A DNA stretch of 64,000 nt from assembly GCA_964247055.1 (NCBI GenBank), contig OZ176052.1, positions 13,082,001-13,146,000 of the forward strand, read 5' to 3'. Below are positions 1 through 64,000 of this stretch, piece by piece; positions within the stretch are counted from its first letter, which is position 1, and the number at the start of each line of letters is the position of its first letter. The notes under the pieces were generated by a model, which saw only the letters and a list, made by a program, of their open reading frames with translations, was not told the origin of the DNA and made no database searches. The position numbers were made by a program, and so were the translations under genes. The stretch comes from Paragordius varius (Eukaryota > Animalia > Nematomorpha).

Positions 1-3000
1 GGTCACCGGTTAATAAAATTATTTTTTATACATTCTCTTAGTAGGACTACATCAAAATATAGAGATAGTTTGGCAAACTGTTTCATATCCGATTTTTACA
101 ACGATACTTTAAAAATTAATGTATAAAACTAGTCGCATCAATACTCAAGTTAAATTTTGTCCTTAAAAATGGGATATTGGTCACGGGTGAACAAAATTAT
201 TTTTTATACATTCTCTTAGTAGGACTACATCAAAATATAGAGATAGTTTGGCAAACTGTTTCATATCCGATTTTTACAACGATACTTTAAAAATTAATGT
301 ATTAAAATAGTCGCATCAATACTCAAGTTAAACTTTGTCCTTAAAAATCGGATATTGGTCACCGGTGAACAAAATTATTTTTTATACATTCTCTTAGCAA
401 GACTACATCAAAATATAGAGATAGTTTGACAAACTCTTTCATATCCGATTTTTACAACGATACTTTAAAAATTATGGTATTAAACTAGTCGCATCAATAC
501 TCAAATTAAACTTTGTCCTTAAAAATCGGATATTGGTCACCGGTGAACAAAATTATTTTTTATATATTCTCTTAGCAAGACTACATCATAATATAGAGAT
601 AGTTTGACAAACTCGTTCATATCCGATTTTTACAACTATACTTTAAATATTAATGTATTAAACTTGTCGCATCAATACTCAAGTCAAATTATGTCCTTAA
701 AAATGGGATATTGATCACTGGTGAACAAAACTATTTTTTATACATTCTCTAGTAAGACTACATCAAAATATAGAGATAGTTTGACAAACTCTTTCATATC
801 CGATTTTTACAACGATACTTTAAATATTAATGTATTAAACTTGTCGCATCAATACTCAAGTCAAATTATGTCCTTAAAAATGGGATATTGATCACTGGTG
901 AACAAAACTATTTTTTATACATTCTCTAGTAAGACTACATCAAAATATAGAGATAGTTTGACAAACTCTTTCATATCCGATTTTTACAACGATACTTTAT
1001 AAATTAATGTATAAAACAAGTCGTATCAATAAGTCGCATCAATACTCAAGTTAAACTTTGTCCTTAATATTGGTCACCGGTGAGAATAATTTTTTATACA
1101 TTCTCTTAGTAAGACTACATCAAAATATAGAGATAGTTTAAAAAACTCTTTCATATCCGATTTTTACAACGATACTTTAAAAATTAATGTATAAAAGTAG
1201 TCGCATCAATACTCAAGTCAAATTATGTCCTTAAAAATGGGATATTGATCACCGGTGAACAAAACTATTTTATACATTCTCTTAGTAAGACTACATCAAA
1301 ATATAGAGATAGTTTGGCAAACTCTTTCATATCCGATTTTTACAACGATACTTTAAAAATTATGGTATTAAACTAGTCGCATCAATACTCAAGTTAAACT
1401 TTGTCCTTAAAATCGGATATTGGTCACCGGTGAACAAAAAAATTTTTTTATACATTCTCTTAGCAAGACTACATCAAAATATAGAAATAGTTTGACAAAC
1501 TCTTTCATATCCGATTTTTACAACGATACTTTAAAAATTAATGTATAAAACTAGTCGCATCAATACTCAAGTTAAATTTTGTCCTTAAAAATGGGATATT
1601 GGTCACCGGTGAAAAAAATTATTTTTTATACATTCTCTTAGTAAGACTACATCCAAATATAGAGATAGTTTTACAAACTCTTTCATATCCGATTTTTACA
1701 AGGATACATTAAAATTTAGTGTATAAAACTAGTCGCATCAATACTCAAGTTAAACTTTGTCCTTAAAAATCGGATATTGGTCACCGGTGAACAAAATTAT
1801 TTTTTATACATTCTCTTAGCAAGACTACATCAAAATATAGAGATAGTTTGACAAACTCTTTCATATCCGATTTTTACAACGATACTTTAAAAATTATGGT
1901 ATTAAACTAGTCGCATCAATACTCAAGTTAAACTTTGTCCTTAAAAATCGGATATTGGTCACCGGTGAACAAAAAAATTTTTTTATACATTCTCTTAGCA
2001 AGACTACATCAAAATATAGAAATAGTTTGACAAACTCTTTCATATCCGATTTTTACAACGATACTTTAAAAATTAATGTATTAAAATAGTCGCATCAATA
2101 CTCAAGTTAAACTTTGTCCTTAAAAATCGGATATTGGTCACCGGTGAACAAAATTATTTTTTATACATTCTCTTAGCAAGACTACATCAAAATATAGAGA
2201 TAGTTTGACAAACTCTTTCATATCCGATTTTTACAACGATACTTTAAAAATTATGGTATTAAACTAGTCGCATCAATACTCAAATTAAACTTTGTCCTTA
2301 AAAATCGGATATTGGTCACCGGTGAACAAAATTATTTTTTATATATTCTCTTAGCAAGACTACATCATAATATAGAGATAGTTTGACAAACTCGTTCATA
2401 TCCGATTTTTACAACTATACTTTAAATATTAATGTATTAAACTTGTCGCATCAATACTCAAGTCAAATTATGTCCTTAAAAATGGGATATTGATCACTGG
2501 TGAACAAAACTATTTTTTATACATTCTCTAGTAAGACTACATCAAAATATAGAGATAGTTTGACAAACTCTTTCATATCCGATTTTTACAACGATACTTT
2601 ATAAATTAATGTATAAAACTAGTCGTATCAATAAGTCGCATCAATACTCAAGTTAAACTTTGTCCTTAATATTGGTCACCGGTGAGAATAATTTTTTATA
2701 CATTCTCTTAGTAAGACTACATCAAAATATAGAGATAGTTTAAAAAACTCTTTCATATCCGATTTTTACAACGATACTTTAAAAATTAATGTATAAAAGT
2801 AGTCGCATCAATACTCAAGTCAAATTATGTCCTTAAAAATGGGATATTGATCACCGGTGAACAAAACTATTTTATACATTCTCTTAGTAAGACTACATCA
2901 AAATATAGAGATAGTTTGGCAAACTCTTTCATATCCGATTTTTACAACGATACTTTAAAAATTAATGTGTTAAACTAGTCGCATCAATACTCAAGTTAAA

Positions 3001-6000
3001 CTTTGTCCTTAAAAATCGAATATTGGTCACCGGTGAACAAAATTATTTTTTATACATTTTCTTAGTAAGACTACATCAAAATATAGAAATAGTTTGACAA
3101 ACTCTTTCATATCCGATTTTTACAACGATACTTTAAAAATTAATGTATAAAACTAGTCGCATCAATACTCAAGTTAAATTTTGTCCTTAAAAATGGGATA
3201 TTGGTCACCGGTGAACAAAACTATTTTTTATACATTCTCTTAGTAAGACTACATCAAAATATAGAGATAGTTTGACAAACTCTTTCATATCCGATTTTTA
3301 CAACGATACTGTAAAAATTAATGTATAAAACTAGTCGCATTACTCAAGTTAAACTTTGTCCTTAAAAATCGGATATTGGTCACCGCTGAAAAAAATTATT
3401 TTTTATACATTCTCTTATTAAGACTACATCCAAATATAGAGATAGTTTGACAAACTCTTTCATATCCGATTTTTACAACGATACTTTAAAAATTAATGTG
3501 TTAAACTAGTCGCATCAATACTCAAGTTAAACTTTGTCCTTAAAAATCGGATATTGGTCTCCGGTGAATAAAATTATTTTTTATACATTCTCTTAGTAGG
3601 ACTACATCAAAATATAGAAATAGTTTGACAAACTCTTTCATATCCGATTTTTAAAACGATACTTTAAAAATTAATGTATAAAACTAGTCGTATCAATAAA
3701 TCGCATCAATACTCAAGTTAAACTTTGTCCTTAAAAATCGGATATTGGTCACGGGTGAACAAAATTATTTTTTATACATTCTCTTAGTAGGACTACATCA
3801 AAATATAGAGATAGTTTGGCAAACTGTTTCATATCCGATTTTTACAACGATACTTTAAAAATTAATGTATAAAACTAGTCGCATCAATACTCAAGTTAAA
3901 TTTTGTCCTTAAAAATGGGATATTGGTCACCGGTGAAAAAAATTATTTTTTATACATTCTCTTAGTAAGACTACATCCAAATATAGAGATAGTTTTACAA
4001 ACTCTTTCATATCCGATTTTTACAAGGATACATTAAAAATTAGTGTATAAAACTAGTCGCATCAATACTCAAGTTAAACTTTGTCCTAAAAAATCGAATA
4101 TTGGTCACCGGTGAACAAAATTATTTTTTATACATTCTCTTAGTAAGACTACATCAAAATATAGAGATAGTTTGACAAACTCTATATCCGATTTTTACAA
4201 CGATACTTTAAAAATTAATGTAAACTAGTCGCATCAATACTCAAGTTAAACTTTGTCCTTAAAATCGGATATTGGTCACCGGTGAACAAAAAAATTTTTT
4301 TATACATTCTCTTAGCAAGACTACATCAAAATATAGAAATAGTTTGACAAACTCTTTCATATCCGATTTTTACAACGATACTTTAAAAATTAATGTATTA
4401 AAATAGTCGCATCAATACTCAAGTTAAACTTTGTCCTTAAAAATCGTATTGGTCACCGGTGAACAAAATTATTTTTTATACATTCTCTTAGCAAGACTAC
4501 ATCAAAATATAGAGATAGTTTGACAAACTCTTTCATATCCGATTTTTACAACGATACTTTAAAAATTATGGTATTAAACTAGTCGCATCAATACTCAAAT
4601 TAAACTTTGTCCTTAAAAATCGGATATTGGTCACCGGTGAACAAAATTATTTTTTATATATTCTCTTAGCAAGACTACATCATAATATAGAGATAGTTTG
4701 ACAAACTCTTTCATATCCGATTTTTACAACGATACTTTAATGTATTAAACTAGTCGCATCAATACTCAAGTTAAACTTTGTCCTTAAAAATCGGATATTG
4801 GTCACCGGTGAACAAAATTATTTTTTATACATTCTCTTAGCAAGACTACATCAAAATATAGAGATAGTTTGACAAACTCTTTCATATCCGATTTTTACAA
4901 CGATACTTTAAATATTAATGTATTAAACTTGTCGCATCAATACTCAAGTCAAATTATGTCCTTAAAAATGGGATATTGATCACTGGTGAACAAAACTATT
5001 TTTTATACATTCTCTAGTAAGACTACATCAAAATATAGAGATAGTTTGACAAACTCTTTCATATCCGATTTTTACAACGATACTTTATAAATTAATGTAT
5101 AAAACTAGTCGTATCAATAAGTCGCATCAATACTCAAGTTAAACTTTGTCCTTAATATTGGTCACCGGTGAGAATAAATTTTTATACATTCTCTTAGTAA
5201 GACTACATCAAAATATAGAGATAGTTTAAAAAACTCTTTCATATCCGATTTTTACAACGATACTTTAAAAATTAATGTATAAAAGTAGTCGCATCAATAC
5301 TCAAGTCAAATTATGTCCTTAAAAATGGGATATTGATCACCGGTGAACAAAACTATTTTATACATTCTCTTAGTAAGACTACATCAAAATATATAGATAG
5401 TTTGGCAAACTCTTTCATATCCGATTTTTACAACGATACTTTAAAAATTATGGTATTAAACTAGTCGCATCAATACTCAAATTAAACTTTGCCCTTAAAA
5501 ATCGGATATTGGTCACCGGTGAACAAAATTATTTTTTATATATTCTCTTAGCAAGACTACATCATAATATAGAGATAGTTTGACAAACTCTTTCATATCC
5601 GATTTTTACAACGATACTTTAATGTATTAAACTAGTCGCATCAATACTCAAGTTAAACTTTGTCCTTAAAAATCGGATATTGGTCACCGGTGAACAAAAT
5701 TATTTTTTATACATTCTCTTAGCAAGACTACATCAAAATATAGAGATAGTTTGACAAACTCTTTCATATCCGATTTTTACAACGATACTTTAAAAATTAA
5801 TGTATAAAAGTAGTCGCATCAATACTCAAGTCAAATTATGTCCTTAAAAATCGGATATTGGTCACCGGTGAACAAAATTATTTTTTATACATTCTCTTAG
5901 CAAGACTACACTAAAATATAGAGATAGTTTGGCAAACTCTTTCATCCGATTTTTACAACGATACTTTAAAAATTAATGTATAAAACTAGTCGCATCAATA

Positions 6001-8500
6001 CTCAAGTTAAACTTTGTCCTTAAAAATCGAATATTGGTCACCGGTGAACAAAATTATTTTTTATACATTCTCTTAGTAGGACTACATCAAAATATAGAGA
6101 TAGTTTGGCAAACTCTTTCATATCCGATTTTTACAACGATACTTTAAAAATTAATGTATTAAATTAGTCGCATCAATACTCAAGTTAAACTTTGTCCTTA
6201 AAAATCGGATATTGGTCACCGGTAAACAAAAAATTTTTTTTATACATTCTCTTAGCAAGACTACATCAAAATATAGAAATAGTTTGACAAACTCTTTCAT
6301 ATCCGATTTTTACAACGATACTTTAAAAATTAATGTATTAAAATAGTCGCATCAATACTCAAGTTAAACTTTGTCCTTAAAAATCGGATATTGGTCACCG
6401 GTGAACAAAATTATTTTTTATACATTCTCTTAGCAAGACTACATCAAAATATAGAGATAGTTTGACAAACTCTTTCATATCCGATTTTTACAACGATACT
6501 TTAAAAATTAATGTATAAAACTGGTCGTATCAATAAATCGCATCAATACTCAAGTTAAACTTTGTCCTTAAAAATCGAATATTGGTCACCGGTGAACAAA
6601 ATTATTTTTTATACATTCTCTTAGTAAGACTACATCAAAATATAGAGATAGTTTGACAAACTCTTTCATATCCGATTTTTACAACGATACTTTAAAAATT
6701 ATGGTATTAAACTAGTCGCATCAATACTCAAATTAAACTTTGTCCTTAAAAATCGTATATTGGTCACCGGTGAACAAAATTATTTTTTATATATTCTCTT
6801 AGCAAGACTACATCAAAATATAGAGATAGTTTGACAAACTCGTTCATATCCGATTTTTACAACGATACTTTAAATATTAATGTATTAAACTTGTCGCATC
6901 AATACTCAAGTCAAATTATGTCCTTAAAAATGGGATATTGATCACTGGTGAACAAAACTATTTTTTATACATTCTCTAGTAAGACTACATCAAAATATAG
7001 AGATAGTTTGACAAACTCTTTCATATCCGATTTTTACAACGATACTTTATAAATTAATGTATAAAACTAGTCGTATCAATAAGTCGCATCAATACTCAAG
7101 TTAAACTTTGTCCTTAATATTGGTCACCGGTGAGAATAATTTTTTATACATTCTCTTAATAAGACTACATCAAAATATAGAGATAGTTTGAAAAACTCTT
7201 TCATATCCGATTTTTACAACGATACTTTAAAAATTAATGTATAAAAGTAGTCGCATCAATACTCAAGTCAAATTATGTCCTTAAAAATGGGATATTGATC
7301 ACCGGTGAACAAAACTATTTTATACATTCTCTTAGTAAGACTACATCAAAATATAGAGATAGTTTGGCAAACTCTTTCATATCCGATTTTTACAACGATA
7401 CTTTAAAAATTAATGTATAAAACTAGTCGCATCAATACTCAAGTTAAACTTTATCCTTAAAAATTGGATATTGGTCACCGGTGAACAAAATAATTTTTTA
7501 TACATTCTCTTAGTAAGACTACATCAAAATATAGAGATAGTTTGACAAACTCTTTCATATCCGATTTTTACAACGATACTTTAAAAATTATGGTATTAAA
7601 ATAGTCTCATCAATACTCAAATTAAACTTTGTCCTTAAAAATCGGATATTGGTCACCGGTGAACAAAATTATTTTTTATATATTCTCTTAGCAAGACTAC
7701 ATCATAATATAGAGATAGTTTGACAAACTTCATATCCGATTTTTACAACGATACTTTAATGTATTAAACTAGTCGCATCAATACTCAAGTTAAACTTTGT
7801 CCTTAAAAATCGGATATTGGTCACCGGTGAACAAAATTATTTTTTATACATTCTCTTAGCAAGACTACATCAAAATATAGAGATAGTTTGACAAACTCTT
7901 TCATATCCGATTTTTACAACGATACTTTAAAAATTAATGTATAAAAGTAGTCGCATCAATACTCAAGTCAAATTATGTCCTTAAAAATCGGATATTGGTC
8001 ACCGGTGAACAAAATTATTTTTTATACATTCTCTTAGCAAGACTACACTAAAATATAGAGATAGTTTGGCAAACTCTTTCATCCGATTTTTACAACGATA
8101 CTTTAAAAATTAATGTATAAAACTAGTCGCATCAATACTCAAGTTAAACTTTGTCCTTAAAAATCGAATATTGGTCACCGGTGAACAAAATTATTTTTTA
8201 TACATTCTCTTAGTAGGACTACATCAAAATATAGAGATAGTTTGGCAAACTCTTTCATATCCGATTTTTACAACGATACTTTAAAAATTAATGTATTAAA
8301 CTAGTCGCATCAATACTCAAGTTAAACTTTGTCCTTAAAAATCGGATATTGGTCACCGGTAAACAAAAAATTTTTTTTATACATTCTCTTAGCAAGACTA
8401 CATCAAAATATAGAAATAGTTTGACAAACTCTTTCATATCCGATTTTTACAACGATACTTTAAAAATTAATGTATTAAAATAGTCGCATCAATACTCAAG
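1..8500. repeat. HOR domain 1: irregular multimers around a recurring variant cassette
   Basis: The deletion marker tccttaatattgg occurs at 1061, 2663, 5149, 7111 (spacings 1602, 2486, 1962 bp = 9, 14, 11 monomers). Marker gactacacta occurs at 5904 and 8041 (2137 bp, 12 monomers). Confidence 0.85.
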
Positions 8501-8519
8501 TTAAACTTTGTCCTTAAAA

Positions 8520-11500
8520 ATCGGATATTGGTCACCGGTGAACAAAATTATTTTTTATACATTCTCTTACCAAGACTACATCAAAATATAGAGATAGTTT
8601 GACAAACTCTTTCATATCCGATTTTTACAACGATACTTTAAAAATTAATGTATAAAACTGGTCGTATCAATAAATCGCATCAATACTCAAGTTAAACTTT
8701 GTCCTTAAAAATCGAATATTGGTCACCGGTGAACAAAATTATTTTTTATACATTCTCTTAGTAAGACTACATCAAAATATAGAGATAGTTTGACAAACTC
8801 TATATCCGATTATTACAAGGATACTTTAAAAATTAGTGTATAAAACTAGTCGCATCAATACTCAAGTTAAATTTTGTCCTTAAAAATGGGATATTGATCA
8901 CCGGTGAACAAAACTATTTTTTATATATTCTCTTAGTAAGTCTACATCAAAATATAGAAATAGTTTGACAAACTCTTTCATATCCGATTTTTACAACGAT
9001 ACTTTAAAAATTAATGTATAAAACTAGTCGTATCAATAAATCGCCTCAATACTCAAGTTAAACTTTGTCCTTAAAAATCGGATATTGGTCACCGGTGAAC
9101 AAAATTATTTTTTATACATTCTCTTAGTAGGACTACATCAAAATATAGAGATAGTTTGACAAACTCTTTCATATCCGATTTTTACAACGATACTTTAAAA
9201 ATTAATGTATTAAACTAGTCGCATCAATACTCAAGTTAAACTTTGTCCTTGAAAATCGGATATTGGTCACCGGTGAACAAAATTATTTTTTATACATTCT
9301 CTTAGCAAGACTACATCAAAATATAGAGATAGTTTGGCAAACTCTTTCATCCGATTTTTACAACGATACTTTAAAAATTAATGTATAAAACTAGTCGCAT
9401 CAATATTCAAGTTAAACTTTGTCCTTAAAAATCGAATATTGGTCACCGGTGAACAAAATTATTTTTTATACATTCTCTTAGTAACACTACATCAAAATAT
9501 AGAGATAGTTTGACAAACTCTATATCCGATTATTACAAGGATACATTAAAAATTAGTGTTAAAACTAGTCGCATCAATACTCAAGTTAAATTTTGTCCTT
9601 AAAAATGTGATATTGATCACCGGTGAACAAAACTATTTTTATACATTCTCTTAGTAAGTCTACATCAAAATATAGAAATAGTTTGACAAACTCTTTCATA
9701 TCCGATTTTTACAACGATACTTTAAAAATTAATGTAAAATAGTCGCATCAATAAATCGCATCAATACTCAAGTTAAATTTTGTCCTTAAAAATCGGATAT
9801 TGGTCACCGGTGAACAAAATTATTTTTTATACATTCTCTTAGTAGGACTACATAAAAATATAGAGATAGTTTGGCAAACTCTTTCATATCCGATTTTTAC
9901 AACGATACTTTAAAAATTGATGTATTAAACTAGTCGCATCTATACTCAAGTTAAACTTTGTCCTTAAAAATCGGATATTGGTCACCGGTGAACAAAATTA
10001 TTTTTTATACATTCTCTTAGCAAGACTACATCAAAATATAGAGATAGTTTGGCAAACTCTTTCATCCGATTTTTACAACGATACTTTAAAAATTAATGTA
10101 TAAAACTAGTCGCATCAATATTCAAGTTAAACTTTGTCCTTAAAAATCGAATATTGGTCACCGGTGAACAAAATTATTTTTTATACATTCTCTTAGTAAG
10201 ACTACATCAAAATATAGAGATAGTTTGACAAACTCTATATCCGATTATTACAAGGATACTTTAAAAATTAGTGTATAAAACTAGTCGCATCAATACTCAA
10301 GTTAAACTTTGTCCTTAAAAATCGGATATTGGTCACCGGTGAACAAAATTATTTTTTATACATTCTCTTACCAAGACTACATCAAAATATAGAGATAGTT
10401 TGACAAACTCTTTCATATCCGATTTTTACAACGATACTTTAAAAATTAATGTATAAAACTGGTCGTATCAATAAATCGCATCAATACTCAAGTTAAACTT
10501 TGTCCTTAAAAATCGAATATTGGTCACCGGTGAACAAAATTATTTTTTGTACATTCTCTTAGTAAGACTACATCAAAATATAGAGATAGTTTGACAAACT
10601 CTATATCCGATTATTACAAGGATACTTTAAAAATTAGTGTATAAAACTACTCGCATCAATACTCAAGTTAAATTTTGTCCTTAAAAATGGGATATTGATC
10701 ACCGGTGAACAAAACTATTTTTTATACATTCTCTTAGTAAGTCTACATCAAAATATAGAAATAGTTTGACAAACTCTTTCATATCCGATTTTTACAACGA
10801 TACTTTAAAAATTAATGTATAAAACTGGTCGTATCAATAAATCGCATCAATACTCAAGTTAAACTTTGTCCTTAAAAATCGAATATTGGTCACCGGTGAA
10901 CAAAATTATTTTTTATACATTCTCTTAGTAAGACTACATCAAAATATAGAGATAGTTTGACAAACTCTATATCCGATTATTACAAGGATACTTTAAAAAT
11001 TAGTGTATAAAACTAGTCGCATCAATACTCAAGTTAAATTTTGTCCTTAAAAATGGGATATTGATCACCGGTGAACAAAACTATTTTTTATACATTCTCT
11101 TAGTAAGTCTACATCAAAATATAGAAATAGTTTGACAAACTCTTTCATATCCGATTTTTACAACGATACTTTAAAAATTAATGTATAAAACTAGTCGTAT
11201 CAATAAATCGCCTCAATACTCAAGTTAAACTTTGTCCTTAAAAATCGGATATTGGTCACCGGTGAACAAAATTATTTTTTATACATTCTCTTAGTAGGAC
11301 TACATCAAAATATAGAGATAGTTTGACAAACTCTTTCATATCCGATTTTTACAACGATACTTTAAAAATTAATGTATTAAACTAGTCGCATCAATACTCA
11401 AGTTAAACTTTGTCCTTGAAAATCGGATATTGGTCACCGGTGAACAAAATTATTTTTTATACATTCTCTTAGCAAGACTACATCAAAATATAGAGATAGT

Positions 11501-14500
11501 TTGGCAAACTCTTTCATCCGATTTTTACAACGATACTTTAAAAATTAATGTATAAAACTAGTCGCATCAATATTCAAGTTAAACTTTGTCCTTAAAAATC
11601 GAATATTGGTCACCGGTGAACAAAATTATTTTTTATACATTCTCTTAGTAACACTACATCAAAATATAGAGATAGTTTGACAAACTCTATATCCGATTAT
11701 TACAAGGATACATTAAAAATTAGTGTTAAAACTAGTCGCATCAATACTCAAGTTAAATTTTGTCCTTAAAAATGTGATATTGATCACCGGTGAACAAAAC
11801 TATTTTTATACATTCTCTTAGTAAGTCTACATCAAAATATAGAAATAGTTTGACAAACTCTTTCATATCCGATTTTTACAACGATACTTTAAAAATTAAT
11901 GTAAAATAGTCGCATCAATAAATCGCATCAATACTCAAGTTAAATTTTGTCCTTAAAAATCGGATATTGGTCACCGGTGAACAAAATTATTTTTTATACA
12001 TTCTCTTAGTAGGACTACATAAAAATATAGAGATAGTTTGGCAAACTCTTTCATATCCGATTTTTACAACGATACTTTAAAAATTGATGTATTAAACTAG
12101 TCGCATCTATACTCAAGTTAAACTTTGTCCTTAAAAATCGGATATTGGTCACCGGTGAACAAAATTATTTTTTATACATTCTCTTAGCAAGACTACATCA
12201 AAATATAGAGATAGTTTGGCAAACTCTTTCATCCGATTTTTACAACGATACTTTAAAAATTAATGTATAAAACTAGTCGCATCAATATTCAAGTTAAACT
12301 TTGTCCTTAAAAATCGAATATTGGTCACCGGTGAACAAAATTATTTTTTATACATTCTCTTAGTAAGACTACATCAAAATATAGAGATAGTTTGACAAAC
12401 TCTATATCCGATTATTACAAGGATACTTTAAAAATTAGTGTATAAAACTAGTCGCATCAATACTCAAGTTAAACTTTGTCCTTAAAAATCGGATATTGGT
12501 CACCGGTGAACAAAATTATTTTTTATACATTCTCTTACCAAGACTACATCAAAATATAGAGATAGTTTGACAAACTCTTTCATATCCGATTTTTACAACG
12601 ATACTTTAAAAATTAATGTATAAAACTGGTCGTATCAATAAATCGCATCAATACTCAAGTTAAACTTTGTCCTTAAAAATCGAATATTGGTCACCGGTGA
12701 ACAAAATTATTTTTTGTACATTCTCTTAGTAAGACTACATCAAAATATAGAGATAGTTTGACAAACTCTATATCCGATTATTACAAGGATACTTTAAAAA
12801 TTAGTGTATAAAACTACTCGCATCAATACTCAAGTTAAATTTTGTCCTTAAAAATGGGATATTGATCACCGGTGAACAAAACTATTTTTTATACATTCTC
12901 TTAGTAAGTCTACATCAAAATATAGAAATAGTTTGACAAACTCTTTCATATCCGATTTTTACAACGATACTTTAAAAATTAATGTATAAAACTGGTCGTA
13001 TCAATAAATCGCATCAATACTCAAGTTAAACTTTGTCCTTAAAAATCGAATATTGGTCACCGGTGAACAAAATTATTTTTTATACATTCTCTTAGTAAGA
13101 CTACATCAAAATATAGAGATAGTTTGACAAACTCTATATCCGATTATTACAAGGATACTTTAAAAATTAGTGTATAAAACTAGTCGCATCAATACTCAAG
13201 TTAAATTTTGTCCTTAAAAATGGGATATTGATCACCGGTGAACAAAACTATTTTTTATACATTCTCTTAGTAAGTCTACATCAAAATATAGAAATAGTTT
13301 GACAAACTCTTTCATATCCGATTTTTACAACGATACTTTAAAAATTAATGTATAAAACTAGTCGTATCAATAAATCGCATCAATACTCAAGTTAAACTTT
13401 GTCCTTAAAAATCGGATATTGGTCACCGGTGAACAAAATTATTTTTTATACATTCTCTTAGTAGGACTACATCAAAATATAGAGATAGTTTGACAAACTC
13501 TTTCATATCCGATTTTTACAACGATACTTTAAAAATTAATGTATTAAACTAGTCGCATCAATACTCAAGTTAAACTTTGTCCTTGAAAATCGGATATTGG
13601 TCACCGGTGAACAAAATTATTTTTTATACATTCTCTTAGCAAGACTACATCAAAATATAGAGATAGTTTGGCAAACTCTTTCATCCGATTTTTACAACGA
13701 TACTTTAAAAATTAATGTATAAAACTAGTCGCATCAATATTCAAGTTAAACTTTGTCCTTAAAAATCGAATATTGGTCACCGGTGAACAAAATTATTTTT
13801 TATACATTCTCTTAGTAACACTACATCAAAATATAGAGATAGTTTGACAAACTCTATATCCGATTATTACAAGGATACATTAAAAATTAGTGTTAAAACT
13901 AGTCGCATCAATACTCAAGTTAAATTTTGTCCTTAAAAATGTGATATTGATCACCGGTGAACAAAACTATTTTTATACATTCTCTTAGTAAGTCTACATC
14001 AAAATATAGAAATAGTTTGACAAACTCTTTCATATCCGATTTTTACAACGATACTTTAAAAATTAATGTAAAATAGTCGCATCAATAAATCGCATCAATA
14101 CTCAAGTTAAATTTTGTCCTTAAAAATCGGATATTGGTCACCGGTGAACAAAATTATTTTTTATACATTCTCTTAGTAGGACTACATAAAAATATAGAGA
14201 TAGTTTGGCAAACTCTTTCATATCCGATTTTTACAACGATACTTTAAAAATTGATGTATTAAACTAGTCGCATCTATACTCAAGTTAAACTTTGTCCTTA
14301 AAAATCGGATATTGGTCACCGGTGAACAAAATTATTTTTTATACATTCTCTTAGCAAGACTACATCAAAATATAGAGATAGTTTGGCAAACTCTTTCATC
14401 CGATTTTTACAACGATACTTTAAAAATTAATGTATAAAACTAGTCGCATCAATATTCAAGTTAAACTTTGTCCTTAAAAATCGAATATTGGTCACCGGTG

Positions 14501-17328
14501 AACAAAATTATTTTTTATACATTCTCTTAGTAAGACTACATCAAAATATAGAGATAGTTTGACAAACTCTATATCCGATTATTACAAGGATACTTTAAAA
14601 ATTAGTGTATAAAACTAGTCGCATCAATACTCAAGTTAAACTTTGTCCTTAAAAATCGGATATTGGTCACCGGTGAACAAAATTATTTTTTATACATTCT
14701 CTTACCAAGACTACATCAAAATATAGAGATAGTTTGACAAACTCTTTCATATCCGATTTTTACAACGATACTTTAAAAATTAATGTATAAAACTGGTCGT
14801 ATCAATAAATCGCATCAATACTCAAGTTAAACTTTGTCCTTAAAAATCGAATATTGGTCACCGGTGAACAAAATTATTTTTTGTACATTCTCTTAGTAAG
14901 ACTACATCAAAATATAGAGATAGTTTGACAAACTCTATATCCGATTATTACAAGGATACTTTAAAAATTAGTGTATAAAACTACTCGCATCAATACTCAA
15001 GTTAAATTTTGTCCTTAAAAATGGGATATTGATCACCGGTGAACAAAACTATTTTTTATACATTCTCTTAGTAAGTCTACATCAAAATATAGAAATAGTT
15101 TGACAAACTCTTTCATATCCGATTTTTACAACGATACTTTAAAAATTAATGTATAAAACTGGTCGTATCAATAAATCGCATCAATACTCAAGTTAAACTT
15201 TGTCCTTAAAAATCGAATATTGGTCACCGGTGAACAAAATTATTTTTTATACATTCTCTTAGTAAGACTACATCAAAATATAGAGATAGTTTGACAAACT
15301 CTATATCCGATTATTACAAGGATACTTTAAAAATTAGTGTATAAAACTAGTCGCATCAATACTCAAGTTAAATTTTGTCCTTAAAAATGGGATATTGATC
15401 ACCGGTGAACAAAACTATTTTTTATACATTCTCTTAGTAAGTCTACATCAAAATATAGAAATAGTTTGACAAACTCTTTCATATCCGATTTTTACAACGA
15501 TACTTTAAAAATTAATGTATAAAACTAGTCGTATCAATAAATCGCATCAATACTCAAGTTAAACTTTGTCCTTAAAAATCGGATATTGGTCACCGGTGAA
15601 CAAAATTATTTTTTATACATTCTCTTAGTAGGACTACATCAAAATATAGAGATAGTTTGACAAACTCTTTCATATCCGATTTTTACAACGATACTTTAAA
15701 AATTAATGTATTAAACTAGTCGCATCAATACTCAAGTTAAACTTTGTCCTTGAAAATCGGATATTGGTCACCGGTGAACAAAATTATTTTTTATACATTC
15801 TCTTAGCAAGACTACATCAAAATATAGAGATAGTTTGGCAAACTCTTTCATCCGATTTTTACAACGATACTTTAAAAATTAATGTATAAAAATAGTCGCA
15901 TCAATATTCAAGTTAAACTTTGTCCTTAAAAATCGAATATTGGTCACCGGTGAACAAAATTATTTTTTATACATTCTCTTAGTAACACTACATCAAAATA
16001 TAGAGATAGTTTGACAAACTCTATATCCGATTATTACAAGGATACATTAAAAAGTGTATAAAACTACTCGCATCAATACTCAAGTTAAATTTTGTCCTTA
16101 AAAATGTGATATTGATCACCGGTGAACAAAACTATTTTTTATACATTCTCTTAGTAAGTCTACATCAAAATATAGAAATAGTTTGACAAACTCTTTCATA
16201 TCCGATTTTTACAACGATACTTTAAAAATTAATGTAAAATAGTCGCATCAATAAATCGCATCAATACTCAAGTTAAATTTTGTCCTTAAAAATCGGATAT
16301 TGGTCACCGGTGAACAAAATTATTTTTTATACATTCTCTTAGTAGGACTACATAAAAATATAGAGATAGTTTGGCAAACTCTTTCATATCCGATTTTTAC
16401 AACGATACTTTAAAAATTGATGTATTAAACTAGTCGCATCTATACTCAAGTTAAACTTTGTCCTTAAAAATCGGATATTGGTCACCGGTGAACAAAATTA
16501 TTTTTTATACATTCTCTTAGCAAGACTACATCAAAATATAGAGATAGTTTGGCAAACTCTTTCATCCGATTTTTACAACGATACTTTAAAAATTAATGTA
16601 TAAAACTAGTCGCATCAATATTCAAGTTAAACTTTGTCCTTAAAAATCGAATATTGGTCACCGGTGAACAAAATTATTTTTTATACATTCTCTTAGTAAG
16701 ACTACATCAAAATATAGAGATAGTTTGACAAACTCTATATCCGATTATTACAAGGATACTTTAAAAATTAGTGTATAAAACTAGTCGCATCAATACTCAA
16801 GTTAAACTTTGTCCTTAAAAATCGGATATTGGTCACCGGTGAACAAAATTATTTTTTATACATTCTCTTACCAAGACTACATCAAAATATAGAGATAGTT
16901 TGACAAACTCTTTCATATCCGATTTTTACAACGATACTTTAAAAATTAATGTATAAAACTGGTCGTATCAATAAATCGCATCAATACTCAAGTTAAACTT
17001 TGTCCTTAAAAATCGAATATTGGTCACCGGTGAACAAAATTATTTTTTGTACATTCTCTTAGTAAGACTACATCAAAATATAGAGATAGTTTGACAAACT
17101 CTATATCCGATTATTACAAGGATACTTTAAAAATTAGTGTATAAAACTACTCGCATCAATACTCAAGTTAAATTTTGTCCTTAAAAATGGGATATTGATC
17201 ACCGGTGAACAAAACTATTTTTTATACATTCTCTTAGTAAGTCTACATCAAAATATAGAAATAGTTTGACAAACTCTTTCATATCCGATTTTTACAACGA
17301 TACTTTAAAAATTAATGTATAAAACTAG
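8520..17328. repeat. HOR domain 2: 12-monomer HOR, 2167-bp period, about 4 near-identical copies
   Basis: gtaacactac at 9481, 11648, 13815, 15982 and the G of ccttGaaa at 9251, 11418, 13585, 15752 are all exactly 2167 bp apart. The unit contains an internal 366-bp two-monomer duplication (gtaagtctac at 15071 and 15437). Confidence 0.95.
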
Positions 17329-17556
17329 CGCGCGCGTTCGACACCTTCAAATACAATTCTTATTACTTATAACAATTATTACAATTATCATTGTTATCTA
17401 TTTATTTTCCAAGTTTATTCTATCTTTTATCAGTTTTTCTCATTCTTTCAACAAATGCACGAAATTACCTTAGTAAAATATTCCAATTCAATAGGATTCG
17501 TATTCTATTTTATTTCATTTTTACTAATTGATATATATTTATGTATTTCTTTTTCA

Positions 17557-17657
17557 ATTATTACTATTATTATTATATTTTTGGTTAAAATTTTGATTCT
17601 TTTTTAGATTATTATTATTATTATATTTTTGGTTAAAATTTTTTGATTCTTTTTTAG
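17557..17657 (+). repeat. Tandem duplication of about 50 bp in the LINE 5' leader
   Basis: Two copies of (att)n-atatttttggttaaaatttt(tt)gattcttttttag at 17557-17607 and 17608-17657. Confidence 0.9.
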
Positions 17658-17735
17658 TTGCTTTATATATTAGTTACTATATATCTTAGTGTTTATTATC
17701 TACATTATTCTTCTTTATTGTATTTTTTGTTTTTT

Positions 17736-19502
17736 ATGAGTGTTTTTTGTAAGGCGTGCAGGCCAGACCCGGCCAGTCGCTGCACGGAGGTAGGGGCCAA
17801 TAGGGATAATGAAGGTTGTAGAATGTGTTTTGCCAGTATAAATGTTGGTTCGTTAAAAAGTAAGTTATATGATTTAGTTGAAACTATGAGGGTAAAAAAA
17901 GTAAATTTTTTGTGCATTCAGGAGACCAGATACCGTGGAAATGGTACTAAGACGTTAGAGGGTAATTATAAAATGTTTTATTCAGGTTCTACGGATGGTT
18001 ACTGTGGGGTTGCCATAATAGTGTGCCCAAGATTTGCCAATCAAGTAATTGAGGTTAGACGTGCTGACAGTAGAATCATAAGTGTCGACGTATTGTTAAA
18101 TAAGAGGGTTTTTACTATCTTTAGCGTTTATGCCCCCCAGATAGGTTTAACTAAACCGGAGAAAGATAAATTCTATGATTTGTTAGACGCAGAAATGACT
18201 TCATTAACGAAAGACAGAGAAATTATATTTTGTGGTGATTTCAACGGGCACGTGGGACAAAATAGGAGAGGTTTTGAACCTTGGCACGGCGGAAAAGGTT
18301 ACGGGGTTATAAATGAAGGAGGGGCTAGTTTATTAAGATTTGCCCAATCTTATAACTTTGCTATAACAAATACTTTTTTTACGAAAAGGGATAGCCACTT
18401 AATTACCTACGAAAGTGGAAATAAAAAGTCACAAATTGATTATATTCTAGTGCCACGAAAGTCTTTAAAGTTTGTTTTGGACTGCAAAGTGATACCTAAC
18501 TTGCAGATTAGCACACAACACAATTTAATTATGTGTAAATATATGACAGATATACCAATAAATGCCAAAAAGCCTAAGCTTATAGCGCCGAAGGTAATTA
18601 AATGGGATTCTCTAAGAAACAGTAAAGAAAGATTTGTAGAAACGGTAGACATACTAGACAGGAACAGTGATCCAGAAAGTGTTTGGTCTCAGGTGGCAAA
18701 AAAAATAAGAGAGGCGGCAGTTAAGGTGTGCGGAATGAAAGGTGGCAGAAACCAGGTTTATAGAGAGGCATGGCTGAAAGACGAAAAAATAATTCTGAAA
18801 TCGCGAGAGAAAAGAAAAGCTTTTAAAATGTGGAGGTTTACCCACCAAGCAGAAGACAAGGAAAAATATAAAAGGATTAATAAGGAACTTAAAAGGCTTG
18901 TAAGATTGGTCAAAAAAGAAAAGACGGCATCATTATATGAAGAGTTGAACAGTAAGCAAGGTCTAAACAAAGTTTTTAAAATTGCTCGACAAAGACACAG
19001 AAGAAAGCTGGACTTGCCCCCTTACGCGACAGCTATTAAAGATAAGAAAGGCAAATTACTCGTTGAGGAAGCGAAAATATTGAAAAGGTGGAAAGAATAT
19101 TTCCAGGAGCTTGAATTGGGCGTCAGTGAAACAAGTTTACCCGAAACACCAGATTATAAATCTGCGCATATTGAAAGTATAACAAAGGAAGAAGTCCAGG
19201 CTGGTTTTGAAGAGATGTCAATAAATAAGGCTGCAGGTCCAGACGATATTAACATAAACTGTTGGAAAATATTGTCAGAAAAAGGTATTGAATTTTTAGC
19301 AGATATTTTTAATAATGTAGTTACTACAGGTATGATACCAACCGAATGGAAGGAGAGTTTCACTGTTCCCATTTTCAAGGGTAAAGGAGATATTAATGAT
19401 TGTAATAATTACAGAGGGATAAGATTGATGTCGCATACAATGAAGTTATTTGAGAAAGTACTAGAGAAAAGAATAAGAAAAATGGTTAGTATAGAGCAGT
19501 GA
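17736..19502 (+). CDS. RTE ORF, 5' part: apurinic-like endonuclease plus start of the RT domain, truncated by the hAT
   Basis: The ORF track starts at a TTG (17658); in-frame ATGs are at 17736 and 17823. APE motifs: ASINVG, CIQETR, SVYAP, GDFNGH, IDYIL, TQH. Early RT motifs: KAAGPD, NYRGIRLMSHTMKLFEK. The final CAG TGA (19497-19502) belongs to the hAT left TIR. Confidence 0.93.
   Translation: MSVFCKACRPDPASRCTEVGANRDNEGCRMCFASINVGSLKSKLYDLVETMRVKKVNFLCIQETRYRGNGTKTLEGNYKMFYSGSTDGYCGVAIIVCPRFANQVIEVRRADSRIISVDVLLNKRVFTIFSVYAPQIGLTKPEKDKFYDLLDAEMTSLTKDREIIFCGDFNGHVGQNRRGFEPWHGGKGYGVINEGGASLLRFAQSYNFAITNTFFTKRDSHLITYESGNKKSQIDYILVPRKSLKFVLDCKVIPNLQISTQHNLIMCKYMTDIPINAKKPKLIAPKVIKWDSLRNSKERFVETVDILDRNSDPESVWSQVAKKIREAAVKVCGMKGGRNQVYREAWLKDEKIILKSREKRKAFKMWRFTHQAEDKEKYKRINKELKRLVRLVKKEKTASLYEELNSKQGLNKVFKIARQRHRRKLDLPPYATAIKDKKGKLLVEEAKILKRWKEYFQELELGVSETSLPETPDYKSAHIESITKEEVQAGFEEMSINKAAGPDDININCWKILSEKGIEFLADIFNNVVTTGMIPTEWKESFTVPIFKGKGDINDCNNYRGIRLMSHTMKLFEKVLEKRIRKMVSIEQ
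19489..19496 (+). repeat. 8-bp target site duplication, left copy (GTATAGAG)
   Basis: Identical to 21284-21291. The 8-bp length is diagnostic of hAT, and the central TA fits the Buster nnnTAnnn preference. Confidence 0.97.
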
Positions 19503-19508
19503 TACTCA
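19497..19508 (+). repeat. hAT left terminal inverted repeat
   Basis: CAGTGATACTCA, immediately after the TSD. Confidence 0.93.
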
Positions 19509-19512
19509 AACC

Positions 19513-19537
19513 GCGGCCCGCGGGCCGCATGCGGCCC
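19513..19537. other. hAT subterminal motif array: three alternating GCGGCCC copies at 9-bp spacing
   Basis: gcggcccgcgggccgcatgcggccc forms two overlapping perfect 16-bp palindromes (19513-19528 and 19522-19537). GGCCC recurs near the right end at 21223 and 21252. Probable transposase-binding sites (inference). Confidence 0.75.
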
Positions 19538-19966
19538 TAAGAGCGCTTTAAAATTGCCCTATGACCATATTGGTACTTAAATTATTTTTTTATTGATGTA
19601 CACATAAACAAATTTTCGCTTATTTTAATATTAATTTATTTTCTTTAAAATTAATTTTGTTTTATTATTTACCCAATTTGAAATGTAGAAAAATTTCCCT
19701 ACATTAAAATGATTTCAAATTTTGGCATACTCTTTTCTATTTTGAAATTTTTATTCCATTCCTTTTTGTATTTAAGCAAGCCTTTCGCCCAAACTTCCAT
19801 ATACATATTCTTTTCATTGCTATCCTGCATCATTTTTAATAACTTATGCCCATAAATATTTTTCAAATCAATATCATTAAATTTCGCCTGTTTTTTTATA
19901 GCATAATTCAAATTATATTCCTATTTTTTTTGAAAAAATCATTATATTTAAATATAAATTCAAAGA

Positions 19967-21055
19967 ATGACATCTAATGGTAAAAAACGTAAATTCTCCG
20001 ATAAAAATCGTTCCTTTATAAAAGAATGGGAAGAAAAAATTTTTGTCGTTTTAAATAAAAATGTTTTTTACCTGCCTCATATGTAAGGACAACATAATCA
20101 ACGAGGAATATTTAAAATTTTTACCAATGAAGAATACACGAAAGGAATCGATTAGAACTTTTTACGATAATAATGGTATATCTATGAAATTGGTTTCGCT
20201 GCAGAGATGGCTGTGCCTCTATGATTGGAATAAACAAAGAATTTATTCATCTTTAAAAACAAAATAATTTGAAAAATATTTTATCCTTTCCCTGCTTTAT
20301 TCATCAGCAAAACTTGGTTTCGCGTGTAAAAGATGAATCACCCAATTCAGTAACTAAAACCTAGTGGATATAGTTAACCACATCCGTGGCAGAGAATTAA
20401 ACCTCCGTTTAAAACAACTTCTGATTATTAGCCTGCCTTTGCGACATTACTAAAATACAAGTCTTCAAGGGAGCAAAATAGTAACCCAATTTGCTATTAA
20501 AATATTTGCTTTTGAAGCAATAATATATAAACAAGATTATATACACTCCCATATTTTCCAACACTTAAAACTATTCATGAAGAAAATGGAATTTAATGCG
20601 GAGATTAATTTAATAACAGACAATCATTTAACATTTCTATCTAATAAGTTCAAATTTTGAGAAAGAAATATTTAAAAATTCATTGTAACTCGTTGTCATG
20701 GCATATGGGTATCTCCAATAGTAAGCAACTTGAACATTTCGGTTTTGATCAGGCGCATATCATAGAATTCATAGATTCTAAAAATTATTCTAATTAGGAG
20801 TCTATATTCAAAGAAATCATAGCGAAGAAAGATATGGGTTTTGGCAAGATGTGCCAAATAAATATGAAAATATTAAAATATGCTCAAGTTATCCTAACTG
20901 TTTTTCCCTCAACTTACACGTGTGTGAGACGGCATATTCAAAAATGAAATATGTCAAGAATATATACATAAATCGCTTAACCGAATCAAATGGACGACAT
21001 GTTAAGATTAACCTGTCATGAGGCGAAACCGAATTTGTCAAAAATTATTGGTTAA
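19967..21055 (+). pseudogene. Decayed, internally deleted hAT transposase (GTF2IRD2/SPIN/Buster-like)
   Basis: Manual translation across frameshifts gives MTSNGKKRKFSDKNRSFIKEWEEK..TCLIC (N-terminus and start of the BED finger), KLVS..DGCASMIG (catalytic Asp motif), PCFIHQQNL (CxxH), VNHIRGRELN, SLQGSK, and FPSTYTC/ETAYSKMK..NRLT (catalytic Glu and dimerisation region, with a TG-repeat frameshift at about 20921-20926). It has multiple stops and frameshifts. Confidence 0.88.
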
Positions 21056-21271
21056 TATCAAAATAAATGTTATAAAAATATTTAATTTTAAACTAAATGG
21101 TGCAAAACGCGTTTTTAGCTGGATTTACATGCGATCCGCCAAAAATTCATTGTGCTGATTTAGAGTTAAATATGTACATATGTGTCAAATAGCTATGGAA
21201 TATTTTCCATCATAAGGTTCATGGCCCTCGAAAAAAAAATATATTTTATTTGGCCCGTCAAATTTTTTTGG

Positions 21272-21283
21272 TGAGTACCACTG
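21272..21283 (-). repeat. hAT right terminal inverted repeat
   Basis: TGAGTACCACTG, one mismatch to the left TIR, immediately before the TSD. Confidence 0.93.
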
Positions 21284-21291
21284 GTATAGAG
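21284..21291 (+). repeat. 8-bp target site duplication, right copy (GTATAGAG)
   Basis: Identical to 19489-19496. Confidence 0.97.
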
Positions 21292-22416
21292 GGTAATCAA
21301 TTTGGTTTTATTCCAGGAAAATCCACCATTGATCCAATTCACGCAGTAAGAAGGCTAATCGAGAAGCATATAGAAATGAAAAAGGAGTTGCATGGTATTT
21401 GTATTGATATTGAAAAGGCATTTGACAGAATACCTCGGAGCACAATATGGTGGAGCTTAAGACGGAAAAAGGTCCCTGAAAGTTACATAAAGATTTTACA
21501 AAGCATGTACGAATCACACCAAACCAAAATTAAAACACACCAGGGAATATCAGGTCCTATTACAATAAACGAAGGGGTCTATCAGGGGTCTGCAATCAGC
21601 CCGTTACTATTTATAATATGCATGGACGAAATTTCAAAAGAAGTAGGACAACATGATGGCTGGTATTTTCTTTATGCAGACGACCTAATAGTCCTGTCCG
21701 ACGAGTTGCATGAATTAAAAGAATCGGTGGGTAAATGGATTGATGTGTTACGACGATGCGGATTAAAAGTTAACAAAAAGAAAACGGAACTGATAAATTT
21801 TGGTGGGAAAAAACGAGAAATAGAATTAGAAGAAGGGTGGGTATTAAAAGGTCAGGAAGAATGCAAATATTTAGGAGCAATATTAGCAGCTGATGGATCT
21901 TTAACACTTGATATTAATTTAAGAATTCGAAATAGTTGGGCAAATTACAAAAAGATCTCAAGTGTTTTGTGCGACAAAAATATTGACCTAAAAGTAAAGG
22001 GTAAGATTTACAGTGCTGTTGTACAACCAACAATGATGTACAACTCACAGACATGGGCAATAAAGAAATCAGAAGAGAGGCACTTTGAGGTTACTGAAAT
22101 GAGAATGCTTAGATTGATGTGCGGTGTAACGAGGAAAGACAAGGTGAAGAATGTCTACATAAGAGGAAGTACGGAAATCAAATCGGTAACGCAAAAGATG
22201 ATGGTAAATCGTTTAAGATGGTTTGGACATGTTGAAAGAAGAGATAAAAATTACATTGGTAAAAAGATTGATGATTATATTGTAAAAGGCAAGAGGGGAA
22301 AAGGGCGCCCTAAAACGCGATGGATAGATACAGTTAAGAGGGACATGGCAAAACTAAACCTAAAACGCGAAGACGCCTTAGACAGGGTTCTATGGCGAAA
22401 TAGTTTACGGATATGA
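21292..22416 (+). CDS. RTE ORF, 3' part: reverse transcriptase core and C-terminal region
   Basis: Motifs QFGFIPGKST, IDIEKAFDRI, QGSAISPLLF, YADD (21673-21684), YLG. The first 14 residues of the listed ORF (21250-21291, TTG start) come from the hAT right end and TSD and are not LINE sequence. Confidence 0.95.
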   Translation, partial: GNQFGFIPGKSTIDPIHAVRRLIEKHIEMKKELHGICIDIEKAFDRIPRSTIWWSLRRKKVPESYIKILQSMYESHQTKIKTHQGISGPITINEGVYQGSAISPLLFIICMDEISKEVGQHDGWYFLYADDLIVLSDELHELKESVGKWIDVLRRCGLKVNKKKTELINFGGKKREIELEEGWVLKGQEECKYLGAILAADGSLTLDINLRIRNSWANYKKISSVLCDKNIDLKVKGKIYSAVVQPTMMYNSQTWAIKKSEERHFEVTEMRMLRLMCGVTRKDKVKNVYIRGSTEIKSVTQKMMVNRLRWFGHVERRDKNYIGKKIDDYIVKGKRGKGRPKTRWIDTVKRDMAKLNLKREDALDRVLWRNSLRI

Positions 22417-22440
22417 CCGCTCGAAAGAGTGATATCATAT
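22411..22440 (+). other. Predicted 3'-terminal RNA stem-loop of the LINE with GAAA tetraloop
   Basis: ATATGA-C-CGCTC-GAAA-GAGTG-ATA-TCATAT: a 6-bp outer stem and a 5-bp inner stem (one G.U), overlapping the stop codon and just before the tail. Confidence 0.7.
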
Positions 22441-22445
22441 AATGT

Positions 22446-22466
22446 AATTATTATAATTATTATTAT
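22446..22466 (+). repeat. LINE 3' microsatellite tail, imperfect (ATT/TAT)n
   Basis: aattattataattattattat; the last TAT is shared with the resuming satellite. Confidence 0.85.
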
Positions 22467-25400
22467 CAATAAATCGCATCAATACTCAAGTTAAACTTTG
22501 TCCTTAAAAATCGGATATTGGTCACCGGTGAACAAAATTATTTTTTATACATTCTCTTAGTAGGACTACATCAAAATATAGAGATAGTTTGACAAACTCT
22601 TTCATATCCGATTTTTACAACGATACTTTAAAAATTAATGTATTAAACTAGTCGCATCAATACTCAAGTTAAACTTTGTCCTTGAAAATCGGATATTGGT
22701 CACCGGTGAACAAAATTATTTTTTATACATTCTCTTAGCAAGACTACATCAAAATATAGAGATAGTTTGGCAAACTCTTTCATCCGATTTTTACAACGAT
22801 ACTTTAAAAATTAATGTATAAAACTAGTCGCATCAATAAATAAGTTAAACTTTGTCCTTAAAAATCGAATATTGGTCACCGGTGAACAAAATTATTTTTT
22901 ATACATTCTCTTAGTAACACTACATCAAAATATAGAGATAGTTTGACAAACTCTATATCCGATTATTACAAGGATACATTAAAAATTAGTGTATAAAACT
23001 AGTCGCATCAATACTCAAGTTAAATTTTGTCCTTAAAAATGTGATATTGATCACCGGTGAACAAAACTATTTTTTATACATTCTCTTAGTAAGTCTACAT
23101 CAAAATATAGAAATAGTTTGACAAACTCTTTCATATCCGATTTTTACAACGATACTTTAAAAATTAATGTAAAATAGTCGCATCAATAAATCGCATCAAT
23201 ACTCAAGTTAAATTTTGTCCTTAAAAATCGGATATTGGTCACCGGTGAACAAAATTATTTTTTATACATTCTCTTAGTAGGACTACATAAAAATATAGAG
23301 ATAGTTTGGCAAACTCTTTCATATCCGATTTTTACAACGATACTTTAAAAATTAGTGTATAAAACTAGTCGCATCAATACTCAAGTTAAATTTTGTCCTT
23401 AAAAATGGGATATTGATCACCGGTGAACAAAACTATTTTTTATACATTCTCTTAGCAAGACTACATCAAAATATAGAGATAGTTTGGCAAACTCTTTCAT
23501 ATCCGATTTTTACAACGATACTTTAAAAATTGATGTATTAAACTAGTCGCATCTATACTCAAGTTAAACTTTGTCCTTAAAAATCGGATATTGGTCACCG
23601 GTGAACAAAATTATTTTTTATACATTCTCTTAGCAAGACTACATCAAAATATAGAGATAGTTTGGCAAACTCTTTCATCCGATTTTTACAACGATACTTT
23701 AAAAATTAATGTATAAAACTAGTCGCATCAATATTCAAGTTAAACTTTGTCCTTAAAAATCGAATATTGGTCACCGGTGAACAAAATTATTTTTTATACA
23801 TTCTCTTAGTAAGACTACATCAAAATATAGAGATAGTTTGACAAACTCTATATCCGATTATTACAAGGATACTTTAAAAATTAGTGTATAAAACTAGTCG
23901 CATCAATACTCAAGTTAAACTTTGTCCTTAAAAATCGGATATTGGTCACCGGTGAACAAAATTATTTTTTATACATTCTCTTACCAAGACTACATCAAAA
24001 TATAGAGATAGTTTGACAAACTCTTTCATATCCGATTTTTACAACGATACTTTAAAAATTAATGTATAAAACTGGTCGTATCAATAAATCGCATCAATAC
24101 TCAAGTTAAACTTTGTCCTTAAAAATCGAATATTGGTCACCGGTGAACAAAATTTTTTTTATACATTCTCTTAGTAAGACTACATCAAAATATAGAGATA
24201 GTTTGACAAACTCTATATCCGATTATTACAAGGATACTTTAAAAATTAGTGTATAAAACTAGTCGCATCAATACTCAAGTTAAATTTTGTCCTTAAAAAT
24301 GGGATATTGATCACCGGTGAACAAAACTATTTTTTATACATTCTCTTAGTAAGTCTACATCAAAATATAGAAATAGTTTGACAAACTCTTTCATATCCGA
24401 TTTTTACAACGATACTTTAAAAATTAATGTATAAAACTAGTCGTATCAATAAATCGCATCAATACTCAGGTTAAACTTTGTCCTTAAAAATCGGATATTG
24501 GTCACCGGTGAACAAAATTATTTTTTATACATTCTCTTAGTAGGACTACATCAAAATATAGAGATAGTTTGACAAACTCTTTCATATCCGATTTTTACAA
24601 CGATACTTTAAAAATTAATGTATTAAACTAGTCGCATCAATACTCAAGTTAAACTTTGTCCTTGAAAATCGGATATTGGTCACCGGTGAACAAAATTATT
24701 TTTTATACATTCTCTTAGCAAGACTACATCAAAATATAGAGATAGTTTGGCAAACTCTTTCATCCGATTTTTACAACGATACTTTAAAAATTAATGTATA
24801 AAACTAGTCGCATCAATATTCAAGTTAAACTTTGTCCTTAAAAATCGAATATTGGTCACCGGTGAAAAAAATTATTTTTTATACATTCTCTTAGTAACAC
24901 TACATCAAAATATAGAGATAGTTTGACAAACTCTATATCCGATTATTACAAGGATACATTAAAAATTAGTGTATAAAACTAGTCGCATCAATACTCAAGT
25001 TAAATTTTGTCCTTAAAAATGTGATATTGATCACCGGTGAACAAAACTATTTTTTATACATTCTCTTAGTAAGTCTACATCAAAATATAGAAATAGTTTG
25101 ACAAACTCTTTCATATCCGATTTTTACAACGATACTTTAAAAATTAATGTAAAATAGTCGCATCAATAAATCGCATCAATACTCAAGTTAAATTTTGTCC
25201 TTAAAAATCGGATATTGGTCACCGGTGAACAAAATTATTTTTTATACATTCTCTTAGTAGGACTACATAAAAATATAGAGATAGTTTGGCAAACTCTTTC
25301 ATATCCGATTTTTACAACGATACTTTAAAAATTGATGTATTAAACTAGTCGCATCTATACTCAAGTTAAACTTTGTCCTTAAAAATCGGATATTGGTCAC

Positions 25401-28400
25401 CGGTGAACAAAATTATTTTTTATACATTCTCTTAGCAAGACTACATCAAAATATAGAGATAGTTTGGCAAACTCTTTCATCCGATTTTTACAACGATACT
25501 TTAAAAATTAATGTATAAAACTAGTCGCATCAATATTCAAGTTAAACTTTGTCCTTAAAAATCGAATATTGGTCACCGGTGAACAAAATTATTTTTTATA
25601 CATTCTCTTAGTAAGACTACATCAAAATATAGAGATAGTTTGACAAACTCTATATCCGATTATTACAAGGATACTTTAAAAATTAGTGTATAAAACTAGT
25701 CGCATCAATACTCAAGTTAAACTTTGTCCTTAAAAATCGGATATTGGTCACCGGTGAGCAAAATTATTTTTTATACATTCTCTTACCAAGACTACATCAA
25801 AATATAGAGATAGTTTGACAAACTCTTTCATATCCGATTTTTACAACGATACTTTAAAAATTAATGTATAAAACTGGTCGTATCAATAAATCGCATCAAT
25901 ACTCAAGTTAAACTTTGTCCTTAAAAATCGAATATTGGTCACCGGTGAACAAAATTATTTTTTATACATTCTCTTAGTAAGACTACATCAAAATATAGAG
26001 ATAGTTTGACAAACTCTATATCCGATTATTACAAGGATACATTAAAAATTAGTGTATAAAACTAGTCGCATCAATACTCAAGTTAAATTTTGTCCTTAAA
26101 AATGTGATATTGATCACCGGTGAACAAAACTATTTTTTATACATTCTCTTAGTAAGTCTACATCAAAATATAGAAATAGTTTGACAAACTCTTTCATATC
26201 CGATTTTTACAACGATACTTTAAAAATTAATGTAAAATAGTCGCATCAATAAATCGCATCAATACTCAAGTTAAATTTTGTCCTTAAAAATCGGATATTG
26301 GTCACCGGTGAACAAAATTATTTTTTATACATTCTCTTAGTAGGACTACATAAAAATATAGAGATAGTTTGGCAAACTCTTTAATATCCGATTTTTACAA
26401 CGATACTTTAAAAATTGATGTATTAAACTAGTCGCATCTATACTCAAGTTAAACTTTGTCCTTAAAAATCGGATATTGGTCACCGGTGAACAAAATTATT
26501 TTTTATACATTCTCTTAGCAAGACTACATCAAAATATAGAGATAGTTTGGCAAACTCTTTCATCCGATTTTTACAACGATACTTTAAAAATTAATGTATA
26601 AAACTAGTCGCATCAATATTCAAGTTAAACTTTGTCCTTAAAAATCGAATATTGGTCACCGGTGAACAAAATTATTTTTTATACATTCTCTTAGTAAGAC
26701 TACATCAAAATATAGAGATAGTTTGACAAACTCTATATCCGATTATTACAAGGATACTTTAAAAATTAGTGTATAAAACTAGTCGCATCAATACTCAAGT
26801 TAAACTTTGTCCTTAAAAATCGGATATTGGTCACCGGTGAACAAAATTATTTTTTATACATTCTCTTACCAAGACTACATCAAAATATAGAGATAGTTTG
26901 ACAAACTCTTTCATATCCGATTTTTACAACGATACTTTAAAAATTAATGTATAAAACTGGTCGTATCAATAAATCGCATCAATACTCAAGTTAAACTTTG
27001 TCCTTAAAAATCGAATATTGGTCACCGGTGAACAAAATTATTTTTTATACATTCTCTTAGTAAGACTACATCAAAATATAGAGATAGTTTGACAAACTCT
27101 ATATCCGATTATTACAAGGATACTTTAAAAATTAGTGTATAAAACTAGTCGCATCAATACTCAAGTTAAATTTTGTCCTTAAAAATGGGATGTTGATCAC
27201 CGGTGAACAAAACTATTTTTTATACATTCTCTTAGTAAGTCTACATCAAAATATAGAAATAGTTTGACAAACTCTTTCATATCCGATGTTTACAACGATA
27301 CTTTAAAAATTAATGTAAAATAGTCGCATCAATAAATCGCATCAATACTCAAGTTAAATTTTGCCCTTAAAAATCGGATATTGGTCACCGGTGAACAAAA
27401 TTATTTTTTATACATTCTCTTAGTAAGACTACATCAAAATATAGAGATAGTTTGACAAACTCTATATCCGATTATTACAAGGATACTTTAAAAATTAGTG
27501 TATAAAACTAGTACCATCAATACTCAAGTTAAACTTTGTCCTTAAAAATCGGATATTGGTCACCGGTGAACAAAATTATTTTTTATACATTCTCTTAGCA
27601 TGACTACATCAAAATATAGAGATAGTTTGACAAACTCTTTCATATCCGATTTTTACAACGATACTTTAAAAATTAATGTATAAAACTGGTCGTATCAATA
27701 AATCGCATCAATACTCAAGTTAAACTTTGTCCTTAAAAATCGGATATTGGTCACCGGTGAACAAAATTATTTTTTATACATTCTCTTAGCAAGACTACAT
27801 CAAAATATAGAGATAGTTTGGCAAACTCTTTCATCCGATTTTTACAACGATACTTTAAAAATTAATGTATAAAACTAGTCGCATCAATATTCAAATTAAA
27901 CTTTGTCCTTAAAAATCGAATATTGGTCACCGGTGAACAAAATTATTTTTTAAACATTCTCTTAGTAAGACTACATCAAAATATAGAGATAGTTTGACAA
28001 ACTCTATATCCGATTATTACAAGGATACTTTAAAAATTAGTGTATAAAACTAGTCGCATCAATACTCAAGTTAAACTTTGTCCTTAAAAATCGGATATTG
28101 GTCACCGGTGAACAAAATTATTTTTTATACATTCTCTCAGCATGACTACATCAAAATATAGAGATAGTTTGACAAACTCTTTCATATCCGATTTTTACAA
28201 CGATACAAAATTAATGTATAAAACTGGTCGTATCAATAAATCGCATCAATACTCAAGTTAAATTTTGTCCTTAAAAATCGGATATTGGTCACCGGTGAAC
28301 AAAATTATTTTTTATACATTCTCTTAGTAGGACTACATAAAAATATAGAGATAGTTTGGCAAACTCTTTCATATCCGATTTTTACAACGATACTTTAAAA

Positions 28401-31400
28401 ATTAATGTATTAAACTAGTCGCATCAATACTCAAGTTAAACTTTGTCCTTGAAAATCGGATATTGGTCACCGGTGAACAAAATTATTTTTTATACATTCT
28501 CTTAGCAAGACTACATCAAAATATAGAGATAGTTTGGCAAACTCTTTCATCCGATTTTTACAACGATACTTTAAAAATTAATGTATAAAACTAGTCGCAT
28601 CAATATTCAAGTTAAACTTTGTCCTTAAAAATCGAATATTGGTCACCGGTGAACAAAATTATTTTTTATACATTCTCTTAGTAAGACTACATCAAAATAT
28701 AGAGATAGTTTGACAAACTCTATATCCGATTATTACAAGGATACATTAAAAATTAGTGTATAAAACTAGTCGCATCAATACTTAAGTTAAATTTTGTCCT
28801 TAAAAATGTTATATTGATCACCGGTGAACAAAACTATTTTTTATACATTCTCTTAGTAAACATCAAAATATAGAAATAGTTTGACAAACTCTTTCATATC
28901 CGATTTTTACAACGATACTTTAAAAATTAATGTAAAATAGTCGCATCAATAAATCGCATCAATACTCAAGTTAAATTTTGTCCTTAAAAATCGGATATTG
29001 GTCACCGGTGAACAAAATTATTTTTTATACATTCTCTTAGTAGGACTACATAAAAATATAGAGATAGTTTGGCAAACTCTTTCATATCCGATTTTTACAA
29101 CGATACTTTAAAAATTGATGTATTAAACTAGTCGCATCTATACTCAAGTTAAACTTTGTCCTTAAAAATCGGATATTGGTCACCGGTGAACAAAATTATT
29201 TTTTATACATTCTCTTAGCAAGACTACATCAAAATATAGAGATAGTTTGGCAAACTCTTTCATCCGATTTTTACAACGATACTTTAAAAATTAATGTATT
29301 AAACTAGTCGCATCAATACTCAAGTTAAACTTTGTCCTTGAAAATCGGATATTGGTCACCGGTGAACAAAATTATTTTTTATACATTCTCTTAGCAAGAC
29401 TACATCAAAATATAGAAATAGTTTGACAAACCTTTTCATATCCGATTTTTACAACGATACTTTAAAAATTAATGTAAAATAGTCGCATCAATAAATCGCA
29501 TCAATACTCAAGTTAAATTTTGTCCTTAAAAATCGGATATTGGTCACCGGTGAACAAAATTATTTTTTATACATTCTCTTAGTAGGACTACATAAAAATA
29601 TAGAGATAGTTTGGCAAACTCTTTCATATCCGATTTTTACAACGATACTTTAAAAATTGATGTATTAAACTAGTCGCTTCTATACTCAAGTTAAACTTTG
29701 TCCTTAAAAATCGGATATTGGTCACCGGTGAACAAAATTATTTTTTATACATTCTCTTAGCAAGACTACATCAAAATATAGAGATAGTTTGGCAAACTCT
29801 TTCATCCGATTTTTACAACGATACTTTAAAAATTAATGTATAAAACTAGTCGCATCAATATTCAAGTTAAACTTTGTCCTTAAAAATCGAATATTGGTCA
29901 CCGGTGAACAAAATTATTTTTTATACATTCTCTTAGTAAGACTACATCAAAATATAGAGATAGTTTGACAAACTCTATATCCGATTATTACAAGGATACT
30001 TTAAAAATTAGTGTATAAAACTAGTCGCATCAATACTCAAGTTAAACTTTGACCTTAAAAATCGGATATTGGTCACCGGTGAACAAAATTATTTTTTATA
30101 CATTCTCTTACCAAGACTACATCAAAATATAGAGATAGTTTGACAAACTCTTTCATATCCGATTTTTACAACGATACTTTAAAAATTAATGTATAAAACT
30201 GGTCGTATCAATAAATCGCATCTATACTCAAGTTAAACTTTGTCCTTAAAAATCGAATATTGGTCACCGGTGAACAAAATTATTTTTTATACATTCTCTT
30301 AGTAATACATCAAAATATAGAGATAGTTTGACAAACTCTATATCCGATTATTACAAGGATACTTTAAAAATTAGTGTATAAAACTAGTCGCATCAATACT
30401 CAAGTTAAATTTTGTCCTTAAAAATGGGATATTGATCACCGGTGAACAAAACTATTTTTTATACATTCTCTTAGTAAGTCTACATCAAAATATAGAAATA
30501 GTTTGACAAACTCTTTCATATCCGATTTTTACAATGATACTTTAAAAATTAATGTAAAATAGTCGCATCAATAAATCGCATCAATATTCAAGTTAAACTT
30601 TGTCCTTAAAAATCGAATATTGGTCACCGGTCAAAATTATTTTTTATACATTCTCTTAGTAAGACTACATCAAAATATAGAGATAGTTTGACAAACTCTA
30701 TATCCGATTATTACAAGGATACTTTAAAAATTAGTGTATAAAACTAGTCGCATCAATACTCAAGTTAAACTTTGTCCTTAAAAATCGGATATTGGTCACC
30801 GGTGAACAAAATTATTTTTTATACATTCTCTTACCAAGACTACATCAAAATATAGAGATAGTTTGACAAACTCTTTCATATCCGATTTTTACAACGATAC
30901 TTTAAAAATTAATGTATAAAACTGGTCGTATCAATAAATCGCATCTATACTCAAGTTAAACTTTGTCCTTAAAAATCGAATATTGGTCACCGGTGAACAA
31001 AATTATTTTTTATACATTCTCTTAGTAATACAAAATATAGAGATAGTTTGACAAACTCTATATCCGATTATTACAAAGATACTTTAAAAATTAGTGTATA
31101 AAACTAGTCGCATCAATACTCAAGTTAAATTTTGTCCTTAAAAATGGGATATTGATCACCGGTGAACAAAACTATTTTTTATACATTCTCTTAGTAAGTC
31201 TACATCAAAATATAGAAATAGTTTGACAAACTCTTTCATATCCGATTTTTACAATGATACTTTAAAAATTAATGTAAAATAGTCGCATCAATAAATCGCA
31301 TCAATACTCAAGTTAAATTTTGTCCTTAAAAATCGGATATTGGTCACCGGTGAACAAAATTATTTTTTGTACATTCTCTTAGTAAGACTACATCAAAATA
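22464..31400. repeat. HOR domain 3: same monomer types as domain 2 in shorter or rearranged units (10-, 11-, 6-, 4-mers)
   Basis: gtaacac at 22914 and 24894 (1980 bp). catctatac markers are about 1800 bp apart, then about 1083 bp apart (23552, 25352, 26435). acaatgatac at 30531 and 31251 (720 bp). Confidence 0.8.
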
Positions 31401-33999
31401 TAGAGATAGTTTGACAAACTCTATATCCGATTATTACAAGGATACTTTAAAAATTAGTGTATAAAACTAGTCGCATCAATACTCAAGTTAAACTTTGTCC
31501 TTAAAAATCGGATATTGGTCACCGGTGAACAAAATTATTTTTTATACATTCTCTTAGCATGACTACATCAAAATATAGAGATAGTTTGACAAACTCTTTC
31601 ATATCCGATTTTTACAACGATACTTTAAAAATTGATGTATAAAACTGGTCGTATCAATAAATCGCATCAATACTCAAGTTAAACTTTGTCCTTAAAAATC
31701 GGATATTGGTCACCGGTGAACAAAATTATTTTTTATACATTCTCTTAGTAAGACTACATCAAAATATAGAGATAGTTTGACAAACTCTATATCCGATTAT
31801 TACAAGGATACTTTAAAAATTAGTGTATAAAACTAGTCGCATCAATACTCAAGTTAAACTTTGTCCTTAAAAATCGGATATTGGTCACCGGTGAACAAAA
31901 TTATTTTTTATACATTCTCTTAGCATGACTACATCAAAATATAGAGATAGTTTGATAAACTCTTTCATATCCGATTTTTACAACGATACTTTAAAAATTA
32001 ATGTATTAAACTAGTCGCATCAATACTCAAGTTAAATTTTGTCCTTAAAAATCGGATATTGGTCACCGGTGAACAAAATTATTTTTTATACATTCTCTTA
32101 GTAGGACTACATAAAAATATAATAGTTTGGCAAACTCTTTCATATCCGATTTTTACAACGATACTTTAAAAATTAATGTATAAAACTAGTCGCATCAATA
32201 CTCAAGTTAAACTTTGTCCTTAAAAATCGAATATTGGTCACCGGTGAACAAAATAATTTTTATACATTCTCTTAGTAGGACTACATCAAAATATAGAGAT
32301 AGTTTGCCAAACTCTTTCATCCGATTTTTACAACGATACTTTAAAAATTAATGTATAAAACTAGTCGCATCAATACTCAAGTTAAACTTTGTCCTTAAAA
32401 ATCGGATATTGGTCACCGGTGAACAAAATTATTTTTTATACATTCTCTTAGCAAGACTACATCAAAATATAGAAATAGTTTGACAAACTCTTTCATATCC
32501 GATTTTAACAACGATACTTTAAAAATTAATGTATTAAACTAGTCGCATCAATACTCAAGTTAAACTTTGTCCTTAAAAATCGGATATTGGTCACCGGTGA
32601 ACAAAATTATTTTTTATACATTCTCTTAGTAAGACTACATCAAAATATAGAGATAGTTTGACAAACTCTATATCCGATTATTACAAGGATACATTAAAAA
32701 TTAGTGTATAAAACTAATCGCATCAATACTCAAGTTAAACTTTGTCCTTAAAAATCGAATATTGGTCACCGGTGAACAAAATTATTTTTTATACATTCTC
32801 TTAGTAAGACTACATCAAAATATAGAGATAGTTTGACAAACTCTATATCCGATTATTACAAGGATACATTAAAAATTAGTGTATAAAACTAGTCGCATCA
32901 ATACTCAAGTTAAACTTTGTCCTTAAAAATCCAATATTGGTCACCGGTGAACAAAATTATTTTTTATACATTCTCTTAGCAAGACTACATCAAAATATAG
33001 AAATAGTTTGACAAACTCTTTCATCCGATTTTTACAACGATACTTTAAAAATTAATGTATAAATCTAGTCGCATCAATATTCAAGTTAAACTTTGTCCTT
33101 AAAAATCGAATATTGGTCACCGGTGAACAAAATTATTTTTTATACATTCTCTTAGTAAGACTACATCAAAATATAGAGATAGTTTGACAAACTCTATATC
33201 CGATTATTACAAGGATACATTAAAAATTAGTGTATAAAACTAGTCGCATCAATACTCAAGTTAAACTTTGTCCTTAAAAATCGGATATTGGTCACCGGTG
33301 AACAAAATTATTTTTTATACATTCTCTTAGTAGGACTACATCAAAAAATAGAGATAGTTAAGCAAACTCTTTCATATCCGATTTTTACAACGATACTTTA
33401 AAAATTAATGTATTAAAATAGTCGCATCAATACTCAAGTTAAATTTTGTCCTTAAAAATGGGATATTGATCACCGGTGAACAAAACTATTTTTTATACAT
33501 TCTCTTAGTAAGACTACATCAAAATATAGAAATAGTTTGACAAACTCTTTCATATCCGATTTTTACAACGATACTTTAAAAATTAATGTATTAAAATAGT
33601 CGCATCAATACTCAAGTTAAACTTTGTCCTTAAAAATCGGATATTGGTCACCGGTGAACAAAATTATTTTTTATACATTCTCTTAGCAAGACTACATCAA
33701 AATATAGAGATAGTTTGACAAACTCTTTCATATCCGATTTTTACAACGATACTTTAAAAATTAATGTATAAAACTAGTCGTATCAATAAATCGCATCAAT
33801 ACTCAAGTTAAATTTTGTCCTTAAAAATCGGATATTGGTCACCGGTGAACAAAATTATTTTTTATACATTCTCTTAGTAGGACTACATAAAAATATAATA
33901 GTTTGGCAAACTCTTTCATATCCGATTTTTACAACGATACTTTAAAAATTAATGTATAAAACTAGTCGCATCAATACTCAAGTTAAACTTTGTCCTTAA

Positions 34000-36900
34000 A
34001 AATCGGATATTCGTCACCGGTGAACAAAATTATTTTTTATACATTCTCTTAGCAAGACTACATCAAAATATAGAAATAGTTTGACAAACTCTTTCATATC
34101 CGATTTTAACAACGATACTTTAAAAATTAATGTATTAAACTAGTCGCATCAATACTCAAGTTAAACTTTGTCCTTAAAAATCGGATATTGGTCACCGGTG
34201 AACAAAATTATTTTTTATACATTCTCTTAGTAAGACTACATCAAAATATAGAGATAGTTTGACAAACTCTATATCCGATTATTACAAGGATACATTAAAA
34301 ATTAGTGTATAAAACTAGTCGCATCAATACTCAAGTTAAACTTTGTCCTTAAAAATCGAATATTGGTCACCGGTGAACAAAATTATTTTTTATACATTCT
34401 CTTAGTAAGACTACATCAAAATATAGAGATAGTTTGACAAACTCTATATCCGATTATTACAAGGATACATTAAAAATTAGTGTATAAAACTAGTCGCATC
34501 AATACTCAAGTTAAACTTTGTCCTTAAAAATCGAATATTGGTCACCGGTGAACAAAATTATTTTTTATACATTCTCTTAGTAATACTACATCAAAATATA
34601 GAGATAGTTTGACAAACTCTATATCCGATTATTACAAGGATACATTAAAAATTAGTGTATAAAACTAGTCGCATCAATACTCAAGTTAAACTTTGTTCGA
34701 ATATTGGTCACCGGTGAACAAAATTATTTTTTATACATTTTCTTAGTAAGACTACATCAAAATATAGAGATAGTTTGACAAACTCTATATCCGATTATTA
34801 CAAGGATACATAAAAAATTAGTGTATAAAACTAGTCGCATCAATACTCAAGTTAAACTTTGTCCTTAAAAATCGAATATTGGTCACCGGTGAACAAAATT
34901 ATTTTTTATACATTCTCTTAGTAATACTACATCAAAATATAGAGATAGTTTGACAAACTCTATATCCGATTATTACAAGGATACATTAAAAATTAGTGTA
35001 TAAAACTAGTCGCATCAATACTCAAGTTAAACTTTGTCCTTAAAAATCGAATATTGGTCACCGGTGAACAAAATTATTTTTTATACATTTTCTTAGTAAG
35101 ACTACATCAAAATATAGAGATAGTTTGACAAACTCTATATCCGATTATTACAAGGATACATTAAAAATTAGTGTATAAAACTAGTCGCATCAATACTCAA
35201 TAAACTTTGTCCTTAAAAATCGGATATTGGTCACCGGTGAACAAAATTATTTTTTATACATTCTCTTAGTAAGACTACATCAAAATATAGAGATAGTTTG
35301 ACAAACTCTATATCCGATTATTACAAGGATACATTAAAAATTAGTGTATAAAACTAGTCGCATCAATACTCAAGTTAAACTTTGTCCTTAAAAATCGAAT
35401 ATTGGTCACCGGTGAACAAAATTATTTTTTATACATTCTCTTAGTAAGACTACATCAAAATATAGAGATAGTTTGACAAACTCTATATCCGATTATTACA
35501 AGGATACATTAAAAATTAGTGTATAAAACTAGTCGCATCAATACTCAAGTTAAACTTTGTCCTTAAAAATCGGATATTGGTCACCGGTGAACAAAATTAT
35601 TTTTTATACATTCTCTTAGCAAGACTACATCAAAATATAGAAATAGTTTGACAAACTCTTTCATCCGATTTTTACAACGATACTTTAAAAATTAATGTAT
35701 AAAACTAGTCGCATCAATATTCAAGTTAAACTTTGTCCTTAAAAATCGAATATTGGTCACCGGTGAACAAAATTATTTTTTATACATTCTCTTAGTAAGA
35801 CTACATCAAAATATAGAGATAGTTTGACACACTCTATATCCGATTATTACAAGGATACATTAAAAATTATTGTATAAAACTAGTCGCATCAATACTCAAG
35901 TTAAACTTTGTCCTTAAAAATCGGATATTGGTCACCGGTGAACAAAATTATTTTTTATACATTCTCTTTACATCAAAATATAGAGATAGTTTGGCAAACT
36001 CTTTCATCCGATTTTTACAGCGATACTTTAAAAATTAATGTATTAAAATAGTCGCATCAATACTCAAGTTAAATTTTGTCCTTAAAAATGGGATATTGAT
36101 CACCGGTGAACAAAACTATTTTTTATACATTCTCTTAGTAAGACTACATCAAAATATAGAAATAGTTTGACAAACTCTTTCATATCCGATTTTTACAACG
36201 ATACTTTAAAAATTAATGTATTAAAATAGTCGCATCAATACTCAAGTTAAACTTTGTCCTTAAAAATCGGATATTGGTCACCGGTGAACAAAATTATTTT
36301 TTATACATTCTCTTAGTAGGACTACATAAAAATATAATAGTTTGGCAAACTCTTTCATATCCGATTTTTACAACGATACTTTAAAAATTAATGTATAAAA
36401 CTAGTCGCGTCAATACTTAAGTTAAACTTTGTCCTTAAAAATCGAATATTGGTCACCGGTGAACAAAATAATTTTTATACATTCTCTTAGTAGGACTACA
36501 TCAAAATATAGAGATAGTTTGGCAAACTCTTTCATCCGATTTTTACAACGATACTTTAAAAATTAATGTAGTCGCATCAATACTCAAGTTAAACTTTGTC
36601 CTTAAAAATCGGATATTGGTCACCGGTGAACAAAATTATTTTTTATACATTCTCTTAGCAAGACTACATCAAAATATAGAAATAGTTTGACAAACTCTTT
36701 CATATCCGATTTTAACAACGATACTTTAAAAATTAATGTATTAAACTAGTCGCATCAATACTCAAGTTAAACTTTGTCCTTAAAAATCGGATATTGGTCA
36801 CCGGTGAACAAAATTATTTTTTATACATTCTCTTAGTAAGACTACATCAAAATATAGAGATAGTTTGACAAACTCTATATCCGATTATTACAAGGATACA

Positions 36901-39900
36901 TTAAAAATTAGTGTATAAAACTAGTCGCATCAATACTCAAGTTAAACTTTGTCCTTAAAAATCGAATATTGGTCACCGGTGAACAAAATTATTTTTTATA
37001 CATTCTCTTAGTAAGACTACATCAAAATATAGAGATAGTTTGACAAACTCTATATCCGATTATTACAAGGATACATTAAAAATTAGTGTATAAAACTAGT
37101 CGCATCAATACTCAAGTTAAACTTTGTCCTTAAAAATCGAATATTGGTCACCGGTGAACAAAATTATTTTTTATACATTCTCTTAGTAATACTACATCAA
37201 AATATAGAGATAGTTTGACAAACTCTATATCCGATTATTACAAGGATACATTAAAAATTAGTGTATAAAACTAGTCGCATCAATACTCAAGTTAAACTTT
37301 GTCCTTAAAAATCGAATATTGGTCACCGGTGAACAAAATTATTTTTTATACATTTTCTTAGTAAGACTACATCAAAATATAGAGATAGTTTGACAAACTC
37401 TATATCCGATTATTACAAGGATACATTAAAAATTAGTGTATAAAACTAGTCGCATCAATACTCAATAAACTTTGTCCTTAAAAATCGGATATTGGTCACC
37501 GGTGAACAAAATTATTTTTTATACATTCTCTTAGTAAGACTACATCAAAATATAGAGATAGTTTGACAAACTCTATATCCGATTATTACAAGGATACATT
37601 AAAAATTAGTGTATAAAACTAGTCGCATCAATACTCAAGTTAAACTTTGTCCTTAAAAATCGAATATTGGTCACCGGTGAACAAAATTATTTTTTATACA
37701 TTCTCTTAGTAAGACTACATCAAAATATAGAGATAGTTTGACAAACTCTATATCCGATTATTACAAGGATACATTAAAAATTAGTGTATAAAACTAGTCG
37801 CATCAATACTCAAGTTAAACTTTGTCCTTAAAAATCGGATATTGGTCACCGGTGAACAAAATTATTTTTTATACATTCTCTTAGCAAGACTACATCAAAA
37901 TATAGAAATAGTTTGACAAACTCTTTCATCCGATTTTTACAACGATACTTTAAAAATTAATGTATAAAACTAGTCGCATCAATATTCAAGTTAAACTTTG
38001 TCCTTAAAAATCGAATATTGGTCACCGGTGAACAAAATTATTTTTTATACATTCTCTTAGTAAGACTACATCAAAATATAGAGATAGTTTGACACACTCT
38101 ATATCCGATTATTACAAGGATACATTAAAAATTATTGTATAAAACTAGTCGCATCAATACTCAAGTTAAACTTTGTCCTTAAAAATCGGATATTGGTCAC
38201 CGGTGAACAAAATTATTTTTTATACATTCTCTTTACATCAAAATATAGAGATAGTTTGGCAAACTCTTTCATCCGATTTTTACAGCGATACTTTAAAAAT
38301 TAATGTATTAAAATAGTCGCATCAATACTCAAGTTAAATTTTGTCCTTAAAAATGGGATATTGATCACCGGTGAACAAAACTATTTTTTATACATTCTCT
38401 TAGTAAGACTACATCAAAATATAGAAATAGTTTGACAAACTCTTTCATATCCGATTTTTACAACGATACTTTAAAAATTAATGTATTAAAATAGTCGCAT
38501 CAATACTCAAGTTAAACTTTGTCCTTAAAAATCGGATATTGGTCACCGGTGAACAAAATTATTTTTTATACATTCTCTTAGTAGGACTACATAAAAATAT
38601 AATAGTTTGGCAAACTCTTTCATATCCGATTTTTACAACGATACTTTAAAAATTAATGTATAAAACTAGTCGCGTCAATACTTAAGTTAAACTTTGTCCT
38701 TAAAAATCGAATATTGGTCACCGGTGAACAAAATAATTTTTATACATTCTCTTAGTAGGACTACATCAAAATATAGAGATAGTTTGGCAAACTCTTTCAT
38801 CCGATTTTTACAACGATACTTTAAAAATTAATGTAGTCGCATCAATACTCAAGTTAAACTTTGTCCTTAAAAATCGGATATTGGTCACCGGTGAACAAAA
38901 TTATTTTTTATACATTCTCTTAGCAAGACTACATCAAAATATAGAAATAGTTTGACAAACTCTTTCATATCCGATTTTAACAACGATACTTTAAAAATTA
39001 ATGTATTAAACTAGTCGCATCAATACTCAAGTTAAACTTTGTCCTTAAAAATCGGATATTGGTCACCGGTGAACAAAATTATTTTTTATACATTCTCTTA
39101 GTAAGACTACATCAAAATATAGAGATAGTTTGACAAACTCTATATCCGATTATTACAAGGATACATTAAAAATTAGTGTATAAAACTAGTCGCATCAATA
39201 CTCAAGTTAAACTTTGTCCTTAAAAATCGAATATTGGTCACCGGTGAACAAAATTATTTTTTATACATTCTCTTAGTAAGACTACATCAAAATATAGAGA
39301 TAGTTTGACAAACTCTATATCCGATTATTACAAGGATACATTAAAAATTAGTGTATAAAACTAGTCGCATCAATACTCAAGTTAAACTTTGTCCTTAAAA
39401 ATCGAATATTGGTCACCGGTGAACAAAATTATTTTTTATACATTCTCTTAGTAATACTACATCAAAATATAGAGATAGTTTGACAAACTCTATATCCGAT
39501 TATTACAAGGATACATTAAAAATTAGTGTATAAAACTAGTCGCATCAATACTCAAGTTAAACTTTGTCCTTAAAAATCGAATATTGGTCACCGGTGAACA
39601 AAATTATTTTTTATACATTTTCTTAGTAAGACTACATCAAAATATAGAGATAGTTTGACAAACTCTATATCCGATTATTACAAGGATACATTAAAAATTA
39701 GTGTATAAAACTAGTCGCATCAATACTCAATAAACTTTGTCCTTAAAAATCGGATATTGGTCACCGGTGAACAAAATTATTTTTTATACATTCTCTTAGT
39801 AAGACTACATCAAAATATAGAGATAGTTTGACAAACTCTATATCCGATTATTACAAGGATACATTAAAAATTAGTGTATAAAACTAGTCGCATCAATACT

Positions 39901-41700
39901 CAAGTTAAACTTTGTCCTTAAAAATCGAATATTGGTCACCGGTGAACAAAATTATTTTTTATACATTCTCTTAGTAAGACTACATCAAAATATAGAGATA
40001 GTTTGACAAACTCTATATCCGATTATTACAAGGATACATTAAAAATTAGTGTATAAAACTAGTCGCATCAATACTCAAGTTAAACTTTGTCCTTAAAAAT
40101 CGGATATTGGTCACCGGTGAACAAAATTATTTTTTATACATTCTCTTAGCAAGACTACATCAAAATATAGAAATAGTTTGACAAACTCTTTCATCCGATT
40201 TTTACAACGATACTTTAAAAATTAATGTATAAAACTAGTCGCATCAATATTCAAGTTAAACTTTGTCCTTAAAAATCGAATATTGGTCACCGGTGAACAA
40301 AATTATTTTTTATACATTCTCTTAGTAAGACTACATCAAAATATAGAGATAGTTTGACACACTCTATATCCGATTATTACAAGGATACATTAAAAATTAT
40401 TGTATAAAACTAGTCGCATCAATACTCAAGTTAAACTTTGTCCTTAAAAATCGGATATTGGTCACCGGTGAACAAAATTATTTTTTATACATTCTCTTTA
40501 CATCAAAATATAGAGATAGTTTGGCAAACTCTTTCATCCGATTTTTACAGCGATACTTTAAAAATTAATGTATTAAAATAGTCGCATCAATACTCAAGTT
40601 AAATTTTGTCCTTAAAAATGGGATATTGATCACCGGTGAACAAAACTATTTTTTATACATTCTCTTAGTAAGACTACATCAAAATATAGAAATAGTTTGA
40701 CAAACTCTTTCATATCCGATTTTTACAACGATACTTTAAAAATTAATGTATTAAAATAGTCGCATCAATACTCAAGTTAAACTTTGTCCTTAAAAATCGG
40801 ATATTGGTCACCGGTGAACAAAATTATTTTTTATACATTCTCTTAGTAGGACTACATAAAAATATAATAGTTTGGCAAACTCTTTCATATCCGATTTTTA
40901 CAACGATACTTTAAAAATTAATGTATAAAACTAGTCGCGTCAATACTCAAGTTAAACTTTGTCCTTAAAAATCGAATATTGGTCACCGGTGAACAAAATA
41001 ATTTTTATACATTCTCTTAGTAGGACTACATCAAAATATAGAGATAGTTTGGCAAACTCTTTCATCCGATTTTTACAACGATACTTTAAAAATTAATGTA
41101 GTCGCATCAATACTCAAGTTAAACTTTGTCCTTAAAAATCGGATATTGGTCACCGGTGAACAAAATTATTTTTTATACATTCTCTTAGCAAGACTACATC
41201 AAAATATAGAAATAGTTTGACAAACTCCTTCATATCCGATTTTAACAACGATACTTTAAAAATTAATGTATTAAACTAGTCGCATCAATACTCAAGTTAA
41301 ACTTTGTCCTTAAAAATCGGATATTGGTCACCGGTGAACAAAATTATTTTTTATACATTCTCTTAGTAAGACTACATCAAAATATAGAGATAGTTTGACA
41401 AACTCTATATCCGATTATTACAAGGATACATTAAAAATTAGTGTATAAAACTAGTCGCATCAATACTCAAGTTAAACTTTGTCCTTAAAAATCGAATATT
41501 GGTCACCGGTGAACAAAATTATTTTTTATACATTCTCTTAGTAAGACTACATCAAAATATAGAGATAGTTTGACAAACTCTATATCCGATTATTACAAGG
41601 ATACATTAAAAATTAGTGTATAAAACTAGTCGCATCAATACTCAAGTTAAACTTTGTCCTTAAAAATCGAATATTGGTCACCGGTGAACAAAATTATTTT
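34000..41700. repeat. HOR domain 4: 13-monomer HOR, 2265-bp period, 3 copies, rich in the 175-bp monomer variant
   Basis: gacacactc at 35826, 38091, 40356; caataaacttt at 35201, 37466, 39731; gtaatactac at 34921, 37186, 39451. All spacings are 2265 bp. Confidence 0.95.
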
Positions 41701-44699
41701 TTATACATTCTCTTAGTAAGACTACATCAAAATATAGAGATAGTTTGACAAACTCTATATCCGATTATTACAAGGATACATTAAAAATTAGTGTATAAAA
41801 CTAGTCGCATCAATACTCAAGTTAAACTTTGTCCTTAAAAATCGGATATTGGTCACCGGTGAACAAAATTATTTTTTATACATTCTCTTAGCAAGACTAC
41901 ATCAAAATATAGAAATAGTTTGACAAACTCTTTCATCCGATTTTTACAACGATACTTTAAAAATTAATGTATAAAACTAGTCGCATCAATATTCAGGTTA
42001 AACTTTGTCCTTAAAAATCGAATATTGGTCACCGGTGAACAAAATTATTTTTTATACATTCTCTTAGTAAGACTACATCAAAATATAGAGATAGTTTGAC
42101 AAACTCTATATCCGATTATTACAAGGATACATTAAAAATTAGTGTATAAAACTAGTCGCATCAATACTCAAGTTAAACTTTGTCCTTAAAAATCGGATAT
42201 TGGTCACCGGTGAACAAAATTATTTTTTATACATTCTCTTAGCAAGACTACATCAAAATATAGAAATAGTTTGACAAACTCTTTCATATCCGATTTTAAC
42301 AGCGATACTTTAAAAATTAATGTATTAAAATAGTCGCATCAATACTCAAGTTAAACTTTGTCCTTAAAAATCGGATATTGGTCACCGGTGAACAAAATTA
42401 TTTTTTATACATTCTCTTAGCAAGACTACATCAAAATATAGAGATAGTTTGACAAAGTCTTTCATATCCGATTTTTACAACGATACTTTAAAAATTAATG
42501 TATAAAACTAGCCGTATCAATAAATCGCATCAATATTCAAGTTAAACTTTGTCCTTAAAAATCGGATATTGGTCACCGGTGAACAAAATTATTTTTTATA
42601 CATTCTCTTAGTAGGACTACATCAAAAAATAGAGATAGTTTAGCAAACTCTTTCATATCCGATTTTTACAACGATACTTTAAAAATTAATGTATAAAACT
42701 AGTCGCATCAATATTCAAGTTAAACTTTGTCCTTAAAAATCGAATATTGGTCACGGTGAACAAAATTATTTTTTATACATTCTCTTAGCAAGACTACATC
42801 AAAATATAGAGATAGTTTGGCAAACTCTTTCATCCGATTTTTACAGCGATACTTTAAAAATTAATGTATTAAAATAGTCGCATCAATACTCAAGTTAAAC
42901 TTTGTCCTTAAAAATCGAATATTGGTCACCGGTGAACAAAATTATTTTTTATACATTCTCTTAGTAAGACTACATTAAAATATAGAGATAGTTTGACAAA
43001 CTCTATATCCGATTATTACAAGGATACATTAAAAATTAGTGTATAAAACTAGTCGCATCAATACTCAAGTTAAACTTTGTCCTTAAAAATCGAATATTGG
43101 TCACCGGTGAACAAAATTATTTTTTATACATTCTCTTAGTAATACTACATCAAAATATAGAGATAGTTTGACAAACTCTATATCCGATTATTACAAGGAT
43201 ACATTAAAAATTAGTGTATAAAACTAGTCGCATCAATACTCAAGTTAAACTTTGTCCTTAAAAATCGAATATTGGTCAGCGGTGAACAAAATTATTTTTT
43301 ATACATTTTCTTAGCAAGACTACATCAAAATATAGAGATAGTTTGACAAACTCTATATCCGATTATTACAAGGATACATTAAAAATTAGTGTATAAAACT
43401 AGTCGCATCAATACTCAATAAACTTTGTCCTTAAAAATCGGATATTGTTCACCGGAGAACAAAATTATTTTTTATACATTCTCTTAGTAAGACTACATCA
43501 AAATATAGAGATAGTTTGACAAACTCTATATCCGATTATTACAAGGATACATTAAAAATTAGTGTATAAAACTAGTCGCATCAATACTCAAGTTAAACTT
43601 TGTCCTTAAAAATCGAATATTGGTCACCGGTGAACAAAATTATTTTTTATACATTCTCTTAGTAAGACTACATCAAAATATAGAGATAGTTTGACAAACT
43701 CTATATCCGATTATTACAAGGATACATTAAAAATTAGTGTATAAAACTAGTCGCATCAATACTCAAGTTAAACTTTGTCCTTAAAAATCGGATATTGGTC
43801 ACCGGTGAACAAAATTATTTTTTATACATTCTCTTAGCAAGACTACATCAAAATATAGAAATAGTTTGACAAACTCTTTCATCCGATTTTTACAACGATA
43901 CTTTAAAAATTAATGTATAAAACTAGTCGCATCAATATTCAGGTTAAACTTTGTCCTTAAAAATCGAATATTGGTCACCGGTGAACAAAATTATTTTTTA
44001 TACATTCTCTTAGTAAGACTACATCAAAATATAGAGATAGTTTGACAAACTCTATATCCGATTATTACAAGGATACATTAAAAATTAGTGTATAAAACTA
44101 GTCGGATCAATACTCAAGTTAAACTTTGTCCTTAAAAATCGGATATTGGTCACCGGTGAACAAAATTATTTTTTATACATTCTCTTAGCAAGACTACATC
44201 AAAATATAGAAATAGTTTGACAAACTCTTTCATATCCGATTTTAACAACGATACTTTAAAAATTAATGTATTAAAATAGTCGCATCAATACTCGAGTTAA
44301 ACTTTGTCCTTAAAAATCGGATATTGGTCACCGGTGAACAAAATTATTTTTTATACATTCTCTTAGCAAGACTACATCAAAATATAGAGATAGTTTGACA
44401 AAGTCTTTCATATCCGATTTTTACAACGATACTTTAAAAATTAATGTATAAAACTAGCCGTATCAATAAATCGCATTAATATTCAAGTTAAACTTTGTCC
44501 TTAAAAATCGGATATTGGTCACCGGTGAACAAAATTATTTTTTATACATTCTCTTAGTAGGACTACATCAAAAAATAGAGATAGTTTAGCAAACTCTTTC
44601 ATATCCGATTTTTACAACGATACTTTAAAAATTAATGTATAAAACTAGTCGCATCAATATTCAAGTTAAACTTTGTCCTTAAAAATCGAATATTGGTCA

Positions 44700-47600
44700 C
44701 GGTGAACAAAATTATTTTTTATACATTCTCTTAGCAAGACTACATCAAAATATAGAGATAGTTTGGCAAACTCTTTCATCCGATTTTTACAGCGATACTT
44801 TAAAAATTAATGTATTAAAATAGTCGCATCAATACTCAAGTTAAATTTTGTCCTTAAAAATGGGATATTGATCACCGGTGAACAAAACTATTTTTTATAC
44901 ATTCTCTTAGTAAGACTTCATCAAAATAAAGAAATAGTTTGACAAACTCTTTCATATCCGATTTTTACAACGATACTTTAAAAATTAATGTATTAAAATA
45001 GTCGCATCAATACTCAAGTTAAACTTTGTCCTTAAAAATCGGATATTGGTCACCGGTGAACAAAATTATTTTTTATACATTCTCTTAGCAAGACTACATC
45101 AAAATATAGAGATAGTTTGACAAACTCTTTCATATCCGATTTTTACAACGATACTTTAAAAATTAATGTATAAAACTAGTCGTATCAATAAATCGCATCA
45201 ATACTCAAGTTAAATTTTGTCCTTAAAAATCGGATATTGGTCACCGGTGAACAAAATTATTTTTTATACATTCTCTTAGTAGGACTACATAAAAATATAA
45301 TAGTTTGGCAAACTCTTTCATATCCGATTTTTACAACGATACTTTAAAAATTAATGTATAAAACTAGTCGCATCAATACTCAAGTTAAACTTTGTCCTTA
45401 AAAATCGGATATTGGTCACCGGTGAACAAAATTATTTTTTATACATTCTCTTAGCAAGACTACATCAAAATATAGAGATAGTTTGGCAAACTCTTTCATC
45501 CGATTTTTACAGCGATACTTTAAAAATTAATGTATTAAAATAGTCGCATCAATACTCAAGTTAAAATTTGTCCTTAAAAATGGGATATTGATCACCGGTG
45601 AACAAAACTATTTTTTATACATTCTCTTAGTAAGACTACATCAAAATATAGAAATAGTTTGACAAACTCTTTTATATCCGATTTTTACAACGATACTTTA
45701 AAAATTAATGTATTAAAATAGTCGCATCAATACTCAAGTTAAACTTTGTCCTTAAAAATCGGATATTGGTCACCGGTGAACAAAATTATTTTTTATACAT
45801 TCTCTTACCAAGACTACATCAAAATATAGAGATAGTTTGGCAAACTCTTTCATCCGATTTTTACAGCGATACTTTAAAAATTAATGTATTAAAATAGTCG
45901 CATCAATACTCAAGTTAAAATTTGTCCTTAAAAATGGGATATTGATCACCGGTGAACAAAACTATTTTTTATACATTCTCTTAGCAAGACTACATCAAAA
46001 TATAGAGATAGTTTGACAAACTCTTTCATATCCGATTTTTACAACGATACTTTAAAAATTAATGTATAAAACTAGTCGTATCAATAAATCGCATCAATAC
46101 TCAAGTTAAACTTTGTCCTTAAAAATCGAATATTGGTCACCGGTGAACAAAATAATTTTTATACATTCTCTTAGTAGGACTACATCAAAATATAGAGATA
46201 GTTTGGCAAATTCTTTCATATCCGATTTTTACAACGATACTATAAAAATTAATGTATAAAACTAGTCGCATCAATACTCAAGTTAAACTTTGTCCTTAAA
46301 AATCGGATATTGGTCACCGGTGAACAAAATTATTTTTTATACATTCTCTTAGTAAGACTACATCAAAATATAGAAATAGTTTGACAAACTCTTTCATATC
46401 CGATTTTTACAACGATACTTTAAAAATTAATGTACTAGTCGCATCAATACTCAAGTTAAACTTTGTCGTTAAAAATCGGATATTGGTCACCGGTGAACAA
46501 AATTACTTTTTATACATTCTCTTAGCAAGACTACATCAAAATATAGAAATAGTTTGACAAACTCTTTCATATCCGATTTTTACAACGATACTTTAAAAAT
46601 TAATGTATTAAAATAGTAGCATCAATACTCAAGTTAAATTTTGTCCTTAAAAATGGGATATTGATCACCGGTGAACAAAACTATTTTTTATACATTCTCT
46701 TAGTAAGACTACATCAAAATATAGAGATAGTTTGACAAACTCTTTCATATCCGATTTTTACAACGATACTTTAAAAATTAATGTATTAAAATAGTCGCAT
46801 CAATACTCAAGTTAAACTTTGTCCTTAAAAATCGGATATTGGTCACCGGTGAACAAAATTATTTTTTATACATTCTCTTAGCAAGACTACATCAAAATAT
46901 AGAGATAGTTTGACAAACTCTTTCATATCCGATTTTTACAACGATACTTTAAAAATTAATGTATTAAACTAGTCGCATCAATACTCAAGTTAAACTTTGT
47001 CCTTAAAAATCGGATATTGGTCAACGGTGAACAAAATTATTTTTTATACATTCTCTTAGCAAGACTACATAAAAATATAGAGATAGTTTGACAAACTCTT
47101 TCATATCCGATTTTTACAACGATACTTTAAAAATTAATGTATAAAACTAGTCGTATCAATAAATCGCATCAATACTCAAGTTAAACTTTGTCCTTAAAAA
47201 TCGGATATTGGTCACCGGTGAACAAAATTATTTTATATACATTCTCTTAGTAGGACTACATCAAAATATAGAGATAGTTTAGCAAACTCTTTCATATCCG
47301 ATTTTTACAACGATACTTTAAAAATTAATGTATTAAACTAGTCGCATCAATACTCAAGTTAAACTTTGTCCTTAAAAATCGGATATTGGTCACCGGTGAA
47401 CAAAATTATTTTTTATACATTCTCTTACCAAGACTACATCAAAATATAGAGATAGTTTGGCAAACTCTTTCATCCGATTTTTACAACGATACTTTAAAAA
47501 TTAATGTATAAAACTAGTCGCATCAATATTCGAGTTAAACTTTGTCCTTAAAAATCGAATATTGGTCACCGGTGAACAAAATTATTTTTTATACATTCTC

Positions 47601-50600
47601 TTAGTAAGACTACATCAAAATATATAGATAGTTTGACAAACTCTATATCCGATTATTACAAGGATACTTTAAAAATTAGTGTATAAAACTAGTCGCATCA
47701 ATACTCAAGTTAAATTTTGTCCTTAAAAATGGGATATTGATCACCGGTGAACAAAACTATTTTTTATACATTCTCTTAGCAAGACTACATCAAAATATAG
47801 AGATAGTTTGACAAATTTTTCATATCCGATTTTTACGATACTTTAAAAATTAATGTATTAAACTAGTCGCATCAATACTCAAGTTAAACTTTGTCCTTAA
47901 AAATCGGATATTGGTCAAAGGTGAACAAAATTATTTTTTATACATTCTCTTAGCAAGACTACATCAAAATATAGAGATAGTTTGACAAACTCTTTCATAT
48001 CCGATTTTTACAACGATACTTTATAAATTAATGTATAAAACTAGTCGTATCAATAAGTCGCATCAATACTCAAGTTAAACTTTGTCCTTAAAAAACGAAT
48101 ATTGGTTACGTGAACAAAATAATTTTTTATACATTCTCTTAGTAAGACTACATCAAAATACAGAAATAGTTTGACAAACTCTTTCATATCCGATTTTTAC
48201 AACGATACTTTAAAAATTAATGTGTTAAACTAGTCGCATCAATACTCAAGTTAAACTTTGTCCTTAAAAATCGAATATTGGTCACCGGTGAACAAAATTA
48301 TTTTTTATACATTCTCTTAGTAAGACTACATCAAAATATAGAGATAGTTTGACAAACTCTTTCATATCCGATTTTTACAACGATACTTTAAAAATTAATG
48401 TATTAAACTAGTCGCATCAATACTCAAGTTAAACTTTGTCCTTAAAAATCGGATATTGGTCACCGGTGAACAAAATTATTTTTTATACATTTTCTTAGCA
48501 AAACTACATCAAAATATAGAGATAGTTTGGCAAACTCTTTCATCCGATTTTTACAACGATACTTTAAAAATTAATGTATAAAACTAGTCGTATCAATAAA
48601 TCGCATCAATACTAGAGTTAAACTTTGTCCTTAAAAATCGGATATTGGTCACCGGTGAACAAAATTATTTTTTATACATTCTCTTAGTAGGACTACATCA
48701 AAATATAGAGATAGTTTGGCAAACTCTTTCATATCCGATTTTTACAACGATACTTTAAAAATTAATGTATAAAACTAGTCGCATCAAAACTCAAGTTAAA
48801 CTTTGTCCTTAAAAATCGAATATTGGTCACCGGTGAACAAAATAATTTTTTATACATTCTCTTAGTAGGACTACATCAAAATATAGAGATAGTGTGGCAA
48901 ACTCTTTCATATCCGATTTTTACAACGATACTTTAAAAATTAATGTATAAAACTAGTCGCATCAATACTCAAGTTAAACTTTGTCCTTAAAAATCGGATA
49001 TTGGTCACCGGTGAACAAAATTATTTTTTATACATTCTCTTAGCAAGACTACATCAAAATATAGAGATAGTTTGACAAACTCTTTCATATTAGGTTTTAC
49101 AACGATACTTTAAAAATTAATGTATAAAACTAGCCGCATCAATACTCAAGTTAAACTTTGTCCTTAAAAATCGGATATTGGTCACGGTGAACAAAATTAT
49201 TTTTTATACATTCTCTTAGTAAGACTACATCAAAATATAGAAATCGTTTGACAAACTCTTTCATATCCGATTTTTACAACGATACTTTAAAAATTAATGT
49301 ATTAAAATAGTCGCATCAATATTTAAGTTAAATTTTGTCCTTAAAAATGGGATATTGGTCACCGGTGAACAAAATTATTTTTTATACATTCTCTTAGCAA
49401 AACTACATCAAAATATAGAGATAGTTTGGCAAACTCTTTCATCCGATTTTTACAACGATACTTTAAAAATTAATGTATAAAACTAGTCGTATCAATAAAT
49501 CGCATCAATACTCAAGTTAAACTTTGTCCTTAAAAATCGGATATTGATCACCGGTGAACAAAATTATTTTTTATACATTCTCTTAGCAAGACTAAATCAA
49601 AATATAGAGATAGTTTGACAAACTCTTTCATATCCGTTTTTACAACGATACTTTAAAAATTAATGTATAAAACTAGTCGCATCAATACTTAAGTTAAATT
49701 TTGTCCTTAAAAATGGGATATTGGTCACCGGGGAACAAAATTATTTTTTATACATTCTCTTAGCAAGACTACATCAAAATATAGAAATAGTTTGACAAAC
49801 TCTTTCACATCCGATTTTTACAACGATACTTTAAAAATTAATGTATTAAACTAGTCGCATCAATACTCAAGTTAAACTTTGTCCTTAAAAATCGGATATT
49901 GATCACCGGTGAACAAAATTATTTTTTATACATTCTCTTAGTAAGACTACATCAAAATATAGAAATAGTTTACAAACTCTATATCCGATTATTACAAGGA
50001 TACTTTAAAAATTAGTGTATAAAACTAGTCGCATCAATACTCAAGTTAAATTTTGTCCTTAAAAATGGGATATTGATCACCGGTGAACAAAACTATTTTT
50101 TATACATTCTCTTAGTAAGACTACATCAAAATATAAAATAGTTTGACAAACTCTTTCATATCCGATTTTTACAACGATACTTTAAAAATTAATGTATTAA
50201 AATAGTCGCATCAATACTCAAGTTAAACTTTGTCCTTAAAAATCGGATATTGGTCACCGGTGAACAAAATTATTTTTTATACATTCTCTTAGCAAGACTA
50301 CATCAAAATATAGAGATAGTTTGACAAACTCTTTCATATCCGATTTTTACAACGATACTTTAAAAATTAATGTATAAAACTAGTCGTATCAATAAATCGC
50401 ATCAATACTCAAGTTAAATTTTGTCCTTAAAAATCGGATATTGGTCACCGGTGAACAAAATTATTTTTTATACATTCTCTTAGCAAGACTACATCAAAAT
50501 ATAGAGATAGTTTGACAAACTCTTTCATATCCGATTTTTACAACGATACTTTAAAAATTAATGTATTAAACTAGTCGCATCAATACTCAAGTTAAACTTT

Positions 50601-53600
50601 GTCCTTAAAAATCGGATATTGGTCACCGGTGAACAAAATTATTTTTTATACATTCTCTTAGCAAGACTACATCAAAATATAGAGATAGTTTGACAAACTC
50701 TTTCATATCCGATTTTTACAAGGATACTTTATAAATTAATGTATAAAACTAGTCGTATCAATAAGTCGCATCAATACTCAAGTTAAACTTTGTCCTTAAA
50801 AAACGAATATTGGTTACGTGAACAAAATAATTTTTTATACATTCTCTTAGTAAGACTACATCAAAATACAGAAATAGTTTGACAAACTCTTTCATATCCG
50901 ATTTTTACAACGATACTTTAAAAATTAATGTGTTAAACTAGTCGCATCAATACTCAAGTTAAACTTTGTCCTTAAAAATCGAATATTGGTCACCGGTGAA
51001 CAAAATTATTTTTTATACATTCTCTTAGTAAGACTACATTAAAATATAGAAATAGTTTGACAAACTCTTTCATATCCGATTTTTACAACGATACTTTCAA
51101 AATTAATGTATTAAAATAGTCGCATCAATACTCAAGTTAAACTTTGTCCTTAAAAATCGGATATTGGTCACCAGTGAACAAAATTATTTTTTATATATTC
51201 TCTTAGCAAGACTACATCAAAATATAGAGATAGTTTGACAAACTCTTTCATATCCGATTTTTACAACGATACTTTAAAAATTAATGTATAAAACTAGTCG
51301 TATCAATAAATCGCATCAATACTCAAGTTAAACTTTGTCCTTAAAAAACGAATATTGGTTACGTGAACAAAATAATTTTTTATACATTCTCTTAGTAAGA
51401 CTACATCAAAATACAGAAATAGTTTGACAAACTCTTTCATATCCGATTTTTACAACGATACTTTAAAAATTAATGTGTTAAACTAGTCGCATCAATACTC
51501 AAGTTAAACTTTGTCCTTAAAAATCGAATATTGGTCACCGGTGAACAAAATTATTTTTTATACATTCTCTTAGTAAGACTACATTAAAATATAGAAATAG
51601 TTTGACAAACTCTATCATATCCGATTTTTACAACGATACTTTAAAAATTAATGTATTAAAATAGTCGCATCAATACTCAAGTTAAACTTTGTCCTTAAAA
51701 ATCGGATATTGGTCACCAGTGAACAAAATTATTTTTTATATATTCTCTTAGCAAGACTACATCAAAATATATAGATAGTTTGACAAACTCTTTCATATCC
51801 GATTTTTACAACGATACTTTAAAAATTAATGTATAAAACTAGTCGTATCAATAAATCGCATCAATACTCAAGTTAAATTTTGTCCTTAAAAATCGGATAT
51901 TGGTCACCGGTGAACAAAATAATTTTTTATACATTCTCTTAGTAAGACTACATCAAAATACAGAAATAGTTTGACAAACTCTTTCATATCCGATTTTTAC
52001 AACGATACTTTAAAAATTAATGTGTTAAACTAGTCGCATCAATACTCAATTTAAACTTTGTCCTTAAAAATCGGATATTGGTCACCAGTGAACAAAATTA
52101 TTTTTTATATATTCTCTTAGCAAGACTACATCAAAATATAGAGATAGTTTGACAAACTCTTTCATATCCGATTTTTACAACGATACTTTAAAAATTAATG
52201 TATAAAACTAGTCGTATCAATAAATCGCATCAATACTCAAGTTAAATTTTGTCCTTAAAAATCGGATATTGGTCACCGGTGAACAAAATTATTTTTTATA
52301 CATTCTCTTAGCAAGACTACATCAAAATATAGAGATAGTTTGACAAACTCTTTCATATCCGATTTTTACAACGATACTTTATAAATTAATGTATAAAACT
52401 AGTCGTATCAATAAGTCGCATCAATACTCAAGTTAAACTTTGTCCTTAAAAAACGAATATTGGTTACGTGAACAAAATAATTTTTTATACATTCTCTTAG
52501 TAAGACTACATCAAAATACAGAAATAATTTGACAAACTCTTTCATATCCGATTTTTACAACGATACTTTAAAAATTAATGTGTTAAACTAGTCGCATCAA
52601 TACTCAAGTTAAACTTTGTCCTTAAAAATCGAATATTGGTCACCGGTGAACAAAATTATTTTTTATACATTCTCTTAGTAAGACTACATCAAAATATAGA
52701 GATAGTTTGGCAAACTCTTTGATATCCGATTTTTACAATGATACTTTAAAAATTAATGTATTAAACTAGTCGCATCAATACTCAAGTTAAACTTTGTCCT
52801 TAAAAATCGGATATTGGTCACCGATGAACAAAATTATTTTTTATACATTCTCTTAGCTACATCAAAATATAGAGATAGTTTGGCAAACTCTTTCATCCGA
52901 TTTTTACAACGATACTTTAAAACTTAATGTATAAAACTAGTCGTATCAATAAATCGCATCAATACTAGAGTTAAACTTTGTCCTTAAAAATCGGATATTG
53001 GTCACCGGTGAACAAAATTATTTTTTATACATTCTCTTAGTAGGACTACATCAAAATATAGAGATAGTTTGGCAAACTCTTTCATATCCGATTTTTACAA
53101 CGATACTTTAAAAATTAATGTATAAAACTAGTCGCATCAAAACTCAAGTTTAACTTTGTCCTTAAAAATCGAATATTGGTCACCGGTGAACAAAATAATT
53201 TTTTATACATTCTCTTAGTAGGACTACATCAAAATATAGAGATAGTGTGGCAAACTCTTTCATATCCGATTTTTACAACGTACTTTAAAAATTAATGTAT
53301 AAAACTAGTCGCATCAATACTCAAGTTAAACTTTGTCCTTAAAAATCGGATATTGGTCACCGGTGAACAAAATTATTTTTTATAAATTCTCTTAGTAAGA
53401 CTACATCAAAATATAGAAATAGTTTGACAAACTCTTTATATCCGATTTTTACAACGATACTTTAAAAATTAATGTATTAAACTAGTCGCATCAATACTCA
53501 AGTTAAACTTTGTCCTTAAAAATCGAATATTGGTCACCGGTGAACAAAATTATTTTTTATACATTCTCTTAGTAAGACTACATCAAAATATAGAGATAGT

Positions 53601-56600
53601 TTGGCAAACTCTTTGATATCCGATTTTTACAACGATACTTTAAAAATTAATGTATTAAACTAGTCGCATCAATACTCAAGTTAAACTTTCTCCTTAAAAA
53701 TCGGATATTGGTCACCGGTGAACAAAATTATTTTTTATATATTCTCTTAGCAAGACTACATCAAAATATAGAGATAGTTTGACAAACTCTTTCATATCCG
53801 ATTTTTACAACGATACTTTAAAAATTAATGTATAAAACTAGTCGTATCAATAAATCGCATCAATACTCAAGTTAAATTTTGTCCTTAAAAATCGGATATT
53901 GGTCACCGGTGAACAAAATTATTTTTTATACATTCTCTTAGCAAGACTACATCAAAATATAGAGATAGTTTGACAAACTCTTTCATATCCGATTTTTACA
54001 ACGATACTTTAAAAATTAATGTATTAAACTAGTCGCATCAATACTCAAGTTAAACTTTGTCCTTAAAAATCGGATATTGGTCACCGGTGAACAAAATTAT
54101 TTTTTATACATTCTCTTAGCAAGACTACATCAAAATATAGAGATAGTTTGACAAACTCTTTCATATCCGATTTTTACAACGATACTTTATAAATTAATGT
54201 ATAAAACTAGTCGTATCAATAAGTCGCATCAATACTCAAGTTAAACTTTGTCCTTAAAAAACGAATATTGGTTACGTGAACAAAATAATTTTTTATACAT
54301 TCTCTTAGTAAGACTACATCAAAATACAGAAATAATTTGACAAACTCTTTCATATCCGATTTTTACAACGATACTTTAAAAATTAATGTGTTAAACTAGT
54401 CGCATCAATACTCAAGTTAAACTTTGTCCTTAAAAATCGAATATTGGTCACCGGTGAACAAAATTATTTTTTATACATTCTCTTAGTAAGACTACATCAA
54501 AATATAGAGATAGTTTGGCAAACTCTTTGATATCCGATTTTTACAACGATACTTTAAAAATTAATGTATTAAACTAGTCGCATCAATACTCAAGTTAAAC
54601 TTTGTCCTTAAAAATCGGATATTGGTCACCGGTGAACAAAAATATTTTTTATACATTCTCTTAGCAAGACTACATCAAAATATAGAGATAGTTTGGCAAA
54701 CTCTTTAATCCGATTTTTACAACGATACTTTAAAAATTAATGTATAAAACTAGTCGTATCAATAAATCGCATCAATACTAGAGTTAAACTTTGTCCTTAA
54801 AAATCGGATATTGGTCACCGGTGAACAAAATTATTTTTTATACATTCTCTTAGTAGGACTACATCAAAATATAGAGATAGTTTGGCAAACTCTTTCATAT
54901 CCGATTTTTACAACGATACATTAAAAATTAATGTATAAAACTAGTCGCATCAAAACTCAAGTTTAACTTTGTCCTTAAAAATCGAATATATTGTCACCGG
55001 TGAACAAAATAATTTTTTATACATTCTCTTAGTAGGACTACATCAAAATATAAAGATAGTTTGGCAACCTCTTTCATATCCGATTTTTACAACGATACTT
55101 TAAAAATTAATGTATAAAACTAGCCGCATCAATACTCAAGTTAAACTTTGTCCTTAAAAATCGAATATTGGTCACCGGTGAACAAAATAATTTTTTATAC
55201 ATTCTCTTAGTAAGAGTACATCAAAATATAGAAATAGTTTGACAAACTCTTTATATCCGATTTTTACAACGATACTTTAAAAATTAATGTATTAAACTAG
55301 TCGCATCAATACTCAAGTTAAACTTTGTCCTTAAAAATCGGATATTGGTCACCGGTGAACAAAATTATTTTTTATACATTCTCTTAGCAAGACTACATCA
55401 AAATATAGAAATCGTTTGACAAACTCTTTCATATCCGATTTTTACAACGATACTTTAAAAATTAATGTATAAAAGTAGTCGCATCAATACTCAAGTCAAA
55501 TTATGTCCTTAAAAATGGGATATTCATCACCGGTGAACAAAATTATTTTTTATACATTCTCTTAGCAAGACTACATCAAAATATAGAGATAGTTTGACAA
55601 ACTCTTTCATATCCGTTTTTACAACGATACTTTAAAAATTAATGTATAAAACTAGTCGCATCAAAACTCAAGTTTAACTTTGTCCTTAAAAATCGAATAT
55701 ATTGTCACCGGTGAACAAAATTATTTTTTATAAATTCTCTTAGTAAGACTACATCAAAATATAGAAATAGTTTGACAAACTCTTTATATCCGATTTTTAC
55801 AACGATACTTTAAAAATTAATGTATTAAAGTAGTCGCATCAATACTCAAGTTAAACTTTGTCCTTAAAAATCGGATATTGGTCACCGGTGAACAAAATTA
55901 TTTTTTATACATTCTCTTAGCAAGACTACATCAAAATATAGAGATAGTTTGGCAAACTCTTTCATATCCGATTTTTACAACGATACTTTAAAAATTAATG
56001 TATAAAACTAGTCGCATCAATACTCAAGTTAAACTTTGTCCTTAAAAATCGGATATTGGTCACGGTTACAAAATTATTTTTTATACATTCTCTTAGTAAG
56101 ACTACATCAAAATATAGAAATCGTTTGACAAACTCTTTCATATCCGATTTTTACAACGATACTTTAAAAATTAATGTATTAAACTAGTCGCATCAATACT
56201 CAAGTTAAACTTTGTCCTTAAAAATCGAATATTGGTCACCGGTGAACAAAATTATTTTTTATACATTCTCTTAGTAAGACTACATCAAAATATAGAGATA
56301 GTTTGGCAAACTCTTTGATATCCGATTTTTACAACGATACTTTAAAAATTAATGTATTAAACTAGTCGCATCAATACTCAAGTTAAACTTTGTCCTTAAA
56401 AATCGAATATTGGTCACCGGTGAACAAAATTATTTTTTATACATTCTCTTAGTAAGACTACATCAAAATATAGAGATAGTTTGGCAAACTCTTTGATATC
56501 CGATTTTTACAACGATACTTTAAAAATTAATGTATTAAACTAGTCGCATCAATACTCAAGTTAAACTTTGTCCTTAAAAATCGGATATTAGTCACCGGTG

Positions 56601-59600
56601 AACAAAAATATTTTTTATACATTCTCTTAGCAAGACTACATCAAAATATAGAGATAGTTTGGCAAACTCTTTCATCCGATTTTTACAACGATACTTTAAA
56701 AATTAATGTATAAAACTAGTCGTATCAATAAATCGCATCAATACTAGAGTTAAACTTTGTCCTTAAAAATCGGATATTGGTCACCGGTGAACAAAATTAT
56801 TTTTTATACATTCTCTTAGTAGGACTACATCAAAATATAGAGATAGTTTGGCAAACTCTTTCATATCCGATTTTTACAACGATACATTAAAAATTAATGT
56901 ATAAAACTAGTCGCATCAAAACTCAAGTTTAACTTTGTCCTTAAAAATCGAATATATTGTCACCGGTGAACAAAATAATTTTTTATACATTCTCTTAGTA
57001 GGACTACATCAAAATATAGAGATAGTTTGGCAACCTCTTTCATATCCGATTTTTACAACGATACTTTAAAAATTAATGTATAAAACTAGCCGCATCAATA
57101 CTCAAGTTAAACTTTGTCCTTAAAAATCGAATATTGGTCACCGGTGAACAAAATAATTTTTTATACATTCTCTTAGTAAGAGTACATCAAAATATAGAAA
57201 TAGTTTGACAAACTCTTTATATCCGATTTTTACAACGATACTTTAAAAATTAATGTATTAAACTAGTCGCATCAATACTCAAGTTAAACTTTGTCCTTAA
57301 AAATCGGATATTGGTCACCGGTGAACAAAATTATTTTTTATACATTCTCTTAGCAAGACTACATCAAAATATAGAAATCGTTTGACAAACTCTTTCATAT
57401 CCGATTTTTACAACGCTTTAAAAATTAATGTATAAAAGTAGTCGCATCAATACTCAAGTCAAATTATGTCCTTAAAAATGGGATATTCATCACCGGTGAA
57501 CAAAATTATTTTTTATACATTATCTTAGCAAGACTACATCAAAATATAGAGATAGTTTGACAAACTCTTTCATATCCGTTTTTACAACGATACTTTAAAA
57601 ATTAATGTATAAAACTAGTCGCATCAAAACTCAAGTTTAACTTTGTCCTTAAAAATCGAATATATTGTCACCGGTGAACAAAATTATTTTTTATAAATTC
57701 TCTTAGTAAGACTACATCAAAATATAGAAATAGTTTGACAAACTCTTTATATCCGATTTTTACAACGATACTTTAAAAATTAATGTATTAAAGTAGTCGC
57801 ATCAATACTCAAGTTAAACTTTGTCCTTAAAAATCGGATATTGGTCACCGGTGAACAAAATTATTTTTTATACATTCTCTTAGCAAGACTACATCAAAAT
57901 ATAGAGATAGTTTGGCAAACTCTTTCATATCCGATTTTTACAACGATACTTTAAAAATTAATGTATAAAACTAGTCGCATCAATACTCAAGTTAAACTTT
58001 GTCCTTAAAAATCGGATATTGGTCACGGTTACAAAATTATTTTTTATACATTCTCTTAGTAAGACTACATCAAAATATAGAAATCGTTTGACAAACTCTT
58101 TCATATCCGATTTTTACAACGATACTTTAAAAATTAATGTATTAAACTAGTCGCATCAATACTCAAGTTAAACTTTGTCCTTAAAAATCGGATATTGATC
58201 ACCATTGAACAAAATTATTTTTTTTACATTCTCTTAGCAAGACTAAATCAAAATATAGAGATAGTTTGACAAACTCTTTCATATCCGTTTTTACAACGAT
58301 ACTTTAAAAATTAATGTATAAAACTAGTCGCATCAATACTTAAGTTAAATTTTGTCCTTAAAAATGGGATATTGGTCACCGGTGAACAAAACTATTTTTT
58401 ATACATTCTCTTAGTAAGACTGTATCAAAATATAGAGATAGTTTGACAAACTCTTTCATATCCGATTTTTACAACGATACTTTAAAAATTAATGTATAAA
58501 ACTAGTCGCATCAAAACTCAAGTTTAACTTTGTCCTTAAAAATCGAATATTGGTCACCGGTGAACAAAATAATTTTTTATACATTCTCTTAGTAGGACTA
58601 CATCAAAATATAGAGATAGTGTGGCAAACTCTTTCATATCCGATTTTTACAACGTACTTTAAAAATTAATGTATAAAACTAGTCGCATCAATACTCAAGT
58701 TAAACTTTGTCCTTAAAAATCGGATATTGGTCACGGTGAACAAAATTATTTTTTATACATTCTCTTAGTAAGACTACATCAAAATATAGAAATCGTTTGA
58801 CAAACTCTTTCATATCCGATTTTTACAACGATACTTTAAAAATTAATGTATTAAACTAGTCGCATCAATACTCAAGTTAAACTTTGTCCTTAAAAATCGG
58901 ATATTGATCACCATTGAACAAAATTATTTTTTTTACATTCTCTTAGCAAGACTAAATCAAAATATAGAAATCGTTTGACAAACTCTTTCATATCCGATTT
59001 TTACAACGATACTTTAAAAATTAATGTATAAAAGTAGTCGCATCAATACTCAAGTCAAATTATGTCCTTAAAAATGGGATATTGATCACCGGTGAACAAA
59101 ATTATTTTTTATACATTCTCTTAGCAAGACTACATCAAAATATAGAGATAGTTTGACAAACTCTTTCATATCCGTTTTTACAACGATACTTTAAAAATTA
59201 ATGTATAAAACTAGTCGCATCAAAACTCAAGTTAAACTTTGTCCTTAAAAATCGAATATATTGTCACCGGTGAACAAAATTATTTTTTATAAATTCTCTT
59301 AGTAAGACTACATCAAAATATAGAAATAGTTTGACAAACTCTTTCATATCCGATTTTTACAACGATACTTTAAAAATTAATGTATAAAACTAGTCGCATC
59401 AAAACTCAAGTTTAACTTTGTCCTTAAAAATCGAATATTGGTCACCGGTGAACAAAATAATTTTTTATACATTCTCTTAGTAGGACTACATCAAAATATA
59501 GAGATAGTGTGGCAAACTCTTTCATATCCGATTTTTACAACGTACTTTAAAAATTAATGTATAAAACTAGTCGCATCAATACTCAAGTTAAACTTTGTCC

Positions 59601-62600
59601 TTAAAAATCGGATATTGGTCACGGTGAACAAAATTATTTTTTATACATTCTCTTAGTAAGACTACATCAAAATATAGAAATCGTTTGACAAACTCTTTCA
59701 TATCCGATTTTTACAACGATACTTTAAAAATTAATGTATAAAAGTAGTCGCATCAATACTCAAGTCAAATTATGTCCTTAAAAATGGGATATTGATCACC
59801 GGTGAACAAAATTATTTTTTATACATTCTCTTAGCAAGACTACATCAAAATATAGAGATAGTTTGACAAACTCTTTCATATCCGTTTTTACAACGATACT
59901 TTAAAAATTAATGTATAAAACTAGCCGCATCAATACTCAAGTTAAACTTTGTCCTTAAAAATCGAATATTGGTCACCGGTGAACAAAATAATTTTTTATA
60001 CATTCTCTTAGTAGGACTACATCAAAATATAGAGATAGTTTGGCAAACTCTTTCATATCCGATTTTTACAACGATACTTTAAAAATTAATGTATAAAACT
60101 AGTCGCATTAATACTCAAGTTAAACTTTGTCCTTAAAAATCGGATATTGGTCACGGTGAACAAAATTATTTTTTATACATTCTCTTAGTAAGACTACATC
60201 AAAATATAGAAATAGTTTGACAAACTCTTTCATATCCGATTTTTACAACGATACTTTAAAAATTAATGTATTAAACTAGTCGCATCAATACTCAAGTTAA
60301 ACTTTGTCCTTAAAAATCGAATATTGGTCACCGGTGAACAAAATTATTTTTTATACATTCTCTTAGTAAGACTACATAAAATATAGAGATAGTTTGACAA
60401 ACTCTTTCATATCCGATTTTTACAACGATACTTTAAAAATTAATGTATTAAACTAGTCGCATCAATACTCAAGTTAAACTTTGTCCTTAAAAATCGAATA
60501 TTGGTCACCGGTGAACAAAATAATTTTTTATACATTCTCTTAGTAAGACTACATCAAAATATGGAGATAGTTTGACAAACTCTTTCATATCCGATTTTTA
60601 CAACGATACTTTAAAAAATAATGTATTAAACTAGTCGCATCAATACTCAAGTTAAACTTTGTCCTTAAAAATCGGATATTGGTCACCGGTGAACAAAATT
60701 ATTTTTTATACATTCTCTTAGCAAGACTACATCAAAATATGGAGATAGTTTGACAAACTCTTTCATATCCGATTTTTACAACGATACTTTAAAAAATAAT
60801 GTATTAAACTAGTCGCATCAATACTCAAGTTAAACTTTGTCCTTAAAAATCGGATATTGGTCACCGGTGAACAAAATTATTTTTTATACATTCTCTTAGC
60901 AAGACTACATCAAAATATAGAGATATTTTGACAAACTCTTTCATATCCGATTTTTACAACGATACTTTAAAAATTAATGTATAACAGTAGTCGCATCAAT
61001 ACTCAAGTCAAATTATGTCCTTAAAAATGGTATATTGATCACCGGTGAACAAAACTATTTTTTATACATTCTCTTAGTAAGACTACATCAAAATAACGAA
61101 ATAGTTTGACAAACTCTTTCATATCCGATTTTTACAACGATACTTTAAAAATTAATGTATTAAAATAGTCGCATCAATACTCAAGTTAAACTTTGTCCTT
61201 AAAAATCGGATATTGGTCACCGGTGAACAAAATTATTTTTTATACATTCTCTTAGCAAGACTACATCAAAATATGGAGATAGTTTGACAAACTCTTTCAT
61301 ATCCGATTTTTACAACGATACTTTAAAAAATAATGTATTAAACTAGTCGCATCAATACTCAAGTTAAACTTTGTCCTTAAAAATCGGATATTGATCACCG
61401 GTGAACAAAATTATTTTTTATACATTCTCTTAGCAAGACTACATCAAAATATAGAGATAGTTTGACAAACTCTTTCATATCCGTTTTTACAACGATACTT
61501 TAAAAATTAATGTATAAAACTAGTCGCATCAAAACTCAAGTTTAACTTTGTCCTTAAAAATCGAATATATTGTCACCGGTGAACAAAATTATTTTTTATA
61601 AATTCTCTTAGTAAGACTACATAAAGTATAGAAATAGTTTGACAAACTCTTTATATCCGATTTTTACAACGATACTTTAAAAATTAATGTATTAAACTAG
61701 TCGCATCAATACTCAAGTTAAACTTTGTCCTTAAAAATCGGATATTGGTCACCGGTGAACAAAATTATTTTTTATACATTCTCTTAGCAAGACTACATCA
61801 AAATATAGAGATAGTTTGACAAACTCTTTCATATCCGTTTTTACAACGATACTTTAAAAATTAATGTATAAAACTAGCCGCATCAATACTCAAGTTAAAC
61901 TTTGTCCTTAAAAATCGAATATTGGTCACCGGTGAACAAAATAATTTTTTATACATTCTCTTAGTAGGACTACATCAAAATATAGAGATAGTTTGGCAAA
62001 CTCTTTCATATCCGATTTTTACAACGATACTTTAAAAATTAATGTATAAAACTAGTCGCATCAATACTCAAGTTAAACTTTGTCCTTAAAAATCGGATAT
62101 TGGTCACGGTGAACAAAATTATTTTTTATACATTCTCTTAGTAAGACTACATCAAAATATAGAAATCGTTTGACAAACTCTTTCATATCCGATTTTTACA
62201 ACGATACTTTAAAAATTAATGTATTAAACTAGTCGCATCAATACTCAAGTTAAACTTTGTCCTTAAAAATCGGATATTGATCACCATTGAACAAAATTAT
62301 TTTTTTTACATTCTCTTAGCAAGACTAAATCAAAATATAGAGATAGTTTGACAAACTCTTTCATATCCGTTTTTACAACGATACTTTAAAAATTAATGTA
62401 TAAAACTAGTCGCATCAATACTTAAGTTAAACTTTGTCCTTAAAAATCGGATATTGATCACCATTGAACAAAATTATTTTTTTTACATTCTCTTAGCAAG
62501 ACTACATCAAAATATGGAGATAGTTTGACAAACTCTTTCATATCCGATTTTTACAACGATACTTTAAAAAATAATGTATTAAACTAGTCGCATCAATACT

Positions 62601-64000
62601 CAAGTTAAACTTTGTCCTTAAAAATCGGATATTGGTCACCGGTGAACAAAATTATTTTTTATACATTCTCTTAGCAAGACTACATCAAAATATGGAGATA
62701 GTTTGACAAACTCTTTCATATCCGATTTTTACAACGATACTTTAAAAAATAATGTATTAAACTAGTCGCATCAATACTCAAGTTAAACTTTGTCCTTAAA
62801 AATCGGATATTGGTCACCGGTGAACAAAATTATTTTTTATACATTCTCTTAGCAAGACTACATCAAAATATAGAGATATTTTGACAAACTCTTTCATATC
62901 CGATTTTTACAACGATACTTTAAAAATTAATGTATTAAACTAGTCGCATCAATACTCAAGTCAAATTATGTCCTTAAAAATGGTATATTGATCACCGGTG
63001 AACAAAACTATTTTTTATACATTCTCTTAGTAAGACTACATCAAAATAACGAAATAGTTTGACAAACTCTTTCATATCCGATTTTTACAACGATACTTTA
63101 AAAATTAATGTATTAAAATAGTCGCATCAATACTCAAGTTAAACTTTGTCCTTAAAAATCGGATATTGGTCACCGGTGAACAAAATTATTTTTTATACAT
63201 TCTCTTAGCAAGACTACATCAAAATATGGAGATAGTTTGACAAACTCTTTCATATCCGATTTTTACAACGATACTTTAAAAAATAATGTATTAAACTAGT
63301 CGCATCAATACTCAAGTTAAACTTTGTCCTTAAAAATCGGATATTGATCACCGGTGAACAAAATTATTTTTTATACATTCTCTTAGCAAGACTACATCAA
63401 AATATAGAGATAGTTTGACAAACTCTTTCATATCCGTTTTTACAACGATACTTTAAAAATTAATGTATAAAACTAGTCGCATCAAAACTCAAGTTTAACT
63501 TTGTCCTTAAAAATCGAATATATTGTCACCGGTGAACAAAATTATTTTTTATAAATTCTCTTAGTAAGACTACATAAAGTATAGAAATAGTTTGACAAAC
63601 TCTTTATATCCGATTTTTACAACGATACTTTAAAAATTAATGTATTAAACTAGTCGCATCAATACTCAAGTTAAACTTTGTCCTTAAAAATCGGATATTG
63701 GTCACCGGTGAACAAAATTATTTTTTATACATTCTCTTAGCAAGACTACATCAAAATATAGAGATAGTTTGACAAACTCTTTCATATCCGTTTTTACAAC
63801 GATACTTTAAAAATTAATGTATAAAACTAGCCGCATCAATACTCAAGTTAAACTTTGTCCTTAAAAATCGAATATTGGTCACCGGTGAACAAAATAATTT
63901 TTTATACATTCTCTTAGTAGGACTACATCAAAATATAGAGATAGTTTGGCAAACTCTTTCATATCCGATTTTTACAACGATACTTTAAAAATTAATGTAT
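44700..64000. repeat. HOR domain 5: more diverged monomers with patchy, mostly two-copy duplications of about 1.8-2.0 kb
   Basis: gcaacc at 55064 and 57030 (1966 bp). atggagat at 60561/62514, 60739/62692, 61273/63226 (1953 bp). tggttacgtg at 48103, 50811, 51356, 52461, 54269. Many private SNPs. Confidence 0.8.

Follow-up and report, generated by a model that had tools for sequence, protein, structure and literature searches.

Nested insertions order and date the activity of transposable elements, the inner insertion being younger than the element that hosts it, and transposons nested inside satellites are common. RTE elements are compact retrotransposons of about 3.2-3.9 kb (reference sizes in PMC1291365), with an unusually short 3' UTR that ends in AT-rich tri- to pentanucleotide repeats and not in poly(A) (PMC1291365; PMC3747384). 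Buster transposons of the hAT superfamily share the target consensus nnnTAnnn (PMC3517528, PMC3499496), and small insertions or deletions are the normal trace of hAT/Buster excision (PMC3499496).

The locus described here lies in the window, the whole stretch of 64,000 nucleotides that was analysed, and consists of a hAT element inside a LINE inside a satellite array; we regard it as a case of ordinary nesting, in which the families are new but their kinds known. Like members of the RTE clade, the LINE has a single major ORF with an N-terminal apurinic-type (APE) endonuclease followed by reverse transcriptase (RT), continuous over 961 aa in the siblings, lacks RNase H or any extra Pfam domain, and ends its 50-nt 3' UTR in AT-rich trinucleotide repeats instead of poly(A). 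Its 3,343 bp and 961 aa compare with 3,291 bp (1,066 aa) in RTE-1 and 3,211 bp (922 aa) in SR3. On the basis of this architecture and tail we classify it as RTE-like, although the window copy, unlike its RTE relatives, integrated without a target duplication. The hAT resembles TcBuster and AeBuster1 in its 8-bp nnnTAnnn duplications, in its short terminal inverted repeats (TIRs) that begin with CAG, in relatives whose transposase, about 612 aa long, combines a hAT dimerisation domain with a weak DUF4371 match, and in having non-autonomous deletion derivatives presumably mobilised in trans, for which the Drosophila Mar MITEs are non-autonomous analogues. At 1.79 kb and pseudogenised, the deletion derivative in the window is, unlike Buster and Mar elements, neither autonomous nor a short MITE.

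Architecture of the locus

The host is a single 178-bp array extending from 1032 to 64000, whose sole break in the window, as analysed by Tandem Repeats Finder, is the LINE/hAT insertion. The LINE insertion site is a 191-bp variant monomer of the satellite, and such variants recur in the left array at a spacing of 366 or about 717 bp. With 5,137 bp taken out, the monomer phase continues across the insertion with a fit within about 5 bp. The LINE, a 3,343-bp APE+RT retrotransposon, is present in two parts (17329-19496 and 21292-22466), separated by a hAT of 1,787 bp at 19497-21283, or 1,795 bp (19497-21291) when one copy of the duplication is counted. The left junction (19496/19497) reads ...GTATAGAG / CAGTGATACTCA... 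and the right junctions (21283/21284 and 21291/21292) read ...TGAGTACCACTG / GTATAGAG / GGTAATCAA. The TIRs, CAGTGATACTCA and CAGTGGTACTCA (reverse complement), match at 11 of 12 positions, and the relatives, including L032, L033 and the near-autonomous L049, have identical termini. The three-level nest proposed by the sequence-only reading is thus borne out base for base, together with its RTE-like architecture and the identification of the inner element as a hAT.

Table 1. Coordinates of the satellite, LINE and hAT features in the window
Feature	Position	Strand	Basis or remark
178-bp satellite, left flank	1032..17328	.	TRF period 178; uniform 27% GC
LINE 5' UTR, 407 nt	17329..17735	+	without about 8-10 nt of the family 5' end
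LINE ORF piece A, 587 codons	17736..19496	+	APE endonuclease about 17835-18458, linker, RT start (motif 1); stop-free
Left hAT target-site duplication copy GTATAGAG	19489..19496	.	read from sequence
Non-autonomous decayed hAT, assigned to the Buster type, 1,787 bp	19497..21283	+	TIRs, 8-bp duplication, relatives
Remains of frameshifted, internally deleted transposase gene	19958..21018	+	open stretches resemble L049/L048 transposase
Right hAT target-site duplication copy GTATAGAG	21284..21291	.	read from sequence; perfect 8-bp match to left
LINE ORF piece B, 374 codons + TGA	21292..22416	+	RT motifs 2-7 (RVT_1 about 21295-21882), C-terminal region; stop-free
LINE 3' UTR, 50 nt	22417..22466	+	ATT-type trinucleotide repeats at end, no poly(A)
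178-bp satellite, right flank	22467..64000	.	TRF, 91% matches

Piece A of the LINE ORF ends in ...RIRKMVSIE and runs into CAG TGA, the first six bases of the hAT, which supply the premature stop at 19500-19502, so that the protein ends one residue (Q) beyond residue 587; piece B starts with GNQFGFIPGKST and closes with TGA at 22414-22416. In both pieces the GAG codon of the 8-bp duplication is aligned with the reading frame, and the relation 1795 = 3x598+1 agrees with the offset in frame between the ORFs at 17658 and 21250, so that removal of 19497-21291 is in frame. The summed pieces give 587+374 = 961 aa (932 aa from M30), a continuity that is read from two separate pieces, with the sibling ORF L005:379-3261:- standing in for the whole protein; in eight uninterrupted siblings the ORF likewise starts with MSVFCKACRPDP and is exactly 961 aa long.

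Pfam assigns Exo_endo_phos (PF03372, 4.4e-08) to residues 34-241 of piece A and RVT_1 (PF00078, 2.3e-32) to piece B. The latter match covers profile positions 40-204 and begins at position 40, which indicates that the RT domain is split by the hAT, and the insertion point falls between RT motifs 1 and 2. The motifs CIQET, GDFN, IDYI, STQHN, IDIEKAFD, QGSAISP and YADD are found in the two pieces. The claims of the sequence-only reading that deletion of the hAT with one duplication copy joins the pieces in frame, that the ORF holds no stop or frameshift, that all APE and RT motifs are present and that the hAT TIR supplies the in-frame stop therefore all hold. Beyond PF03372 and RVT_1, Pfam returned for the LINE solely the related PF14529, below the cut-off; RNase H, a C-terminal restriction-like endonuclease and a gag-like ORF1 are lacking as judged by absent Pfam matches. 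The 5' UTR contains no further plus-strand ORF of 60 aa or more, and an Rfam search at a permissive threshold found no 5' ribozyme in the whole element and five siblings. The same search gave one miRNA-like match at chance level in the sibling L007.

At its 5' end the window copy starts with CGCGCGCGTTCGACACC, whereas full-length siblings start, next to their target duplications, with GTTTT(T)ACACCCGCGTG, also given as GTTTT(T)ACAC. No target-site duplication is found around the window LINE, and 3-6 bp of the target are lost. The last TAT of the 3' UTR is common to the LINE and the satellite target, and all 29 siblings have the same ending.

The two transposon families

The window LINE carries 12 private substitutions in 3,343 nt (0.36%), a count that depends on the 29 relatives sampled, and differs by 1.1% from the sibling closest to it. 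By these distances the copy is young, as the sequence-only reading had supposed, and its ORF is open because of this youth. Full-length siblings measure 3,321-3,363 bp, and at least eight of them have an intact 961-aa ORF, with private changes of 0-0.18%; the window copy differs from eight intact siblings by 10-17 residues in piece A and by 2-9 in piece B. The family is apparently active and, with eight or more intact ORFs, probably still mobile.

A search of a collection of 5.8 billion sequences with a sibling ORF as query gave a protein identity of at most 39% to any sequence, and this low value leads us to consider the LINE a new family of a known kind. The best protein relatives are APE+RT proteins of 930-1,000 aa encoded on contigs of about 3.2-3.4 kb, and the named matches comprise 'craniofacial development protein 2-like' (CFDP2-like), a maize protein named 'LINE-1', and Caenorhabditis and Haemonchus proteins. 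Among solved structures, human L1 ORF2p comes closest (E = 1.6e-27), a match that does not discriminate between clades.

The hAT has about eight full-length relatives in the genome, in addition to longer ones. Besides the window copy, 13 family members have 8-bp duplications, 11 of them perfect, and the duplications fit nnnTAnnn in 14/14 members (TA at positions 4-5), the background frequency of TA being 0.109. Over query positions 585-1786 the window copy is 84-85% identical in DNA to L049, with about 720 bp of the ORF missing. The hAT dimerisation domain PF05699 is detected in L049 with 34.3 bits (cut-off 21.4), and its matches in the genome fall inside L047, L049, L052, L054 and L056; eight stop-free pieces of the window hAT interior gave no significant Pfam match, and by this comparison the feature is kept in the family and lost in the window copy. 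The DUF4371 match of the relatives is weak (21.3 bits, cut-off 32.1). Judged by target consensus and domains, the element is a Buster-type deletion derivative. A 73-codon minus-strand frame at 19702-19920 was considered as a mirror copy of the transposase and rejected, as it matched only in two short stretches, which were not colinear (E = 0.006 and 0.019).

Two loci, C4:7018463-7019482 and C2:1489470-1490489, hold open 612-aa transposase frames with 96-97% identity to L049. The 1.8-kb non-autonomous copies L032 and L033 are free of mismatches, and they have different duplications and unrelated flanks, which points to recent mobility; the hAT family is probably still mobile.

Order of events and alternative explanations

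All 29 LINE siblings fetched are contiguous at the hAT site. The 21-mer of the empty site occurs in the genome in 37 exact copies and 33 with one or two mismatches (about 70), compared with 2 for a control pattern. Uninterrupted siblings and genomic empty sites together establish that the hAT arrived after the LINE, in agreement with the sequence-only reading. When the genome was searched with the LINE 5' piece and with the full hAT, the two sets of matches had one locus in common, the window. The two families form another hAT-in-LINE nest at L040, at a different LINE position, so that the configuration itself is not special.

Compared with the usual dating of nested insertions, the inner hAT sequence looks older than its LINE host. 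It has 41 private substitutions in 1,787 nt (2.3%), as counted against six sampled relatives, versus 11 in 3,343 for the surrounding LINE (Fisher p = 8e-11), and its nearest relative is 4.4% away versus 1.1% for the LINE, where 4.4% refers to the best candidates scored in the genome search and a closer relative is possible. The hAT looks older because a cut-and-paste element carries earlier mutations along; it would have been old already at its arrival, most of its private mutations pre-dating the insertion. With about seven times the private change of the LINE in the hAT, the locus offers a textbook case that copy divergence does not date cut-and-paste insertions.

Three successive events very probably explain the locus; the LINE copy is an ordinary member of its family, and the nest has no evident function. 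The 178-bp satellite array was present beforehand. A near full-length, young RTE-like LINE then entered a 191-bp variant monomer, presumably by target-primed reverse transcription, in an atypical integration that produced no target duplication, lost 3-6 bp of the target and left the LINE about 8-10 nt short at its 5' end. Finally, the 1.79-kb decayed, non-autonomous Buster-type hAT was pasted into the RT-coding region, duplicating GTATAGAG, with the transposase probably supplied in trans by the 612-aa protein of its family. The value of the locus for annotation lies in clean reference boundaries of two transposon families from an animal genome that is AT-rich and poorly sampled; no new question is opened by it, and the broken LINE copy is redundant beside its intact siblings.

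The alternative that survives best is that the LINE copy was incompetent before the hAT arrived, through 5' truncation, atypical integration or damaging missense changes, and that excision would restore nothing; we consider this possible but rather unlikely. Few 5' bases are missing, but they include the GTTTT(T)ACAC start of the duplication-bounded siblings, and the lack of a duplication and the loss of target bases would fit the same explanation. The ORF is fully open and 8/8 checked catalytic residues, invariant among 33 homologues, are kept in the window copy, whose eight private residue changes affect variable positions and spare the invariant ones. Two of these changes go to the commonest residue of the homologues, whereas E195G and L491F introduce residues that are absent from the commonest ones at their positions, and the 8 of 12 private changes located in the 961-codon ORF suggest neutral evolution since insertion. 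The earlier statement that the LINE is inactivated only by the hAT is unproven or overstated, given the missing 8-10 nt or so of the 5' end, the lack of a target duplication and the two unusual residues.

On the reading of three successive events, the further claim that precise or frame-preserving excision would restore a competent retrotransposon is unproven. It is weakened because excision footprints are usual, 5' bases are gone, no target duplication was made and intact siblings exist; an extra 8-bp duplication left over after excision would shift the LINE frame. The consequence of restoration would also be small, because at least eight intact 961-aa copies exist elsewhere. It is very unlikely that, with both families active now, the locus is a young presence/absence polymorphism at which a rare frame-preserving excision by the intact 612-aa transposase of the hAT family could re-arm the LINE; if this were true, satellites would be reservoirs of reversibly switched-off retrotransposons.

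An assembly artefact, a wrong join of the hAT or the entire LINE into a collapsed satellite, appears highly improbable. Assembly of satellite arrays is difficult, and the locus is known from the assembly alone, but the hAT has clean ends and a perfect 8-bp duplication that obeys the target rule of its family, the satellite phase is kept across the LINE, and the private variants of the LINE are absent from every sibling. A LINE subfamily that includes the hAT and propagates together with it is scarcely credible, as nothing was found in favour of such a composite: the L040 junction lies elsewhere in the LINE, the hAT is missing from all 29 siblings and from the roughly 70 matches to the empty site, the perfect 8-bp duplication is the mark of a DNA-level insertion, and among the best candidates scored in the genome searches no full-hAT locus outside the window coincides with a locus of the LINE 5' piece.

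A targeting of satellites by the LINE family is unsupported in our sample, where 3/30 copies lie in tandem arrays; most of the 30 copies have ordinary duplications of 11-19 bp and reside in unique DNA.

The insertion block and the interrupted reading frame

The 64-kb window is one AT-rich tandem array (27% GC) with a period of 178 bp, and its sole break lies at 17329-22466, where the GC content reaches 32-34%. The array includes variant monomers of 191 bp, spaced 366 or about 717 bp apart, and their series remains in phase across the break after subtraction of 5,137 bp (tolerance ~5 bp); therefore, the block 17329-22466 is a simple insertion into the array. These variants, monomers with a 13-bp insertion, number 59 between 1026 and 56744 and form a higher-order structure, in which the two spacings prevail at 8.6-31.7 kb and the variants become fewer and irregular rightward.

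The three-level nest proposed by the sequence-only reading, in which a LINE within the satellite is interrupted by a hAT element, is borne out in every detail, and the deletion that it suggested, 19497-21291, equals exactly the hAT plus one copy of the duplication (1,795 bp). At the left junction ...GTATAGAG is followed by CAGTGATACTCA..., and at the right junction ...TGAGTACCACTG is followed by GTATAGAG and then GGTAATCAA. Since GAG, the last codon of the duplication, is codon-aligned in both halves of the LINE ORF, the frame survives removal of the 1,795 bp. This check, made by arithmetic, on the two pieces taken separately and on sibling copies, agrees with the claimed in-frame, stop-free halves, and in eight uninterrupted siblings the ORF starts identically and measures exactly 961 aa. 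The first six bases of the hAT directly after piece A read CAG TGA, so that the stop is indeed supplied by the hAT terminus. The Pfam search finds an APE-type endonuclease in piece A and RVT_1 in piece B from profile position 40 onward only; therefore, the hAT splits the reverse transcriptase (RT) between motifs 1 and 2.

Coordinates of the inner element and of the two halves of the LINE ORF in the window
Feature	Position	Length	Remarks
Inner element, hAT	19497-21283	1,787 bp	
Perfect duplication around the hAT	19489-19496 and 21284-21291	8 bp	
Piece A (ORF left of the hAT)	17736-19496	587 codons	no stop; C-terminal residues ...RIRKMVSIE
Piece B (ORF right of the hAT)	21292-22413	374 codons	no stop; start GNQFGFIPGKST; then TGA

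The LINE family and the state of the window copy

The LINE is 3.34 kb long, with a single ORF for APE and RT, no further Pfam domain, and a 50-nt 3' UTR, whose end consists of ATT-type repeats in all copies. In size, single APE + RT ORF and 3' repeats it agrees with what has been published for the RTE clade (PMC1291365; for 3' repeats also PMC3747384). Its best protein relatives in a collection of 5.8 billion proteins are only 35-39% identical (APE+RT proteins of 930-1,000 aa on 3.2-3.4-kb contigs); the named matches include 'craniofacial development protein 2-like', and the nearest solved structure is human L1 ORF2p. We regard the element, placed by architecture and 3' tail, as RTE-like and, with a protein identity of at most 39%, as a new family within a known kind. 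An Rfam search of the LINE found no ribozyme or other Rfam family.

The LINE has at least 29 other nearly full-length copies in the window's own genome (110.6 Mb, 44 contigs); they are 88-98% identical to the 5' piece, and the hAT site is contiguous in all of them. The empty-site 21-mer has 37 exact occurrences genome-wide and 33 more with 1-2 mismatches, versus 2 for a control pattern. Presence of the hAT in every family member is clearly negated by these counts, and its status as a later insertion holds. Eight copies (L002, L003, L005, L006, L007, L008, L010 and L017) retain intact 961-aa ORFs with 0-0.4% private substitutions. Three of 30 copies, the window included, lie in tandem repeats: L008 (contig locus G000:C15:62127-67281), whose ORF is intact, in (TTTTA)n, and L004 (G000:C3:1285592-1290755) in a ~98-bp repeat. 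The LINE 5' UTR holds a ~50-bp tandem duplication (window 17556-17657). The 5' UTR differs in older subfamilies (L012, L014-L016, L020-L029): either the alignment does not begin before element position about 281-289, or the 5' end reads ...ACGCGCGCGCGTTCGACCAC. This suggests that the 5' UTR was replaced in the course of the family's history.

In the window copy, 12 of 3,343 nt (0.36%) are private substitutions, and 1.1% separates it from its nearest sibling. The eight private residue changes (K25N, E195G, E219D, G305D, G328A, T365M, L491F, K657Q) all fall at sites variable among 33 distant homologues, and the eight catalytic residues checked, in the endonuclease (E63, D168, N170, D235, H262) and RT (D626, D717, D718), invariant in these homologues, are kept. 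The ORF thus merits the description 'otherwise intact'; for the whole copy, 5' truncation and the lack of a target duplication are caveats. Siblings bounded by 11-19-bp target duplications start GTTTT(T)ACACC..., whereas the window copy starts about 8-10 nt further in, and no target-site duplication is found at its ends (17321-17345 and 22455-22490). The 191-bp variant monomer at the target reads ...AAAACTAGTCGTATCAATAAATCGC, with TCG (up to TCGTAT) gone; the terminal TAT may belong to the LINE tail or the satellite. The shortened 5' end and the unusual substitutions E195G and L491F may already impair this LINE.

The hAT family and the order of events

The hAT has a terminal inverted repeat matching at 11/12 positions, and other members of its family in the genome have identical termini. 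The 8-bp duplications of 14 members carry TA at positions 4-5 in every case (background TA frequency 0.11), T at position 2 in 10/14 and A at position 7 in 10/14. This family shares the nnnTAnnn target signature of Buster hAT elements (PMC3517528, PMC3499496), by which we consider the inner element Buster-type. Its plus-strand transposase remains are frameshifted, internally deleted and too decayed for any Pfam match. Longer relatives of ~2.3-2.4 kb, with 84-85% DNA identity to the window copy, have a hAT dimerisation domain above the Pfam cut-off and a weak DUF4371 match. A genome search with the transposase fragment of the hAT relative L049 revealed uninterrupted 612-aa frames, 96-97% identical to this fragment, at G000:C4:7018463-7019482 and G000:C2:1489470-1490489; these candidate autonomous copies could mobilise the window element, and a transposase source for the family probably exists. 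Two 1.82-kb copies 8.6 kb apart, L032 (G000:C8:3346738-3348559) and L033 (G000:C8:3338107-3339924), differ by one 3-bp indel and no substitutions. Their 8-bp duplications are not the same (GTGTAGAT versus CCCTACTG) and their flanks are unrelated, evidence that the 1.8-kb non-autonomous subfamily moved very recently, probably by local transposition. The hAT 5' subterminal region holds a 73-codon minus-strand open frame (window 19702-19920), whose resemblance to the transposase of the family is confined to short, non-colinear stretches.

Uninterrupted siblings and empty sites also support the order of events that had been proposed: the LINE copy, with its 0.36% private change, must have been in place before the hAT inserted. 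In the hAT itself there are 41 private substitutions (2.3%) and 11 private deletions, and its nearest relative is 4.4% distant. With an equal number of nearest relatives, private substitutions are 41/1,787 in the hAT versus 11/3,343 in the LINE (Fisher p = 8e-11); that relatives were sampled unequally and incompletely is a caveat to this contrast. The simplest reading would be that an old, decayed hAT copy was mobilised in trans, bringing its earlier mutations along.

Excision and a second nest

At this locus two new families, each of a known kind, are nested in a satellite array in an ordinary manner: a Buster-type hAT within an RTE-like LINE. Restoration of a working LINE by excision, as the sequence-only reading envisaged, is speculative. 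Excision of Buster and other hAT elements typically leaves small insertions or deletions, via hairpin formation and end joining (PMC3499496), and if both duplication copies were left, the extra 8 bp would cause a frameshift. Only a minority of excisions would be in frame, and in those the RT would be altered between motifs 1 and 2. Because at least eight intact LINE copies are already present in the genome, nothing depends on the window copy, and its functional outlook is of little consequence.

In a second nest, L040:3342-4249 (G000:C1:8146980-8151234), a further hAT of the family adjoins, with its right terminus, another copy of the window LINE. The junction lies at a different LINE position, in the C-terminal part of the ORF, and the other hAT end is outside the locus. 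This nest is independent of that in the window, and the hAT-in-LINE configuration is not unique.
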